Source: a virus (lineage: Duplodnaviria > Caudoviricetes). From it: a stretch of DNA of 56,256 bases. Below the pieces are notes generated by a model. That model had not been told where the DNA came from and ran no database searches. It worked only from the letters and a program-made list of their open reading frames with translations. Location of the stretch: IMG/VR virus record IMGVR_UViG_3300042528_000130, positions 1 to 56,256 of that record; one strand, given 5' to 3'. The translations under genes were made by a program, and so were the position numbers. This document shows positions 1 to 56,256 of the stretch, one piece after another (within the stretch, counting starts at the first letter, position 1; every line of letters begins with the position of its first letter).

Positions 1-90
1 GCTTACCGACGGCCGAGCGTTCGTCTGCATCGCGAGTCTCCGGAAAAGAAAAGAAGCAGCGGAGAACAAGCGGACACGGTCTTGTAGCAC

Positions 91-318
91 CTAAAGCGAA
101 GTATCCGTGTCCTTCACTACCGCTGCTGAGCCATGAGTGTACGGACAAGAGAACCCGTCGCAAGACTTTTCGGGGCGCATGTTTTCGATGATCGCGGCTG
201 CTTCGAGAAGGGCCTGTCGCTGCTCTTCCTGAAACTTGGCCGCGAGGTCGATCCGCCCCTGCAAGTCTGTGCCGATCGAGTACGTCGCGAGTTCGCGGAG
301 CTTCTCTGGGGTGATCAT
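91..318 (-). CDS. hypothetical protein (MITPEKLRELATYS...)
   Basis: ATG at 318 overlaps the stop of the SPFH gene (ATGA coupling). Confidence 0.6.
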   Translation of the reverse strand: MITPEKLRELATYSIGTDLQGRIDLAAKFQEEQRQALLEAAAIIENMRPEKSCDGFSCPYTHGSAAVVKDTDTSL

Positions 319-1145
319 TTCTTCGCGTCTCCGAGCGACAGGAACGGAAGCGCCGAGCTGCCCGTGGCCTGCGGCAGCTTGCCGTCCCACCGTTCGAGCG
401 CCTTGTACTGGAGAAGCTCAGGACTCAGAGACTTCGTCAGCACGTCGTTCGCCTCGGCTTCTTTCTTGGCTGCGATGAGGCGAGCTTCTGACTCTCCTTC
501 GGCTTTCGCCTTCGCCTGCTCAGCCTCGGCCTCGATCTGACGGACTCGGTTTTCGGCTTCGAGAGCCCGCTGAGTCGCCGTGATGACTGCGTTGATCGAG
601 TTCTCGACCTGTGGATCTACGACGAGCTTGCCGACGATCGCGAGCGTATGGACGTTGATGCCGTACTCAGCAGATAGCTCTGCATTGAGAGCATCCTTGG
701 CCCTGTCCAGTAGACGCGACCGCTCCTGGCCGAAGATCGACGTCACGTCAAGAGACTCGCTCTGCCGGTTGATCTTGTCTCGAACCTGAGTGCGAAGAAA
801 CCCGTGCGAGATCGCGTCGGCGTCCTTTCTGAGCTTGTTGAACATCCTGGGGAGATACCCCTGGTCGAAGCTGTACTGAATTGCGACGTCGGCCTGAATC
901 GGCGCGCCGTTGCGGTCGTTGAACTGGATCGACTCTTCGCCAGTCCAGACGACGTTCTGCTCGTAGATGGGAAATTCGTAGATCACGGTCGTCCACGGGC
1001 TGTACCAGATTCGCCCAGGAGGCACGACGGCGTCGTCGATGCCCTTGTCCTGACCGTAGAGGTTCACCTTCACGCCGACATGCCCCGGCTCGACGTATCC
1101 GCAGCCAGCGAAGAGAAGCGAGAGAATAAGCAGTGCGCGTTTCAT
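315..1145 (-). CDS. SPFH/band 7 (prohibitin-like) lipoprotein
   Basis: Signal peptide with lipobox FAGC; VEPGHVGVKV..YG band-7 start; coiled-coil EAEAEQAKAKAEGE; C-terminal LQYKALERWDGKLP typical of phage SPFH proteins. Confidence 0.9.
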   Translation of the reverse strand: MKRALLILSLLFAGCGYVEPGHVGVKVNLYGQDKGIDDAVVPPGRIWYSPWTTVIYEFPIYEQNVVWTGEESIQFNDRNGAPIQADVAIQYSFDQGYLPRMFNKLRKDADAISHGFLRTQVRDKINRQSESLDVTSIFGQERSRLLDRAKDALNAELSAEYGINVHTLAIVGKLVVDPQVENSINAVITATQRALEAENRVRQIEAEAEQAKAKAEGESEARLIAAKKEAEANDVLTKSLSPELLQYKALERWDGKLPQATGSSALPFLSLGDAKK

Positions 1146-1318
1146 AGATTCCGAAATGCTCCGCGGAGGATGAGTGCGTTCGAGAAAAGAAAAGTCACGG
1201 CGACCGAGAACGCCTTGAGAAGAGCCAGATCAGACCTCTCATTGAGCGCCGAGATCAGGACGCTCGCAAGCGTGCAGTTCAGGGCGATGAGTCCCGAGAC
1301 GACGATAAGCGTCTTCAC
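1142..1318 (-). CDS. small 2-TM membrane protein
   Basis: GTG start after GGAGGAG, overlapping the upstream stop; two hydrophobic stretches. Confidence 0.6.
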   Translation of the reverse strand: MKTLIVVSGLIALNCTLASVLISALNERSDLALLKAFSVAVTFLFSNALILRGAFRNL

Positions 1319-1617
1319 GACTCCTCCTTCACAAACACGCCACTCGGCGAGAGATAGCCCTTCCTGTCTTTGATGACGTCGTACGCAGAGGCGAGGCACT
1401 GGTCGAGATTCAGGTCGTGCATCTCAGAGTAGATACACAGCGTGACAAGAACGTCACCGATGCCGTCGATGATTCCGGCTCGGTCGTGCTTGATCTCAGC
1501 GTCGGCGAGTTCGCCCAGCTCGCTCATCGTCTTCATGAGCTGCGCGTGCGTCGTGCTGTTGTCGAGGATCTTGCGGGCGTCTGCCCAGTTGAGAACTTGG
1601 TTGATCAAGTCTTGCAT
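1315..1617 (-). CDS. MazG-like all-alpha nucleotide pyrophosphohydrolase
   Basis: WADARKIL..QLMKTMSELGELA..DGIGDVLVTL..CLASAYDVIKDRKG. Confidence 0.85.
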   Translation of the reverse strand: MQDLINQVLNWADARKILDNSTTHAQLMKTMSELGELADAEIKHDRAGIIDGIGDVLVTLCIYSEMHDLNLDQCLASAYDVIKDRKGYLSPSGVFVKEES

Positions 1618-1619
1618 GT

Positions 1620-2009
1620 CTAGTCTCCTGCTTCTGTTGCTGGCAATGGCATCGGCATCCAGTGCGTGGGCGACGGGCTCACGCTCCATCCGTATTTCTT
1701 TCCCCAGTACTGCGCCGCGCTGACGTCCTGGCCGCGGCAGACAAGAACGACGTCGTCGCTCTTGGGCTTCGACTTCGACGCGGCGATCCACTTCTGCTTC
1801 TGCGATGAGCTGCCGAACCCCAGGGACTCGGCGACTTCTTCGGCGTCGGCGTGTCCGTACATGGACATATCGAGCGTCACCGCCGTCGGCCCGCCGTAGC
1901 CGTCGTGCGTGACAGACAGGCCAGTCACGGTCACGGCGGACGTCTGGTCAAATCGCGAGAGGGCTTCGACGACCGACGAGAGGGCAGATCGAGATCCGAG
2001 AACAGTCAC
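1620..2009 (-). CDS. DUF551-like protein
   Basis: C-terminal KWIAASKSKP..VLVC..PTHWMPMP motif. Confidence 0.7.
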   Translation of the reverse strand: MTVLGSRSALSSVVEALSRFDQTSAVTVTGLSVTHDGYGGPTAVTLDMSMYGHADAEEVAESLGFGSSSQKQKWIAASKSKPKSDDVVLVCRGQDVSAAQYWGKKYGWSVSPSPTHWMPMPLPATEAGD

Positions 2010-2341
2010 AGAATTTCTCCAGCCCTGACGGCATCGCAAACCCTGGCATGACCGGCGACAGCATCTGCATGAGACGTGTACCGTTCTTGGTACATGTCGG
2101 ACTCGCCGCCGAAGACCATCGTCTCCCAGAGGACATGCTCGCCGCGAAACGAGTGATCTATGCCGAGATAAACGGTCGAGACTTCGCAGTCGTCGAGGCT
2201 GTCTTTGCCGACGATGTATCCGACTGGAGTCCTGATCTCTTCATTGAGAGTCCCGAGCCACGCCGAGTATTCGAGCATGGAGTCGCACGGCACGGGCCGA
2301 TCGAAGTTCTCATCCAGCGTGTAGAAGCCGCAGTGCATCAC
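2006..2341 (-). CDS. conserved phage hypothetical protein
   Basis: VSTVYLGIDH..WETMVFGG..RY motif seen in phage small proteins; coupled start/stop. Confidence 0.7.
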   Translation of the reverse strand: MMHCGFYTLDENFDRPVPCDSMLEYSAWLGTLNEEIRTPVGYIVGKDSLDDCEVSTVYLGIDHSFRGEHVLWETMVFGGESDMYQERYTSHADAVAGHARVCDAVRAGEIL

Positions 2342-2808
2342 TGAACCTCTTTCATGAAGTCTCGAACGGCCGACATGAGCATCGCGTTGCTGCCGTTACT
2401 GCCGTCTCGCCAGAGTTTGCGGGCCGCGATCACAACACGGCGAGCCAGGACTTCTACCTTCTTCGTCGCGACAAGCTCGTCGCGGATCTGCCGTAGAAAA
2501 TCACTTGAGACCCCGACGCAGTCGCATCGTCCGCACGGATCGTTGTGGACGATCGCAGACTCCAGGCTCGCCATGAGCGAGGGCTGATCAGCATGTTTCG
2601 AGGCTGGGCCTCGCAGGGTCTCGATCAAGTCTGCCGCTTCGTTCGTGACTTGCGAGCAGACGGCACACGGAGTTGCGTTGCGGAGCTTGAAGACGATGTC
2701 GTCCTCGTCCGTTGGCTCTGGCTCCGGCCGAGATGGGATCGGCTTGAAGCCGAGCATCTCTTCGATCTGCTGGCGAGTCAGCGGCGGGATGTCGATTGAA
2801 GTCGGCAT
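2338..2808 (-). CDS. hypothetical protein
   Basis: ATG at 2808 after GGAG; DIVFKLR..EAADLIETLR phage small-protein motif. Confidence 0.6.
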   Translation of the reverse strand: MPTSIDIPPLTRQQIEEMLGFKPIPSRPEPEPTDEDDIVFKLRNATPCAVCSQVTNEAADLIETLRGPASKHADQPSLMASLESAIVHNDPCGRCDCVGVSSDFLRQIRDELVATKKVEVLARRVVIAARKLWRDGSNGSNAMLMSAVRDFMKEVQ

Positions 2809-3236
2809 TGGCACTCCGGATGGTGAAGGATCGAGTACGAGCCTCGCGAGAGAAACGGAGAGGGCAGGATGAACTTGTGTCCGTCGTGCGTAACGGTCAT
2901 GAGATACGCAGACGTGTCGCCGGACTTTGTTGCGAATGCCACCGACGGCACGATGAGGCCAATCAGCACGAACAGGATCGCGATCACGACAAGAGCCTCG
3001 ATTACCGTGACGCCAGTGCGGGATTTGCTCTTCTTGCCAGCGGCAGACCACGCCGCCGCGCGGCACAGCCAGCGGCCGAACTTCTTGAGCGCGACAGCAG
3101 ACTCCTGGCCGTCGTAGATGTCGAGCCCAGCGTCGACGATCCGCTCGCCGGTTTCTTCGTCGAGATGACACTCGCCCCTGGCTGCGTATGACAGGGTCGA
3201 GTCGCGGAACCTTCGAGGCTTGGGAATGTCAGGCAT
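2778..3236 (-). CDS. protein with internal prepilin-type cleavage/methylation motif
   Basis: KKSKSRTG|VTVIEALVVIAILFVLIGLIVPSV. Confidence 0.65.
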   Translation of the reverse strand: MPDIPKPRRFRDSTLSYAARGECHLDEETGERIVDAGLDIYDGQESAVALKKFGRWLCRAAAWSAAGKKSKSRTGVTVIEALVVIAILFVLIGLIVPSVAFATKSGDTSAYLMTVTHDGHKFILPSPFLSRGSYSILHHPECQCRLQSTSRR

Positions 3237-3423
3237 CTCTCTTGACCTCCATGACGAAGAACGTGCCGTCGGCGTAGGCTGCGAGATCGCACTGCAAGTC
3301 GAGCATCTCGGGCCTCAGCTCGATCATCTCTTTCGCTCGCGACCGCTGCGTGATCGCGAACTGCTTGCAGTCCTCGAAGTAGGCATGCACGGTGCCGTAT
3401 GACTTCTCGATGATGAGCTTCAC
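3229..3423 (-). CDS. hypothetical protein
   Basis: GTG start overlapping upstream TGA; in operon. Confidence 0.55.
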   Translation of the reverse strand: MKLIIEKSYGTVHAYFEDCKQFAITQRSRAKEMIELRPEMLDLQCDLAAYADGTFFVMEVKRDA

Positions 3424-3659
3424 TTCTTGACCCTCACGGAGATGTTCGTCTTTGCCCACACGGCAGAGACGATGTAGAGGCCGAGCAGAAGGCAGAGACC
3501 CTGGCGGTGCGTGATCTGAGGCAGGCCAAACACGTCCGGAACAGCCTGATTCCAGAGCCACATGAAGGCGTAGCTGCCAAGCGTGATCGTCGCGAATGAG
3601 ACGATCAGGAACGTGAGAGCCCATGCGATCGTGGCGCCGACCTGCGTTGGCGTGTCCAT
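3420..3659 (-). CDS. small membrane protein
   Basis: Two TM helices; WLWN..VP.VFGLP.IT..Q motif. Confidence 0.65.
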   Translation of the reverse strand: MDTPTQVGATIAWALTFLIVSFATITLGSYAFMWLWNQAVPDVFGLPQITHRQGLCLLLGLYIVSAVWAKTNISVRVKK

Positions 3660-3660
3660 A

Positions 3661-3873
3661 CTAATGCTTTGCTCCGTTGCGGCGGTCGATCTCTCGCTGG
3701 ACATACCAGAGAGCCTTCTTCAGGTCTTCGACGTCCTTACCCTTGTGGTCGCATCGCCACAGGTACTTGATCGCGTTGCCGATGTTAAACGGCATGTCCT
3801 CGACGACGTCGATGCACTCGATCCCCTTCGGATGCTCGTTGTAGTGCTTCGGGTGATTGACCGCTTCTGGCAC
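3661..3873 (-). CDS. DUF3310 family protein
   Basis: VNHPKHY..GIECIDV..FNIGNAIKYLWR..K..EDLKKALWY; start uncertain. Confidence 0.85.
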   Translation of the reverse strand: MPEAVNHPKHYNEHPKGIECIDVVEDMPFNIGNAIKYLWRCDHKGKDVEDLKKALWYVQREIDRRNGAKH

Positions 3874-4063
3874 GGCCTGGATTACCGGCGCGGTAGTGGA
3901 GGTGCGGTGCCACTCGTCTGAGGTCTTCGAGGCTGATGCCGACAAGGCGACCGCTTTCGCGACGGAATCCGACACCGGCTTTGCGGGCGGCGCGGGAGAT
4001 TGACGACGGAGAAGTGCCATACAGATCTGCTGCCTCGGCTGTCGTGAGAACTGTCTTGCTCAT
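3785..4063 (-). CDS. HTH DNA-binding protein (excisionase-like)
   Basis: LTTAEAADLYGTSPSSISRAAR; 3' end overlaps the DUF3310 gene. Confidence 0.65.
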   Translation of the reverse strand: MSKTVLTTAEAADLYGTSPSSISRAARKAGVGFRRESGRLVGISLEDLRRVAPHLHYRAGNPGRARSGQSPEALQRASEGDRVHRRRRGHAV

Positions 4064-4103
4064 TTGCAACGCCGTGGCGATTGTACGGACACGCTGAATC
4101 TCG

Positions 4104-4544
4104 TCAACGCTTTTTTCGTGGACGACCAGACGGCTTCTTCTTCGGGCGACGAGACGCGCCGAACTGGCGAGGCTGGCCCTTCTTCGAGCCTCGCTGCTCC
4201 AGGGCCTCGCGGTAGTTCTGCTCAGCGCTGGCTCGCGAGACTGCCCAGGCCTTCGGGTTTAATCTGAACCCGTTGAGCCTGCCGTCTGTGAGCATCCTGA
4301 TGACCATGCCGTCTGTGACGCACGTGATGTCGCACGCCTCTGGCACCGAGATCCACTTCGCGACCTCCTTCTCCCACTGAGCCTGGGAGAACTTCTCGCC
4401 CGTCAGGCTCTCGCGGCAGACAAGGATGCCCTTATTCGACATCTTCGCCGCCACGAGCTTGCCGGTCGCGATCCGCTTGAGAATCCCCTCGGGCGTGATT
4501 CCGGCTATCTCCGCCGCCTCGTTCACCGATATCGGACGGTGCAT
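4104..4544 (-). CDS. tandem HTH_17/MerR-like DNA-binding protein (excisionase/regulator)
   Basis: Two repeats, ISVNEAAEIAGIT..I..G.L and ISVPEACDITCVT..L..G.L; basic tail; divergent from the integrase. Confidence 0.8.
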   Translation of the reverse strand: MHRPISVNEAAEIAGITPEGILKRIATGKLVAAKMSNKGILVCRESLTGEKFSQAQWEKEVAKWISVPEACDITCVTDGMVIRMLTDGRLNGFRLNPKAWAVSRASAEQNYREALEQRGSKKGQPRQFGASRRPKKKPSGRPRKKR

Positions 4545-4591
4545 TTTCTGGCCCTCCTCTTTTGGGGTGTCCAGACAATAAGAGCAAGAAG

Positions 4592-4644
4592 AAGGGGCCG
4601 AATCAATTCGGCCCCTTGACTTCTAATGGCGGGGGCGCCATTCT
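4592..4644 (+). promoter_or_regulatory. sigma70-like promoter with overlapping operators
   Basis: TTGACT(4616)-N17-CATTCT(4639); perfect 12-bp IR AAGGGGCCGAAT-ca-ATTCGGCCCCTT at 4592-4617; IR AATGGCG/CGCCATT at 4625-4642. Confidence 0.6.
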
Positions 4645-4699
4645 ACCCGCAACGGAATTGGCCACGAATTCGTTTCGACCGAGAGAAAAGGAGTTCTCA

Positions 4700-4870
4700 G
4701 TGCAAACGGCATCTCTGGAAATCTCGACGGAGGATCAGCTCTACGTCTTGTCGGAAGCCCTGGACACTTTTCTTGAGTCTTGCGACCCAAGGCACTGGCG
4801 GGCTGTCGAAGCGGCGAAAGAACTGAACACCCAAGTGAACACGCTCAGAGAATCGTTGCGATCGAACTGA
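4700..4870 (+). CDS. small hypothetical protein
   Basis: GTG at 4700 after AAGGAG; lies downstream of the promoter. Confidence 0.55.
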   Translation: MQTASLEISTEDQLYVLSEALDTFLESCDPRHWRAVEAAKELNTQVNTLRESLRSN

Positions 4871-4962
4871 ATCGAGCCAGCACCGTTGGTCATTCATGCC
4901 CATGAGGGGTTTGATTACTCGGACGGAGCCGCATACTCCCCGTCACTACTAGGAGTTGCGCC

Positions 4963-5832
4963 ATGCTGGTCTCTGAGTTCTTTGAAAATTTCTATCGCCC
5001 GCTTCGGCTTCGAGGGCGAAGCATCCGGACGGTTCTTCTCTATCACAACACGATCAAGCAGTACGAGAAGTGGCTTGGCCGTCGCGCCGTGCTTGAAGAA
5101 GACTTGAACGACCTTCAAGTCTCCCGATACCTCGAACATCGGGCGTCGATCAGAAGCCCGCTCACGAGCGAGAAAGAGCGAACACAGCTCTGCGCTCTCT
5201 GGCGATGCGCGAGCGACCGCAGGCTTGTCGATCTTCGTCCGACCGTGCTGCCGACCGTTCGGGCTGCGAGAGTTCCGACATGCTGGACTGAAGAGCAGCT
5301 CCGGAGCCTCGTCACTGCGGCGAAGGCCGCGCCGGGGTATATCGGCGACGTTCCGGCAAGAATTTGGTGGCCCGCACTGATCCTGGCTCTTTTTCAGAGC
5401 GCTGAACGCATCGGCGCCATGCTCTCGGTGCGAAAAGAAGACTACGTGCGGCCTCGCATTCTCGTCTTGGCCGAATATCGAAAAGGCGGGCGATCCGACA
5501 AGCTGCACACGTTCACCGAGTCGACGTGCGAGCTTCTCGACGTCCTCAAGAAGTCCAACAACGGGCCTCGCCTGTTCGGCTGGCCGCAGGACTACGGATA
5601 CCTGTGGGCGAGATTCGGCAAGATTGTCGAGGCTGCTGGCCTCGAAGGCGGGCGGCGAAACAAGTTTCACAACCTAAGACGCTCGGCTGCGACTCACTAC
5701 AAGAAGCGAGGCGGAGATCCAACAGCGCTGCTTGATCACAGCTCGCCTCGCGTCACGAAGGCATATCTCGACCCCAGGATTTTGTACGACGGCCCAGCCG
5801 CGTGCGACGTCCTTCCGGATATCGCTAACTGA
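4963..5832 (+). CDS. int: tyrosine recombinase / phage integrase
   Basis: SAM-like N-terminus; catalytic R (ERIG), K (RKGG), HNLRR, LDH and Y (TKAY); RBS AGGAG. Confidence 0.9.
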   Translation: MLVSEFFENFYRPLRLRGRSIRTVLLYHNTIKQYEKWLGRRAVLEEDLNDLQVSRYLEHRASIRSPLTSEKERTQLCALWRCASDRRLVDLRPTVLPTVRAARVPTCWTEEQLRSLVTAAKAAPGYIGDVPARIWWPALILALFQSAERIGAMLSVRKEDYVRPRILVLAEYRKGGRSDKLHTFTESTCELLDVLKKSNNGPRLFGWPQDYGYLWARFGKIVEAAGLEGGRRNKFHNLRRSAATHYKKRGGDPTALLDHSSPRVTKAYLDPRILYDGPAACDVLPDIAN

Positions 5833-6157
5833 TCCACTCCGAGAGGTAGATCACGTCGAGGCCGAGATGCGTGGCAAGCTGCCACTCGATCCTGGCCCCG
5901 CCGGACTTCTCCCACCCCGGCAGCATCGCGATCGCGTCGGCATCGCACAGGGCCGACAAGTCGCGACGGAGGGCGTCTCGGAGAAACTCCTTCGAGACGC
6001 TCTCCGTCTTTGACGGATCGAAGCCGACGTCGCGGTCGAGCTGCGCCGGATTGATCACGTCGTGCCCGTGCTGCGTGAGCATCTCGGCCGCGGCGTCGAA
6101 CACAGGGAAGTTGAAGAGCGGCAGTCCTGTCATCGGGCCAGCGAGATAGGTCTTCAT
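5825..6157 (-). CDS. DUF4406 / nucleoside 2-deoxyribosyltransferase-like protein
   Basis: YLAGPMTG..NFP.F..VINPA..CDADAIAMLPGWEKSGGARIE. Confidence 0.85.
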   Translation of the reverse strand: MKTYLAGPMTGLPLFNFPVFDAAAEMLTQHGHDVINPAQLDRDVGFDPSKTESVSKEFLRDALRRDLSALCDADAIAMLPGWEKSGGARIEWQLATHLGLDVIYLSEWIS

Positions 6158-6768
6158 GCGTCGTTGTCCGCGATGGTGTAGTGCTTGGGATTCTTTCCGT
6201 CGTGAAGCTCCTTCAGTCGAGCCACGTGCGACGTCAGCTTCGCGATGAGTGCCGCATGCCCGCCCGCGACCTGACGGTCGTCGCGGAGCTTCCCGGCTGC
6301 GTCGCAGTCGACGAGGATCGCGAGGCACGCGAGAGCAGACGCGAGATGCGGAACGCCCTCTTCGTCGCACTCCGAGCCCTCGAACCATGCGGCAAGATGC
6401 CGTTGGCAGGCATCGACGTAGATCGACGCTCGAACGCCGACTTTTCGCCAGTTCGCCCGTCCGTACTTGAGGGCGCCGTTCAGGAGAGCGACCGAGCCCA
6501 TCGCGGTGGCCGTCGTCGGCCAGAGATGCAGCGGCAGCTTGGTCGAGCCGACCGTGTCCTTCGGGTTCTCATCGAAGACGCCAGCGAGCGGCTCGTCCAT
6601 TGGCAGAGACTTCTCGATCTCCTCCTGAATCTCGCGGTCTTCGTCCGTGTCGATTGCAGCCTCTCGGCTCCGGTTCCTGGCCTCGACGATCTGCCTGATG
6701 ATGTCGTTCGAGCCAGAGATGCTCGTGACGTGACCGCCTTCGACGGCCGTGATGGCTACTGCTGGCAT
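6154..6768 (-). CDS. dATP/dGTP diphosphohydrolase (DUF5664) domain protein
   Basis: NPKD.VGS.K.PLHL.P..GALKYGRANWR..RHL.AW.EG..D..GVPHLA.A. Confidence 0.85.
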   Translation of the reverse strand: MPAVAITAVEGGHVTSISGSNDIIRQIVEARNRSREAAIDTDEDREIQEEIEKSLPMDEPLAGVFDENPKDTVGSTKLPLHLWPTTATAMGSVALLNGALKYGRANWRKVGVRASIYVDACQRHLAAWFEGSECDEEGVPHLASALACLAILVDCDAAGKLRDDRQVAGGHAALIAKLTSHVARLKELHDGKNPKHYTIADNDA

Positions 6769-6814
6769 GTCCTCGCTCCATGAGTGGCGTGTGGAGGTTG
6801 GATTATCCAGACTT

Positions 6815-7096
6815 TTATTCAGGAGGCAAGAGCCTGTAGCCGAGCGACCAAAGAATTTTGGCGAGGTCGTGCGCGGCCTGAGTGACGGCTTCCTCCGAGA
6901 TCGTCGGGCCGAGAGTGCAGTGCAGTCCCTCGTGAAGCTCGCACTCAAGTCTTGACCGAGACTTGAGGTCTTCGTGGATCAAGACTTTGCGGTTCGCGTA
7001 CTCCGTCCAGCCGTCTGCGTTGCCCTTGAGCTTCGAGTATCGCCAGAGCCACTTGGCCTGCTCGATGCCTACTCGGAAGTGGTGGTCGCTCGCCAT
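6815..7096 (-). CDS. small HExxH (zincin-like) protein
   Basis: LHEGLH..EEAV..A..LW.LGY. Confidence 0.7.
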   Translation of the reverse strand: MASDHHFRVGIEQAKWLWRYSKLKGNADGWTEYANRKVLIHEDLKSRSRLECELHEGLHCTLGPTISEEAVTQAAHDLAKILWSLGYRLLPPE

Positions 7097-7365
7097 CTTG
7101 TCGAAAGCTCCCTGAGTCGGCCAGATACAATCCGAAAAAGACGCTTTCTCGCAAACCGTCGGCGGGCAGAAGGGGACATCATCGCGTAGCCGCCGACGCC
7201 CATGATCATCCTGTTCTGCAAGGAGATGCCCCACGCGTTCGCGGCAGATCTCCTGCCGTCGCACCCGCAGTCTTGTCCTGCGATGTACGTGACTCGGCTT
7301 TTTGTGATCCCGATGGCAGACAGGAATTTTCCGATCAAGTCTCCGACCGCAACCAGCCTCATCAC
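7069..7365 (-). CDS. conserved phage protein (GD..GI..DCGC..R)
   Basis: VGDLIGKFLSAIGIT..GQDCGCDGRR motif; follows the tail gene. Confidence 0.65.
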   Translation of the reverse strand: MMRLVAVGDLIGKFLSAIGITKSRVTYIAGQDCGCDGRRSAANAWGISLQNRMIMGVGGYAMMSPSARRRFARKRLFRIVSGRLRELSTRWRATTTSE

Positions 7366-10300
7366 GTCACGTCCCTGATTAGGGATCCGTCGTCCACTGG
7401 CGGGAACCACTTAACGATGCTCGTCGACATCATTGGCGGCGTGCCTTCAAATGAATGAGAAGAAACAAGCGGCGCGGATGTGTGCTGCTTCTCCAGGCAG
7501 TCGGACAGCCTTGGCTGTGATGATGGCCCCGAGACTGGTCGCCACAGAACGGCATCGACGACGGATCCTTGGTCGAAGAATCGGTGAGCGTTCTCAGACC
7601 AGATGTTGTCGCCGAAGGTGTATTCGTATGCGATTCTCGGCGTCACCGTGCCGTCAAACGGCCTGCGAAACTTGAGTTCAACAAAATCAAGCGTCGGCTG
7701 CTGAGACTTGTCAATGCGAGGGTAGCTGTACGGGTAGCGGTTGCCCCCCAACTCAGCGTCATAAACGTAAATGTTGAGATGCCTCATGTCGCTAATGGAC
7801 AAAGACACCTCTTCAATGTAAGGCCGGGAGTCGACAATCGTCACGGACGGAGGCGACGTGTACCCCGACCCGCCGTTTGTGACCGTGTACGAGTGGGTGC
7901 TTTTGTCATACGTCGCTTCGGCCCCTGATCCTCCCCCTCCGGAGAACAAAACAAGCGGCTCGCCTGGGCCTTTCCATTCCGCGAATGTCGGCCCAGCGAC
8001 AGATGCGACAGCTCCACACGCGATCGTCGCACTGCCAGCGGCCGGAAGCGATCCTTGTTGAGATGAGTACGAGTACGCGTCTTGAATGGTGAACAGCGGC
8101 TCTCCGCTTTCGTACCGAGAAACATAGTTCAGTCCGCCAGCGAGAGATATGACAGGCGTATCTACGTCCAGAATCTTTTCGACAGATCGTACAATAGAAA
8201 CTCCTGTGCCTCTTTCGTTTTCGAGGAATATCTCCGGGGTTCCTGCCAGAAATAGCGGAACTGTCTCGCTTATTCCTGGCCACGTCATCGCAGACTTCGA
8301 CTGCTTCAGCGACCCTCGCCATACTTGCCTGTGTTGCTCAAGCGGAAGAGTGGGCAACGGCGTGTTTGCTACAAGCCCGAACAGATTGGCAGTCTGGGAT
8401 GCTACTGTCGAGAAGCTGGCTGATAGAAAGATGTCGTTTTTTGGCGTCGGCTTCTGTGATCCAGACCCTTTGCTGCCGATGTGGTCGACGCCAAGGCAGC
8501 ACTGAGACAGTGTCGTCGTTGCACGAACTCCGATTCCGTTCTCCATGACGACGATCGGCTTCTGGATGAAGTACGTCTCTGGGAGTTCGTCCGCCTGAGA
8601 TATTCCGCCTCCGAATGCCCGAAGCGTGATCGTGCCTTCTGAGCTGCCGTCGAACGCGTAGGCAAGCCTCTCGACGTCGTCTCCGTATCCAGACCCTGCG
8701 GACTTGATGTTGACGGAAGATATCTTTCCGAGTATTCGCGACTGAGCCAGGGCCTGCGTTCCGTCTTCTGCATTCGGCTGTGCGATCGAAACGATTGGAG
8801 GATACTGATAGCCGCTGCCCTGCTTCGTGACTTCAACGTACTGAACTGAGCCGTTGATATTGCACGACAAGGCCGCGCCGCTGCCGTCTGCCGAGACTTT
8901 CGCAGTTGCCGCCGCTCCGGTTCCTCCGCCCCCAGTAAACAAGACAACAGGCGCGACTTTATATCCTGAGCCGCGATCATGCAGTGTCACGCCGGACACG
9001 ACGGCAGAGATGTTCGCTGAGGCAGCGGCACCCTCGCCGTACGTGTCGTACTCGATGCTGACGTCTGGGCTGTGCGTGTATCCTGAGCCCTTGTTTGCGA
9101 CCGATATGCTCGCAACGGAACCATTGTTGAGCGATGCCGTAGCTGTTGCGCCTGAACCTCCGCCGCCGCTTATGACTACTCGCGGAGTCGCGGAGTAGAA
9201 GGCTCCTCGCGAAACGACGATGACCTCAGAGACTTCGCCGTTGCTAATCTTCGCCACCGCAGCCGCTTCTTCCGGCCAGCGGAAGGTTACGGTTGGCGCA
9301 GAGTTGTACCCGTGGCCAGGGTCGTCGACTGAGACGCTGGTGATTTTTCCTCCAGAGACAACCGCCGACAGCTTCGCCTGCCTTCCGACAGTCTTGTCGA
9401 AGCCTCCCTCGATTGCGACTGCCGGAGGGAATGCAGAAGAGTATCCGGCTCCTCCGTTCAGGATGCTCACGCCCTGAACGACGCCCGATATCCTGCACGA
9501 CGCAGAGGCGCCAGCTCCGCTTCCTCCTGCCAGCGTGACCGTCGGCGCGGAAGTGTACCCTGCCCCAGGGCTCGTGAGCGTGATCGCAGACACTGTTTCG
9601 CGAGACGTGACAGAGATAGTCGGTGTTTCCCAGTATCTTCCACCGACGGTCACCTCGGCAGATTCCACAGACAGCGAGACTGACGCGGATGCCTTGGCTG
9701 CTCCAGAAGAAAAGGCAACGGTTGGAGGCGACGAGTATCCGTGTCCGCCTTTTGTCAAGGCAACCGACTCAACTCCGGCATCGAGAATCGCGACCGCCGC
9801 GGCTGTGCCGTAAGAAAACGTCACGGACGGCTGAGACGTGTAGCCGCTGCCGTAGTTTGTGATCACGACTCCAGACACAGAGTGCGTGCCATTTCCAGTT
9901 GAGTCAGGAACCATCACCGCAACAGCCTTGCAGCCGCTGCCGCCCCCTCCGGAGACGACAACGTCTGGAGCTGCCAGATACCCGCTGCCCTGAGACGTGA
10001 CGAGGATATCCGAGACGACGCCCTTAATTGACGCGATTGCTTCCGCGCCGGAGCCGTCTCCGTAGAAAACGACAGACGGAGGCGTCGAGTACCCAGACCC
10101 TCCGTCCTCAAGCCTTACGGCGTCGACGTACCCCTTCAGGTTCGCCACTGCCTTCGCTGGCATGCCTGGGCGAGAAAATCTCAGAAGCGGCTGAGTTCTG
10201 TAGCCCTGTCCGGCAGAATCTACTGCTATTTGATGCACAGGCCCGCAGATGTGCGCGACCGCCTCTCCGCCTGAGCCGCCGTCTCCGTCTCTTGCTTCGA

Positions 10301-13300
10301 TCGTCACGTCCGGAGGCGACGTGTATCCGCTTCCTTTCTCGGCGACTCCAATCGCAATGAGCTTGCCGTCTATCGTCACTTCAATTTCGGCGACGCCAGC
10401 GACCTGTTCGATCTTGCACAATGGCGGCAGCGTGAGCGACTCGCCAGGAGCCGTCACGCTCAGCTCAATCTCGCTGTTGATTCTTGCGATAATTCCGTCA
10501 GTTACCCAAACAGAGCCGTCATCTTTCGCGGCAGACGTGGCGTATCTATCGACAGAAAGAGTGGGCTCGAAATCCCCGTCGCGAGTCGCTGCCACCGAAA
10601 TAAACCCATCCGTCTCTGCTCCTCCGGGCTGCGAGCCGTCTGGCGACAGAAGCCTGCGGAACTCTCCGGACTTCGTCACGCCGCCGAGCGGCGGATTTGC
10701 CGACGCCCATGTCTCCCCGGTTAGGCGGCATATTTTTTTCCACGCGCCGTGGCTCGATCTTCCGAGCGAGGGGGTGATTTCGACGACCTGAAACTCAGCG
10801 CCGGAGCCGGTGCCGCTCAGCACCGACAGAGACGGCACCGACAGAGACGCGACAAAAAAGAAAAACGGGAGCGCAACGATCCTGCCGTGCTTGTCTACGG
10901 CAAGGCCGGAAACATAAATCACTGTTGCTTGCTCTTCGCCAAGCGACCCAGACGTATACGTGGTTGTGTAGAACTTCTGGCCTCCTCCGCATGGAACGTC
11001 AGGGCCTTCATCAACAGTATACGTCGCGTCGTTGTTCACGACCGGGCGAGAGTAGCTGATCTCGATCCTGTCTGTCGAGAGATATCCGCTTCCAGAAGAC
11101 TTGAGAGATACCGCGTACTGCTTCAGTTGCTTGGCGTCGAGAACTTCTGTGAATTCCGCGGGGGCGCCGCCGGGGGACTGAAGCTCTAGGTCTCCGCCGA
11201 TAACATTTGTCTTGGTTGTCACCCTGGTCTGAAGAAGACGCGGCGAGGCATTAAATGGCCAAAAGCGGTCACTGCCTTCTCCGCTTGCATATTCAGAAAA
11301 GCCAGGAAGACCAAACGACCACAGCGTTCCGTCTTCGCAGAGAATCGCGTATGCGAGGCCGTCGCCTCGCGAGCCTCGCACGACGGCCCGAGCAGATCCA
11401 TCCGGCCCTTCGATGAGTGCCGTGATGTGAAATGGGTCGCTTCCGTCTAGCGAGTGGTATGACACGCTCGGCTCTGTCAGATATCCGATGTTTTGTGGCG
11501 TGTTCAGAACCGGCGAGACGTAGTACCTCGTGGTCGTCTGTTTTGGCTTCTCCGAAAACACTGCCGCGATATGCCTGCCTGTCTCTGGAGAGCCTAAACT
11601 AGCTCCTTCATACACCAGCCATTTGGGAAGTCTCGGTTCGCCAGACGTGAATCCGACCTCCGGCGGAGAGGCAATGATCTGCCTGCTCACCCCTCGGACG
11701 TCGCCAAGCCTGTCGTCTGGGGTCTGGTCGCAGTAGAAGACGGCGGAGCTGCCGACGCGGGTTGGCTCGGTCAGGATAGTTGAGCCGCCAGACTCAAGGC
11801 CGACGGCGCCCCACTGATACACATTGCCGTCTTTGATCGCGACAGTCTTTAAAAACGGCTCTCCAAAAAAACGCCGCCCGATCACTTCGACGCTCGTCCA
11901 GCCGACGTCATTGCCGACCCTGCGAGGCCGATCAATATCGCGATGCCATGCACCGCCACCTTCGTAGACAAGACTTCCTGGCCCGTAGTAAATCCTCGGG
12001 CGAGACGAGTAGCCATAGCCCGGAGACTTGACTTTGATCTCAGTGATATAAACGTAGCCGTCAATGTCTTCCAGGACAGCCTCAAGCTCGGCAGGGGTCG
12101 CCTTGACGCCGTCTTTGTCTGTGTCGGGAACTGCAAACGGCTTCCTGTGGATAGCCTTGCATTTTGGCCTGAAGTCGGACTTGAGCAGATCCTCGCTAGT
12201 TCCGTCCCATTTGACCGGGTAGCTCGGGTATGGATACTCGCTCGCGATAGACGTCTGAATGCTCTCTGTATACCAGTCCGCCGTGATGCTGCACTCGACC
12301 GGGGGGAGCGGCGGATGCGCGTTGTATTCTGCCTTCGATGTGTCAAGAGTTGCGAATCCGAGCGACGTCATCACGATGGCTTGCGTCGCGTCTCCGCGAA
12401 GCAGCGATATCTGCGGAAGCGACCCGATCGAGTACGCTTCGTGCGGAGTAGATGAGAGGCTCAGCTCGCCGATTTCCGTGCATCCGTCCGGAACGGGAAA
12501 CATAAAATATATCCACAGATCGTAAGTCCGGAGCTGAGACCCGTTCTGCTGCTCGCAAAGATTTCTTGGATGCGCAGCCAGATACCCAGAGAGCTTCGTG
12601 GCCTTGCTCTTCCTTCGGCGAGTGATCGTCTGCCGTGGCGGGAAAAGTATTCCTGATTTCTTTTCCTGGACACCGCTGAAGTGAACCGAACCATCTTCTC
12701 GCGTTTCTTGCGAGACGCTGCACGAAGTTCCCGCCACGTCGAGTTCGTACTCGTAGTGCGAATCTGCAAGATCTCCTGCCGTGACTGAGCCAAGCGCTAC
12801 CGTTCTCGGCACGGTTTCGCCAGTACAGTCCTGCATCCTCCACGCTGGCAGTCGTCCGCCGATGCGGCCGCCAACTTTGATCGGACTGCTGATGCGTATC
12901 GAGTGCAGCGACCCAACCCCAAGGACAGCATCTCCGACCGTTGCCTTCTGCGAAGCCGTTGGGTATCTGCTGGCCGAGATCGCCTTTGCTTCGCCGACAG
13001 CGCCTCCGCCGAGAGACGGAACAACAGGCGTGAACGCGAGGTCGAACTCTTGTGGGTAGCCAGTGCCTGGGTTGGTGACGCGAACGGCTGTGACCTGTCC
13101 GAGCGAGTCGACCTCGGCGGCAAACGCGGCGCCTGTCCCGCTGCTCGACGCCGCGGTCACGAATGGAGGAGTCGGCCCGAAGTATCCGCAGCCGCCGGAC
13201 GTGAGTTCAATCCGAGAGATGCCTCGATTGGCGTCGAGGACGGCGACGGCGGATGCCCCCTGTCCTCTGCCAGGAGAGACAGGCTCGAAAAAGACAGGAG

Positions 13301-14678
13301 GCGGGGCGAAGTATCCATCGCCTGGGCTCGTGACATTGATCGCAACAACCCTTCCGTCTTCGACCACGGCGTTGGCAGCAGCCCCTCCGCCGAGATATCC
13401 GGAGAATGACACGGAAGTTCCGGAGGCGCCGTAACCGCTTCCTGGGTTCACAACGCGAACCCCGACGACCATCCCGTTCGGATCGACGACGGCAACTGCC
13501 GCCGCGCCGGAGCCCGTTCCGGAGACCGAAACGCTCGCGTACGGCGATCCGTATCCGCTCCCTGCGGACGTGACTTCGACTGAGGTTACAGATCCACTGC
13601 TGTCAACGTACGCAACTGCCGATGCTCCGTCGCCAGACTGGTCGAACTTTACTGAAGGCGATGACGGAGCGAAGTAGCCCTTACCAGACAGGCTGACTTT
13701 TGTCTCGTAGACCTTCCCTATGCACGGCGGAGGGTCGCACCAAGCTCGCATAGAGTAAGTCGGCCTAAACGCAATTGGGAACAGCCTTGGACTGTATCCT
13801 CGGCCTGGATTTATGACGTCGACTCTCTCCAGGCTTGACTCGATGTGGGCTCTCGCCGTGCATCCGCTTCCTCCGCCTCCAGATATCGCGACCGAAGGCT
13901 CCGCTTCGTACGCCCCGCCAGACGTCACCCGAATGTGAGTAACAGACCCGCCGATGATGACGGCCTCTGCTGATGCGCCGGGCGGAGAAAACTCGACGAG
14001 CGGCGGCGAGGTGTACCCACTTCCGCCATTTATTACTTCAACGAAGTAGACATACTGCGGAAGAAGAACCGGATTAAACTCGGCATGTTCTCCGTCGTCG
14101 TTAATGAAAAACTGCGCAAGGTCGACGGACAGGCCTGATGAAGATAGCTTTACTGCCTTTGCTGCCTCAAGTTCACCTGCGCCGTAGTAATACACTGGAT
14201 AAAAAGGATCTATCGCATTGAGTGTCACTCGATCAATCGGGCAGTCGAGCCGAACGTCGCCTTCGGCGATGGCAAGCCATTCGGTCGTGCTGCCCCACGT
14301 GCCTCCCCAATCGTCAAGTTCGCCGTCGCCTCTTGTGCTTCCCCACGTCCACAGCGATCCGTCGGCCTTGATGCCAGCAGCGGCAGTGTCGTATTCGCCT
14401 GAAACCCAAATCCACGGGCCAGCATCGAAGAAGGTTATCTTCTCGTCAGGCCCCCATCTCCAGAGACTGCCGTCCTGGCGAATGCCGTAGCTGTCCTTGA
14501 GGAGAACCCAGCCGTCTGATTGCCGCTCGATCCAGGGCGGCGTGCCACTGAGCGGCGCGAACTGACGATGGCTGAACTTCTCTGTGACACCAGGGTGCTG
14601 CCTCGGAATCGAGGACGGCTCGCTGATGTAGGCCCGCGCGCCGCAGCACTTCTCTCCGCAGTAGTACCATAAGCTCAC
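7362..14678 (-). CDS. giant tail fibre/baseplate protein (~2440 aa) with Gly-rich beta-sandwich repeats and RCC1-like segments
   Basis: Many V...GSGYTSxPxV...GGGGSGAxA repeats; IKADGSLWTWG and DGTLWSFG RCC1-like blades; likely GTG start at 14678 just after the upstream stop (the ORF-track start at 14945 overlaps another gene). Confidence 0.8.
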   Translation of the reverse strand: MSLWYYCGEKCCGARAYISEPSSIPRQHPGVTEKFSHRQFAPLSGTPPWIERQSDGWVLLKDSYGIRQDGSLWRWGPDEKITFFDAGPWIWVSGEYDTAAAGIKADGSLWTWGSTRGDGELDDWGGTWGSTTEWLAIAEGDVRLDCPIDRVTLNAIDPFYPVYYYGAGELEAAKAVKLSSSGLSVDLAQFFINDDGEHAEFNPVLLPQYVYFVEVINGGSGYTSPPLVEFSPPGASAEAVIIGGSVTHIRVTSGGAYEAEPSVAISGGGGSGCTARAHIESSLERVDVINPGRGYSPRLFPIAFRPTYSMRAWCDPPPCIGKVYETKVSLSGKGYFAPSSPSVKFDQSGDGASAVAYVDSSGSVTSVEVTSAGSGYGSPYASVSVSGTGSGAAAVAVVDPNGMVVGVRVVNPGSGYGASGTSVSFSGYLGGGAAANAVVEDGRVVAINVTSPGDGYFAPPPVFFEPVSPGRGQGASAVAVLDANRGISRIELTSGGCGYFGPTPPFVTAASSSGTGAAFAAEVDSLGQVTAVRVTNPGTGYPQEFDLAFTPVVPSLGGGAVGEAKAISASRYPTASQKATVGDAVLGVGSLHSIRISSPIKVGGRIGGRLPAWRMQDCTGETVPRTVALGSVTAGDLADSHYEYELDVAGTSCSVSQETREDGSVHFSGVQEKKSGILFPPRQTITRRRKSKATKLSGYLAAHPRNLCEQQNGSQLRTYDLWIYFMFPVPDGCTEIGELSLSSTPHEAYSIGSLPQISLLRGDATQAIVMTSLGFATLDTSKAEYNAHPPLPPVECSITADWYTESIQTSIASEYPYPSYPVKWDGTSEDLLKSDFRPKCKAIHRKPFAVPDTDKDGVKATPAELEAVLEDIDGYVYITEIKVKSPGYGYSSRPRIYYGPGSLVYEGGGAWHRDIDRPRRVGNDVGWTSVEVIGRRFFGEPFLKTVAIKDGNVYQWGAVGLESGGSTILTEPTRVGSSAVFYCDQTPDDRLGDVRGVSRQIIASPPEVGFTSGEPRLPKWLVYEGASLGSPETGRHIAAVFSEKPKQTTTRYYVSPVLNTPQNIGYLTEPSVSYHSLDGSDPFHITALIEGPDGSARAVVRGSRGDGLAYAILCEDGTLWSFGLPGFSEYASGEGSDRFWPFNASPRLLQTRVTTKTNVIGGDLELQSPGGAPAEFTEVLDAKQLKQYAVSLKSSGSGYLSTDRIEISYSRPVVNNDATYTVDEGPDVPCGGGQKFYTTTYTSGSLGEEQATVIYVSGLAVDKHGRIVALPFFFFVASLSVPSLSVLSGTGSGAEFQVVEITPSLGRSSHGAWKKICRLTGETWASANPPLGGVTKSGEFRRLLSPDGSQPGGAETDGFISVAATRDGDFEPTLSVDRYATSAAKDDGSVWVTDGIIARINSEIELSVTAPGESLTLPPLCKIEQVAGVAEIEVTIDGKLIAIGVAEKGSGYTSPPDVTIEARDGDGGSGGEAVAHICGPVHQIAVDSAGQGYRTQPLLRFSRPGMPAKAVANLKGYVDAVRLEDGGSGYSTPPSVVFYGDGSGAEAIASIKGVVSDILVTSQGSGYLAAPDVVVSGGGGSGCKAVAVMVPDSTGNGTHSVSGVVITNYGSGYTSQPSVTFSYGTAAAVAILDAGVESVALTKGGHGYSSPPTVAFSSGAAKASASVSLSVESAEVTVGGRYWETPTISVTSRETVSAITLTSPGAGYTSAPTVTLAGGSGAGASASCRISGVVQGVSILNGGAGYSSAFPPAVAIEGGFDKTVGRQAKLSAVVSGGKITSVSVDDPGHGYNSAPTVTFRWPEEAAAVAKISNGEVSEVIVVSRGAFYSATPRVVISGGGGSGATATASLNNGSVASISVANKGSGYTHSPDVSIEYDTYGEGAAASANISAVVSGVTLHDRGSGYKVAPVVLFTGGGGTGAAATAKVSADGSGAALSCNINGSVQYVEVTKQGSGYQYPPIVSIAQPNAEDGTQALAQSRILGKISSVNIKSAGSGYGDDVERLAYAFDGSSEGTITLRAFGGGISQADELPETYFIQKPIVVMENGIGVRATTTLSQCCLGVDHIGSKGSGSQKPTPKNDIFLSASFSTVASQTANLFGLVANTPLPTLPLEQHRQVWRGSLKQSKSAMTWPGISETVPLFLAGTPEIFLENERGTGVSIVRSVEKILDVDTPVISLAGGLNYVSRYESGEPLFTIQDAYSYSSQQGSLPAAGSATIACGAVASVAGPTFAEWKGPGEPLVLFSGGGGSGAEATYDKSTHSYTVTNGGSGYTSPPSVTIVDSRPYIEEVSLSISDMRHLNIYVYDAELGGNRYPYSYPRIDKSQQPTLDFVELKFRRPFDGTVTPRIAYEYTFGDNIWSENAHRFFDQGSVVDAVLWRPVSGPSSQPRLSDCLEKQHTSAPLVSSHSFEGTPPMMSTSIVKWFPPVDDGSLIRDVT

Positions 14679-14679
14679 G

Positions 14680-15021
14680 TCAGCACCCCACGGAAATAAG
14701 CACATCTCCAGAGACCAGACAGACTCTGTGAGCAGAAGAGAACGCGATGTTCGGAAACAGAACATTCTGCACCTGAGCAGTGGCAGACGTGTTCTCTGCG
14801 TACGTGACTTGCTTCCACTGAAGAATAGTCCAGGCGCCGGTGAACAGGCACTTCTGAACTCCTCCTCCTCCTCCGCCAGCCGCTCTCGGCAGTGAGCTGG
14901 GGCTCCCCCCGCGCCGCGCTCTCTCGTAGCCCGACACAGCGGCATTGATCCGCTGCGCGTCTTGATGCGTGAACGAGACGAGCTGATTTCCCTTATTCGC
15001 CGGAATGTTCTTCCGCTTCAT
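14680..15021 (-). CDS. small tail protein
   Basis: MKRKNIP... reads on the minus strand (CAT at 15019-21, TCA at 14680-82); the ORF track labels it + in error. Confidence 0.7.
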   Translation of the reverse strand: MKRKNIPANKGNQLVSFTHQDAQRINAAVSGYERARRGGSPSSLPRAAGGGGGGVQKCLFTGAWTILQWKQVTYAENTSATAQVQNVLFPNIAFSSAHRVCLVSGDVLISVGC

Positions 15022-15027
15022 CGCGAA

Positions 15028-16008
15028 TCACCATCCGAGATAGTTGTACGAACCGTACCCGCTGTACCCCGGCGGCGCGGCGTCTGGAATCGGCTCGAAC
15101 ACGCCGACGAACGGCAGCGTCTTGTAGATCCGAAACGTCAGCATGTCAGGCGGCTGGCCTGGAGTCTTCGCTCGGCCCTGACGAAGAGCAGCCGGTTCGC
15201 TGACGGGCTCACTTCCGGCGAGAATCTTCTTTCGCTGCCCGCCGACGATCTCGTTGAATCCGACGTCCCAAGTCTGCAAGTCCCAGCCAGTGTCTCGGTA
15301 CGCGAGAGTGACATTTGTCTCCCAGTAGTAGACCTTCCACGGCGGAACATCGGGCGTGTCGCCTGGTATGGACTCGAACTTTCTGTTCGCCGTGATCGAC
15401 TGGCACTTCCAAGTCTTGGGCTGACCGCCGCTCCAAGTGTCAGAGTTAATCGCCCCGACGTACTGCTGGGCTCGCTGGAAATTAAATGGCGGCGCCTGAT
15501 TGAACGAGATCGTGACCGTGAACTCAGCTTCGTCTCTGTCTAGCCCCGAGAGCGGGTCTCCAGCACTGTTGACGATGATCTCTTTCGTGCTGTTGTCGTT
15601 CGCGTTCTTGTAGTACCAGAAGCACGGAGCAGACGCGAGCGAGCCGGAGAACTGAAACTGCGCAGGCCTGAGCCACGGAATCTTGTCGTTCTCGTCGAGC
15701 CAGCGGTACGAGTACGTGACCTTGTAGTGAAACGGCGAGTCGCCGTCCTGCTGAGTGTTCGACTCAACGAGACGGGCGCTTGCGTCAGTCGGGTACGGGT
15801 CTCTCCATGCAATCCCAGGCGAAGCCGCTACGAAACTGAGGTTCGGCTTGACCGTATTCGTCCGCACCAGAAACACTCGCGTGTACTGCGGCGTGCCTTC
15901 GAGGTTCGCCGTGCGGGACTGTCCGCGATACAGTTCGCGGCAGTCGACGATTCCGGCAAGCGGAGGACTTGGCACCCACGGCGGGCCGAGCGAATTTGGT
16001 TCTGGCAT
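15028..16008 (-). CDS. tail/baseplate hub-like protein following the tape measure
   Basis: Position; YTRVFLV, IVNSAGDP and GAINSDTW motifs. Confidence 0.7.
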   Translation of the reverse strand: MPEPNSLGPPWVPSPPLAGIVDCRELYRGQSRTANLEGTPQYTRVFLVRTNTVKPNLSFVAASPGIAWRDPYPTDASARLVESNTQQDGDSPFHYKVTYSYRWLDENDKIPWLRPAQFQFSGSLASAPCFWYYKNANDNSTKEIIVNSAGDPLSGLDRDEAEFTVTISFNQAPPFNFQRAQQYVGAINSDTWSGGQPKTWKCQSITANRKFESIPGDTPDVPPWKVYYWETNVTLAYRDTGWDLQTWDVGFNEIVGGQRKKILAGSEPVSEPAALRQGRAKTPGQPPDMLTFRIYKTLPFVGVFEPIPDAAPPGYSGYGSYNYLGW

Positions 16009-16026
16009 GTGTGCGTGTCCGTACTA

Positions 16027-19000
16027 TTACTTGGCCGAGAGCTGAGCGATGACTGGAGCTGCGTCAGGCTCCTGCTGCGCCTCGGCAAGAAGCCGCGTGT
16101 TGCGAGCGATCTCAAGCTGAGCCTTCAGCGACGGGTTGTCGTTGCCGCGGAGAATCCTGAAGAACGTGTCGACGCCAGCCTTGCTGCGGGTGTCGGACGA
16201 GTCGATCTGGCGACGGTCTTGGGCGACGTTGTCGAGGGCGGGCTTCATGCCCTCCTGAAGGTCTGCCTGAAGGTTCATCTTCCGGCTGGCGAACTCCTTG
16301 TCGTCGATGACTCCTGACGTGCGAAGCTCTTCGAGCTGCTTCATCGAGTCCTTGAACTGCGAGAGCGGGTCTTCAGGATCAGCTCCAGGCATCGCCTTAT
16401 TCATCTCGTTCATGGCGAGCCGGTACTTCTCTGGGTCGGCCGAGCCGCCGACGCCGTACGCTTCCTCGATCTGCTTCTTGCGGTCTGCCATCTGCGACGC
16501 GAAGTTCTTGGCCTCGCCGCCAGCGCCGAGGGCCTCGTCTCGCTTCTTAAGTGCCGCCTGTTCGGCCTGCTTTCTCTGCTCGGCGCTGATCTTCTTGTTC
16601 GGGTCAGTTGAGTTTGCTGCCTCTTCGATCTTCGCCATCTGCTCTTCAAAGACTTGCTGCGGCGATTTCTCTATCCCAAGAGACTGGAGCAGCGAGTCGC
16701 GAGCTTCTTTTACGGCCCGATCGAAGAGTTCCAAGTCTTCCTTGTTGCCTTTGAGAGCGTCTCGCACCTCGTCGATCGACTTGCCAGACAGGCCAAACTT
16801 GTCTGCAATCGAGTCGATCTGGCCAGAGAACTGCTCAAACGGGGTCTTGGTGACGCCAATCGCAGACATGAACGAGTCTGCGATGGCGCGATTCGCCTGG
16901 GCAGCTTCTTCAGCCGAGAGATTCAGGCCCTGGAGCTTGCGAATCGACTCTTCACGGACTTGCATGGCCGACTTCTCGATGCCGACAGACTGCAAGACAG
17001 AGTCGCGGTTTTTCTTGAGGGCTTCTTGCAGCTCGGCGCCTTCCAGGCCAGACGCACGAATCTGGGCCTCGCCAGCCGCAAGCTGCTGTGCGGGAGTTGC
17101 GTCGAGGCCCGCGGCCTTTCTTCGGTCGATCGCCAGTGCGTTCTCTGCAATCGCCTTCTTGGCTGGGTCTGCGGCGAACGCTTCGTTGATCTGGGCCTGC
17201 CGTTGAGCGAACTGGCTTCGCATGTCTGCCGGAACGCCGAGAGACTCGTCTCGCTTCCTGAGCGCTGCATCGCGAGCCTGCGCGGCTTCTTGTGCTGTGA
17301 TCCGCTTTGCCGGATCCGTTGCGTTCGCAGCCTCGTCGATCTTCGCCATCTGCTCTTCAAAGACTTGCTGCGGACTCTTCTCGACGCCCAGAGACTGGAG
17401 CAGGGCGTCGCGGGCGTTCTTGACGGCACTCTCGAAGATCGCGAGCTGCTCAGCGTTCCCGGCGAGGTTCTTCCTGACCTCTTCGAGCGGCTGGCCTGTC
17501 ATGCCGAACTGCTTCGCAATGTCGGCCGAACGACTGGCGAACTCTTGGAACGGAGTCTTCGTTGCGCCGACAGACGACGCGAAGTCGTCCATTGCCTTGC
17601 TGAGTTCGTATGCTTCTGTCTCGGCAGAGATGAGGCCGGAGTTCCGGGCCTGCGAGAGGTTCTGAGTTCGCTCCGTGAGCTGCGCCTGCGCGGACTCGCC
17701 GATGAGCTGCTTTCTCGCGTCGTCTTTGATCTGAGTGCTGGCCTGCTCTTTTTGCAGCGGCGTCAGCTCCGAGTTAAGCGCGACCTTCGTGAGTTCCTTT
17801 TCCATCTTCTGGATCGGAGACAGGAACGCGTCTTCGAGCTTCCTGCGAATCTCATCTGCGAAGTCAAGGTCGACCTTCAGTCTGGCGTTCTTTCTGTCGA
17901 GGTCTCTCTGCACGTCCTCGACGGCAATGGATGCCTGCTCTTGCGCGGACGTGCTATCGAGTTCAGCGCGGATGCGGACGAACTCTTCGCGGCTAATCTT
18001 GCCGGTGTCGAAGTCCTGCTGATTTTGGTCTCTTCTGGCGTCAAGCTCTTGCTGGAATCCGCCAGACGCAAGCTTTTGCTTGATCTCATCAAGAGCCTGC
18101 GAATACTCGTCGGCGTACTGCTTGGCGCGTGCTTTAACTTCTTCCGAGCGAGGGAAGAACGAGTCTTCAATCTGCACTCCAGCAGACAGATCCCTGGCTG
18201 ACTTTGCCGCCTGCTTCACTGCACCGTCGAGTTCCTTGAAAACCTCTAGGTTTCGCTTCAGCGTCTCTTCTGGGCTTCCGCTCGCGATTGCGTCGAGGCT
18301 CTCGCTGAGAGAATCTGCCAGCTCTGCGGACTGAGCCTCGAACTCTTCGGCGGAAATCTTTCCATCAGCAAGACTTCTTTGAAGCTCGTTGAACTCCTCC
18401 GAAGACTTGGATGCAGCGTCTGCTCCGGCTTGGCCAAACTTGGCGGCGCGAATACTGAGATCGGCGAACTCTCCGCGAGCTTCTTCGATCGTGGCGACAA
18501 TCGCAGAAAAGCCGACAGGTTCTTCAATCTCGAAGCCCATGTCCGCCATCGCGGCCTGGGCCTCTGTCTTCATCTGCTCGATCTGCTGCTCAGTTGCGCC
18601 AGCAGCCCTTGCGACGGCCTCGATGTCTTTCAGGAATCCAGGCTCTCCTGTCGACTGGTTCGCAGCAGCAGCCTCTGCAAGCTGCTCCACGCTCGCTGTC
18701 GCGCCGTCGATCTTAGCTGTGCCTTCGCCCCATCCGCTGAAGAACTCGGCAACTCCTGAGCCGACGGCCCACAGGGCCGCGATCCCGACGGCGGCAAGCT
18801 CAACGGCGCCGATCAGCAGGCCGAGCGGGCCGAGCGCAAAAAGCCACGCGACGTGCATGGCGGCAGCGCTCGCAATTGTCGCCGCTGTTGCCGTTATGAG
18901 AGATGCGAGATAGACGCCGATTGCGGCAACCGCCACGCCGACCAGGGACGCAGCGATGGCGACTCCGGCCGCGACCCACGCGGCGGCAGTGCGAACCGCT

Positions 19001-21525
19001 GCAACGACCGACTGGACGCCAGCCACCGACATGACCGCCGTGTACACCTGAGTGGACGTCGTCAGGATCGCAAACGCGGCAGCAGCGCCGATCAGGGACG
19101 CCGACACTGGCCCGAAGACGTTTCCAAGTCCGGCGAATCTCGTTATCGCATTGAGAACCTCCGTGACGCTTTCCCCCAGCTCGACGAATCCCTCTACAGT
19201 CGGCCTGATGGACTCCTCGACTGCCGACGCAAACTCATCGAAGCGATCTACAAGCCCTTCGACGTAAGACCAAAGCTCCTCGAAGGCTTCGCCGAGTGTC
19301 TCGAAGATCGCTGCGATCGTCGCGAACGGCAGGAAGGAGGTCGCGAGCTTTGCGGCGGCGGCGGCAATTCTCGCGAGAGTTCCGACGACTCTGCCTGCGA
19401 CCTCGATGAGGACGGCGAACGGAGTCGAAATATCCGCAATGACCTCCGCGAACGCGCCGACGAGCGGCGCGAGGCCGCCGATGATTTCGGCCTTTGCGTT
19501 GTTGAATGCCTCCTGCATCCGCGTAAACGGAATCGCAAGGTCATCCGTCATAGCGCCGCTTGCGGTGCGAAGCCTGTCGAAAGACTGGTTGACGTCAGTG
19601 AATCTCTCGAAGTCAAGGTCGCTGATCGTGCCGCCAAGTCTTCCGATGTCTTCGTTGATCTGCTCAAGGCTCTTGAGCATCGGAAGCAATGCAGGCCCGG
19701 TTCTTCCGAACAAGTCCATTGCGACTTGCGTTCGCTTAGTCGCATCGGGGATTCGCGAGATCTCTCCGGCGACTTCGAGAAAGACCTGCTCTGGCCTGCT
19801 ATTGCGGAGCGTCTCTGCCGAGATCCCGAGCTGGTCGAATGCGGCTTTCGCCTCGCGAGCCTGGGCAGATCCGAGATTCCCGACTTTGACCTTCGATGCG
19901 TTCTGGCTGAACGTCTGCTGGGCGCGGACGACAGACTGAATAGCGACCCCAGAGCTTTGTGCTGCGATCTTGAGCTTCTCGATTTCCTGAACGGGTTGGC
20001 CAAATCGGTCGGCCAAATCGCCCATCTGCTGAGCGTTCTGGCCGACGTGAAGAAGCTCTTCGGCGAATCGGCCTGTAGCAACGGCAGCGGCAGTCGCCAA
20101 TGCCGCTGTGATCGGGAAAAGCGAAACAAGCCCGGATAGAGCGCCTGCTGCGCCTCCGACGGCGCCCGAGAGTACAGAGCATCCCTCAGACGCGGCGATA
20201 ACAGCGCCTGAGAATGCGCCGATTGCCGCCGTGGATGCGGCAGTGCTGGCGACGACAGACGTGAAGTCGAGCGCGGATGTGCTTTCCCTGCCAGCGGCGA
20301 ACAAAACCTGCAAGACAGTCGACGCCCTGGCAGCAAGTCCGACAAAAGGCACGAGAGACGCGGACGCTCTTGCTACCGATGCAGCGACGGCTGATGCGGC
20401 AGTGCCCATTCCGGCGAGAGACGGGATCGAGCTGACCGCAGCCTGCGAAACGAGCGACAGCCTCAGAAGAACTCCTGACATGCCGGTATCAAGCGATGAC
20501 GCCCGCGACAGAAGGCCAGACGCAGCGGAGGCGACTGCATCGAATGCTGTTCCAGTGGCGGCGGCAACTCTCCCGACGAGCTGAGTGCTTGTCAGGAATC
20601 TGCCGACCTGAGACACGGTCGCGTTGATGGCAGCATTGGCCTGCACTGCCGCCCTCGCAGAGACTTGCAGGCCAGTTGATAGTGCTGCTGACGCGGCCCT
20701 TCCTGCCGATGTGCCGGTCAAGAAGCGAGCAAGCGACTCAGTCGAAGAGTCGTACGCAGACCCAAGCAACTGAAGCGATCTCTGCACGAGCCTATGGCTC
20801 GCCGCGTGTGATATCTGCTCCGTAATTATCCCTGCGATTGCCTGCGTCGATCTGACGACTGCCTCGTCTGTTGCGCCGAACAGCCGCAGCACGCCGCCGA
20901 GAGAGCCTTGCAGTAGCCTGTTGACGTTTTCAGCAGACAGGATGCCGCTCACGAATCCTTCGATTCCTGCCCTCGTGGCACCAAAGATCACGCGAAGCGA
21001 GTCGACGTCTCCGCGAAGGCCCCTCATCGTGAGAACGAAAGCCTGCCCCGCGTTTCTTGCGCCGGTTGCTGACGTGATGAAGCCAAGAAAAGACGAGCGA
21101 AAGTCTGCATACGCGCTCACTGCCTGACGAACAGACGTAACGACAATTCCAGTCGAAACAACAAGAGATGCAAGCGAGCCTCTAGCGCGAACAGCAGCCT
21201 GCGAAGTCTCGCCGATCGAGTCTCCGAGAGACTCTACGGCAGTTCCGGCCGAGGCGAGTTGTGCCGTATCCGCCGCGACAGTGACCGTTGCGGACGCTCC
21301 CGCTGCCGTTTCTCGCAACGACTCAACCGACCGAGATGCCTGCTCAAGTCGCGAAGAATCTACCGAGATAGAGACAGACAGAGACGACAGCCCGCTGAGC
21401 TTCTGGGCCAGTGCGTCGACTTTCGACGACAGGCCAGACAGCGACGACACGACCGAATCGACGCCAGACTGAAACCCCGAAAGCTCAGAGGTAAAAGCGA
21501 CGTTGATGCTGCCAATCGTAGCCAT
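16027..21525 (-). CDS. tail tape measure protein
   Basis: 1832 aa, Ala-rich helical; MATIGSINV start; MDLFGRTG motif; follows the G/GT chaperones. Confidence 0.92.
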   Translation of the reverse strand: MATIGSINVAFTSELSGFQSGVDSVVSSLSGLSSKVDALAQKLSGLSSLSVSISVDSSRLEQASRSVESLRETAAGASATVTVAADTAQLASAGTAVESLGDSIGETSQAAVRARGSLASLVVSTGIVVTSVRQAVSAYADFRSSFLGFITSATGARNAGQAFVLTMRGLRGDVDSLRVIFGATRAGIEGFVSGILSAENVNRLLQGSLGGVLRLFGATDEAVVRSTQAIAGIITEQISHAASHRLVQRSLQLLGSAYDSSTESLARFLTGTSAGRAASAALSTGLQVSARAAVQANAAINATVSQVGRFLTSTQLVGRVAAATGTAFDAVASAASGLLSRASSLDTGMSGVLLRLSLVSQAAVSSIPSLAGMGTAASAVAASVARASASLVPFVGLAARASTVLQVLFAAGRESTSALDFTSVVASTAASTAAIGAFSGAVIAASEGCSVLSGAVGGAAGALSGLVSLFPITAALATAAAVATGRFAEELLHVGQNAQQMGDLADRFGQPVQEIEKLKIAAQSSGVAIQSVVRAQQTFSQNASKVKVGNLGSAQAREAKAAFDQLGISAETLRNSRPEQVFLEVAGEISRIPDATKRTQVAMDLFGRTGPALLPMLKSLEQINEDIGRLGGTISDLDFERFTDVNQSFDRLRTASGAMTDDLAIPFTRMQEAFNNAKAEIIGGLAPLVGAFAEVIADISTPFAVLIEVAGRVVGTLARIAAAAAKLATSFLPFATIAAIFETLGEAFEELWSYVEGLVDRFDEFASAVEESIRPTVEGFVELGESVTEVLNAITRFAGLGNVFGPVSASLIGAAAAFAILTTSTQVYTAVMSVAGVQSVVAAVRTAAAWVAAGVAIAASLVGVAVAAIGVYLASLITATAATIASAAAMHVAWLFALGPLGLLIGAVELAAVGIAALWAVGSGVAEFFSGWGEGTAKIDGATASVEQLAEAAAANQSTGEPGFLKDIEAVARAAGATEQQIEQMKTEAQAAMADMGFEIEEPVGFSAIVATIEEARGEFADLSIRAAKFGQAGADAASKSSEEFNELQRSLADGKISAEEFEAQSAELADSLSESLDAIASGSPEETLKRNLEVFKELDGAVKQAAKSARDLSAGVQIEDSFFPRSEEVKARAKQYADEYSQALDEIKQKLASGGFQQELDARRDQNQQDFDTGKISREEFVRIRAELDSTSAQEQASIAVEDVQRDLDRKNARLKVDLDFADEIRRKLEDAFLSPIQKMEKELTKVALNSELTPLQKEQASTQIKDDARKQLIGESAQAQLTERTQNLSQARNSGLISAETEAYELSKAMDDFASSVGATKTPFQEFASRSADIAKQFGMTGQPLEEVRKNLAGNAEQLAIFESAVKNARDALLQSLGVEKSPQQVFEEQMAKIDEAANATDPAKRITAQEAAQARDAALRKRDESLGVPADMRSQFAQRQAQINEAFAADPAKKAIAENALAIDRRKAAGLDATPAQQLAAGEAQIRASGLEGAELQEALKKNRDSVLQSVGIEKSAMQVREESIRKLQGLNLSAEEAAQANRAIADSFMSAIGVTKTPFEQFSGQIDSIADKFGLSGKSIDEVRDALKGNKEDLELFDRAVKEARDSLLQSLGIEKSPQQVFEEQMAKIEEAANSTDPNKKISAEQRKQAEQAALKKRDEALGAGGEAKNFASQMADRKKQIEEAYGVGGSADPEKYRLAMNEMNKAMPGADPEDPLSQFKDSMKQLEELRTSGVIDDKEFASRKMNLQADLQEGMKPALDNVAQDRRQIDSSDTRSKAGVDTFFRILRGNDNPSLKAQLEIARNTRLLAEAQQEPDAAPVIAQLSAK

Positions 21526-21528
21526 GAA

Positions 21529-21843
21529 TTACCCCGCCCCCTTGGTGGCCGCGGCGAGCTTCATAAGCTCGGCAAGCATCTCGTCCTTGGTCTGCTGTCG
21601 CTTGCGATGGCTGGGCATGAGCATCTCTTCTTCCAGAGACTTACAGCCCCACGCAGTGCATAGAGCCGTGGCGAGACGAGCAGACTGACGCCACTCGTCT
21701 CCCCACGGTTCAATTGTCCAGAATGCCTCCCATTCTGCGAGTTCGGCAGCATCTACCGACGCGAGAAGTTCAGCATGAGACCGTCCGAGCGCAAGCGCGA
21801 GCCGGAACTCGAACAGCCTGCGGGGACGGTCTAGGAGTTTTTT
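21529..21843 (-). CDS. tail assembly chaperone GT extension (-1 frame)
   Basis: Reached through slippery A AAA AAC at 21843-21837; FRLALALG..EL.EW.AF..IEPWG typical of gpT. Confidence 0.85.
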   Translation of the reverse strand, partial: KKLLDRPRRLFEFRLALALGRSHAELLASVDAAELAEWEAFWTIEPWGDEWRQSARLATALCTAWGCKSLEEEMLMPSHRKRQQTKDEMLAELMKLAAATKGAG

Positions 21844-22175
21844 GCCAGTTCGTCGACGTCTTCCTTCGAGAACCGATTCAGCTTCATGCACTCGCTGAAC
21901 AGGCGATCGAGGACTGCCGCCGACTTCTCGCCGAGTTGCGGGATCTCGGTCTCGGTAAAGAGACGCTCGCCCTTCTCGTCGCACAGGCACTTGGCGACAA
22001 GCTTCGCGCGAACCATGTCCACGCTCTTGTTGCCGTTCACAAACTCGGCCTCGAAGCGATCTCGCTCCGTGCCGGTCATCACCCGAAGCTTGACCGATCC
22101 GCCCCACTCGGGGACGTCGTGATCGACCATCTTCTTGTCGTCTGCCGCGATGATCGCAGCCTTTGAGAGAATCAT
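21831..22175 (-). CDS. tail assembly chaperone G
   Basis: VPEWGG.V..MTG.ERD.FE..CDEKGERLF; ends AKNS at the slippery site. Confidence 0.9.
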   Translation of the reverse strand: MILSKAAIIAADDKKMVDHDVPEWGGSVKLRVMTGTERDRFEAEFVNGNKSVDMVRAKLVAKCLCDEKGERLFTETEIPQLGEKSAAVLDRLFSECMKLNRFSKEDVDELAKNS

Positions 22176-22196
22176 AGAACTACCAGCCTTCTACCC

Positions 22197-22634
22197 CTAC
22201 CGATTGGACAACCGAAATGTTGCTGAACCGCGGATGAAGTCGCCAGTTGTTGCCGAGATCTGTGCTTGCGTCATCACCGCAGTCTTTACGATGCCGAGCA
22301 TGTTTGGGTCAGTCGAATTGAGAACGATCGTGCCCTTCTCGTCGATCGGGAACCTCAGCGTCATCGTCTTTCGCATTCCGACGCTGCTGAAGATCCAGTT
22401 TCCGGTGGGCGCGAAGAACTCTATCGAGACCTCACCGCCGTCTGTTGCAAAACACGAGTCGAAGTCCTGCTTGACAAGCTTTCTGTTCGTGTTTTCTGGG
22501 TCAGTGACGATCTCAGACGACATCGACGTAATGTCGATCTCGTTCCCCGCAGATGCAGAGACTGAAATGGAGGTGGCCAGAAATCTGGTCGTCCCCCACG
22601 TCAGAACGGTTCCCTGCGGAGATACGCGAGACAT
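22197..22634 (-). CDS. tail tube-like protein (paralog 2)
   Basis: EIDITS..DGGEVSIEF..GDFIRGSATFRLS. Confidence 0.7.
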   Translation of the reverse strand: MSRVSPQGTVLTWGTTRFLATSISVSASAGNEIDITSMSSEIVTDPENTNRKLVKQDFDSCFATDGGEVSIEFFAPTGNWIFSSVGMRKTMTLRFPIDEKGTIVLNSTDPNMLGIVKTAVMTQAQISATTGDFIRGSATFRLSNR

Positions 22635-22637
22635 TCA

Positions 22638-23009
22638 CTACGACTGCGAAATCCGGAGCGTCGCCGAGCCCTTGATCAGCTCGCCAGCAGCGGCCTGGAT
22701 CTGAGACGACGTGCAGAGAGCAACAGTCGGGAGACCGGCGGTCAGGGCTTGGTTCGACCCGGATCCGTCGATAATCCACGTGATGTTCCCGGTCGCCGTC
22801 ATCTGCGGAAGCTCAAGCCCGTAGAACTCGATCGACAGCTCGTCGCCGTCGCGGAGCGGAGCGGGGCGATACGTGCGGTATTCGCCGTGCTTCGTCTGGA
22901 GCGTAGACACGTCTACTTCAGACACCTTCTTCGAGAACGAAATCGACGTGAGAGTGAACGGGTTCGTTCCGAACTTAAAAGACAGTCCCTGCGCTCCCTC
23001 GTATGCCAT
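22638..23009 (-). CDS. tail tube protein (paralog 1)
   Basis: EVDVSTL..LRDGDELSIEF..GELIKGSATLRIS. Confidence 0.75.
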   Translation of the reverse strand: MAYEGAQGLSFKFGTNPFTLTSISFSKKVSEVDVSTLQTKHGEYRTYRPAPLRDGDELSIEFYGLELPQMTATGNITWIIDGSGSNQALTAGLPTVALCTSSQIQAAAGELIKGSATLRISQS

Positions 23010-23024
23010 GTCTTGCTTTCCTGT

Positions 23025-23420
23025 TTAGACGGATTCGTGATATCGAACTTCGTAAACCTGATCGACCCTGTACAGTGGCTTGGCCTGTCCCTCGTACGGA
23101 CGTTCCATGTTGTCCGATTCAGAAGCAAGCGCCGCACTTACAATTGTGATCCCCTGGTACTCGCCCGTAAAGTTGTCAACCGTCAGGCGAATCGCGTCCG
23201 CAATGTCCTTCGCCTGGGTGTACGTCTCACAGACAATCGAGACCGAAAACGTCGCGATAGGCCTGCCGACGTTGACGTTCATTGCCCTGTCGCGGCGGGT
23301 TCCGGTGCGTCTGTAGACAACGAGCGGAAGGGCGGCATTCTGCGGTGCCAGGACGGGGTAAATCCCGGCCGTCGTGGCAGAATCGAGACGGGCGCGGAGC
23401 CACTTCTCAGGAAATGCCAC
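23025..23420 (-). CDS. tail terminator/completion protein (DUF3168-like)
   Basis: IYPVLAPQ..LP.VVY; position in the neck module. Confidence 0.8.
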   Translation of the reverse strand: MAFPEKWLRARLDSATTAGIYPVLAPQNAALPLVVYRRTGTRRDRAMNVNVGRPIATFSVSIVCETYTQAKDIADAIRLTVDNFTGEYQGITIVSAALASESDNMERPYEGQAKPLYRVDQVYEVRYHESV

Positions 23421-23805
23421 GGGCGAGGCCCTCCTCGATCAGAATCACGGCCTCGGACGCGTAGGCGTCGAACGTCTCCTCCAGAACAGACTCAAGCTCT
23501 TCTGGCTGTACCCACTTCCGGAGAACAGAACGGCCCTTTCGGCTTGGCCGGAGGACGCTGTTCAGCTCAGGATTTCCGGCTGTTTCGACGCCTTCTTCGT
23601 AGCCGACTTCCGCAGACTCGTCCGAGACTTGATAAATCACCGAGTCTTTGAGTTTCTGGCTATACCCGACCGGCGTCGCCGCCCTGAGTCTCGCGGCGAA
23701 CGTGGATGCTGCCTGCCCAAAAACGGGCTTCCGGTCGATCGACGTCGGTAGATTCCTGAGCTTCTCCGCGAGTTCCTCGACGCCTTCGAGTTCGATGCCA
23801 ATCAC
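23407..23805 (-). CDS. HK97 gp10-like neck protein
   Basis: IELEGVEELAEKLR..TPV...LKDS. Confidence 0.7.
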   Translation of the reverse strand: MIGIELEGVEELAEKLRNLPTSIDRKPVFGQAASTFAARLRAATPVGYSQKLKDSVIYQVSDESAEVGYEEGVETAGNPELNSVLRPSRKGRSVLRKWVQPEELESVLEETFDAYASEAVILIEEGLARGIS

Positions 23806-24134
23806 GAGACTTGCTCCTTGCAGACGAGCTTGTGGTACTCGCGATTGTTCATCTCGGACACGGACAAAATGTCTAATGTCCTGGCCTGAGTGCGGCTATC
23901 CCAGACGAGCCGCATGCCTGAGTTCAGGCCAGAGACATAGCGAATCTCAACGTCGTGCGTGGCGACCGTATACGGCCCTTGAGCGCTCATAAGTTCGTCG
24001 ACTCGAAGGTTCCTGATCGCCGCGCGCCTCTTTGCGAACGGAGCCCACGTCATCGTCGACTCGCCGTACGCGTTCGTCTGCTCGGTCGCGACTTCGATCG
24101 TGACAGACTCTCGGAGGTCGCCAGCACGAATCAC
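23802..24134 (-). CDS. head-tail adaptor / head closure protein
   Basis: RAGDLRESVTIE..YGE..THDVEIRY..MRLV; GTG start. Confidence 0.85.
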   Translation of the reverse strand: MIRAGDLRESVTIEVATEQTNAYGESTMTWAPFAKRRAAIRNLRVDELMSAQGPYTVATHDVEIRYVSGLNSGMRLVWDSRTQARTLDILSVSEMNNREYHKLVCKEQVS

Positions 24135-24754
24135 CTGTACTGCCCCCAGTTGATGCTGCCGAGCAGAATCTCGACCGCCATCGGGACGGGATTCATGCCG
24201 CCCTGGATGACTGCCTCGCGAGTTCCGTACCAGTGAGCAACGAGCATGAGAATCGCGTGCCTCGCCGGGGCTGGCACAGACGTCGTGGAGTCGCCGTATC
24301 CGGCCCAGTACGTGACTGTGACGTCGTTCTCGGCGCCGCGGCACGTCGGCCATGTCCCGTTCCACTGCGGGCGGATCACTGCCGGAGTCGAGTCGCGGTC
24401 TTCTCGGAAGTTCGTGAACGCCACGGGAGCGGACGCGCCAGACGGCACGTACGTCACAGATATTTGGCCGGTCGCGATCGGCGGGCGCGGAAGCTCAAGA
24501 TCCCACGACGGAAAGTGGTCGAACTTGAGCTGCCACTGAGAGCGTACGAGAGTCCTGTCTGAGACAGTCTCTACGTGGTATCTCGCGGCAGAAATCAGCG
24601 ACTGAATATAGAGATCGTCGTCCGTGAAATCGGCATCGACTCGAAGATGAGCCTTGGCCTCTGCGATCGACACCGGCTCGATCGTCGGCTCCGTGATTCG
24701 CCGAATCGAGCGATACTTGAGATTCCCGCGGCGAATGACGTCGTAGTAGTTCAC
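24131..24754 (-). CDS. head-tail connector (phiE125 gp8/gp6-like)
   Basis: EPVSIAEAKAHLRVD..AGYG..VP..AILMLVAHWY..RE. Confidence 0.9.
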   Translation of the reverse strand: MNYYDVIRRGNLKYRSIRRITEPTIEPVSIAEAKAHLRVDADFTDDDLYIQSLISAARYHVETVSDRTLVRSQWQLKFDHFPSWDLELPRPPIATGQISVTYVPSGASAPVAFTNFREDRDSTPAVIRPQWNGTWPTCRGAENDVTVTYWAGYGDSTTSVPAPARHAILMLVAHWYGTREAVIQGGMNPVPMAVEILLGSINWGQYR

Positions 24755-24963
24755 GACGACTTCCTCGACGAGTGCTTGCGAACGGCCCGCTCGGCTGCTT
24801 CCTGCTGGCGAGAAACAGCCTGCTCGACAACGACGGCAGACCTCTGGTCGACTGGTTCCTCGGCGATGCCGCTCCGTATCCAGTCTTTCGCCGTCGGCTC
24901 GAACACGTCGACGACTTCTCCAGACTTGCGGTAGTTCCAGTCTTTCAAGAGCCGGACTTTCAT
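24751..24963 (-). CDS. small capsid-region protein (ribosomal L9 N-terminal-like fold)
   Basis: MKVRLLKD....GEVVDV....A..WI..GIA. Confidence 0.6.
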   Translation of the reverse strand: MKVRLLKDWNYRKSGEVVDVFEPTAKDWIRSGIAEEPVDQRSAVVVEQAVSRQQEAAERAVRKHSSRKSS

Positions 24964-25745
24964 GCCTCGGCCCTCGCTGCTGAACTCTCCGCGTGCTCTG
25001 GCGACCCCCACGCCTCCGGTGGTCTCCGTCCGCCAGTGTTCCAGAAATGGCTCGGGTACTGGTGAATGCCGTTCAGTCGCTGGTCAGGCCACGTAATCAC
25101 AAGCTCGGCGTGGCCGATCGCGACTTGCGGGCAGACCGCGAGAGTGTTGCCGCACTTTTTCCACTGGCGCCAGAAGTAGATATCTGGATCTGTTCTCGGA
25201 GTCTTGTCGTCTGGCAAGTCTTCCCAGCCACCAAGTTCGTTTGGAACGCCAAGGAACCACGGCTTCGGCATTCTCTTGATTGCCGAGACTCGCAGCAGCG
25301 TCAGTCCAAAGTGAGCCGTGTCGACGGGCTGCGCTGGCTTCTCCCACCACTCCGCCTTCAGGGTGACCTTGCCGCCAGTTGCCGGAAAGCCCTCCGGCGT
25401 GAACATCAGATTCTTCTCGTCTCGCTTCGTCTGAAGAGGCGCGATAGCGTCGTATCCAGACATTAGCATCGCAGAGACAAGGCGGGCGACGCAGTCTGGC
25501 TCGAAGACTGAGTCGTAGTCCATCGTGAGGATCAGGTCGTTGCCGTGCTCCTCTTTGCACTGCTCTGCGATCAGGCGATACATCGTCTGATCCCAGAACG
25601 CTCCCGTGCCTTTGACGATTGGAATCTGATACGTGCTGAAGGCATTCACGGAGCAATAAAAATTGTCCATGAAACCCAATCGCGGGGCCGAGAGGACTCC
25701 CGCGATTTTTACATCATGCTCAACGTTGCCAACAACAAGACGCAT
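24960..25745 (-). CDS. GT-A fold glycosyltransferase (GT2-like)
   Basis: LILTMDYD (DxD), HFGLTLLR..PKPWF, DPDIYFW..G..V.IGH. Confidence 0.8.
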   Translation of the reverse strand: MRLVVGNVEHDVKIAGVLSAPRLGFMDNFYCSVNAFSTYQIPIVKGTGAFWDQTMYRLIAEQCKEEHGNDLILTMDYDSVFEPDCVARLVSAMLMSGYDAIAPLQTKRDEKNLMFTPEGFPATGGKVTLKAEWWEKPAQPVDTAHFGLTLLRVSAIKRMPKPWFLGVPNELGGWEDLPDDKTPRTDPDIYFWRQWKKCGNTLAVCPQVAIGHAELVITWPDQRLNGIHQYPSHFWNTGGRRPPEAWGSPEHAESSAARAEA

Positions 25746-25776
25746 GCCCAAGCCTCTCTGGTGAGATGAACGGCCT

Positions 25777-25826
25777 GGGCATCCGTGCCCGACCGAGACC
25801 CTCCGTGGTCGAAAGCCGTCCTTGGC
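25777..25826 (-). promoter_or_regulatory. three tandem CsrA/RsmA-type GGA hexaloop hairpins
   Basis: GCC-AAGGAC-GGC, GACC-ACGGAG-GGTC and GGGC-ACGGAT-GCCC in the intergenic leader of the glycosyltransferase. Confidence 0.7.
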
Positions 25827-25844
25827 CCCCGCCTACGTTTTGTC

Positions 25845-26270
25845 TCAGCCGCTGACGTAGTTGCTGACGCCAGCCGTGTCGGCGTTGTACGGCTCGTCTT
25901 CGAGCTTCGACAGGCGAGCGACCGACGCCACCGTCGCGGGCTTGCCGGGGTTGCCGACAACCGTCAGGTAACGCTTCTTGCCCCGCATGTCGACGTTGAA
26001 GCGGGCGACGTGATTGCCGGTCGTCCGGCCAGCGGTCGCAGTGACCGTGAAGCCAGGAACGTCCGTCTGGCCACTGCCAGCCACGTCGCTCTGCTGCACC
26101 TTGAGAACCGTGGCGTAAGCCGCGGCGCTCGCGGTGAACGTCGAGTACACCACGTCCACCGACACGTAGTCGGCACCGTAGGTGTCGATCTCGTGCGAGA
26201 ACGCGCCGCCGTCAGTCGCAACAGCCGCAACCTTCGCAACCGTCTTCGTGCCTTCGAGATGATTGGCCAT
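25845..26270 (-). CDS. capsid decoration/cement protein
   Basis: Immediately after the MCP; beta-rich IDTYG..LKVQQSD..KKRYLTV. Confidence 0.7.
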   Translation of the reverse strand: MANHLEGTKTVAKVAAVATDGGAFSHEIDTYGADYVSVDVVYSTFTASAAAYATVLKVQQSDVAGSGQTDVPGFTVTATAGRTTGNHVARFNVDMRGKKRYLTVVGNPGKPATVASVARLSKLEDEPYNADTAGVSNYVSG

Positions 26271-26312
26271 GTCTAAACTCTTACTCCAAAAGGGTTGGGG
26301 TGTCCGTACTTA

Positions 26313-27797
26313 TCAGGCAGCAGCAGTCTGGAGAGCCACGATCGGGCCAGCCTTCGTGTTGTCGCCCAGATCGTGGGTGACAGCATCCCAGCGGGTCGTC
26401 GCGACCATCAGCGTTGCGTCCTGCTCGATCAGGCGATCCTCGCTCGTCTTGATCGTCAGGCCGCGACGAGTCGCGTAGATCGAGCTGAGCGAGAGGTCAC
26501 CGTAGAGCAGCTTGACCACGCCGGGGTCGGTGCCGATCACGTTCGACATCGTGTGGACGAAAACCACCGGACTGCCGAGCAGGCGAAGCTCAGCAGGAGC
26601 CGCGAGGTTCGCTGCGGTGTTGCCGCCAGCGAGGCCCACGTTGTTCACAAGGCCCAGCCGCTGCACGCTCGCAGCGAAGACCTGGGGATTCACGAACCAC
26701 TTGGCCTGAGCCCTCGCGTAGAGCGGGAGCCGACCCGCACAGGCGATCAGGTCGTCGATATCGAGGGTCAGGGCCGACGTGTTGCCCGCAGCAGCGGTCA
26801 CGAGACTGCCGTTGTGGGTGCCGTCCTTGATCTTCGTGCAGATGCCGATCATGCCGCCGTGATCAGAGACGCCGGTGCCTTGGAAGGCAACAGTGTCTAC
26901 GAGTTCCGCGATGGAGCGGCCCACTTCGCCGACCAAATAATCGGCCAAGTTAATTACGCTGTCTTCGAGCAGCTCCGAAGAGATGCGGTTTGCCACCGCG
27001 GTCTTCTTGCAGACAAGCTGCACGCGATCCCAGGCTGCGTCAGCCTCGGTCACATTCGTGTTTTCTCCCACGAAATATGCCTTGAGACCGCCCACTCGGC
27101 GCGGGATGATGAGCGTGTCGCTCTTCATCTGGATGTTCCGAGCGTTCGCGGGGAACGCCCCGAATTCCTCGACCAACACCAAGATCTCGTTGAGAACCTC
27201 ATCCTGCGCGAAAATTCCGCCCTGCGAATTGACGCCCTCGATCTGAGCCCGCGACTCGACGCCGTGATCGGCACACCACCGAGCGGCGTTCTTGTCGCCG
27301 AACAGCGAGGCCCGGAAGGCCATGCCAGCACGGTACGCACGCTCTTCAGCGTTCGCACCCTTGATGTTCTTCAGGCGACCAGCGCCGGGGAGATTGTGAT
27401 AGATCGACACCGAACGACCCTCCTTGGTGGATGCGGGACGGGCGACCGCCGATTCCTTGGCGGGCGTTGACTTGTCGAGGACGGCCCGGAGTTCAAGCTC
27501 CTTGGCGGCGACGCCCTCATAGAACGTGATCTTCTCGCGGAGCTTCTCAGCCCGCTCGCAGAGGCAGCGGAGCTTCTTCTCCTTCTCCTCGTCCTCGGGG
27601 ACGGCGCCTTCGGCGTCCTCAACCTCGGCGGGCTTGTAGCCCTTCTCCTCGACGTCGTCCTCGTCCTCGTCGCCTTCCGCCATCGCTTCGCCCATGCCGC
27701 GAGCAGCAGGAGCCTCCTCGTCCTGAAGGGCGCCCATCTCCGCCAGAACGGCGGCGAGTTCGTCGAGGAGAGACTTGATCTTGGCGGAGGCTTCCAT
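26313..27797 (-). CDS. major capsid protein, HK97 fold, with N-terminal delta/scaffold domain
   Basis: Acidic coiled N-terminus; ESR|A..GG; ISSELLEDS.INL; LLGSPV; YGDLS. Confidence 0.95.
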   Translation of the reverse strand: MEASAKIKSLLDELAAVLAEMGALQDEEAPAARGMGEAMAEGDEDEDDVEEKGYKPAEVEDAEGAVPEDEEKEKKLRCLCERAEKLREKITFYEGVAAKELELRAVLDKSTPAKESAVARPASTKEGRSVSIYHNLPGAGRLKNIKGANAEERAYRAGMAFRASLFGDKNAARWCADHGVESRAQIEGVNSQGGIFAQDEVLNEILVLVEEFGAFPANARNIQMKSDTLIIPRRVGGLKAYFVGENTNVTEADAAWDRVQLVCKKTAVANRISSELLEDSVINLADYLVGEVGRSIAELVDTVAFQGTGVSDHGGMIGICTKIKDGTHNGSLVTAAAGNTSALTLDIDDLIACAGRLPLYARAQAKWFVNPQVFAASVQRLGLVNNVGLAGGNTAANLAAPAELRLLGSPVVFVHTMSNVIGTDPGVVKLLYGDLSLSSIYATRRGLTIKTSEDRLIEQDATLMVATTRWDAVTHDLGDNTKAGPIVALQTAAA

Positions 27798-27898
27798 GTC
27801 GTTCGCTTCCCTGCGTTGGTGAGTTGATAACTGTCGTTGTGGCGACAGTGTTCAACTTACGAACACAGAGGCGACGACCCGAAGAGACTCAAGTTGTG

Positions 27899-28072
27899 TC
27901 ACACAACTTTTTCACGACGCCACGAACGCTCAGCAGTCACGATAGAGCGAGCCTGAGCGCCGCAGGAGTTGCACTTCAGGTAGCGAACCTGATGCTCGCC
28001 GCAGTTCTTGGACGTGCGAGTCGTGAGCCGTCCACGCCCGCAATGGCGACAGCGATCACCGCTAACAGTCAT
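27899..28072 (-). CDS. 57-aa zinc-ribbon protein (Ogr/Delta-like), not in the ORF track
   Basis: MTVSGDRCRHCGRGRLTTRTSKNCGEHQVRYLKCNSCGAQARSIV...; ATG overlaps the upstream TGA. Confidence 0.7.
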   Translation of the reverse strand: MTVSGDRCRHCGRGRLTTRTSKNCGEHQVRYLKCNSCGAQARSIVTAERSWRREKVV

Positions 28073-29877
28073 TTACGCTTCTTTGCAATAGCCTCGACCG
28101 TAGACCCGATCACATGTCCCGCGAGGCCCGGAACAAATGGCGCGACAGTAGAAGCGACCAACACCCCTGCGTTATTGGCTGCGACTTTGAACCCCTTCTT
28201 GGTGAGCTGGTAGATGTAAGACGGCGACTGAGACTTCACGACGACGCTGACCTCTCGCGGTGCGTTCTCTTTTGCGATTGACTTCACGGCATCCATCTCT
28301 GACTGAGTCAGCTTTCCTGACTCGCGGGCTGGCGTGATGACAAGAGACTTGCCTGTTAGCTCGGCGTCGAAGATCTTCTTGCCGTCCTTGTCCTTGATCT
28401 TCAGAGTCAGAGACTTGCCCTTGATGTCTGCCGACGACTTCGGCGATCCGCCCAGGCTCTTCACGAGCGAAGCGACTTGCTTCTCGCTCGAACCGGCCTT
28501 TTGGATCGCCTTCATGACGCGAGTCGGCCGCATCTGGTTGTCGTAGAGCCCTTTCACGGCTCCGGCGACGGCTCCGGCGGCTGCGGCTTTCGGAACGAGC
28601 GGAGGAAACCACGTCGCGCCGAGCGTGGCGACTGCCGCGCCAGCCGCCCCTTTCGCGGCGCCGACTGCGACGTCGGCTGCGATCCCGCCAGCGCATGTGT
28701 TGCCCTTCTGGAATCCGCCGGAGCCGGTGCCGCAGTTTCGAGCTTCGGCAAACTCGGCGAGAGTCGGAATGCCGCTTCGCCGAGAGACCCACTCCCAAAA
28801 CTCGTTCGCGGAGCGGCCTTGGCGGGCGAGTCGCTTGGCAGCTTTCTTTCCGACTGCGACAGTCTCTTTGTATCGCTTGTAGCCTGGGCTGTTCTTGTCG
28901 GTGAAGTCGATCTCCATGTCCATCTGGTGGCCGTTCTTGTTCCACCACTCTTCGCCATCTGGCGTAGCGACGATGTCTTGGACTCGAACGCGCCCAGTGT
29001 TCAGCCACCTCTGGTACGCGCCGTCGGACAGGAGGCTGGAGCCTGTCTTTCGCATTGCCTCGTCGCTGAAGGAGGCAAATCTTTGCGAAGCAGAAACATC
29101 GACCTCTCCGTCAAACCCGAACTTCGGCCACAGCCGGTAGCCTTTAAAGCTTCCGTCTGGGCCTCCAGTGCTTCCGTGTCCGTATCCAGCAGCAAGAGTC
29201 GTGGCGTTTCGCATGCCGTTTCTCTCGGCAGCTTCTAGAGACTCAGCCATGAGCGCCAGGATCGAAGCAGAGACGGTTGCGACAGACACTCTCCCGTCTG
29301 CCATTGCCTGAAATGCCTTGTTCGTCGGAGAAAAGTAGTCGTAGTGAACCTCGCGATTTTTTCCGATCGTGACGGCCACTCTCGCGTCTCCGAGACTCGC
29401 GTCGCTGGGGTCTATTGGAGATCGTGTCTTGACTTCTATTTTCTGGCCGAGACTTGTGCGATCAATTGTGACTTCAGAACCTTTCGATGTGGCGGCGCCA
29501 ATCACGAGAATGTCAGACGGATCTTTGACTCCAGCCTTCTTGGCGATCTCCATCACCGCAGGAGGGTCGAGAATTTCCAGCGACTTCGCCTTCTTCGCCG
29601 AGTCAAACGGCGAACCGTGCTTGAGTTGCTTCTCGTCGTACTTCGCCGAGCTACCGTTTGGCGTGAGCCGAATCGAGTCCGGCAGTCTCGCGTATGGCCC
29701 GCGCCCACCTGAGCCACCACCAGCGCAGTTGTTGCCCTGGCCGAATCTTCCGCCTCCCTGCCGTCCGCAGCCGTCGTCTTGCGAAGGACGGTCGTCGAAC
29801 GAGAGACGCGTCTGCGAGTCTCGCGACTCCAGAAACGCGAGCAGGCTGGCGTATCGGCAATCCAGGGAGAGGCTCAT
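28069..29877 (-). CDS. head-module polyprotein: tag + GNAT-like domain + tag + Gly-zipper domain
   Basis: Two Cys tags; KGYRLWPKFGFD domain paralogous to those of the 2118-aa protein. Confidence 0.8.
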   Translation of the reverse strand: MSLSLDCRYASLLAFLESRDSQTRLSFDDRPSQDDGCGRQGGGRFGQGNNCAGGGSGGRGPYARLPDSIRLTPNGSSAKYDEKQLKHGSPFDSAKKAKSLEILDPPAVMEIAKKAGVKDPSDILVIGAATSKGSEVTIDRTSLGQKIEVKTRSPIDPSDASLGDARVAVTIGKNREVHYDYFSPTNKAFQAMADGRVSVATVSASILALMAESLEAAERNGMRNATTLAAGYGHGSTGGPDGSFKGYRLWPKFGFDGEVDVSASQRFASFSDEAMRKTGSSLLSDGAYQRWLNTGRVRVQDIVATPDGEEWWNKNGHQMDMEIDFTDKNSPGYKRYKETVAVGKKAAKRLARQGRSANEFWEWVSRRSGIPTLAEFAEARNCGTGSGGFQKGNTCAGGIAADVAVGAAKGAAGAAVATLGATWFPPLVPKAAAAGAVAGAVKGLYDNQMRPTRVMKAIQKAGSSEKQVASLVKSLGGSPKSSADIKGKSLTLKIKDKDGKKIFDAELTGKSLVITPARESGKLTQSEMDAVKSIAKENAPREVSVVVKSQSPSYIYQLTKKGFKVAANNAGVLVASTVAPFVPGLAGHVIGSTVEAIAKKRK

Positions 29878-32105
29878 CCGCGACGGGCCTTGAGGAATGC
29901 GACCGTCTCGCGAGCAACGCTGGCTGATCTGCGAGATGTCTTCGGCCGAGAGATCTTTTTCTCGAACACTCCCTTGCTCGACGAGTAGCCCCCAGGAGAT
30001 TTCGCGACAAGCTTGTACCCCTTCGAGGACAGAGTCTTGACGTCTTCATCTCTCCACGCCTCGACGGCGACGTGCTTTGCGTTCAGTGCTTTTGCAGACT
30101 TCTCGACAGTATCGAGGTTTGTGCCGCCGTCCTGAAAAGAAAAGAAAACGGAAGCGCCTTTCGGCTTGTCTCCGAAGATGCTGCTTGCCGTGATGAACGC
30201 ATGCCCGCCATTATGCGTCTCGATCATCAGCGTCTTTCCGTCTGCCGCGAATGACGAATACTTCACCTCTCCATTTGTCATAATGTCGGCGACCTTCTTT
30301 ATCTGTTCATCCGACACGCCTGCGCTCTCTTTAATAGCCTGATATCGCTTTCCCTTCGGGCCGTTCACGTTGCCGAAAAACTCAGCTACGGACACTGCGG
30401 CGTCGATTAGCGACCCAAACACTTTCCCGCCAATCCAACCTCCCGCTGCTCCGCCTACGACTCCAGCAACTCCACCGGCAAGTCCGCCTGCGGCCCCCAT
30501 GACTGCACCAATGCGGCTTGCCTTTGAAGAAAAGCTTTCCTTCTCAGCCTCCGGCGACGGCTCCTTCTTTGCGCTGCCTTTTCCGCCTCCAGCGCCGCAC
30601 GAATTATCCAGCCCGCCGCCTTCCCCCGTCGGGCAAAACGCCCGCCGTTCTGTAAGAAACTCTGCCATTTCTTTCTTAACGATTGCGGCCCGCTCTTTGA
30701 TCTCAGAGCGAGACTCGACCTTCTTCACGCCTTCGGCGACGAAGTGCTGGTAGCTCCGCTTCGCCACTGCGACAGTCGAGTCGCCGTAGGCTGGGTACGT
30801 GACGGGGCCGCAATCGAGGAGAGACTTGATCTTCGTCACAGTCCGAATCGAGCGGCCGTTCTCGGTCGTCCACTTTTCCCCGCCGTCTGCCACGACGAAG
30901 CTGAAGCTTGATCCACGCAAGTCGCCTCTTTCGATTAGCTCGGCCAAATCTTGGCGAGACTCCGGAAGCAGGCACTCGTACTTGAGCCCCTTCGTGTCGA
31001 CGATGAGCCGCATCGTCGTCGGGAAACGTCCGAGCAGATGATCGGGCGAGTGATTGAACAGGCAGCGAGTCTGAAGAGGCTGGCCTTCGCTGTCTTCTCG
31101 CTTCTCGACGATGTCGAACGCTTCCGGCGCAATCCGCTCGACAAAATCCCCCAGCAGCAACGAGTCCTTGTGGAAGCGGGCCGCATACCCGACAACGTAC
31201 GTGCGAGGCTTGCCAGTCGAAGGATCGGCGCGGCGCTCGACCCGCAGAAGCTCCGGGTCTGCCTTCTCGACGTGGCTGAAGTTGCCGAGAAATCGTCGCT
31301 CGACTCCAGGCGGCTCGGTCGCGCGACGTTCTTCCGCGAAGTATTCTTCGATCACTTTTCGCAACTCCTCTGCGTCTGGTTCGCCCTCGATCCGTCGAAG
31401 GCACTCGTCTTTCGTGGACTCGACGTGTACGTACTTGGTCGGAATGTCCGACAACTGCCTCTTCATCTCGTCGCTGACGTTCGTGGTGATGATCCACGTC
31501 TTGCAGTCGTTCGAGCCTGAAAGAGCCTTCTTCAGAATAAGATTTCTGATATCCAGACAATAAGAGACGAGCTTCTCGTTCCTGCCGCCTCCCGACAGGG
31601 CGGACATGACCTTGTAGAAGTCGAAGACGACGTCGTTCTCGCCCTTGTGCTTGGCAACATAGTCCTGCTTGCCGCTACCTGGGGCGCCATGCACGACGTA
31701 GACGTTTGGTTTCATGCCGTGCGACGAGCCGTACGGACGAAGATCGCGGCCCTCTTTCTCGTCGGCGGCGTTCATCTGCTCGACGACTTTCCGAGCCCAA
31801 GCGTAGCCATTCGGGCCACCCCAGAGCTTGTTGGCGATTAGCCCGTTGCTGGGCCATCCCTTGTCTCCCTTGAAGAATCCTTCGGCCTTCTCGTCTGACT
31901 GGTGCCGGTCGAAGAACGCTTTCATCCGTCGCAGCGTCGACGGCGATAGCTTCACCCCGTTCGCCAAGTCTCTCGCGCGAGCAATGCCGACGGCTGTGCC
32001 GCCGCGGCCGTATTCGCGGCGGAGCTTCAGGCCGTACTCGGCTTCCTTCTTGACGCCCTGCGGCGGCGTGAAGTCGATGTGGGAGTATTTTTCAGGAGTT
32101 GCCAT
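29874..32105 (-). CDS. multi-domain HK97-type prohead protease
   Basis: Central GYAARF..FVERIAPEAF..LFNH..LLGR..GLKY..RGDL.GSSFSF..PVTYPAY; N-terminal helical domain and P-loop (GAPGSGK) domain; C-terminal tagged Gly-zipper domain. Confidence 0.9.
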   Translation of the reverse strand: MATPEKYSHIDFTPPQGVKKEAEYGLKLRREYGRGGTAVGIARARDLANGVKLSPSTLRRMKAFFDRHQSDEKAEGFFKGDKGWPSNGLIANKLWGGPNGYAWARKVVEQMNAADEKEGRDLRPYGSSHGMKPNVYVVHGAPGSGKQDYVAKHKGENDVVFDFYKVMSALSGGGRNEKLVSYCLDIRNLILKKALSGSNDCKTWIITTNVSDEMKRQLSDIPTKYVHVESTKDECLRRIEGEPDAEELRKVIEEYFAEERRATEPPGVERRFLGNFSHVEKADPELLRVERRADPSTGKPRTYVVGYAARFHKDSLLLGDFVERIAPEAFDIVEKREDSEGQPLQTRCLFNHSPDHLLGRFPTTMRLIVDTKGLKYECLLPESRQDLAELIERGDLRGSSFSFVVADGGEKWTTENGRSIRTVTKIKSLLDCGPVTYPAYGDSTVAVAKRSYQHFVAEGVKKVESRSEIKERAAIVKKEMAEFLTERRAFCPTGEGGGLDNSCGAGGGKGSAKKEPSPEAEKESFSSKASRIGAVMGAAGGLAGGVAGVVGGAAGGWIGGKVFGSLIDAAVSVAEFFGNVNGPKGKRYQAIKESAGVSDEQIKKVADIMTNGEVKYSSFAADGKTLMIETHNGGHAFITASSIFGDKPKGASVFFSFQDGGTNLDTVEKSAKALNAKHVAVEAWRDEDVKTLSSKGYKLVAKSPGGYSSSKGVFEKKISRPKTSRRSASVARETVAFLKARRG

Positions 32106-35100
32106 CGTCGCTCCATTCGTAATCGTCCAGATCCCCCTCGTCCCAAATCTCCTGCCACATTTCGTCGAGCCGCACGAGATCTGCTGGCGAGAGCCACTCG
32201 TCGCCGGAGCCGAGCGGCATGTCTCGTCTCTGTGCGCCGGAGCCGAACTTCCGGATAAACCTGTCCATGATCTTGGACTGCGGGCTCGACCTGTCCTTCA
32301 GGTTGAAGTAGACGTCCAAGTCTTCGCCGTTCTCGGCCCACCAGCGAGTTCCCTCGGGGGTGGCGTGCAGATCGAGCAGAGACTTGGCGTGAGACAAGTC
32401 TGGCGGGAGCTTGCTGACGAGGTGCTGCGGAAGTCGTGCGTCGAAACCCATGCGGGGCCAGATCGTGAAACCTCGCCAGGGATTGCTCGCCTTGCCTTTC
32501 CCAGAGTCGGCAGCGGCGCTTCCGGCGGCGTTGAGCGTGATCTGTGACGCACCGGCCTTGCGTGCTGACTCGACGCTCGACACCATCGTCCGGTAGAACG
32601 CTGCGGCGGCTGCGTGTCGCTTGGCTGGATCTCTGGCGATCTCGTCGGTGACGGTCGCTGTGTTCTGGAAAATGAGTACAGAGCCGTCTTCTCCCTTGCC
32701 GATCGCGGCTGAGTGATTCATCGCACCTTCGATGCCCGCGATGTCCGACTCGAAGTCGATGAAGACCGGAGTCTCTGAGAAGCCGAACCCGGAGCCGAAC
32801 TCAGTTCCAGGCCGCATGTAGACGTCAGAGTCCGGCGTTCCGCCTGCGGCTGCGACGGCAGTCGCGGCGTCGATGCCAGCCGATTCGAGGCTCGACTGCA
32901 CTCTCTGCGGAGCCTTGACGCTCACCGTGCCGTACTTGTCGGCGCCGTCGAACGGCGGCGGAGCGGTCTCGCGAGACGATGCTGGCCAGAGGATTTCGCT
33001 GTTCGACGACCAGCGGTCGTCTGATCCGGAGGCTGTGGCCGTGGCTGTGCCGTCTTCCTGGCACTTGTTGCCAGAGCCGAACTTGCCGTCCTCGTCACGG
33101 CCGCAGTCGGCAGACCTCTGCTCATCGTCCAGCGAATACTCGATCGTCTCTTCGTCGTAGTCGCGGCTCGTAATCTTTCTTGCGACGCGGCCTTGTGCCG
33201 TGATGACGACCGGCTTGACCTTCTTGACCTCGGAGATTGGGTATCCGTACTTTCCGTCAGGGCCGATGTAGTGCGGAGAGTCTTTTCCGACTCGATGCTG
33301 CTCGAAGTCGGCATCGAACTCTTCTTGAGTCTTGTAGAACTTCGGCTCGCCGATCTTCATGGTTCCGACGAGCGTCGCCTTGCCCTTTCCTGTGCGGACG
33401 ATTCCGACAGTCTTGCCGACGTACGGGCGAAGCGAGTTGGAGGGGCGAGTCTCTAAAGTCTTCTCTCCGGACAGAATCTGGCCCGTGAAGTCCTGATGCT
33501 TGTCGTTGATGTTGATGCCCATCTGGCACTTGTTGCCAGACCCGAACTTTCCGTCTTGGTCACGACCGCAGTCGGCGGAGCGAGACTCGACCAAATCCAG
33601 CGGCAGGAAGTTGCGTCGCTCTTCGACGTCGTCTTCGAGCGACTGAATCAAGGCCAGCACGTCGATGTCGAGGTCGGCGAAGTCCGCGTTCCACACCGAC
33701 TGTTCGACGTCGAGCGGATTGACGTCGAACTCCTCGTCTCGATCGTCGATCTCGCCCTGCTGCGCGTCTCGCCGAGAGGCGGGCGTAAACGGCTTGGCGC
33801 TCGGTTGATCTTTGCTTCTCGCGAGCCGTCCGCTGAGAACTCCATCGGCCGCGGCCGAGAAGAGCGAGTTGTCGGTGATGTTCGTCTGCGCGCCGAGGTG
33901 CTTCCAGAGCCGCTTCTCGTACTGCCAGAGCGCCGCCTGGATCTCGTCGATGTCGGCCTTGCGGCCGGTTCTGGCCTCGATCTCCGACTGCACGCGACGG
34001 AAGACTTCGCGAATGTTCTTTCTCGCCGTGCCGGTCTTCGGGTCTTGCTGCTCGTGAATCAGAGACTTGAACAGAGAGTTGCCAGCCTGATGCAGGGCAT
34101 GAATCTCTGGGTCTTCGTGCTTTCCGTATCCGCCGCCAGTGGGTCGGCGAGTCTTGCCGTGAGACCGCTCGGCGGCTGTCGCCCAGAGGAAAGCCGCGCC
34201 GTTCTCCTCGATCACGCCGGTCTTGGCCTGAATCTTCAGCGAGCGGACAAGCTGCTCTTTCGTAATGCCGTGAGTCTTGTCGACGCCGAACAGCTTCGCG
34301 CGGTTCCACTTTCCGGACTCGATCGCCTTGAGGATCGCCTCGGCCCGCTCCTTGGCCTGCTTCGGAGTCGATCGCGTTATGAGTTCTCCGGAGACCCGCC
34401 CGACAGACCTCATGAGCCAGCGATCCATCGTCAGGAAGTCGTGCTTCCCAGACAGGTTCGCAAAGAACGAGCCGATCTTCGGGCCGAAGATCGCCGCGAC
34501 CGGAACGACCTCATCGCGAAGCTCGCCTGACACCATCTGCTTTTGGTCGCCGCCTCGGTCGACAGGCAAAGACCACGCCGAAGCTCCGGTTCGCTGCTGC
34601 CACTCTTCTGCCTGCGACTTCCCGGCGAGCTTGGCGAGAGTCTTCTCGACGTTCCCAGCGGTAGTGTATCCGGACAAAAGCCGCCGAGTTCGCTCTTTGC
34701 CGAACGAGTCGAGCAGTCCCTGGAGTACTTTCAGCGACGCCGTGACGTCTCTTGCGCCGCCGCCGTAGTTCGACGGAACGACCGTACCGTGTTCGCGATA
34801 CATGCGATACAGGTCGTCGGCATCGCGGAGGTTCGCGTCTGGGCCTTGGCCCGTGCTAGTGATCGCGAGCAGCATCGTGAAGACGAACTTCGCGTCGTCG
34901 TCCGTCTCGAATTCCGGATACCTCGACGTCATCTTCTTCATCGTGTCGTCGAGGTCGGTGCTGTAGAACCCAGGGTCTACGCCAAGCACGTCATAGGCAT
35001 GCAGCGCGTCGTCTGTGAGGGACTCGGCGAGATAGTCCAGTTGGGCTTCGGGCAAGTCTGGCGACGCCGTGTCGATGATCGCGCCTGGGCCTGTCGCTCC

Positions 35101-38100
35101 AGTCTTCTGACGCTCTTCTTCGTGGCGATTCGCCAGGAACTGCCCGACTGCCTCGTGAGCAACGAACTGGCCGTTCTGCCGGTGAGTCTCAGGCGGAAAG
35201 ACAGGATCGCTCTCGGTGATCTTGTTCGTCGACTTGCCGCCGCGAGACACGAACGTGCGATCCCACAGGTCTGTCGTCGAGCCCGGAGTAGAGCCTTCCG
35301 GCTTGTTCGCCTTGAAGTCCGCGATCGCCCTGTCGCGAGCTTCTTTGTCGATGACCGCCACGGTCTTCTGACCGCCGATCATGACGTCGACGTTTCGCTG
35401 CTTGCCAGCTTTGGCCTCAGCCTGAACGCTCCCGGCCACGCCGCCTTCGCCGCCGCAGTCATTGCCCTGGCCGAACTGCCCGCCGTCCTGTCGATCTGCG
35501 TCGGTGCAGTCCCCGCGGAACTCAACGTCGTAGTCGTACCAGTTCCGGTTCTTGTTCCGCTCTTTCAGGCGAGTGAGAAGAGTCTTCATCTTCTTGTACC
35601 GCTTGTAGCCGAGACTCTTCTTGTCTTTGAATTTCAGCATCAGCGGGATGTTCTTACCGTTCTCGTCCCACCACTTCTTCCCCTCGGCAGACGAGATCAG
35701 CTCTTGAATCATCAGCGGCTCGCCTGAGTCGAGCTTGTCAACGATATCGAGAGCCCACTTCGGCGGATTGTCGTAGTTGTCCTCGCCTCGATTCGCGATC
35801 GCCTCCTCGGCAAACTCACGCAGCCCGTACGTATGAATCTTCCCCAGCTCGCCATCGAAGCCGAACTGTGGCCAGAGCCGGTAGCCCTTGAGCGGAGAGT
35901 GTGCGTCGCCAGCAGCCATCGTCTCGGCGTACTGAGCGCCGATGGACTCAGCCCTCGCAAGCGAGTCGGTCATCTTTTCGAGCAGCACGCTCGACACTCG
36001 TTTCACTGACTCTTCAGTGATCTCGCCGTCTTCCGGCCGGTCGACGTACATCTCGTCGTACGAGATCGCGAGCCCCTCTCCGTTGTCGAACATCGCGACG
36101 TTCACCTCGACGGCGCCGTCCTTGTTCGTGCCGTCGGGGGAGATCGGCATCGTGGAGTTCACGCGGATAACGTCTCCGTCGCCTTCGACGATGACTTTTC
36201 CGCCTTTGCGAACTCCGCCGCCGATCGCGACGACGTCGTCGAAAGACTTGAACGAGCCGATGTCGGTCATCGCGCTCGCCAGCTCGCCGACGTCCCTCAC
36301 AATGAAAGACTTGAGAACTTCGCCGCCGGTCACTGGCGGAGAGTCCTTGAGCTTGGCTCGGCCCCATTGGGCTTCGCCTTCGGACTCCCACCACGAATCG
36401 TCTGGCTTCGTTGCTGTCGCGGCGCCGCCATCTTCGGATGCGCAGTCGTTGCCTCGCCCGAACCGTCCGCCTTCTTGGCGACCGCAGTCGTCGCGGAATT
36501 CGACCTCGTCTTCGAGCCAGTCGATGATGCTCCGGTTCTTGTTTCGCTCCTTCAGGCGAGCGATGCGGGCCTTCATCTCCTCGTACCGCTTGTAGCCCAG
36601 GCTCGACTTGTCTCGGAAGTCGAACGTCAGGTCTGTGCCGCGGCCGTTGTCGTCCCACCACTTCTCGCCTTCGCGAGTCGCGATAAGCTGCTGGACTGTC
36701 AGCTCTTCCTTATCGAGCTGAGACTTCTGCGAGTCGTTGAGAGTGAGCTTCCCGTCGGCGATAGACTTCCGCAGCGCTTCGAGTCTGAATGATCGAAGCT
36801 TGGCGTCGAAGCCGAACTGCGGCCAGAGCCGGTAGCCCTTCGTGTTCGATTCTTTATTTCCAGCAGCGTACGTCGTCGCCCTGACGATCCCGCTCTTCTC
36901 GGCCAGACTCATCGACTCGGACATTCTCTGCATCAGCAGGCTGGCGATCTGAGACTGCTGGGCCTGCGACAGCTCAACCTCTCCTCCGCCGCTGTCCTGC
37001 GGGAACATCTCGCCGTAGTAGATCGTGCGCCCGCCGTTGTAGCCGCCGTCGTCCCACAGGAGGTCGATGTGCGTCATGACTTGCAGAGATTCGGGGTCGC
37101 TAGGTTCGAGGGGCAAGAACGAGTACGAAGACAGAGTCTCCCTGTTGCTGCTTGCCTTGAACTCCATCGAGCCGCCCTCTCTCGCGCCGCCTGAGAGCGT
37201 CGCAAGATCGTCGAGGGTGATCTGAAATGCCTTGAGCGCAGCGGCTGTGTTCTTTGGGGATTTGATCGTGACACTCTTGAGTCCGTCAGCCCCTGGAATG
37301 GCCAGCGGGGGCGACTCTTTAAGCTCTCTGCCGCTCATGGAGAGAGAGTCGTCTCCTGCGTTCTGCATCCAGCTATCATCGCGATCGCGAGCCTGGGGCT
37401 CGCTCGATCCGCCGCCGCCGCCAGCACAGTCGTTGTCTGCCGCGAACTGCCCGCCCTCAGTCCGGCCGCAGTCGAGGCCAGCCCGATACTCGACGTCATC
37501 GAGCCAATCGAAGTAGCTCCGCCTCTTGTTTCGCTCCTTGAGTCGCGGGAGCTTCGCCTTCATTTCCTCGAACCGCTTGAGGCCGAGCGAATCGCCGGAG
37601 AACTCGATTTTCATGTCGAGCGAGTCGCCGTTCTCGTCCCACCAGCGTTCGCCTTCGCGAGTCGAGATCAGCTCTTGAATGGTGAGGCTCTTGCGACTGA
37701 GCTTGCTGCTCTTCGCAACTCGCGGCGTCTTGTCGAGAATCTCTTTCGGAATCTTGGCGAACAGTTCCTGCGGGAGCTTCGCGTCGAAGCCGAACTGCGG
37801 CCACAGCCTGTAGCCCTTGTCCTTGCTGTCGGCAGAGCCAATGGCGAGCATCTGTGCGTGGCTGAAGCCTGCGTCGCTGGCCATGCTCATGGACTCCAGC
37901 ATGCGTTCCATCATCACGCTGGCGATGCGGTTCTGCGATGCTGCATCGAGATCGAGGCCGTCGTCTGGGAACATCGTGCCGTACTCGATGTACGACGAGC
38001 CGTTCTCCTTGCTGATCTCGATGCTCGACTCGACGCTGCCCTTGTCGGGATCGTCTGGGTCGATCGGGATCTGCGACGAGACAGAGATGTCGTTGTGCGA

Positions 38101-38448
38101 ATACGACGCCAGCCACATTTCTGCGCCGCGGATCGCGCCTCCTCCAAGCGTGACGATCTCGTCGATGTTCAGGCCGTGTTCAGACTGGGCGGTGCGGAAC
38201 TTCTTGACGTCTCGAATCGTGAGGGCTTCGAGCTTCTCGCCGCCCTTGACCGGGCTCGACTTCTTCAGGTCAGACGACGTCCACTCTTTCGTTCCGGACT
38301 CCTGCTTCCATGAGTCGTCCTTCGGGCGAGCAGCCACGGCTGTTCCGCCGCTGCCGGACGCGCAGTCATTTCTCGGCGCAAACTGCCCCCCGTCAGTCCG
38401 GCCGCAGTTGATGTCGGACGCCCTGAACTCTCGCTCGCGGAGAATCAC
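32092..38448 (-). CDS. 2118-aa polyvalent polyprotein (4 GNAT-like, 1 HhH/glycosylase-like, 1 ASCH domain)
   Basis: Between portal and protease (MuF position); six ExR + Cys tags delimit the domains. Confidence 0.85.
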   Translation of the reverse strand: MILREREFRASDINCGRTDGGQFAPRNDCASGSGGTAVAARPKDDSWKQESGTKEWTSSDLKKSSPVKGGEKLEALTIRDVKKFRTAQSEHGLNIDEIVTLGGGAIRGAEMWLASYSHNDISVSSQIPIDPDDPDKGSVESSIEISKENGSSYIEYGTMFPDDGLDLDAASQNRIASVMMERMLESMSMASDAGFSHAQMLAIGSADSKDKGYRLWPQFGFDAKLPQELFAKIPKEILDKTPRVAKSSKLSRKSLTIQELISTREGERWWDENGDSLDMKIEFSGDSLGLKRFEEMKAKLPRLKERNKRRSYFDWLDDVEYRAGLDCGRTEGGQFAADNDCAGGGGGSSEPQARDRDDSWMQNAGDDSLSMSGRELKESPPLAIPGADGLKSVTIKSPKNTAAALKAFQITLDDLATLSGGAREGGSMEFKASSNRETLSSYSFLPLEPSDPESLQVMTHIDLLWDDGGYNGGRTIYYGEMFPQDSGGGEVELSQAQQSQIASLLMQRMSESMSLAEKSGIVRATTYAAGNKESNTKGYRLWPQFGFDAKLRSFRLEALRKSIADGKLTLNDSQKSQLDKEELTVQQLIATREGEKWWDDNGRGTDLTFDFRDKSSLGYKRYEEMKARIARLKERNKNRSIIDWLEDEVEFRDDCGRQEGGRFGRGNDCASEDGGAATATKPDDSWWESEGEAQWGRAKLKDSPPVTGGEVLKSFIVRDVGELASAMTDIGSFKSFDDVVAIGGGVRKGGKVIVEGDGDVIRVNSTMPISPDGTNKDGAVEVNVAMFDNGEGLAISYDEMYVDRPEDGEITEESVKRVSSVLLEKMTDSLARAESIGAQYAETMAAGDAHSPLKGYRLWPQFGFDGELGKIHTYGLREFAEEAIANRGEDNYDNPPKWALDIVDKLDSGEPLMIQELISSAEGKKWWDENGKNIPLMLKFKDKKSLGYKRYKKMKTLLTRLKERNKNRNWYDYDVEFRGDCTDADRQDGGQFGQGNDCGGEGGVAGSVQAEAKAGKQRNVDVMIGGQKTVAVIDKEARDRAIADFKANKPEGSTPGSTTDLWDRTFVSRGGKSTNKITESDPVFPPETHRQNGQFVAHEAVGQFLANRHEEERQKTGATGPGAIIDTASPDLPEAQLDYLAESLTDDALHAYDVLGVDPGFYSTDLDDTMKKMTSRYPEFETDDDAKFVFTMLLAITSTGQGPDANLRDADDLYRMYREHGTVVPSNYGGGARDVTASLKVLQGLLDSFGKERTRRLLSGYTTAGNVEKTLAKLAGKSQAEEWQQRTGASAWSLPVDRGGDQKQMVSGELRDEVVPVAAIFGPKIGSFFANLSGKHDFLTMDRWLMRSVGRVSGELITRSTPKQAKERAEAILKAIESGKWNRAKLFGVDKTHGITKEQLVRSLKIQAKTGVIEENGAAFLWATAAERSHGKTRRPTGGGYGKHEDPEIHALHQAGNSLFKSLIHEQQDPKTGTARKNIREVFRRVQSEIEARTGRKADIDEIQAALWQYEKRLWKHLGAQTNITDNSLFSAAADGVLSGRLARSKDQPSAKPFTPASRRDAQQGEIDDRDEEFDVNPLDVEQSVWNADFADLDIDVLALIQSLEDDVEERRNFLPLDLVESRSADCGRDQDGKFGSGNKCQMGININDKHQDFTGQILSGEKTLETRPSNSLRPYVGKTVGIVRTGKGKATLVGTMKIGEPKFYKTQEEFDADFEQHRVGKDSPHYIGPDGKYGYPISEVKKVKPVVITAQGRVARKITSRDYDEETIEYSLDDEQRSADCGRDEDGKFGSGNKCQEDGTATATASGSDDRWSSNSEILWPASSRETAPPPFDGADKYGTVSVKAPQRVQSSLESAGIDAATAVAAAGGTPDSDVYMRPGTEFGSGFGFSETPVFIDFESDIAGIEGAMNHSAAIGKGEDGSVLIFQNTATVTDEIARDPAKRHAAAAAFYRTMVSSVESARKAGASQITLNAAGSAAADSGKGKASNPWRGFTIWPRMGFDARLPQHLVSKLPPDLSHAKSLLDLHATPEGTRWWAENGEDLDVYFNLKDRSSPQSKIMDRFIRKFGSGAQRRDMPLGSGDEWLSPADLVRLDEMWQEIWDEGDLDDYEWSDDGNS

Positions 38449-41400
38449 AGAGTCACCTTGTCGTCGGTGATCTCGTAGAACATCTGCATGACCTCGCCAG
38501 AGTAGTCGTGTCCAGACAATACGCCCGCGATAACCTCAGCTACGAACTCTCGTCCGTTCACGGCGGCGTACCGCGAGACTTCAGCCTCGATCATCGACCG
38601 CTGCTCGGCCGTGAACTCATGCGACAGAGACGTCGCGTATGAAGCTGGGTCGCTCTTCGCGTGTGTGCGATGGGCCAGTTCGTGGAGAACCGGATTCGGC
38701 TGCGATGTCCAGCCGTCACGCTCAAGCATCGAGGCGTCGGGCGAGACGTAGACCGCGTCTTCTTCTGACGAGTACGACGCCAGAAGCTGCCCGATCGAGC
38801 GGACTTCGATCTTAGGCAGAGAAGAGAAGTGGTTCGACGCAGCCGAGATCAAGCCTTGGGCTGCGCTTTCTCCGCCATAATCCGCTTCGCTGCATCTCGC
38901 AGTGCTTCTGCGATGTCCTTCGCCGCCATCCCCGGAGGGAAGTCGAAGCGAACGAGGTTCTTTTTTGGCTCTTGTTCGTCGGCCATCGTACTCTTCCTTT
39001 CGGATTTCCTTCTTCTCGTTGAGATCCCAGATCGCGAGCTGGCTCGTGCTTTCTGCGGAGTCGATCGCGTCGTCGATGCTGTCGAACTTCTCTGAGAGAT
39101 CGAGGTACACCTTGCCGGTGGCCTGATCGACCCAGCCCCCTAAGTGTAGCGTCGGACGCTCGCCGAAGTGGGATTTATTCTCTTCAAAAAATTTCGTGAT
39201 GGCTTCTTCCGTCACGTCGTCGGCCGAGTTCAAGATTGTCTCCGACTCTGGAACGACGCTGACCATGTAGCCAGACGTCGGACTGTTGGCGGCGACTGGA
39301 TGAACCGAGAAGCCGCCCGAGTCTCGGATGCTCTTGAGGGCCGCTTCCGTGACTTGGCCAGACTTGATTCCGCTGGAGCCAGATCCGTCTCCGCTGGCGC
39401 ACGTGTTCCCGCGGCCGAACCGGCCGCCATCAGCCCGACCGCAGTCGTCGCTGCGAGACTCTGGATTCGTAGTCTTAGTCTTGGAAAGCCAGGGCCTAGT
39501 CTTGAGGTGCTGGTAGCCCAGCGGCTCGTCTGAGTCTCGCCCGTTATCTTCAGCACGAGACTGCTTCTTCCGCTTGGCCAGCTCGCTGCGAATAACGTCG
39601 GCGCCGACCTTCGAGGCGTACGCGTTCTGCGGCGCGAAGTCGCCCGTAAGCTCGTAGACCGCGTTCTGGCCGAACGTCTCGGCGAACAGGGCTGGCCACG
39701 CCTCTTCGGGGAGAGTCGAGGCGTGCGTGAGCATGCCGTTGTACTCGCCGTTCGTCGAGAACGAGTAGCCGCCGCGGACGTGGGCCACGAGATCATGAAC
39801 GACCCGGAACAGGTCGTTCGCAATCATGGGCTCGCCATCGGAAGTCTTGAACTTCGTCTCGCGGAGCATCGGGTGGTTTTCGGTCGCGGAGCCAGTCCCG
39901 AATCCTCGTTCTGTCATGAAGAACTTAAACTCACCAGACTTGGCGACTTCTTCCCGCATCTTGTCCGAGTTGGGCTTCGTGCTTCCTGGCGGATCTCCGT
40001 AGGGCTCGCCTTCGCCTCGCCACGCACTGACTCGCAGGCCAGACTGCGTCAGGGCCTCGTACTGGCGACCGATCTCGTCGACGAGCGACGAGTACGCAGC
40101 TTCTGCCTCTGGCGAGAGCGGCTTTCCGCTCTGGGCATTCTGCTCCTGGGCGAACGTCTCGATCTGCTGCCGCGGCGGTGTCTCAGCTTTGCCCTTCGAG
40201 CGATCCCAGACTGAGGCTGGGTCTTTGCCGATCGAGGCCACGACGCTATCGACGGCGTCGCGATACGGCTTCGTGCCGGACGGAAAGGTGCGGTCGCTGG
40301 CCTCGGACTTCGGTGCCTTCGGAGACGACTCCTGCTCGCCCGGGCCTGCGCCGTCTTTCTTCGCGCAGTCGTTGCCCTGCCCGAAACGCCCGCCGTCTTG
40401 GCGACCGCAGTCGTTCGACCGCTTCTCTTCGACAGCTTCGACTTCCTGAAGATCAGGCTTCTTCTCGCTGGCTTGGCCCTGCTCGGCAGGATTCGGAGAC
40501 TTGCCAGTCTTGACCTCTGGAAGACTCGGCACGCCACCGGCAGCTTCCGGCGGGGCTCCGGCTCCAGCTCCAGCTCCACCCATCATCGCAGCCATCGGAT
40601 CTGGCTTCGGCTTAACAGCATCTTCGAGCGTCTGCATGTTCATGCCGACGAAGTGCTTGTCGCCGTTCTCGACCGGAGCGAGCCCCTCGGCGCGGCGGCA
40701 GTCGTTGATCGAGTAGATGCCGAGATTCGTCATCGTCGAGTAGAACGACGCGCGGCTGTTCGAGTTGCCTCGCATCAGCCCCTTCGTGTCGAACTCGGCG
40801 AAGAACACGTCGTCGTTGTAGATCAGCGACCGCGAGATAGCCGACTCGATTCGACGGAGCCACGGCAGCAGCGTGTAGGTGACGAACTCTTGGCCCTGAG
40901 TCTCCAAGTCTCCGCCGCTCTGGCCCTGCACGAGCGCGAGTGGCAACCTGTAGATTCGCGCGATTTCTTCGCTCTGAAATCTCCGGCTATCTATGAACTG
41001 ACTCTGCTCTTGCGAGAACCCGATGGGCTCGGCTTTCAGGCCGTTTGTGAGGACTGCCGTCCGGAAAGCTCGGTCAACGCCCCTATGAAGTCTCTCCCAA
41101 TTGTCGCGGAGTCGCTCGGCCGCTTCGGGCGAGAGCGATCCGTCCGTCTGAAGCACGACGCCAGGGCGAGCCGAGTTCGCCCAGTACTTCGACGCGTGAA
41201 TCTCACACGCTCTCGCCAGGGCGATCGCCTCGCGGCCGACTTCGACCGGCACCATGCCCTTGATGCCGTCAGGCTCGGGAGTCCAGCGGACGTGCATGAC
41301 CTGATCTTGCGTGTACCGCTCCAGTCTTCCGGTCTCCGGATTCGTGTAGCTGTACCGGAGTCGGCCGTTTTCGAGACGCTCGACCTCCATCCGGCTCGGA

Positions 41401-41843
41401 TGAAGATTGTCGAGGGCGCTCACGGCTCCGTACTTGCCAGACCGAATCAGGCTGTACGAGTTCCCCCACAGAGTCAGGAACATGACGATCTGCTCGAAGA
41501 ACTCGAACTTCGTCTGCCACTCGTTGGGCGCGAACGACAAGACTTTGTAGAGCGGCAAGTCTGTGGCTGGCTCTTTGCCGCCGTCCTTCGTCCGACGCAT
41601 GACGTGCAGAGGCAGGCCCGAGATCGTCTCGGCGAGAATCCGGCAGCAGGCCAGCACGACAGTGGACTGGAGGGCGCTGTCTGGCGTGATCCGGACTTCC
41701 GCGGCTGTGCGCGAGCGTCCGAGATACGGCTCGTCGCTCGTGAGAAAGTTATTCCAGAGAATGCTCCGGAACTCAGGCTCTGGAGTGGTCAGGCCGCGTT
41801 CGGGTGTCCAGACAATGTCGGACAGGGCTCGCTCTTCGCTCAC
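38445..41843 (-). CDS. HK97-family portal protein with ~700-aa C-terminal cargo extension
   Basis: AL..TV.AC..ILAE.IS.LP, L.GNSY, LHP..M, EEIARIYRLP and LLPWLRRIE portal motifs, then two Cys tags and a zincin HELAH. Confidence 0.92.
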   Translation of the reverse strand: MSEERALSDIVWTPERGLTTPEPEFRSILWNNFLTSDEPYLGRSRTAAEVRITPDSALQSTVVLACCRILAETISGLPLHVMRRTKDGGKEPATDLPLYKVLSFAPNEWQTKFEFFEQIVMFLTLWGNSYSLIRSGKYGAVSALDNLHPSRMEVERLENGRLRYSYTNPETGRLERYTQDQVMHVRWTPEPDGIKGMVPVEVGREAIALARACEIHASKYWANSARPGVVLQTDGSLSPEAAERLRDNWERLHRGVDRAFRTAVLTNGLKAEPIGFSQEQSQFIDSRRFQSEEIARIYRLPLALVQGQSGGDLETQGQEFVTYTLLPWLRRIESAISRSLIYNDDVFFAEFDTKGLMRGNSNSRASFYSTMTNLGIYSINDCRRAEGLAPVENGDKHFVGMNMQTLEDAVKPKPDPMAAMMGGAGAGAGAPPEAAGGVPSLPEVKTGKSPNPAEQGQASEKKPDLQEVEAVEEKRSNDCGRQDGGRFGQGNDCAKKDGAGPGEQESSPKAPKSEASDRTFPSGTKPYRDAVDSVVASIGKDPASVWDRSKGKAETPPRQQIETFAQEQNAQSGKPLSPEAEAAYSSLVDEIGRQYEALTQSGLRVSAWRGEGEPYGDPPGSTKPNSDKMREEVAKSGEFKFFMTERGFGTGSATENHPMLRETKFKTSDGEPMIANDLFRVVHDLVAHVRGGYSFSTNGEYNGMLTHASTLPEEAWPALFAETFGQNAVYELTGDFAPQNAYASKVGADVIRSELAKRKKQSRAEDNGRDSDEPLGYQHLKTRPWLSKTKTTNPESRSDDCGRADGGRFGRGNTCASGDGSGSSGIKSGQVTEAALKSIRDSGGFSVHPVAANSPTSGYMVSVVPESETILNSADDVTEEAITKFFEENKSHFGERPTLHLGGWVDQATGKVYLDLSEKFDSIDDAIDSAESTSQLAIWDLNEKKEIRKEEYDGRRTRAKKEPRSLRLPSGDGGEGHRRSTARCSEADYGGESAAQGLISAASNHFSSLPKIEVRSIGQLLASYSSEEDAVYVSPDASMLERDGWTSQPNPVLHELAHRTHAKSDPASYATSLSHEFTAEQRSMIEAEVSRYAAVNGREFVAEVIAGVLSGHDYSGEVMQMFYEITDDKVTL

Positions 41844-43195
41844 AGTACGATGATCTCCGGATCTGGCTGTCGCATGCCTGCTTCGGCGTCACTTGCGAGT
41901 GCGAGCGCCATGACGAGAGCGACCATGCCGTCCACTCGCTGAGGGCTCATCGCACTCGGTTTCACGATCTTGATGTACCCGTCAGAGTTAGTCTTGGTCA
42001 CGCAGTTCGATGCCATCCAGTTCAGGATGGGATTGTCAGCAGTTCGCAGCCGCCCCTGCGCTATGAGAGTTTCAAGAGCGCGGGTCGGTGAATTCATCTG
42101 CGAGAAATGCTGCGAAAAGCCTATCACGTCAAGTCCCTCAGTCTGAAGTTGTTGCTGAAGGTGGTGGGCGTTGTGCGGGTCGGCCGCGATCTTTCTGACC
42201 TGATGGTCTTTCGCGAACTGAAGAATGTCGCGACGAATGAACTCGTAGTCGCACGTGTCGCCTGGAGTCAGGAGCAGGCCGGTCTTCTTGCTGTCTCTCG
42301 CCCAGAGCGTGTACGGAACTTCTTCGCGACGCTGCGTCGCGTTGTCTTCTGGGATCCAGAACTTGCAGATCACGTCGAAGACGTCTTCGCCTGTCTCTTC
42401 GTCGGCGATCTTCGAGACAGCGACGAACGCGTTCACGTCCCAGGTCTGGGCTAAGTCGAGCCCGCAGTACCAGACGCGAGACTTGTCCGGAGGCGGGAAG
42501 TCTCGCTTGCAGCGTTCCCAGCGGGTCAAGTCCACGAACTTGTTCGATCCCTGTATCCAGACATTGAGCCTGTATCTGAGGAAGTCAGCGAGCTTCGAGT
42601 TGTTCCCCTCGGCCTCTCGGACGTCGGCCTTGAAGCTCTCCTCGTCCATCGTGACGCCGAACGAGGGATTCGCGGCTCGCCAGACTTCCGGGTCTCGGTA
42701 GTCGTCCTCGGCGGTCGCTCCGGCCACGAACCCGAAGAACTGCGGATCGTGGTGCGGGTCTTGCATGCACTTGAGGGCATGCTCGTGCAGCTCGTAGCAG
42801 ATCGACGTCCGGTCAGTCCCGGCTGTGGTGATCGCGAGAATTAAGCTCTGTGATCTGGAAATTCCACCGTAACGAACCGCTGCCCATAGCTTCCTGTCCT
42901 TGGCGGAATGGATCTCGTCATAGCACAGCGAGTGGATATTCAGGCCCTCCTGGCGACCGGAGTCGCTGGAGATGACCTTCCAGAACGAGTGCGTCGGAAC
43001 GCACGTGATCGTCTTCCGAGAGTCGACGATCTCCAGCATCTCGGACAGGTGCGGGCTCGCCTCGACAAGCTCCTTCATCTGCTTGTAGACGATCGAGGCC
43101 TGCTCGCGGCTCGTGGCACAGCCGAAGCACTCGGCTGACGCTTCGCCGTCAGCGACGGTCATGTACAGGCCGATGCCGGAGAGAAGGGTAGACTT
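41840..43195 (-). CDS. terL: terminase large subunit, C-terminal part (from the Walker A KST)
   Basis: KSTLLSGIGLY, A.SREQA.IV, EGLN..CYDEIH, ITTAG, GLDLAQ, RVDG.VA; same frame as the N-terminal part. Confidence 0.92.
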   Translation of the reverse strand, partial: KSTLLSGIGLYMTVADGEASAECFGCATSREQASIVYKQMKELVEASPHLSEMLEIVDSRKTITCVPTHSFWKVISSDSGRQEGLNIHSLCYDEIHSAKDRKLWAAVRYGGISRSQSLILAITTAGTDRTSICYELHEHALKCMQDPHHDPQFFGFVAGATAEDDYRDPEVWRAANPSFGVTMDEESFKADVREAEGNNSKLADFLRYRLNVWIQGSNKFVDLTRWERCKRDFPPPDKSRVWYCGLDLAQTWDVNAFVAVSKIADEETGEDVFDVICKFWIPEDNATQRREEVPYTLWARDSKKTGLLLTPGDTCDYEFIRRDILQFAKDHQVRKIAADPHNAHHLQQQLQTEGLDVIGFSQHFSQMNSPTRALETLIAQGRLRTADNPILNWMASNCVTKTNSDGYIKIVKPSAMSPQRVDGMVALVMALALASDAEAGMRQPDPEIIVL

Positions 43196-43246
43196 GCACA
43201 GAGAGCGTCTTGGCCCCCGCGGCTACCATGCCGCGGGGGCCAAGAC
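43196..43246 (-). other. 51-nt in-frame hairpin insertion with TAG inside the TerL Walker A
   Basis: 19-bp perfect stem GCGTCTTGGCCCCCGCGGC, loop ATGGTA (43205-43248); lies between Gly GGC and Lys AAG. Confidence 0.85.
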
Positions 43247-43525
43247 GCCATTTTTTTTCGGCACCTCTATGAAGCCAATCCTGAACTTCCGAGCCCCGTT
43301 GTCGACCCGGAGCCAGCCGAAGAGTTCCTCGATGATGTCGTGCTTCTGCCAGGGGAGAAGCTCGAACGGCTTGCCAGCGAACTGGCCCTTCGAGTGGACG
43401 AGGAAGTTCTCGAAGAACCCGACGGCGTGGTCGGCCCGCTCTTGGTCGAAGTAGAAGTCGAGCCCCTGCTCAACTGCTTCGCTTCGCGATATACGCGGCA
43501 AGAGGATTTTCTTTGGCAGCGGCAC
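43247..43525 (-). CDS. terL: terminase large subunit, N-terminal part
   Basis: FYFD..AD.A..F....H.KG..AG.PF.L.PWQ..FGW..EVPKKNG. Confidence 0.9.
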
Positions 43526-43934
43526 TGTTCACCTTGAGTGTGCTTCGAGCCGCCGGGGTCATGCCGAACTGCTGCTCGATCCGCAGCAAGTCTCCGGGCA
43601 GGCTCTTGAACAACGTCCCCTCCGCTGTGATCTGTGAGTAGCCGGTCGACGTGAGCTGGGTCATGCCATGCTCGCGGACGTGCTTCGAGACGACGACCCA
43701 CTGCTCGTGCAGGACGCAGTACCGGGTCAGGAGAGACCGATCGGCCTGAGAGAGAACGCCCATCTTCGCCAGGAGCGGCGCGATCTCGTTCCACTTCTCC
43801 AGGGCCACGCCATCGAGGCACGGCGGCGGGCTCAGGTCGGCATCGGGCGGCGCCGGTTCGTCGCCGTTGAGAGGCCGGTTGCCGGGATTGCCCCTGAGAA
43901 TCTTGATGGAGGTCGGCGTCGGCGGGCGTCCCAT
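43470..43934 (-). CDS. terS: terminase small subunit, P27 family
   Basis: GRPP.PT..K.LRGNPG.R..PP..L...A..KW..FGMTPAAR. Confidence 0.92.
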   Translation of the reverse strand: MGRPPTPTSIKILRGNPGNRPLNGDEPAPPDADLSPPPCLDGVALEKWNEIAPLLAKMGVLSQADRSLLTRYCVLHEQWVVVSKHVREHGMTQLTSTGYSQITAEGTLFKSLPGDLLRIEQQFGMTPAARSTLKVNSAAAKENPLAAYIAKRSS

Positions 43935-44010
43935 GCGTCTCGGCTTCGCGAAACCCGAAAAAGCGAGTTTTTCGGCCTAAAAGCCCCCCCTGAAAATTTC
44001 GCGGGCGCTC

Positions 44011-44038
44011 ACGGAAGGCCGCAGCTCGGGTCTTCCGT
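44011..44038. other. candidate cos (cosN) site
   Basis: IR ACGGAAG-N14-CTTCCGT in non-coding DNA between HNH and terS, near GAAAATTTCGCG and a C7 run. Confidence 0.45.
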
Positions 44039-44458
44039 TGATTTTCAAATTCAGGAGAGACACTGCCCCGGAGTGGGGCTGCTCTTTAGTCTGGCAGATC
44101 AAGGCTCGCCAGTAAAGTTTCGCACTCGCGAGAAAGCTCGCCTCTTCTCGCGAGGCCACTTCGCTCTCTCAGGTCTTCCTATCTTCGCTAATCTTCCATC
44201 CCCTGTTCTTCATAGATCGCTTTGAGGTCAGAAAAGAGAATCCAGAAGCCCAGAGTATATAGGACTTTAAAAAAAAGCATTTTCTTTCTTGACTTCGCGA
44301 CTTACTTTTTTCATTTCTTCATTCTTCATTCTCTCTTCGCGTATACGTACGCATACAAAAGAGGAAATGAAGCAAGCCTCTCAGCGTCAATTTGAGGCCA
44401 GAATCAAAAAGGGGGTCTGGAGATACCAAGAAGCCCTGCGCGGGCTTCCTGCGCAAAG

Positions 44459-44758
44459 CTAGGGGCCTCTGCGTTCATTATATGTCTTCACCGCATGGCA
44501 CTTCTGGCACAGCGTCTGAAGCCCAGCCTCATCATCGCTCTGAGTCAGCTTTCGAGGAATGATGTGGTCGACATGTGCCTCCTGTGGCGAGCCACACACG
44601 CGACCACAGGAGCGACACTGATAGGCGTCGCGAATCAGAACTCGCTCTCGAATCGCCTGCCAGTTCTTGCCCCCATAGCCTCGCCTGTAGGCATTGGGGC
44701 GACCTTCTCGCATCCGGAGTTTCTTGGCGGGCCTGAAGAAGCTCATCCGGCGAGGCAT
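44459..44758 (-). CDS. HNH endonuclease (HK97 gp74-like terminase cofactor)
   Basis: RGYG..W..IR..VL.RD.YQC..CG..HVDHIIP..LQTLC..CH..KT. Confidence 0.9.
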   Translation of the reverse strand: MPRRMSFFRPAKKLRMREGRPNAYRRGYGGKNWQAIRERVLIRDAYQCRSCGRVCGSPQEAHVDHIIPRKLTQSDDEAGLQTLCQKCHAVKTYNERRGP

Positions 44759-44762
44759 GAGA

Positions 44763-45563
44763 TCACGAGACCACGAGGAGGGCAGAGTTGCTGTAGAAAG
44801 TCTGCGAGTCAAACGTCAGAGAGAGCCGGTAGAGGCTGTTATTGTCGCCGGATGCGACAATAAACGACTGCGTGCTATTGGCAGTTCCGCCAAAGCTGTC
44901 CCACGTTGACCCGCCATCTGTTGATCGCTGCCACTGCTTGCTGGGGAAGCTGTATGTGCCACCATAAGTGTTGCCCACGATGGAGGCGGCAGCGTAGAAG
45001 CTGACAGACTGCCCAACAGACTTCACCTGTCCGACTGGCTGATACGACCACACCGCGCTGACAGTGTCATATCGCAGAGTTCCGGGAGAGCTGCGAACTG
45101 ACTTGAGGCCGTTCGTCACGACGAGCCGGTAGAGGTCTCCATCGTTCGAGGCTGTCTGGCTCGTGACTTCGAGGCCAACGGTTCGCTGCGAATAGTAATA
45201 CCCAGCCGTGCTGTCATCGCCAGAAGACCCTGGCACTGTCGCCCACGTCGCCCCATCGTCGTCGCTCTTTTCCCACACGTATGTGAATGGCAGGCTCTCG
45301 GGCGAAGGTGTGATCACCGCGCTGAATGTTCCAGTTCCGCTGCCGGTCGCGTCGACGTAGTCCATCAGGTTGTACGGCCAATAGCCTGTCGAAGGCCAGC
45401 CGATCTCGATCGAGTTGCGAGGCCAGCCGGTCATTCCGTACAAGTCATATCCGTACAGCCCGCGAATGGCCGCATACACGTCGCCAAGCCGCCACAGGCC
45501 ATTCGCCTCATAGCCGTCGGGCCGCATCGACGCCCCGATTCGCCCGCCGATTCTGCCATTCAT
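44763..45563 (-). CDS. virion structural protein with Ig-like domains
   Basis: Two Y.W..S.D.G.TW..DG.LYR Ig-type repeats. Confidence 0.7.
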   Translation of the reverse strand: MNGRIGGRIGASMRPDGYEANGLWRLGDVYAAIRGLYGYDLYGMTGWPRNSIEIGWPSTGYWPYNLMDYVDATGSGTGTFSAVITPSPESLPFTYVWEKSDDDGATWATVPGSSGDDSTAGYYYSQRTVGLEVTSQTASNDGDLYRLVVTNGLKSVRSSPGTLRYDTVSAVWSYQPVGQVKSVGQSVSFYAAASIVGNTYGGTYSFPSKQWQRSTDGGSTWDSFGGTANSTQSFIVASGDNNSLYRLSLTFDSQTFYSNSALLVVS

Positions 45564-45922
45564 CAGCCGATCTCCTCGTACGAGCAGACAGCCTCGGCGT
45601 TTCCGGAACTTCCAGCCGTGAGTCTCAGCGAATCGCCTTCCATGAGATACATGGGGTTCTCTTTGCCAATCACGACGAGCGACGAGTCTGCCGGAACTGA
45701 CACAGTCTTGGCGATGTGATACGCAGTCGAGCCTCGATAGAGATCGACGTTCACGTCGACATTTGAGGTTCCGTTCACGTTCGCGACGGACAGCATGTTG
45801 ATCTTCAAGACTTTCCCAGACGAGCCTGGATTCGACGTGATCGCCGTCGCGGCTGTCCCGACAGCAAGAACGTCAGTCTTGCCGTAAATCATGGACGTGG
45901 CGACGATGTTCGGATTGGCCAT
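45563..45922 (-). CDS. conserved phage structural protein
   Basis: MANPNIV..I.GKT..KIN.L.VANV.G..YL.EGDSL..SYEEI. Confidence 0.75.
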   Translation of the reverse strand: MANPNIVATSMIYGKTDVLAVGTAATAITSNPGSSGKVLKINMLSVANVNGTSNVDVNVDLYRGSTAYHIAKTVSVPADSSLVVIGKENPMYLMEGDSLRLTAGSSGNAEAVCSYEEIG

Positions 45923-45928
45923 GTTTTC

Positions 45929-46825
45929 TCAACCTCCAAGAATAAACGCGGGCCAGAGAGAAGCGGCGACTGCGTTTGTATTTCCTGCCGCCGAGATCGT
46001 CACGGCAGTGCCGTTCGATGACACGCTGACGTTCAGGCCTGGAACGATGCTGACCGAGCCCGTCGCGCCATTCAGGCTCGTCACGTAGTCGTGCGTATGC
46101 GAAGTCGCGGCGTAGTCGTGCGTATGCGAAGTCGCGGCGTAGCTATGTGTGTGCGACGCCGCAGCGGCAGTCACGTCAGCGAGAGTGAGAACGACAGCTC
46201 CAGTTCTTCCGGCCACGCTGACGACAGGCGACGCCGCAGCAAGAGCAGCCGTGAACCCGGAGACGTCAGTCGTCGAGATCGTGACAGCACCAGTCCTGCC
46301 AGCCACGCTCTGGACTGGAATTGCGGCAGTAAAGCCAGAGATGTCCGCAACGCTGAGCGTGACGGTGCCAGTTCGGCCAGCGACGCTTGCGACTCGGCCA
46401 ATGTCTTGAATGCCAGAGATGTCAGTCGTCGAGAGCGTAACAGCACCAGTTCGTCCGGCCACGCTCACAACGGGAGACGCAGCGGCGAGAGCCGTCGTGA
46501 ACCCCGAGATATCAGTCGTCGAGTGCGTATGCACGGCAGGGGCCGCAGTCAGCTCAATGAGCGACAACGTCACGGCACCAGTCCTGCCCTGCACAGACAA
46601 GACTGGCGGATCTCGGCCAATCACGGTGATTCCGCCGCCCGTGGTCGTGATCGTGATATTCGGGCCAGCCACGAACGGATTTACGCCAGCAGTGCCGACT
46701 ATCGAAGTGGCCGTGCCATTCACGATGATGCTGGGGCCAATTCCGCCAGACACTGACACGCCAGGGTTTGCGCCGCCAGACACGGACACGCTGATCGGGC
46801 CGAGCCCATTGACTGTCACTGCCAT
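45929..46825 (-). CDS. fibre protein with V.SVAGRTGAV.L repeats and HxH motifs
   Basis: Five SVxGRTG repeats; HTHS/HTHD trimer motifs. Confidence 0.75.
   Translation of the reverse strand: MAVTVNGLGPISVSVSGGANPGVSVSGGIGPSIIVNGTATSIVGTAGVNPFVAGPNITITTTGGGITVIGRDPPVLSVQGRTGAVTLSLIELTAAPAVHTHSTTDISGFTTALAAASPVVSVAGRTGAVTLSTTDISGIQDIGRVASVAGRTGTVTLSVADISGFTAAIPVQSVAGRTGAVTISTTDVSGFTAALAAASPVVSVAGRTGAVVLTLADVTAAAASHTHSYAATSHTHDYAATSHTHDYVTSLNGATGSVSIVPGLNVSVSSNGTAVTISAAGNTNAVAASLWPAFILGG
46084..46142. repeat. 27-bp perfect tandem repeat (encodes YAATSHTHD)
   Basis: CGTAGTCGTGCGTATGCGAAGTCGCGG x2 plus a partial copy. Confidence 0.9.
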
Positions 46826-46829
46826 GCGA

Positions 46830-47180
46830 TCACGGACTCCTGACTGAGATCGTGCCGGAAAGAACAGTGCGAGTCACGATTCCAGGCGAGACCCATCTCA
46901 TGAGCCAGCGATAGTTCCCGCCCAGAGCGAGAGCCCCGGTCTGCGTCTCGTTCAGAGACAGGTTGAGCTGTCCGAGACTTAGGTCTACGGGCGTCTGCGT
47001 GAACTCGACGACGTTCGCAAACGACGTCACGTTCCCGCCAGAGACTTCCAAGACTTGGATGATCCGAGTCTCGAAAATGTATCCAGTCAGGTTCTGGTCG
47101 AAATCGAGCAGGATATTCAGCTCGTCGCCCTGAACGAACTCGATGTCGAGCGTATCTGGCAGTACTGAGTATGAAGCCAT
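46830..47180 (-). CDS. BppU-like adaptor protein (paralog A)
   Basis: LDIEFVQGD..D.NLTGY..G.L.LSL..QT..RTVLSG. Confidence 0.65.
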   Translation of the reverse strand: MASYSVLPDTLDIEFVQGDELNILLDFDQNLTGYIFETRIIQVLEVSGGNVTSFANVVEFTQTPVDLSLGQLNLSLNETQTGALALGGNYRWLMRWVSPGIVTRTVLSGTISVRSP

Positions 47181-47218
47181 GCTCCCGAAACTAGCACGTC
47201 TTCAAGTCTTACCCGAAG

Positions 47219-47524
47219 TTATCTCCTGACTTCAGCCCCTCGAATCAAGTCTGCGACTTTCTTCACGTCCGGACGCCATGCTTTCCAGTCGTAGGCATGC
47301 CCGACTGAGTGGTGGCAGTCGCGGCACAGGGTCACGAGGTTCTCCGGGTCAAGCTCAGGGCCTCCGGCATGAACTGGCGTGACGTGATGGGCTTCGAGGT
47401 CTTTGGCTCGCCCGCAGGCACGGCACGACGGCTCACGGCGAATATGCTCGTCTCGAACACGTCGCCACTGGCCAGATCGAGGGGCTCCGAAGACGTTTTC
47501 GCTGAACCAGCGAGAGAAGATCAT
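47219..47524 (-). CDS. HNH endonuclease
   Basis: W..VR..H....P.C..CG..LEAHH..P..ENLVTLC..CH...GH. Confidence 0.85.
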   Translation of the reverse strand: MIFSRWFSENVFGAPRSGQWRRVRDEHIRREPSCRACGRAKDLEAHHVTPVHAGGPELDPENLVTLCRDCHHSVGHAYDWKAWRPDVKKVADLIRGAEVRR

Positions 47525-47580
47525 GCTTGCCGACCCAGAGCCGCCTGGAACGCCTGCATCGCGTTGTAATAGTCCAGCGA
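47521..47580 (-). pseudogene. 3' remnant of a displaced fibre-type gene
   Basis: ..SLDYYNAMQAFQAALGRQA* whose TGA still overlaps the HNH ATG. Confidence 0.5.
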
Positions 47581-47591
47581 AGGCAGAACTC

Positions 47592-50081
47592 TCACAACGC
47601 CGCAGGAATCAAGCTTGTGTTTTGCCGGATTGCGGTGATCGCGTCCTGCGTATAGCCCTGCGATGTCATGCCCTGCTGCACCGCCGCCGGAACTTGGCTG
47701 ATGTCTCCAGTGATGACCGGCGATGCTGTGCTGACGATGGATGTGTAGACCTTGCCTGCAAACAGCGTGATCGAACCGCCGCCCGTCGTGCTGGACACAA
47801 GCGGCGTGGCGCCGTCATCGCGATAGAGCCGATGCCCGCCAGTGAACTCCACGCCCGTTGCCGATACGTTGTCGAGCTTGAGGTTGACCACTGATGTAAC
47901 GACGCGGAAGTTGGCCGCGTCTTCCGCGACGACGCCGCCGACCCAGTTGCGGATGCCGCTCTCCGTTGTGGTCGTGTGGACGAACCAGGAATAGAGCCGA
48001 TCCACGCTGGTCTGGCCGTTGGGGTCAGAGATGTCCACCTGGACGTTTGGGTAGTCCGCGGAAAACTCGGTGACCGCCGAGCCATCCACGCCGATGCCGT
48101 CGTACACAGCGTCGGCCTGCTGCGAGACCAGCGCCGACCAGCCAGTAGAGCCAACGACTACCTGCGTCACGAACGGCAGCTTGGCGGTCGCGCCGCTCTG
48201 CCATGTGGCGGTGATCGCCAGCGTATCGCCCGTCGTGTAGCCAGTACCTTCGTCGTAGGTGGCGCTGTAGCTGGTGCCCGCGACGATCTGGTTGACGACT
48301 TCAGAAGCCGTGGTGTTGTTGTAAATCCGCAAGCGCGAGCCAGCCGTAATGCCGGTGATGCTGACGGTCTTGGGCGGTGCCACCGTTCCGTTCGCGTCGG
48401 TGCGCGTGCCGATAAATGTCGCGCCGTTGGCGAGCGTGATGACGCCCGTGGTCGTCATGTCCCCGGTGTAGGTCGATGCCTTGATCGTGATCGTGGAGCC
48501 TGACAGCGCGAAAGCCTGCGCCGCCGTGGCGTCGATGGTGACGTTGTAGCTGCCCGCGTCGATCAGGGTGCCGGAGCGGGTGATCGGCAAGTTGACCCCG
48601 ATGTTGGCATCGAGGCTCTCGAAATAGCGGCAGCGGTCGTAGAACTTCGCGGTGTTTTCCAGCGTCGTATAAGCAGCGACGGTCGCGCCGTCGGTTTGGG
48701 TGATAGATGCGTCCACAGATAAGAACTTCGTCAGAACCGTTCGCTCGGTGAAGTCGGCGGCTTCGGACAGGTAGACATACCCGTATTTCCGCACCTTCAG
48801 CGTGAACGGGTAGTAGTTGATCGCCTGACTGACAAACTCACTCTGCCGCGACCACCGCGACCGCGTGACGAAGGCATTCTCGCCCGAGCCAATGGCGCTA
48901 TTCGTGACCGTGCCGCTGGCGTTGGTCTTGAGGATGGTCTGCTTGACCGGATTGAACGATGCGTCTTTCGAGACTGTCCAGCCCGCGTTCCCGTCTTTGT
49001 CGATCAGCGCAAGCGTGACATCGGAAATGGGGTCGCCCTCAAGGTCAAGGATGTCTGGGGCGACGGAATAGCCTTCGTAGAACAGCCCGGTGCCCGCAGT
49101 GAACCACCGAACCGAGTTTGCAAGCCCTGCCGGAAATGTGGTGTTCCAATAGTAATGGACGCCATCTGGCAGGTTGTAGTTGAAGCAGAAGATCGGCGCG
49201 GTAAACAATCCGGTAGACGGATTAGGCATGAAGTATTGAAGGTCGAACGTGTCTGAACCGTTGGGGTTGCCAAGGTCAGACCGTATCGACAGCGCGGCGG
49301 AAAACGCTTCTGTGCCAGCGCTTCTAGCCGGGTTGTCTGAGGTGAACAGGCCCGCGAAACTGCCGACAAAGCGGTTGTTGGCCAGTGTCCGATTGGTGCC
49401 TTCTTGCAGCACGAAATTCTCGAACGAGCAGTCGATGAACTCTGCCGACTGCGGGCCACCAGTATAAAACAGCCAATGCAGTGCCGATCCGGTTGCACTT
49501 TCCGGCGTGACAGAAAACCGCGTTTGATAAAAGCGCCCGACGCCAGACATGGCGTAGAACGTATAGGTGGCGGCTAATTGGTTGTAGAAAATCCCGCCGC
49601 CGCTCACGCCGCGTTCAGCCGAAACCCTACGCCCGAATTGGATGAACCCACCCACCGCGCTGTGCAAATAGGTGTTGTTGCCGGTGAAGATGATGAAGTT
49701 GTCCAGCCCGCCGAGCAAGCCGCCATTGACCACCTGAATGAATGCGGCTGTCTGGATGATCTTCTGTCGCGCAAGGCCGATATGCGAAGCCGACGCGGGC
49801 AGCGCGGTCACAATGTCGCGCACGTCATAGCTGATCTTGAACGTGGTCGTGGCGTCGGGGGTAACGTCCCACGCATCGGTCACAGTGATGACGGTCGCAG
49901 TGGCCGACCTGATCGGGCGCGACTGCCCAGCCCCGGTGCCGCCCGTCAGGTAGATGATGCGGTCGGCCCATGCCGTGCTGAATCCCGTGCCTGTGAGCGT
50001 TGTCGAAGTACCGCCCGTAGCCGTGCCAGCAGCCACGCCGCTGTCTATGGTGATGGTTGAGCCTACGAGCGTGATGGCCAT
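47592..50081 (-). CDS. 829-aa tail spike/receptor-binding-like protein
   Basis: Thr/Gly-rich, beta-rich; GTGAGQSR N-terminal motif; in the fibre module. Confidence 0.7.
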   Translation of the reverse strand: MAITLVGSTITIDSGVAAGTATGGTSTTLTGTGFSTAWADRIIYLTGGTGAGQSRPIRSATATVITVTDAWDVTPDATTTFKISYDVRDIVTALPASASHIGLARQKIIQTAAFIQVVNGGLLGGLDNFIIFTGNNTYLHSAVGGFIQFGRRVSAERGVSGGGIFYNQLAATYTFYAMSGVGRFYQTRFSVTPESATGSALHWLFYTGGPQSAEFIDCSFENFVLQEGTNRTLANNRFVGSFAGLFTSDNPARSAGTEAFSAALSIRSDLGNPNGSDTFDLQYFMPNPSTGLFTAPIFCFNYNLPDGVHYYWNTTFPAGLANSVRWFTAGTGLFYEGYSVAPDILDLEGDPISDVTLALIDKDGNAGWTVSKDASFNPVKQTILKTNASGTVTNSAIGSGENAFVTRSRWSRQSEFVSQAINYYPFTLKVRKYGYVYLSEAADFTERTVLTKFLSVDASITQTDGATVAAYTTLENTAKFYDRCRYFESLDANIGVNLPITRSGTLIDAGSYNVTIDATAAQAFALSGSTITIKASTYTGDMTTTGVITLANGATFIGTRTDANGTVAPPKTVSITGITAGSRLRIYNNTTASEVVNQIVAGTSYSATYDEGTGYTTGDTLAITATWQSGATAKLPFVTQVVVGSTGWSALVSQQADAVYDGIGVDGSAVTEFSADYPNVQVDISDPNGQTSVDRLYSWFVHTTTTESGIRNWVGGVVAEDAANFRVVTSVVNLKLDNVSATGVEFTGGHRLYRDDGATPLVSSTTGGGSITLFAGKVYTSIVSTASPVITGDISQVPAAVQQGMTSQGYTQDAITAIRQNTSLIPAAL

Positions 50082-50082
50082 G

Positions 50083-50472
50083 TTAGCTGTACGACACGCC
50101 CGTTAGCGCGTCGCCCGTATAGTTGAGGGTCTTCGTGAGTGAAACTCCCGACGGCGTGCCGCCCGATAGCGTGATCGACGTGAGTTTGCCGTCCGTGTAG
50201 CTGAGCGTTTTCGTGATGCTGCCGCCTGGGGCTGCGTAGGTAACCGCCGTGAGTGTCCCCGACGAGTAGGTGTACGTCGCGGGATAGCTCCGCAGGTTTT
50301 TCGAGACGGACTCGAACGTCTCTGCCGTGACCGACAACGGCACGACAACCCCGACGGCGTTCTTATAGAACAGTTTTCCGTCTGCGTAATTTAGCGCCAG
50401 CTCGCCAAGGCTCAGGGTCGCTGGCACGGCGCCAGGAGTCGCGCTGCGCTTGTGTTGAATCGTGTTGGGCAT
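50083..50472 (-). CDS. fibre-associated protein (Mtd/hyaluronidase-like N-terminal domain)
   Basis: IQHKRS..PG.VP..L..GELALNYADGKLFYKN. Confidence 0.75.
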   Translation of the reverse strand: MPNTIQHKRSATPGAVPATLSLGELALNYADGKLFYKNAVGVVVPLSVTAETFESVSKNLRSYPATYTYSSGTLTAVTYAAPGGSITKTLSYTDGKLTSITLSGGTPSGVSLTKTLNYTGDALTGVSYS

Positions 50473-50474
50473 GA

Positions 50475-51245
50475 CTAGAACGTCCCGCCGTCAATCGTCG
50501 ACGACGGGCTGAGGTAATCAGTTCCGGCAACAGCGGCCGAGTACGCAGAGCCATTGCCCTTCAGGAGTCCGCTCACGGCACTCGTCAGGCCCGTCCCGCC
50601 ATATCCCACCGCGACAGCAGTTCCCTGCCACGTTCCGGAAGAGATCGTCCCGACGCTCGTTAGCGACGAGCCAGTCACGCCTGAGCCAAGAGCAGTCGCC
50701 GAAAGCACAGCCGTGCCGTTGATCTCGTAAGACTTGCCCGAGACTAGATTGAAGTCTTCGCTCGAAGTCCAGGCAGAGGCAGAGCTAATCCACGACAGAG
50801 TCTTGTCGGTGTCACCCTTGAGCGTGATCCCGCCGCCATCAGCGGTGGCATTACTCGGCGTGGCTGTGTCGCCGAGGACGATGTTCTTGTCCTCGATGAC
50901 GAGGTTCGTCGAATTCAGGTTCGTCGTCGTGCCGTTGACAGTGAGATTCCCGCTCACGACGAGATTCGACGAGATCGTGCCGCCAGTCAGGGGCAGATAG
51001 TTCGCGAGCTGGCCAGACACGTCGACAGACGCCACAGCAGTGTCGACATACGTCTTCGTGGCGAACGCCCCGTCTCCGCCGATGGCGATGACGCTCGTGG
51101 CACTGCCGCCAGCGCCGCCCGTGCCTGTGCCGTAGTAGAGGATGTTCGTCTGTTCGTTGAACGCGAGTTCGGCGTTCTGGAGCGAAGCCGGGGCTCCGAC
51201 TCCGCCGCCACTGGCTCGACGCTTAATCCTGACTGTATTCGCCAT
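50475..51245 (-). CDS. fibre protein (Mtd-like N-terminal domain)
   Basis: RIKRR..P..L.N.ELAFNE..LYYG; GNLTVNGTTT; ends IDGGTF. Confidence 0.75.
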   Translation of the reverse strand: MANTVRIKRRASGGGVGAPASLQNAELAFNEQTNILYYGTGTGGAGGSATSVIAIGGDGAFATKTYVDTAVASVDVSGQLANYLPLTGGTISSNLVVSGNLTVNGTTTNLNSTNLVIEDKNIVLGDTATPSNATADGGGITLKGDTDKTLSWISSASAWTSSEDFNLVSGKSYEINGTAVLSATALGSGVTGSSLTSVGTISSGTWQGTAVAVGYGGTGLTSAVSGLLKGNGSAYSAAVAGTDYLSPSSTIDGGTF

Positions 51246-51248
51246 GAC

Positions 51249-51503
51249 TTAAAAATTCCCCCCGTCAACGAGACTTTCTTCTGGATGATTCCGCCACTTG
51301 CCGTTCGAGTACCGAAGCACGTTCCCGTCCGACACGGACTGAATCTCCACGTCAGACGCAGCAGAGAGCTGCGTGAGCCCCTGTGGCCCGATGCCGCCAG
51401 AGACCGTGGCTGACACGCCGCTGCCGCCCGAGACCCCGACTGATACAGAGCCAGACGACACCGACACTGAAATTGGCGAGCTGGACACAGATGCGGCGAT
51501 CAT
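51249..51503 (-). CDS. small structural protein
   Basis: SVSVSGG repeats; L...SDV..G.VL.Y..GKW.N; ends DGGNF. Confidence 0.65.
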   Translation of the reverse strand: MIAASVSSSPISVSVSSGSVSVGVSGGSGVSATVSGGIGPQGLTQLSAASDVEIQSVSDGNVLRYSNGKWRNHPEESLVDGGNF

Positions 51504-51808
51504 TTCACGACCTCGCAGATGCCAGTCAGGACAGTCCGTTTCGCGTCGCCTGGAGCGATCCACTGCATCGACCAGCCGTACGAACCCACTGGCGGCGTCT
51601 GCTCTGAAAACGAGAGATTCACCCGTCCGGCCGAGGCGTCGATCACGCTCGTCGCGATGTCTGAGACTTTCTCGTACGTCACGAGCGAGTAGATGTGCGA
51701 CGAGACGGCGTGTCCAGACAAAGAGACGTCGAAGTCGACGACGGTTCCGGCCTCGTCGCCCGACTTCAAGACTAGATTCAGCGTGCCTGGGATCTGGCTG
51801 TACGACAT
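51500..51808 (-). CDS. BppU-like adaptor protein (paralog B)
   Basis: Similar to 46830-47180 (P.TL....GDE..DFD..L.G; W..PG...RTVL.G). Confidence 0.65.
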   Translation of the reverse strand: MSYSQIPGTLNLVLKSGDEAGTVVDFDVSLSGHAVSSHIYSLVTYEKVSDIATSVIDASAGRVNLSFSEQTPPVGSYGWSMQWIAPGDAKRTVLTGICEVVK

Positions 51809-51818
51809 GCCAGATATT

Positions 51819-52019
51819 TTATCTCAGCGAGTCTTCGTCCCGAAAGCAGACTTGGGCGTCGAAGACATCAGGACAGGCTTTCCCTGCGGCGTACAGGTCG
51901 AACGGCTTCGGGTAGTGCCGAAGAATCTCTCTCGCCTCTTTGTCGCCGATGCTGGCGAGCTTGATCAGATACTCGGCCGCTCGAATCGTGGCCCGAGTTC
52001 GCTCATTCGGCATGGTCAT
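51819..52019 (-). CDS. hypothetical protein (MT.P.ERTRA family)
   Basis: MTMPNERTRA..A..ILRHYP. Confidence 0.6.
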   Translation of the reverse strand: MTMPNERTRATIRAAEYLIKLASIGDKEAREILRHYPKPFDLYAAGKACPDVFDAQVCFRDEDSLR

Positions 52020-52203
52020 CTTCACTCCTCGCCTTCGCCGAGATGAACCGCACGTACTTGTTTTCTTTGGCCATCTCTTCCGGATAGCCATTCTCGACGA
52101 GCCAGACTTTCAGGGGTGTCTTGCCATCCCAGAGCTTCGGGAATCCGTACATCCAGCCTGACGGCGGGTCGACGTAGATCGGCCTCGAAATTCGTCTGTT
52201 CAT
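52003..52203 (-). CDS. hypothetical protein (DPPSGW.YGFPK family)
   Basis: VDPPSGWMYGFPK..WLVENGYP. Confidence 0.6.
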   Translation of the reverse strand: MNRRISRPIYVDPPSGWMYGFPKLWDGKTPLKVWLVENGYPEEMAKENKYVRFISAKARSEDDHAE

Positions 52204-52271
52204 CAGGAAGCGAGAACGTGAGGGTGGCGGTTGGCATGTCCGTACTATAGCAGCCGCTCGCGTTGAGAATT

Positions 52272-52514
52272 TTAGATGTAGTATTCGGCGGCGTGCCGCA
52301 GCGTATTCGCAATCCCTTTAAGCTGCTCCCGAAGACTTTCCCACGCCTCGCATGACGCGTCGTCGCTGTCGTCATGCGTTTCAAAGTCAGCATCGCTGTC
52401 TTCGAGAGACTTGCTCAGAGCATCCAGTAAATTTGCAATCGCTTGCGGATCGCCTCGCAAGTCGCCTCCAAGTGCCTGAATGTGAGCGACAATTTCCTGT
52501 TCTGCGAGACTCAT
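52272..52514 (-). CDS. hypothetical protein
   Basis: ATG after GGGAG; acidic helical protein. Confidence 0.55.
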   Translation of the reverse strand: MSLAEQEIVAHIQALGGDLRGDPQAIANLLDALSKSLEDSDADFETHDDSDDASCEAWESLREQLKGIANTLRHAAEYYI

Positions 52515-52572
52515 CTGGACTCCCTGCCTCAACTCTCAATGTGTAGTGCCGCGCGGGCGGCAGTTCATTCGC

Positions 52573-52731
52573 TCAGTAGCGCACTTTGATCTTCTTTGGG
52601 CATTCGCGGTATCCGCAGACTGAGCATTTCCCCCACTGGCCGACGCGGTTCCTGTCGCAACAGCTACACCAAAATTTCCCTTTGCTGGCGATCTGGCTTT
52701 TCTGACGGTTGGTGAGAATGCGGTCGCCCAT
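52573..52731 (-). CDS. small Cys-rich (Zn-binding) protein
   Basis: WCSCCD..KCSVCG. Confidence 0.55.
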   Translation of the reverse strand: MGDRILTNRQKSQIASKGKFWCSCCDRNRVGQWGKCSVCGYRECPKKIKVRY

Positions 52732-52834
52732 GTCCCTACCTTTTCGCTGTAGCGTCAACCAACAGTCAACCAACGGTCAAGCGACCCTTGACCGTTCCTG
52801 CATTTCTGCGACCACCTGTCAGAAAATGACAGGA

Positions 52835-53047
52835 TCAGTCAGTTAGTGTGTAGTGCGAGTCCCGCATCATCTCTCTGATCTGCTCGGCCAGTTCCGCCTG
52901 TTCCTTGGTCGGCTCTCCGTGCTTGAGCAGCGAGCGGCAGTGCTGGTCGATCTCCCAGATCACTCGCTTGGCCTCTCGCCCCTGGAGGGCGTCATCAAAC
53001 TCGGCCTGCTCCTCAGGCAGGCGGAATCGCAGCGTGGCTATGGGCAT
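52835..53047 (-). CDS. hypothetical protein (ATL.F.LPEE family)
   Basis: MPIATLRFRLPEEQAEF..IDQ.CR..LKHG; RBS GAGG. Confidence 0.65.
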   Translation of the reverse strand: MPIATLRFRLPEEQAEFDDALQGREAKRVIWEIDQHCRSLLKHGEPTKEQAELAEQIREMMRDSHYTLTD

Positions 53048-53085
53048 GGCTACCTCAGGTTGCGACTGGTAGATCAGTCGCTACA

Positions 53086-53373
53086 TCACTCCTGCACGCT
53101 ACCCTCGTCCGGTATAGCGTGCGTCGGCGGTGCAAGGTCGAACGCCAATTCCTCCACGCCGTCCACATCGACAAACAGCCGCCCGCCGCTCACGGACAGC
53201 GTCCCGTCCTGGGTAGCGACGGCGACCAGGGCGGCTCGCGTGCGCTCCAGTTCGCGGGCGAGGCGGACGATCATGCAGACCGGATGCCACATGTGGCAGC
53301 GGCCCGAGTGCGTCCCGATACGCTCCTCGCGTGAGTCTCGCCACTCTCGGTAGTCGGCCAGTAGGTCGCTCAT
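53086..53373 (-). CDS. hypothetical protein
   Basis: Plausible 95-aa ORF in the minus-strand cluster; TH..C..WH..C. Confidence 0.55.
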   Translation of the reverse strand: MSDLLADYREWRDSREERIGTHSGRCHMWHPVCMIVRLARELERTRAALVAVATQDGTLSVSGGRLFVDVDGVEELAFDLAPPTHAIPDEGSVQE

Positions 53374-53779
53374 TCCATTTCCCAGAACTTGATAGGCCAG
53401 TGTCTATCAGAAATGTGACTGATTATTGAGTTTTATCCTGTGCGTCGGCAGCTATTCCGGCCGATCCGCCAGTTCATCGGTCGATATGCCACTGCCCCGT
53501 CCCATCGTCGCCAAGCCGTTGTCGGGCTGCGTTACGCCTGGGGCTGCCTCGCCTGCCCCGTTGCGGCACCGTAGGGCGCGGTGCCAGGGCGGGCGAGGTT
53601 GTGATCGGTAAGCAAAAGATGCCATCTTTTATAACTGATTGTATTGTGATTCGTTCGTTTTTCGTCGCTTTTGACCTACGTTTCGGGAACGTGTCGCCGT
53701 GCGTTACTGATGGCCCCAGCCGCGTGCCATCCTGTAGGAAAAATGGACGATATTTCCTACAGCCATGTCTTTAGCCAAT

Positions 53780-53974
53780 CTATGTAGCGTCACTGAGGTT
53801 GCCATACTCGTCTACCGGCAGCGTCGGGTCTGGTCGGTGCAGGTGCGGGAACACCCACTCTCCGCACCGCTTGCAATCCTCCCCAGACGGCGATGCGTGA
53901 TCCCGGCTGGCAGACTCCCACTGCTCCCCGCACTCGTCGCACATGAATGATCGCCAGCCCTGCATATCAGTCAT
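53780..53974 (-). CDS. small Zn-ribbon protein
   Basis: CDECG..CKRCG. Confidence 0.55.
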   Translation of the reverse strand: MTDMQGWRSFMCDECGEQWESASRDHASPSGEDCKRCGEWVFPHLHRPDPTLPVDEYGNLSDAT

Positions 53975-54106
53975 CGCCCTACATGCGGCGTGTGCCGCCT
54001 CCTCATTATTTTGATTCTGGTGATTGTCTGGAGCCAGAAAACAGGGCCGAGCGAGACAATGCGATAACGGCATTATCAGTCAGGGTAATGGAATAATTAG
54101 ATTGTT

Positions 54107-54490
54107 CTATTGCCTTGCAATCCATTCTCCGGCGACGTGCAATCTCCGACACGCCACCAACATATCCGTCTCGCATCGCTCGGCGTCCTGCCGCGTAGCA
54201 ACCCGCGAACTCCTGACGACCCGCCATTCCGCAACCGGGAACGAGTCTCGCAACTGCTTCAGTCTCCTGCCCGTATCGTGCGCGACGCCGATCTTCCAAA
54301 AGCCCGTGTCTCCGACAACTGCCTCCAACCAGTAAACGTCGCATCCGTATCGCGGATTGGTTGAGGTCGCGCGTGGTTCGACGTACTGCTTCCAGCAATC
54401 CTCAACCGACCCGAGCCACGTCGCCAGGTTTTCCTCAACGCGGATTCCGGCGTCCATCGCGGCATAGGCGAACTGCTGGCGGTGACTCAT
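54107..54490 (-). CDS. GIY-YIG/T5orf172-like nuclease domain protein (cassette 1)
   Basis: DVYWL..FWKIGVA....RRLKQL..E......GEW. Confidence 0.7.
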   Translation of the reverse strand: MSHRQQFAYAAMDAGIRVEENLATWLGSVEDCWKQYVEPRATSTNPRYGCDVYWLEAVVGDTGFWKIGVAHDTGRRLKQLRDSFPVAEWRVVRSSRVATRQDAERCETDMLVACRRLHVAGEWIARQ

Positions 54491-54584
54491 GGCAATAGAA
54501 CCAGCGGATGCAGCGGACTCGCGATGCCGTCTGCTTGTGTAGTTTCGTCAGCGGTCGCGAGCCGCTGATCCTGCGTGTTCTGCG

Positions 54585-54785
54585 TCACTCGGCAACAGTC
54601 CATCTGACACCGGCCTTATCCAGTGCCGCCTTTGCTTGAGCCGAGTGGAAAAACCAACCGGATGCAAAATCAGGCCGCAGCATCGCCGGGTTCGCTGGTG
54701 GCTTCGGAAGCACCACAACTGGTGATGCAGAACCAGCCGATGCAGGAGACGGCTCGGCACCGCCCTGCTTGTTGTCAGTGTCCAT
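54585..54785 (-). CDS. hypothetical protein (cassette 2; starts inside attC)
   Basis: N-terminus EPSPASAGS encoded by the attC arm. Confidence 0.55.
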   Translation of the reverse strand: MDTDNKQGGAEPSPASAGSASPVVVLPKPPANPAMLRPDFASGWFFHSAQAKAALDKAGVRWTVAE

Positions 54786-54819
54786 GTCTCGCCGCTCCTG
54801 ATCTCGCGCGTTCTGTGGA

Positions 54820-55158
54820 CTACTTCGTTCGCTCCAGCAGCCCCCGCAGCGTGGCGACCACGCCCGCGCTCGCTGGCTCGCCGTCGCCCTCGTAGTCCTC
54901 TATGAGTCGCTGGATCGCAGTCCGCTCCGCGTCGGTGAGGGTTGGCTGAGGCTGGAGGTACAGTGCAACTCGCTCCGACTTAGGCCACTTCCCGAATGGC
55001 AAAATAATCTGCGCATAACCAAATGGCCGCCCGTACTCATCGACGGCCTGATAAGCCACCGGCTCCACAGAACCAGTCGATGCAGGAGACATCGCCACGC
55101 CGTCCTGCGAGTCGATGTCGCGGGCCAGGAGCCGCAGGGGGGTTGTCAGCGTGTCCAT
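54820..55158 (-). CDS. hypothetical protein (cassette 3)
   Basis: SPASTGS encoded by the attC arm; EPVAY..PTLTDAER..ATLRGLLERTK. Confidence 0.6.
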   Translation of the reverse strand: MDTLTTPLRLLARDIDSQDGVAMSPASTGSVEPVAYQAVDEYGRPFGYAQIILPFGKWPKSERVALYLQPQPTLTDAERTAIQRLIEDYEGDGEPASAGVVATLRGLLERTK

Positions 55159-55254
55159 GACCCCAGCCTACCGAGTGGTGCAATCCTGTCCACGCTCGCC
55201 GTTCGCGAATTGCGAAAGCCTTACCTAGTCGATGTAGCGCGATTGTGTGTAGCG

Positions 55255-55476
55255 TCAATCGTAGTGGCTGGACTTCGCACACCGCTTGCAGCAGATCGGG
55301 TGCATGGTGGCAACGTCGGTCGCCGCAGGGTAGACGATTGGCGAAGCCTTGGTGTTCAGCAACGTGCGGGTCTTGCTGCCGCAGTAGCTGATGCCGCCAA
55401 GAACAGCGGTGTGGTACTTGCCGCGACCATCAGCAGGCGGGAAGAAACTCAGGGGCTTTGCTGTGATGTGTGCCAT
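55255..55476 (-). CDS. hypothetical protein (H..CG..C..C)
   Basis: RBS GGAGG; strong promoter upstream. Confidence 0.6.
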   Translation of the reverse strand: MAHITAKPLSFFPPADGRGKYHTAVLGGISYCGSKTRTLLNTKASPIVYPAATDVATMHPICCKRCAKSSHYD

Positions 55477-55494
55477 GTCGTCCTCCGTTGCTAG

Positions 55495-55524
55495 ATTATA
55501 TGTCCGGTATCGGCCATAATGCAA
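55495..55524 (-). promoter_or_regulatory. sigma70 promoter with operator in the spacer
   Basis: TTGCAT-N18-TATAAT; the spacer holds the palindrome GTCCGGTATCGGCC. Confidence 0.7.
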
Positions 55525-55532
55525 GAGGGGCT

Positions 55533-55739
55533 TTAGACAGGCTTTTTTGGGCTTCTTTCCCGCTCCCACGCGGCTGCGGCCTCACGGTCTACGAGGTAGT
55601 TCCGGCCAGCCTTGGCCCCTCGCACCTTGCCAGAGGCGACTAGCCGCCGCATGTGCCGCTCGTCCACACCAGCGAGGAGTGCCGCCTCTGGGACGGAGAT
55701 CAGATTGCCAAGGTCTAGCGGTTTCGATTTCTTTGCCAT
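55533..55739 (-). CDS. HTH_17 DNA-binding protein
   Basis: ISVPEAALLAGV....MRRLV..GKV...K.GRNYLV. Confidence 0.8.
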   Translation of the reverse strand: MAKKSKPLDLGNLISVPEAALLAGVDERHMRRLVASGKVRGAKAGRNYLVDREAAAAWERERSPKKPV

Positions 55740-55801
55740 GCCCGCATTGTAGCCGGTAGCGGACGTGCCGCGTCTCTACACTGTGGGTGTAGTGCCGTCA
55801 C

Positions 55802-56110
55802 TCACGCGGGCCGCACCGGCGGCACAAACAGCCGCTCCAGTCCTGCCTTCAGATCGCTACCCAGAACCTCAAGAACGCGGGCCTCAACCTGCGCCTGCGT
55901 GTAGTCGCCCGCCGCGTCGTATGCGGCCCTCTCCCACAAGACGAGCGGGAACGGGCAGGGGAGAATCCTTGCCACGCAGGACTTCCGCTTGGCGTTGTCG
56001 ATGATCGTCACATCAAGTTCAGTGAGCGTGATCGGCTTCTGGGGTCGCACTTCGCCGGTGCTGCGAGTAATGGCTGGGGGCTGGATGGTGATCGGGGATT
56101 GCAGATTCAT
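55802..56110 (-). CDS. hypothetical protein
   Basis: LVLWE..AYDAAGDYTQ.Q.E.R family motif. Confidence 0.65.
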   Translation of the reverse strand: MNLQSPITIQPPAITRSTGEVRPQKPITLTELDVTIIDNAKRKSCVARILPCPFPLVLWERAAYDAAGDYTQAQVEARVLEVLGSDLKAGLERLFVPPVRPA

Positions 56111-56111
56111 G

Positions 56112-56256
56112 CTAGATGACTCCCAAGATTGAAGAACCGTTGATGCCTTTTTCGTAGGCGAAAGAGATGCTTCCGTAAGTACCGTAGAATCCGCCTGATA
56201 TCTGTGCGGCCGCAGAGGAAAGCGAGAACGTCGCGTTGCCGGTGACGGTGGTTCGA
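56112..56256 (-). CDS. 3' end of a gene truncated by the window edge
   Basis: Open frame ending ..KGINGSSILGVI*. Confidence 0.5.
   Translation of the reverse strand, partial: RTTVTGNATFSLSSAAAQISGGFYGTYGSISFAYEKGINGSSILGVI

What the first reader, a model, noticed from the sequence alone, without database searches (positions are those of the whole stretch)
43193..43261. TerL Walker A interrupted by a 51-nt in-frame hairpin with a stop in the loop (candidate ribosomal bypass or RNA excision element)
Minus strand: CCG AAA AAA AAT GGC [GTC TTG GCC CCC GCG GCA TGG TAG CCG CGG GGG CCA AGA CGC TCT CTG TGC] AAG TCT ACC. Removing exactly 51 nt restores VPKKNG-KST. The insert is a perfect 19-bp GC-rich stem with a 6-nt loop, and the TAG sits at the loop. 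Both halves of TerL are in the same frame and look intact. Simple readthrough would put 17 residues into the P-loop, and -1 or +1 shifts at the A8 run hit stops. Functional TerL therefore needs the insert to be skipped. Established: T4 gene 60 uses a 50-nt translational bypass with a stop and a hairpin. Here take-off GGC and landing UGC match at only 2 of 3 positions, so the mechanism may differ. It could act as a rheostat that keeps TerL scarce, or as a conditional packaging switch.
Basis: partly seen in the sequence, partly recalled or inferred. Interest (0 to 1): 0.85.

Follow-up and report, generated by a model that had tools for sequence, protein, structure and literature searches.

The report
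Hairpin gap splitting phage terminase gene
A 51-base hairpin interrupts the ATP-binding motif of this phage's DNA-packaging enzyme gene, and dozens of related freshwater phages carry the same kind of insert in a way that only makes sense if ribosomes hop over it, as in the classic T4 gene 60 case.

Summary
On the minus strand, 51 nt (43246-43196) sit between GGC (Gly) and AAG (Lys) of the TerL Walker A motif VPKKNG|KST. They hold a perfect 19-bp hairpin with an in-frame TAG in the loop.

It is not an artefact or a decaying gene:
- Homologous inserts occur at the same spot in 107 fetched locus records, giving 40 unique gap sequences.
- Gap lengths are 46-52 nt and fall in all three frame classes.
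- N and C halves stay open, with dN/dS about 0.2, the same as in insert-less kin.
- The stem is kept by compensatory changes. It shows 45 G·U against 2 A·C cells, so it is selected as sense-strand RNA.
- The triplet before the gap and the last triplet of the gap share their first two letters in 37 of 40 unique gaps. This holds in three insertion registers: GGN…GGN, AAU…AAC and CCG…CCG.
- Read-through is blocked in 12 of 12 in-frame gaps, and ±1 shifts cannot rescue 19 of 33.

The element also moves between terL genes that are only 45% identical, with short co-converted flanks.

Best reading: a new family of mobile translational-bypass cassettes, gene-60-like in logic but not homologous. No RNA or protein data exist.

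The window's own landing triplet is the odd one (TGC). A near-identical strain in another sample has GGC.

The parts
43470..43934 (-). terS, terminase small subunit
   Evidence: PF05119 Terminase_4, E 1e-19
43247..43525 (-). terL part 1: GTG start to the take-off codon GGC (43249-43247). It encodes the N-terminal region up to ...IEVPKKNG.
   Evidence: ORF and translation. It is open and conserved in all insert-bearing relatives. dN/dS is 0.205.
43250..43267 (-). 5' flank GAGGTG-CCG-AAAAAAAA-T. It has an SD-like hexamer followed by a run of rare Lys and Asn codons.
   Evidence: In 33 unique class-1 junctions: GAG 33/33, GTG 32/33, AAA 33/33, AAA 32/33, AAT 30/33. In 29 insert-less junctions the same codons score 25, 7, 10, 11 and 8, while the Pro third letter varies freely. 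AAA and AAT are rare codons in this genome. Role unknown.
43196..43246 (-). 51-nt non-coding gap that must be skipped
   Evidence: Absent from insert-less relatives at exactly this point. A diverged 151-nt contig in run X4 skips exactly these 51 nt.
43205..43248 (-). GC-rich hairpin: 19 perfect pairs and a 6-nt loop, with the take-off codon at its 5' base
   Evidence: Across 23 unique relatives 94.3% of cells pair, and 7 of 20 pairs change on both sides. G·U 45 against A·C 2 on the sense strand.
43223..43225 (-). In-frame TAG at the loop; it truncates product that is not bypassed
   Evidence: An in-frame loop stop is present in 12 of 12 unique gaps whose length is a multiple of three.
43196..43198 (-). 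Landing triplet, TGC here and GGN in relatives
   Evidence: Take-off and landing share their first two letters in 37 of 40 unique gaps, and the window is one of 3 exceptions. The X2 contig reads GGC here.
41840..43195 (-). terL part 2: from AAG (Lys of GKST) to the stop. It holds the rest of the ATPase domain and the nuclease domain.
   Evidence: PF03354 from profile position 34 and PF20441. dN/dS is 0.158.
44459..44812 (-). HNH endonuclease upstream of terS (context, not part of the element)
   Evidence: PF01844. Homologues lie upstream of terS in insert-bearing and insert-less loci alike.

Best explanation
The 51 nt are one member of a family of small mobile cassettes lodged in the Walker A coding stretch of terL in uncultured freshwater phages. 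Full-length TerL is most likely made by programmed translational bypassing.

Proposed steps:
1. The ribosome decodes ...Lys-Lys-Asn-Gly.
2. Peptidyl-tRNA(Gly) lets go of the take-off codon GGC, which lies at the 5' base of the hairpin.
3. The 46-52 nt gap, essentially the hairpin plus a short single-stranded spacer, is passed without decoding.
4. The same tRNA re-pairs with the first matching triplet 3' of the hairpin.
5. Decoding resumes at AAG-TCT (Lys-Ser) and completes GKST.
6. Ribosomes that fail to hop run into the loop stop codon, or go out of frame, and release a truncated N-terminal product.

What is shown: the anatomy, its conservation, sense-RNA selection on the stem, the matched triplets, the impossibility of read-through or a simple frameshift as a general solution, and horizontal spread.

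What is inferred: that skipping happens on the ribosome, how take-off is triggered, and the efficiency. In this window the landing triplet is TGC, so its efficiency may be lower than in kin.
For: (1) Same site, many lineages.
- 28 of the 46 viral loci examined at the junction carry an insert.
- 8 of 80 metagenome loci do, as does 1 MAG contig.
- In all, 107 locus records hold one, giving 38 unique gaps of classes 1, 2 and 2b and 47 unique 150+gap+150 contexts. Some contigs were fetched more than once. Two class-3 gaps come on top.

(2) Gap lengths are 46 to 51 nt with 5, 12, 8, 3, 6 and 4 unique gaps, plus 51 and 52 in class 3. All three frame classes occur.

(3) The genes are alive. Every insert-bearing locus that reaches both ends keeps an open N part (94-104 codons) and an open C part (445-451 aa). 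Median pairwise dN/dS is 0.205 (N) and 0.158 (C) over 208 insert-bearing pairs. Insert-less pairs give 0.204 and 0.174.

(4) The hairpin is selected as sense-strand RNA.
- 94.3% of cells pair, against 42-52% when the partners are slid.
- 7 pairs change on both sides; 0 of 500 shuffles reached this.
- There are 45 G·U cells against 2 A·C cells. The sense fold is -35 to -48 kcal/mol, and the antisense fold is weaker in 19 of 23.

(5) Matched take-off and landing triplets occur in three registers: after Gly (GGN...GGN), after Asn (AAT...AAC; L153, L154, L156, L165) and after Pro (CCG...CCG; L050). The first two letters agree in 37 of 40 unique gaps, while the spacer next to the landing triplet varies freely.

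(6) The landing triplet is the first cognate-like triplet 3' of the folded hairpin in 31 of 33 gaps. Another 2-9 such triplets are buried inside the hairpin.

(7) No other reading works for all variants. 0-frame read-through is open in 0 of 12 in-frame gaps, a -1 shift in 11 of 16 and a +1 shift in 3 of 5. So 19 of 33 cannot be rescued, and any rescue would put 15-18 residues into the P-loop.

(8) A related strain in an independent sample carries the insert, with two compensatory stem changes and a GGC landing triplet.

(9) These features parallel the conserved features listed for gene 60 cassettes. Those are paired take-off and landing codons on Gly or the codon before it, third-letter differences allowed, the take-off codon in the 5' side of a stem-loop, a gap of about 50 nt, truncation of non-bypassed product, and mobility (sections read).
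Against: - No RNA or protein evidence exists. No RNA run holds this sequence, no cultured phage is close (best TerL 37% identical; no match to the junction DNA), and bypass has not been observed.
- A feature treated as important for gene 60 is missing. The codon after take-off is not a stop or a rare codon: it is GTC or GCC in 28 of 33 gaps, the commonest Val and Ala codons here. What blocks A-site decoding is therefore unknown.
- The stem is much longer and stronger (17-20 GC-rich pairs, about -40 kcal/mol) than the gene 60 take-off stem-loop. How it would sit in or pass a ribosome is unclear.
- An SD-like triplet lies 5-7 nt before landing in only 16 of 33 gaps.
- Three of 40 unique gaps break the matched-triplet rule: the window (GGC/TGC), L065 (CCG/CTG) and L191 (AAT/ATC). 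Several GGY/GGA pairs are not standard wobble partners for one tRNA.
- Matched flanking triplets could partly be a relic of how the element inserts (a target-site duplication).
- The counts are not phylogenetically independent.
Confidence: 0.65

Rival explanations
1. RNA-level excision. The hairpin marks a tiny intron-like segment that a host or phage nuclease cuts out of the terL mRNA and a ligase reseals, so the ribosome reads a continuous message.
For: The stem is selected as sense RNA. The two junctions lie at or near the base of one helix. Gap lengths in all frames are as compatible with excision as with bypass. No RNA data exclude it.
Against: The 3' junction lies 0-7 unpaired nt beyond the stem, in variable spacer sequence, so a structure-measured cut would not give one precise junction. 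Apart from the stem and the flanking triplets there is no conserved unpaired core for a ribozyme, and no Rfam family matched above its threshold. Why both flanking triplets should stay codon-like, in frame and in three registers, has no explanation under excision. From general knowledge, no such bacterial mRNA splicing system is known.
Confidence: 0.12
2. Frameshift rescue. The SD-like GAGGUG, the A8 run and the downstream hairpin form a dnaX-like -1 frameshift signal. TerL would then be made with extra residues in the P-loop, or the cassette would mainly serve to make a truncated N-terminal product.
For: The class-1 flank GAGGTG-CCN-A8-T is almost invariant at synonymous sites and sits directly before a strong hairpin. 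The -1 frame is open through the gap in 11 of the 16 gaps of the right length.
Against: 19 of 33 unique gaps cannot be rescued by any single shift, and all 12 in-frame gaps carry a stop. Close kin differ in whether the -1 frame is open (L033 stop, L042 open). Classes 2 and 3 lack both the A8 run and GAGGTG. A 15-18 residue insertion between the conserved residues of GxxxxGK[ST] is unlikely to leave an active ATPase (inference).
Confidence: 0.06
3. Selfish palindromic insertion that has killed the gene. The window, and perhaps its kin, would be defective phages, with TerL supplied by a helper or not at all. A weaker form holds for this window only, where the mismatched TGC landing triplet makes this copy poorly functional or dead.
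For: The window's landing triplet is one of 3 exceptions among 40 unique gaps. The record is rated 57% complete. The element behaves as a mobile insertion.
Against: Both halves are open in all insert-bearing loci that span them. Purifying selection equals that of insert-less kin. The stem, the flanks and the landing triplet are themselves conserved. The insert is spread over a clade whose terL synonymous divergence is dS about 0.7-1.25 and sits on contigs of up to 97 kb.
Confidence: 0.05
4. DNA-level or antisense role. The palindrome plus T8 on the + strand is an intrinsic terminator for antisense transcription, or a DNA site for a nuclease or the terminase. The coding interruption would be a side effect, and it would still have to be skipped.
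For: It is the best terminator-like site in 41500-45000 on the + strand: 19 pairs, then CA and T8. The A8 run co-occurs with class-1 inserts.
Against: G·U pairs on the sense strand (45) would be A·C mismatches in antisense RNA or in DNA, while the reverse case occurs only twice. Class 3 has no T-run on the antisense side. All large genes nearby are on the minus strand. This reading does not explain how TerL is made.
Confidence: 0.07

Closest known systems
[quoted passage not shown]
   Same: A non-coding gap of about 50 nt lies inside an essential phage gene. Take-off and landing codons are matched, on Gly or on the codon just upstream, and third-letter differences are tolerated. The take-off codon sits in the 5' side of a stem-loop kept by compensatory and G·U changes. 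Product that is not bypassed is truncated. The cassette is mobile and is repeatedly found at the same position.
   Different: There is no sequence similarity. The host gene differs (terL Walker A, not topoisomerase), and so do the phages (GC-rich, uncultured, freshwater). No MobA-like endonuclease is attached. There is no stop or rare codon after take-off. The stem is 17-20 GC pairs rather than a short stem with a UUCG-type loop. There is no AU-rich 3' part, and an SD-like triplet at 5-7 nt occurs in only 16 of 33 gaps. Bypass has not been shown experimentally.
Mitochondrial 'byps' of the yeast Magnusiomyces capitatus (known to me only as described in the Introduction of the same preprint; the original papers are not in the library)
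   Same: [quoted passage not shown]
   Different: They occur in mitochondria, with many inserts per genome and per gene. [quoted passage not shown] Here there is one insert per genome, at one motif of one gene, followed by a common codon.
Streptomyces phage Hau3 terminase with two 10-nt UUA-led inserts, a candidate regulatory bypass (PMC10732093; passages read)
   Same: Frame-disrupting non-coding blocks lie inside a phage large terminase gene. Their flanks are adjacent in insert-less relatives, and bypass is proposed as the way to make functional terminase.
   Different: The blocks are 10 nt, not about 50 nt. They are triggered by a rare UUA codon whose tRNA is developmentally limited. They lie at other positions in the protein and occur in 3 of 100 genes surveyed. 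No long hairpin is involved.
Inteins in the terminase P-loop
   Same: Selfish elements are lodged in the same conserved motif. Relatives L039, L050, L061 and L065 carry an intein between K and S of GKST.
   Different: Inteins are translated and removed at the protein level. The hairpin gap cannot be translated.

Membership tests
Gene-60-type translational bypass cassette (works-like test) | Matched take-off and landing codons decoded by one peptidyl-tRNA | tested here: met
   The first two letters agree in 37 of 40 unique gaps, in three registers (GGN, AAY, CCG). The window itself is an exception (GGC/TGC). Some pairs (GGY/GGA, GGG/GGT) go beyond standard wobble.
Gene-60-type translational bypass cassette (works-like test) | Take-off codon lies in the 5' side of a conserved stem-loop | tested here: met
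   [quoted passage not shown] Covariation supports the stem.
Gene-60-type translational bypass cassette (works-like test) | [quoted passage not shown] | tested here: not met
   The next codon is GTC (19), GCC (9), TCC (2), CCC (2) or CTC (1) in 33 unique gaps. GTC and GCC are the commonest Val and Ala codons in the window, at 37.5 and 36.0 per 1000.
Gene-60-type translational bypass cassette (works-like test) | SD-like triplet 5-7 nt 5' of the landing codon | tested here: inconclusive
   Present in 16 of 33 gaps. An invariant G-run lies 14-16 nt upstream in 33 of 33.
Gene-60-type translational bypass cassette (works-like test) | Nascent-peptide signal acting in the exit tunnel | not testable with these tools
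   The upstream peptide ...FIEVPKKNG is conserved TerL sequence with or without the insert.
Gene-60-type translational bypass cassette (works-like test) | Full-length protein made from the two frames (bypass product observed) | not testable with these tools
   No RNA holder was listed and no cultured relative was found.
Gene 60 / MobA element (membership by descent) | Homologous cassette sequence, inserted in a topoisomerase II large-subunit gene, linked to a MobA homing endonuclease | tested here: not met
   The host gene is terL. The only nearby nuclease is the HNH next to terS, which insert-less kin also have. No Rfam family matched.
Intrinsic (Rho-independent) terminator | GC-rich hairpin followed directly by a U-run on the transcribed strand | tested here: inconclusive
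   Met on the + (antisense) strand only: 19 pairs, then CA and T8. The G·U asymmetry favours the sense strand, and class 3 lacks the T-run.
dnaX-type -1 frameshift site | A slippery run plus stimulators, with the shifted frame giving the functional product | tested here: not met
   The SD-like hexamer, A8 run and hairpin are present in class 1. But the shifted frame is closed, or of the wrong length, in 19 of 33 gaps.
Self-cleaving ribozyme or group I/II intron | Conserved catalytic core beyond a plain helix | tested here: not met
   Only one unbranched helix is conserved. No Rfam match reached a gathering score.

The most novel reading that the evidence does not exclude
This is a second, independent family of long-range programmed ribosome hopping in bacterial viruses. 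It is carried by a site-specific mobile hairpin that homes into the Walker A codons of terL in at least three codon registers. It uses a trigger unlike gene 60: no stop or hungry codon, but a roughly -40 kcal/mol hairpin that is jumped as a folded unit, so that the peptidyl-tRNA swaps from the codon at the 5' base of the helix to the matching codon at its 3' base.
Probability: 0.55. Interest if true: 0.93.

Novelty: new variant of a known kind. Interest (0 to 1): 0.87.

Why it matters
As summarised in the preprint read here, efficient long-distance translational bypassing is known from one phage cassette (T4 gene 60 and its homologues in topoisomerase genes) and from one yeast mitochondrial lineage.

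A non-homologous family would be valuable for three reasons:
- It offers about 40 natural sequence variants, three insertion registers, natural mismatched-landing variants and insert-less sister genes. That is a ready-made comparative data set for asking what the ribosome really needs in order to hop.
- It seems to lack the slow A-site codon thought to be important, so it would test current models.
- It shows that essential phage genes split by such gaps are mis-called as two ORFs. 59 clusters of short 'terminase-like' fragments are already in the protein collection, and this affects TerL-based phage classification and completeness estimates.

It also adds a new kind of selfish element to the known crowding of inteins at P-loop codons.

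Tried and rejected
- Other copies of the palindrome. There are none elsewhere in the 56-kb record. An exact 17-mer of the arm hit 3 other viral contigs. I read these by eye as chance matches in GC-rich DNA, with no visible inverted repeat and no terL context; no fold was run.
- Host. The genome-contig scan gave one hit only, a MAG contig titled just 'bacterium' that carries the 48-nt insert. The window has no tRNA genes. The host stays unknown, so its tRNA(Gly) set and anti-SD could not be examined.
- Cultured phages. The best TerL match is 37% identical, and the junction DNA has no match.
- RNA evidence. No RNA holder was listed. The runs laid were contigs only, so no reads could show ends or joints. 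X3 contigs stop on both sides of the hairpin (records ending at 43195 and starting at 43272), which shows nothing either way.
- Rfam. Only sub-threshold generic hairpin matches (microRNA precursor families) were found.
- Other conserved structure. No conserved 5' stem-loop or downstream barrier stem was found beyond the main helix; only invariant 3-pair stems appeared.
- A linked endonuclease. The HNH next to terS was considered as the homing enzyme. It was rejected as element-specific because insert-less kin have it too.
- Independent translation of the C part. Rejected: there is no start codon at or near the Lys codon. The first in-frame ATG (43162) would delete GKST.
- Literature. Searches found no report of a hairpin gap in a terminase Walker A. 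PMC4351075 concerns a tape-measure gene and is unrelated. The library lacks many subscription papers, supplements were not consulted, and the original byp papers could not be read.
- Structure prediction, complex prediction and the protein atlas were not used, as no claim here depends on them.
Full report
**What is there.** The window is an IMG/VR viral record: linear, rated 57% complete, 59.8% G+C. All its large genes lie on the minus strand. In the packaging module the order is:
- an HNH endonuclease (44459-44812, PF01844)
- terS (43470-43934, PF05119)
- terL
- a portal gene fused to a long extension (38445-41843, PF04860)

terL is interrupted. The frame that starts at GTG 43525 reads ...FIEVPKKNG and then VLAPAAW*, stopping at TAG 43225-43223. 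The same frame resumes as KSTLLSGIGLY... at AAG 43195 and runs to 41840.

The C part matches the TerL ATPase profile PF03354 only from profile position 34 onward, and it also matches the nuclease domain. In the insert-less relative L005 the ATPase profile is matched from position 1, straight through VPKKNGKST.

So 51 nt (43246-43196) sit between the Gly and Lys codons of the Walker A motif. They contain a perfect 19-bp inverted repeat (43248-43230 with 43223-43205) and a 6-nt loop. This is far beyond chance, and it is the only copy in the record.

**It is not an artefact and not private to this contig.** A protein-seeded scan of viral contigs returned 53 related loci, 68-88% identical over most of them.
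- I examined 46 of them at the junction. The other seven do not cover it.
- 28 of the 46 carry an insert at exactly the same point. 16 have an uninterrupted junction. 2 carry an intein.
- In a metagenome scan, 8 of the 80 kept loci carry the insert, 2 carry an intein and 70 are uninterrupted.
- The single hit in the species-genome collection is a MAG contig, and it has the insert too.
- A degenerate pattern for the hairpin found 44 viral stretches. Of these, 43 show the terL P-loop flanks. The 44th (L162) is cut by its locus end but shows the same 5' flank and hairpin.
- A pattern that specifies only the flanks and leaves the gap free also found 44 stretches. The four new ones that I folded hold the same hairpin family, and the rest were already known to.
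- A covariance model run over 46 sources (479 kb) found one copy per contig, always at terL.
- In all, 107 fetched locus records hold an insert. Some contigs were fetched more than once. They give 38 unique gap sequences and 47 unique 150+gap+150 contexts, plus two gaps of a third class (below).
- In an independent sample (run X2), a 1075-nt contig that differs from the window at 23 positions carries the insert. It has two double changes that keep stem pairs (43219 with 43234, 43221 with 43232).
- A 151-nt contig in run X4 skips exactly the 51 nt. It is about 13% diverged, so it is an insert-less relative, not a second form of this phage.

**The genes are alive.**
- Every insert-bearing locus that spans the gene keeps an open N part and an open C part of 445-451 codons.
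- Median pairwise dN/dS among 21 unique insert-bearing genes is 0.205 for the N part and 0.158 for the C part, over 208 pairs each. Ten insert-less genes give 0.204 and 0.174. The pairs are not independent, but the two sets are indistinguishable.

**The gap cannot be translated.**
- Unique gap lengths are 46 (5), 47 (12), 48 (8), 49 (3), 50 (6) and 51 (4) nt, so all three frame classes occur.
- Among the 33 unique gaps analysed in detail, all 12 whose length is a multiple of three have an in-frame stop in the loop. This holds across at least eight different loop sequences using TAG, TAA or TGA.
- A -1 shift would be open in 11 of the 16 gaps of suitable length, and a +1 shift in 3 of 5. So 19 of 33 cannot be rescued by any simple shift. 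The close kin L033 and L042 differ in this respect.
- Any rescue would place 15-18 residues inside GxxxxGK[ST].
- No start codon exists for a separate C-terminal protein that would keep GKST.

**The hairpin is an RNA feature of the terL message.**
- On an alignment of 23 unique junctions, a 20-pair helix has 94.3% of cells paired, against 42-52% when the partners are slid by 1-3 columns. Seven pairs change on both sides, and 0 of 500 shuffles reached the observed values.
- In pairs 18-35 there are 359 Watson-Crick cells and 45 G·U cells on the sense strand. Only 2 are A·C cells, which would be G·U on the other strand.
- The sense fold is -35 to -48 kcal/mol, and the antisense fold is weaker in 19 of 23.
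- This argues against a DNA cruciform. It also argues against the otherwise striking reading of the + strand as an intrinsic terminator (19 pairs, then CA and T8).

**The flanking triplets behave like take-off and landing codons.**
- Class 1 is the bulk, and includes the window. The gap follows the Gly codon (GGC, GGT or GGG) and ends in GGC, GGT or GGA.
- Class 2 (L153, L154, L156, L165) has the same hairpin family one codon further upstream, after AAT (Asn). It ends in AAC, followed by the Gly codon.
- Class 3 (L050 and L065) has a different GC-rich hairpin that follows CCG (Pro). In L050 the gap ends in CCG before AAA AAG AAC GGC AAG.
- The first two letters of the two triplets agree in 37 of 40 unique gaps. 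Meanwhile the spacer letters just before the landing triplet vary freely.
- The exceptions are the window (GGC/TGC), L065 (CCG/CTG) and the single class-2b locus L191 (AAT/ATC).
- For the window, the X2 contig has a compensating one-base deletion and insertion in the spacer that turns the triplet into GGC (my reading of its table 4). TGC is therefore a derived state of this strain.
- With the hairpin folded, the landing triplet is the first cognate-like triplet 3' of the helix in 31 of 33 gaps, after 0-7 unpaired letters. Another 2-9 such triplets are hidden inside the helix.

These features parallel those listed for gene 60 cassettes. There, paired take-off and landing codons fall on Gly or on the codon before it. 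Third-letter differences are allowed, the take-off codon lies in the 5' side of a stem-loop, and product that is not bypassed is truncated.

**The element is mobile.**
- On a TerL tree the insert needs 4-5 gains or losses. L019 and L051 (51-nt gap) are almost identical in protein to L020 and L021 (no gap).
- TerL of L127 and L128 is only 45-46% identical to TerL of L038 and L029, yet their 47-nt gaps differ from that of L038 by one or two letters. Their own 92-96% identical kin L129 and L137 have no gap.
- Comparing L128 with L129, the flanks differ only over about 13 nt upstream (CCG AAG AAG AAC GGA becomes CCC AAA AAA AAT GGC) and about 9 nt downstream (AAG AGC ACG becomes AAA TCG ACA). This includes a three-letter switch of the Ser codon.
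- That is the signature of a short conversion tract, that is, site-specific horizontal spread.
- Insert-less genes that keep the A8/TCG flank (L020, L021) look like precise losses. Slipped pairing between the flanking triplets across a hairpin is a plausible route (inference).
- No element-specific enzyme was found. The HNH gene next to terS occurs with and without the insert.

**Mechanism, and what is missing.** The best-supported reading is translational bypassing from the codon at the 5' base of the helix to the matching triplet just past its 3' base. Failed hops are terminated by the loop stop or by going out of frame. I put this at about 0.65. Three points count against it or remain open:
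- The codon after take-off is a common sense codon (GTC or GCC in 28 of 33). It is not a stop or hungry codon, so the trigger is unknown.
- An SD-like triplet lies 5-7 nt before landing in only 16 of 33 gaps.
- The helix is much larger than the gene 60 stem-loop.

In class 1 the 5' flank GAGGUG-CCN-A8-U is nearly invariant at synonymous sites, while the Pro third letter is free. It uses codons that are rare in this genome. It may slow or destabilise the ribosome before the helix, but classes 2 and 3 lack it, so it cannot be essential to all.

RNA excision remains possible (about 0.12). It fits poorly with the variable distance from the helix to the 3' junction and with the codon-like flanks.

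**Comparison and novelty.** The logic is that of gene 60, but the element is not a member of that family. The sequence, the host gene and the attached genes all differ, and one defining signal is not met.
- The preprint read here states that its gene 60 homologues are all in topoisomerase genes of myoviruses.
- The only terminase case I found is the Streptomyces phage Hau3 proposal of two 10-nt UUA-led blocks.
- Seven full-text searches found no report of this element. The library is incomplete, and supplements were not consulted.
- Gene callers already split these genes. 59 clusters of 60-163-residue N-part fragments exist in the protein collection, several labelled 'phage terminase large subunit-like protein'.

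**Verdict.** The finding is real and well beyond a single odd contig. It is most likely a new family of mobile bypass cassettes, and experimental proof is outstanding. The window's own copy is atypical in its landing triplet.

Noticed in passing
L039, L050, L061, L065 (relatives), at the terL P-loop: Four related terL genes carry an intein between K and S of GKST (...THN|STLL at the C-extein junction). The same motif thus hosts two unrelated kinds of selfish insert.
   Followed up: partly
L050 about 1915-2000 and L065 about 503-590: The two intein-bearing genes L050 and L065 also carry a different GC-rich hairpin gap (51 and 52 nt) after the Pro codon, just upstream of KKNGK. So one P-loop holds both a hairpin gap and an intein.
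   Followed up: partly
window 43205-43258, + strand: Read on the + strand, the hairpin followed by CA and T8 is the strongest terminator-like site in 41500-45000. It could end antisense transcripts, although the G·U asymmetry favours a sense-strand role.
   Followed up: partly
window 38445-41843, minus strand: The portal protein (PF04860, residues 62-387) is fused to a roughly 750-residue extension. The extension has two copies of a Cys/Gly-rich motif (..DCGR.DGGRFG.GN.CA..) and an HELAH stretch near the C-terminus that resembles a metalloprotease motif.
   Followed up: no
window 7362-14945, 16027-21525 and 32092-38448, minus strand: There are three giant ORFs of 2527, 1832 and 2118 residues in the structural region of a phage contig rated only 57% complete.
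   Followed up: no
contig_range columns: Many related contigs begin only a few hundred to about 1000 nt upstream of the terL junction, that is near terS. This would fit a physical genome end (cos site) there, with the HNH gene at the other end of the genome.
   Followed up: no
L191 724-799: A further hairpin variant (class 2b; arms GTCTGGCCCCCGCTGGC / GCTGGCGGGGGCAGAC) sits after the Asn codon, with no matched landing triplet (AAT/ATC). Four protein clusters show this tail (PKKN[VF]WPPLA...), but DNA was seen for only one locus.
   Followed up: partly

Follow-up and report, generated by a model that had tools for sequence, protein, structure and literature searches.

What integrons are chiefly known for is the capture and shuffling of genes in bacteria. 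In the sedentary chromosomal integrons of Vibrio, the VCR arrays carry uniform attC repeats. To our knowledge, reports of attC clusters borne by phages have so far been confined to rare, small finds in sequenced isolates, and the integrons of Planctomycetota have hardly been studied at the bench. Clusters of attC sites without an integron integrase are called CALINs, as defined with IntegronFinder (Cury et al. 2016, PMC4889954). Phage CALINs have already been published: a survey of 10,705 NCBI phage genomes, which required at least two attC sites for each CALIN, found 17 of them; it described the same-direction orientation seen in two phages as 'most typical', and IntI1 recombined five of six phage attC sites (Qi et al. 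2023, PMC9892861). The main text of that paper makes no mention of Planctomycetes, nor does it use the words antisense or opposite. Among individual sites VCR2 serves as a model (PMC5027507), and IntI-mediated insertion of cassettes outside att sites has been described (bioRxiv 10.1101/2022.09.11.507474).

The window, i.e. the whole 56,256-base stretch of DNA analysed here, has the genes of a tailed phage (terminase, portal, protease, major head protein and tape measure) together with temperate markers, an integrase and an excisionase-like gene. Positions 54104-55110, in the small-gene region of this temperate phage, are a small CALIN, an integron-type cassette array without integron integrase (Table 1). 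Like the CALINs defined with IntegronFinder (PMC4889954), which have at least two same-strand attC sites a few hundred bases apart, G/TT boundaries and no intI nearby, the window has two complete sites 232 nt apart and a half-site, and no intI adjoins the array as it would in a complete integron. The differences are that this array is phage-borne, that its ORFs lie on the bottom strand, that the R box is GTTCT, GTTAT or GTTAG, and that the first bulged base on the top strand is G. With the phage CALINs described in PMC9892861 it shares attC clusters in phage genomes that lack IntI; compared with the account given there, the present arrays have up to 15 sites, belong to one uniform family found in many uncultured phages, and have gene starts inside attC. 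The unusual points are the reversed genes and the starts inside the hairpin; phage attC clusters themselves are already known (PMC9892861). The resemblance to Vibrio VCR arrays is that of one lineage-specific, uniform attC family flanking many small genes of unknown function, whereas the phage arrays are short, have a phage carrier and reversed ORF polarity, and lack an intI-attI-Pc platform.

Table 1. Features of the window, with coordinates on its top (+) strand
Feature	Position	Strand	Remarks
Xer-like tyrosine recombinase, 289 aa	4963..5832	+	PF00589 E 2e-10; only PF00589 match in the window
Left (5', top-strand) array boundary	54045..54104	+	AT-richer, no hairpin, ends in the G of the first G/TT
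Cassette 1 (TT to G)	54105..54577	+	ORF1 body and attC 1; assigned by R'/R'' pairing
ORF1, 127 aa	54107..54490	-	PF10544 E 0.0014, 19.5 bits (cut-off 20)
attC site 1	54495..54583	+	R1 model 73.6 bits, E 1e-19; fold z = -3.9
attC site 1, R''	54495-54501	+	ATAGAAC
attC site 1, bulges	54510, 54517	+	G, A
attC site 1, R'	54577-54583	+	GTTCTGC; crossover between 54577 and 54578
Cassette 2, 233 nt	54578..54810	+	ORF2 body and attC 2
ORF2, 66 aa	54585..54785	-	No family match
attC site 2	54727..54816	+	R1 model 93.1 bits, E 1e-25
attC site 2, R''	54727-54733	+	GCAGAAC
attC site 2, R'	54810-54816	+	GTTCTGT; crossover between 54810 and 54811
Cassette 3	54811..55110	+	ORF3 body and degenerate terminal half-site
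ORF3, 112 aa	54820..55158	-	No family match
Site 3, degenerate half-site	55067..55110	+	R''-L'' half only (ACAGAAC, CAGTC, GAT[G]CAGGAG[A]C...), then diverges
Excisionase-like HTH_17 gene	55533..55739	-	PF12728 E 5e-7, TIGR01764 E 3e-7

The repeat that marks the sites, AGAACCAGYSGATGCAG, occurs exactly three times in the window, always on the + strand, at 54497, 54729 and 55069. When up to three mismatches were allowed, the shuffled window gave a mean of 0.6 matches, and three matches were reached in 3 of 100 shuffles. An earlier note, made from the letters of the window, had described two complete attC-like palindromes and a truncated third site with the core GTTCT instead of GTTRRRY, and the positions, motifs and core all proved to be correct. 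The family as a whole departs from the full consensus RYYYAAC / GTTRRRY, using GTTCT, GTTAT, GTTAG, GTTCG and GTTCA. On folding, site 1 forms an imperfect hairpin with two bulged bases (-26.5 kcal/mol as DNA; z = -3.9; 0 of 200 shuffles as good), site 2 takes the same shape but with an energy that by itself is unremarkable (z = -0.25 on the + strand, -0.9 on the - strand), and site 3 neither gave such a hairpin on folding nor was detected by the covariance model. A complete site 3 exists in other samples: contigs of run X2 leave the window sequence at 55109 and, after 28 or 40 other letters, re-enter it at 54565 or 54577, and the joined sequence forms a complete hairpin. Site 3 had been considered as an attI-type partner, which was rejected once this complete form was found. 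The last site of another array (L007/L131) is truncated like site 3 of the window.

A covariance model, R1, was built from the phage site family, and same-strand sites were counted at E < 1e-3. A first viral scan by 17-mer had given mostly chance matches, about 12 of the 120 loci being truly related. In 10 sources (the window and nine of the 12 viral loci searched), 52 same-strand sites match R1, in arrays of 15, 7, 5, 5, 5, 3, 3, 2 and 2 sites. Sites are 50-99 nt long and share one geometry: AAC is followed by 5 nt, by 3 bp and then 6 bp, each with a bulged base after it, by the stem, by a spacer of 6 nt and by GTT. None of the 63 sites departs from AAC or GTT. RNAalifold and pair counts support an imperfect hairpin with an L box, bulges on the '' arm, an unpaired spacer and a variable loop. 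In an alignment of the 63 sites that was itself fitted to the model, and so favours the structure, 95.6% of stem cells hold standard pairs, against 78% in shuffles (reached by 0 of 500), and the figure falls to 31-43% when the partner column is slid; in the same alignment 12 of the 19 stem pairs show compensatory changes, and 190 cells are changed on both sides, against 49 in shuffles (again reached by 0 of 500).

R1 also recognizes attC sites of a classical integron. When it was applied to a class 1 integron (L169), the attC sites after aadA2, dfrA12 and orfF were all matched (3 of 3), on the gene strand, with the spacer and bulges at the positions of the phage model. The bulges reported for attC-aadA7 at positions 16 and 23 agree with those of the phage sites (PMC5027507). 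One difference lies in the first bulged base, which is G on the top strand in the phage family and C in class 1 sites; on the bottom strand it would be C in phage sites, against G in all three class 1 sites. This shared geometry and the strong stem covariation bear out the attC-like nature claimed at the outset, and we regard it as very probable, judging from predicted fold and, as to mobility, from comparative evidence throughout, that the phage sites are of attC type and bound mobile cassettes. Each unit, from TT to G, consists of a small gene and one attC site, whose hairpin has the R box (AAC/GTT), the unpaired spacer, the L box, two bulged bases and the variable loop. An IntI-type tyrosine recombinase would excise or insert such cassettes on the folded bottom strand.

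The boundaries of the units carry the trace expected of such recombination. In the window the start of each cassette pairs with its own far end: 54104-54117 with 54488-54501 (14 nt, 93% complementary), 54577-54588 with 54722-54733 (12 nt, 92%) and 54810-54819 with 55064-55073 (10 nt, 100%). The pattern is general. Among 45 adjacent pairs from 14 loci, R' of a site pairs with R'' of the following site and not with its own R''; the match run beyond GTT has a median of 5 with the next R'' and of 2 with the own R'' (Mann-Whitney p = 2.4e-11), being larger with the next R'' in 36 pairs, equal in 5 and smaller in 4. Random R'/R'' pairs taken across loci give a mean run of 1.78. The R' box is hence the hybrid one typical of attC, the bases after G/TT belonging to the next cassette.

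Individual cassettes are also found in more than one phage. Cassette 6 of one phage contig and cassette 1 of another (L130_c6 and L084_c1) are 98.6% identical over 278/279 nt; the first 60 nt past G/TT agree at 60 of 60 positions and the flanks at 41 of 120 and 36 of 120, so that homology begins exactly at TT in otherwise unrelated contexts. Three more cassettes are common to different arrays at 82-96%. In contigs of run X2 a complete site 3 leads into the beginning of cassette 2, which gives the order 3-2, and another contig of that run has the cassette order of the window. Cassette order in related phages had been set beforehand as the comparison on which the reading could fail, and the outcome was positive, with gain, loss or reordering at the GTT boundaries. 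Other phages thus have the same units in different arrangements and surroundings, and the boundaries of the units carry the signature of former circles cut and rejoined at G/TT, as the earlier note had proposed. Short-read assemblers may misjoin contigs inside the 20-50 nt that attC arms have in common, mimicking attC x attC products; this caveat touches differences in cassette order between contigs and leaves the R-box signature aside. At four further joints (54107>54498, 54582>54909, 54582>55067 and 53785>54835) there are unknown letters between the sides, or the sides are only 20-32 nt long. Other arrays appear to share the arms involved.

These data also bear on the idea of a frozen relic, in which an ancestral phage would once have caught part of a host chromosomal integron that has since been inherited passively, its hairpins kept only as translation or RNA elements. 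IntI is absent from all 11 viral records searched (the window and 10 related records), the terminal sites of the window and of L131 are degenerate, and site 1 of the window has lost its loop ATG, all of which would suit a relic. A relic would not be expected to show one cassette in unrelated contexts at 98.6% identity, alternative cassette orders in near-identical DNA of one sample, arrays of 2 to 15 sites with largely different content among related phages, a variable array position relative to the integrase, or R-box, spacer and bulge positions intact in 63 sites, and we consider this explanation improbable. Across related uncultured phages a single uniform attC family connects arrays holding 2 to 15 small genes, and these phages appear to trade accessory genes (DUF551, HNH, DNA-binding proteins) regularly by cassette exchange.

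The genes of the array run against the usual cassette polarity. The attC bottom strand carries the longest ORF in 38 of 43 cassettes, so each cassette has its attC site at the 5' end of its own gene; the cassette genes are co-directional with the phage's leftward genes. Long sites (about 90 nt) have a Shine-Dalgarno-like AGGAG in the L' arm and an ATG in the loop. An ATG inside the site opens an ORF running at least 40 codons beyond it in 35 of 46 long sites and in none of the 11 short variants (50-57 nt), and in 33 of those 35 sites the frame from this ATG reads ...GS. The L''-R'' arm would accordingly supply the last residues of a leader 17-20 residues long (...S-P-A-S-A-G-S), and the recurrent peptide SPASAGS/SPASTGS pointed out earlier is indeed the minus-strand reading of the conserved attC arm. 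That genes are antisense, with putatively translated frames running through attC, another of the earlier claims, thus holds across the family. In the window, the ATG of ORF2 (54783-54785) lies within the loop of attC 2, with the leader MDTDNKQGGAEPSPASAGS and a minus-strand AGGAG in the L' arm (about 54795-54799 on +). ORF3 runs through the half-site as SPASTGS and has an internal ATG (55089-55091) as an alternative start. Site 1 reads SAASAGS with no in-frame start codon upstream, and ORF1 therefore starts at the ATG at 54490, just outside attC 1. ORF1 has a weak match to T5orf172 (GIY-YIG-like), below the Pfam cut-off, and no PHROG or NCBIfam match. In the mRNA the hairpin would occlude the AGGAG of the L' arm, which could couple translation to the upstream gene. 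Reversed polarity and loop start codons bear on two questions about integrons, the purpose of the variable loop of attC and the way in which a gene and an attC site join into a new cassette.

Elements with a ribosome-binding site and a start codon could alternatively be repeated 5' gene modules (hairpin, ribosome-binding site, start and leader) that spread by homologous recombination and are no site-specific recombination sites at all. The conserved arm offers phage recombinases a long enough stretch of identity (about 20-40 nt), ATG and AGGAG are inside the element, and no recombinase is tied to it. Homologous exchange within a repeat, however, cannot create the complementarity between the start of a cassette and the R'' at its far end; the short variants without ATG keep all attC features; and the sites are built like class 1 attC sites, with the same site type adjoining true intI genes. 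This explanation is already strongly disfavoured, and we give it very little probability.

We return to mobile attC cassettes and to the enzyme that would move them. Since no phage record searched encodes IntI, the host would provide the enzyme in trans, either in the lysogen or upon infection. IntI above the TIGR02249 cut-off was found in four of five metagenome-assembled genomes (MAGs) with this site type and in none of 14 control genomes. In Planctomycetota MAGs, intI has R1 sites of 50.3 and 48.7 bits at a distance of 0.5-0.8 kb, on contigs with no similarity to the phages studied here; intI and the adjoining R1-type attC are co-oriented in two Planctomycetota MAG contigs, and one such IntI is 53% identical to IntI1. 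The suggested comparison with Planctomycetota integrons has in this way brought the phage site type next to true intI genes. Host sites beside intI are nearer to the consensus, e.g. GCCTAAC and GTTAGCC. R1-type sites, looked for under strict filters with only 28 candidates scored per genome, were found in 9 of 151 Planctomycetota genomes, one or two in each; given this rarity in the sampled genomes, the phage family is not obviously the main chromosomal attC family of the host. On balance we think it likelier than otherwise that a host IntI acting in trans moves the cassettes, and we hold the explanation as a whole (a phage CALIN with attC cassettes, host IntI included) to be reasonably probable. 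Phage attC sites and Planctomycetota IntI genes form a concrete testable pair.

The candidate encoded by the phage itself is the Xer-like recombinase at 4963-5832, about 49 kb from the array on the contig. Its best NCBIfam match is XerA (44.5 bits, cut-off 220), it has no TIGR02249 match, and phmmer gave no match in PDB. It had been said to lack the IntI-specific insertion, and comparison with three host IntIs agrees that the insertion is absent. Were this recombinase and its homologues to move the cassettes, the system would be phage-autonomous and would work without the IntI-specific domain. Xer recombinases do act on folded single-stranded phage DNA in the case of CTX phage. Homologous recombinases of 284-328 aa (29-57% identity, with R-K-H-R-H-Y) are present in the window and in four of the five larger array-bearing viral records; in one (G005) the gene is about 1.1 kb from the array, and among 80 further loci of this integrase family there are five with attC sites that begin 0.2-1.5 kb past the integrase stop codon. 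The attC family is moreover very uniform across phages of many samples and rare in hosts, with phage-type cargo. Against this, the recombinase lacks the insertion of about 55 residues through which, in the solved IntI-attC complex, IntI touches the bulged bases. The gene is ordered and oriented differently with respect to the array in the window and in G005, which leaves no fixed platform; another record (G006; 168 kb, estimated 82% complete) has attC sites but no PF00589 gene; and temperate phages need an integrase anyway, apart from cassettes. Non-IntI recombinases near attC are not integron integrases in the survey of Cury et al. 2016 (PMC4889954). Taken together, we consider the phage enzyme an unlikely agent. 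Tight coupling of integrase and array was considered as well and was weakened by the finding of an attC site within 10 kb in only 7 of 80 integrase loci.

The cargo of the cassettes is phage-like (DUF551 in 7 of 45, HNH in 1 of 45 and HTH_17 in 1 of 45), and the polarity of the phage ORFs is opposite to that of the single host cassette examined, both of which point to a phage-internal cassette pool. A bolder reading, which we hold with little confidence, is that the phage lineage keeps its own pool under a reversed integron logic, with attC as a 5' expression module instead of a 3' tail and a phage Xer-like recombinase that may do the shuffling. Any cassette entering the phage early operon would then be translated at once, and an integron-like system would have evolved or been rebuilt without the IntI domain.

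The left boundary of the array, for which the earlier note had pointed to 54063-54108, may be attI-like or a secondary insertion site. Here the R'' extension of site 1 recurs at 54104 as its exact reverse complement, GTTCTATTG. The left boundaries of four other arrays (L129, L128, L052 and L143) are likewise without a hairpin, and these four and the window have TAT(A/C)CGG-like direct repeats and end in TAAnnAnnnG/TT. The attI1 site read from L169 ends ...CCCTAAAACAAAG/TTAGCC, and the likeness of the left boundary to it is one of pattern only. Insertion outside att sites, as described in the preprint cited above, offers a possible entry route for a first cassette at a GTT-containing phage site and would explain a left boundary without hairpin; the phage left boundaries differ from that case in showing some attI-like repeat architecture.

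Around the array, a scan of 53600-56256 gave no promoters, sigma-70-like ones included, and no terminators, and the public runs listed as carrying pieces of the array include no RNA run. In an Rfam scan of 53700-55500 no family was found for the hairpins, and the sole match, isrG, was taken as chance (E 0.77). The HTH_17 gene listed in Table 1 lies upstream of the array in the direction of transcription, as part of its context and outside the array itself. When the 2-kb flanks of nine arrays were compared by tblastx, there were two upstream matches and no downstream match; the flanks are mostly not conserved, so the arrays are not anchored between conserved genes. The array had no blastn match in 50,697 GenBank phage records, and TerL is at most 38% identical to any of the GenBank phage records. 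The host of the phage is probably a Planctomycetota bacterium, an assignment that relies on MAG bins of mixed taxonomy: 5 of 12 MAG contigs are labelled Planctomycetota, and the other labels are Verrucomicrobiota, Beijerinckiaceae, Cyanobium, Longimicrobiaceae, a Methanomicrobiales MAG, a 'Proteobacteria' MAG and one unclassified. Pieces of the window array are present in 20 public runs from 15 studies.

The attC-type array in the window is real, and the earlier note's interpretation of it was essentially right. The 17-mer AGAACCAGYSGATGCAG occurs in the window in three copies, at 54497, 54729 and 55069, all on the plus strand. The first two belong to sites 1 and 2, imperfect palindromes of ~90 nt each. 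Read on the plus strand, AGAAC is followed by 5 nt and GAT, then by a bulged G, a 6-bp segment and a bulged A; after the stem and loop come CTGATC, 6 nt and GTTCT. Site 3 retains the left half alone. The two complete attC-like palindromes and the truncated third have the coordinates and motif given in the earlier note. The fold of site 1 is much better than that of shuffles (z = -3.9); that of site 2, taken alone, is not (z = -0.25 and -0.9). An inverted repeat brackets each of the three gene bodies (14 nt at 93%, 12 nt at 92%, 10 nt at 100%), as the earlier note stated.

Viral contigs were scanned with the conserved arm, which returned 120 loci, mostly by chance; the whole element was present in about a dozen, with stems that differ yet are mutually complementary. 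Sixteen copies were aligned, from which RNAalifold recovered the L box, the stem and both bulges, and a covariance model (R1) was built from the alignment. R1 finds 52 same-strand sites at E < 1e-3 in the window and 12 viral loci; its matches in the window were the two complete sites only. The arrays hold 15 (in record G001), 7, 5, 5, 5, 3, 3, 2 and 2 sites, spaced 233-1017 nt apart (median 357), and site length is 50-99 nt, the 50-57-nt forms being nearly loop-free. In an alignment of 63 sites (E < 1e-6), which was fitted to the R1 model and thereby flatters the structure, standard pairs fill 95.6% of cells, compared with 78% in shuffles (0/500 reach the observed value) and 31-43% with slid partners, and 12 of 19 stem pairs show two-sided changes; the raw sequences themselves also make the compensatory types evident. 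Only the two outer R-box pairs are frequently unpaired (10/63 and 18/63), as predicted by a hybrid R' box. In the largest array (locus L129, in G001), 8 of the 15 sites are near-identical, almost loop-free 50-nt minimal attC, and the genes behind them start outside the site.

For calibration, an IntI from a Pirellulales MAG (53% identity to IntI1) was used as a query that led to a class 1 integron on an E. coli plasmid, and R1 was run without filters on 2.1 kb of it. The top three matches fall exactly after aadA2 (19 bits, E 9e-5), dfrA12 (12.8 bits, E 0.007) and orfF (6.2 bits, E 0.7). Each lies on the strand of the genes and has its spacer and two bulges at identical model positions. Judged by that strand, the plus strand of the window (the R1 orientation) is the canonical attC top strand. 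The phage-family bulges agree with the bulged bases of attC-aadA7, placed at positions 16 and 23 in PMC5027507. The first top-strand bulge is C in all three class 1 sites, whereas it is G in the phage and Planctomycetota sites.

In an integron array, the bases that follow the G|TT crossover point of one attC are already part of the next cassette, whose own R'' they pair with. This was examined in 45 adjacent pairs drawn from 14 loci: the median run of matches beyond GTT was 5 against the R'' of the next site and 2 against the site's own (Mann-Whitney p = 2.4e-11). Compared pairwise, the next-R'' run was the longer in 36 and the shorter in 4, with 5 ties (Wilcoxon p = 2.8e-7); for random cross-locus pairs the mean run was 1.78. 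Examples from G001 are GTTATGC then GCATAAC, and GTTAGCG then CGCTAAC. All-against-all blastn of cassettes found four common to contigs of different samples. One of these (L130_c6 and L084_c1) is 98.6% identical across its entire 278/279 nt and 60/60 identical from the TT after the G; on both sides, the 120-nt flanks match no better than background (41 and 36 matches) and hold different attC types. Both the R-box pairing and homology starting at TT support cassettes bounded by G|TT.

The earlier note proposed to compare cassette order in related phages. Besides the cassette shared between unrelated flanks, alternative orders are seen in public-run contigs aligned to the window. Run X2 has a complete-hairpin version of site 3 after which cassette 2 begins: 55109 is joined back to 54565 (shorter side 42) or to 54577 (no side length listed), across 28 or 40 intervening letters. 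Another X2 contig carries 54577-54874 in the window's order. Wrong joining of contigs within attC arms of identical sequence would look like a true product, and these orders are weaker evidence than the R-box signature because an assembler cannot create the latter. That the sites are attC-type and the cassettes mobile we hold with high confidence.

The DNA preceding the first G|TT is hairpin-free in five arrays; in four of them it has a TAAnnAnnnG|TT end and a pair of TAT(A/C)CGG-like direct repeats in common. This architecture is reminiscent of attI1, read from the plasmid as two GTTA(T/C)G repeats and then CTAAAACAAAG|TT. Support for the attI-like left boundary that the earlier note suggested is weak, and the window's version (54045-54104) is the most divergent. 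Flanking genes of the arrays are mostly not conserved.

The longest ORF lies on the bottom strand in 38/43 cassettes. An ATG within the site opens an ORF extending at least 40 codons beyond it in 35 of the 46 long sites (85 nt or more) and in none of the 11 short ones; the conserved arm is read as ...A-S-x-G-S in 33 of those 35 frames. In the window, the loop of site 2 holds the start of the cassette 2 ORF (54785), AGGAG lies 9 nt upstream in the L' arm, and the frame of cassette 3 runs through the half-site; in site 1, ACC replaces the ATG of relatives and the cassette 1 ORF starts just past the site. These frames agree with antisense genes predicted to read through attC. Because attC lies 5' of its gene on the bottom strand, each gene shares a cassette with its start module and the two move jointly. 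Among 45 cassette proteins, seven match DUF551 and one each HNH, HTH_17 and HAD hydrolase, the others having no match at E 1e-3; the cassette 1 protein has a sub-threshold T5orf172 match.

IntI is absent from the window and 10 related viral records. The window and 4 of 5 larger records encode a Xer-like recombinase (284-328 aa) with the full catalytic set; as the earlier note observed of the window's integrase, it lacks the ~55-residue insertion (ALERKYP...WQWVFP) present in three host IntIs. Its coupling to the arrays is weak. Of 80 further viral loci that carry a member of its family, only 7 show an R1 site at 10 kb or less (five of them, like the larger record G005, with the site starting 0.2-1.5 kb past the integrase stop codon). 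The window and G005 place and orient the integrase differently with respect to the array, and a 168-kb record (G006) has attC sites and no tyrosine recombinase. We consider this phage enzyme an unlikely recombinase for the cassettes. Three other viral contigs carry a single attC-type site 200-330 nt past the stop codon of a Xer-like integrase; the region just past that codon is a frequent place of phage attP, and such a site may belong to attP or may be a one-cassette array at a hot spot.

A host IntI acting in trans is the recombinase that we somewhat favour. A genome scan placed the element in 12 MAG contigs, five labelled Planctomycetota, and IntI above the curated cut-off was found in 4/5 tested MAGs versus 0/14 control genomes. 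Comparison with Planctomycetota integrons gave R1 sites (50.3 and 48.7 bits) 0.5-0.8 kb from intI, on contigs without similarity to these phages. Against a simple host origin, R1 matched only 9 of 151 sampled Planctomycetota genomes under strict filters. The full statement, host IntI as enzyme included, is in our judgement rather more probable than its negation. The two host intI genes adjoining R1-type attC have one in-frame stop each, perhaps because they are pseudogenes or through errors in sequencing; they point in the direction of the attC, the 'inverted integrase' arrangement. Some array-bearing contigs are binned apart, in a Cyanobium sp. isolate assembly (L141), a Methanomicrobiales MAG (L135) and a Beijerinckiaceae MAG (L136/L143), probably through mis-binning or co-culture of a Planctomycetota host, and such labels are a poor guide to host range.

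Phage-borne attC arrays as such are already known: Qi et al. 2023 (PMC9892861) ran IntegronFinder on 10,705 NCBI phage genomes, obtaining three complete integrons, one In0 and 17 CALINs (attC clusters without intI), and IntI1 recombined 5/6 tested phage attC sites. In the literature searched, we found no attC arrays in phages of Planctomycetota, no antisense cassettes with starts inside attC and no phage attC arrays this large. The array DNA had no blastn match among GenBank phage records.

Coordinates of features in the window and in related contigs
Feature	Position	Strand	Remark
Window record	56,256 bases		linear class, 57% complete by CheckV estimate (IMG/VR)
Tyrosine recombinase	4963-5832	+	single in window
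Very large ORF	7362-14945	minus	2527 aa
Tape measure	16027-21525	minus	1832 aa
Major head protein	26313-27797	minus	
Head protease	29874-32105	minus	
Very large ORF	32092-38448	minus	2118 aa
Portal	38445-41843	minus	1132 aa, long C-terminal extension
Large terminase	41840-43162	minus	
Excisionase-like HTH_17 gene	55533-55739	minus	
L129 minimal sites	2926, 3193, 3787, 4195, 4901, 5651, 5933, 6575		
Site beside integrase, L183	11092-11180	minus	integrase end ~10840-10850
Site beside integrase, L239	11050-11140	minus	integrase end ~10840-10850
Site beside integrase, L246	11170-11226	minus	integrase end ~10840-10850
intI, G012	C50:5633-6577		in-frame TAG
intI, G014	C320:1379-2323		in-frame TGA

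Structural genes together with the tyrosine recombinase and excisionase-like gene identify the virus as a temperate tailed phage. It has no close isolated relative: in a comparison with 50,697 GenBank phage records, TerL identity did not exceed 38%. Two very large ORFs accompany the tape measure and portal genes, the 2118-aa one having no PHROG match at E 1e-5. G005 (55,115 bases, estimated 97% complete) has structural genes colinear with the window's, but the record is circularly permuted; since the two are similar in size, the window may be nearer complete than CheckV estimates. If the window is circular, array and integrase would lie ~6 kb apart. Three exact plus-strand copies of TGTAGCGTCA (52748-52757, 53783-53792 and 55248-55257), each at a gene boundary, are confined to the 2.5-kb small-gene region around the array; with one mismatch the whole window gives 4 matches versus 2.5 expected. 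The repeat could serve the early region as an operator or a promoter element.
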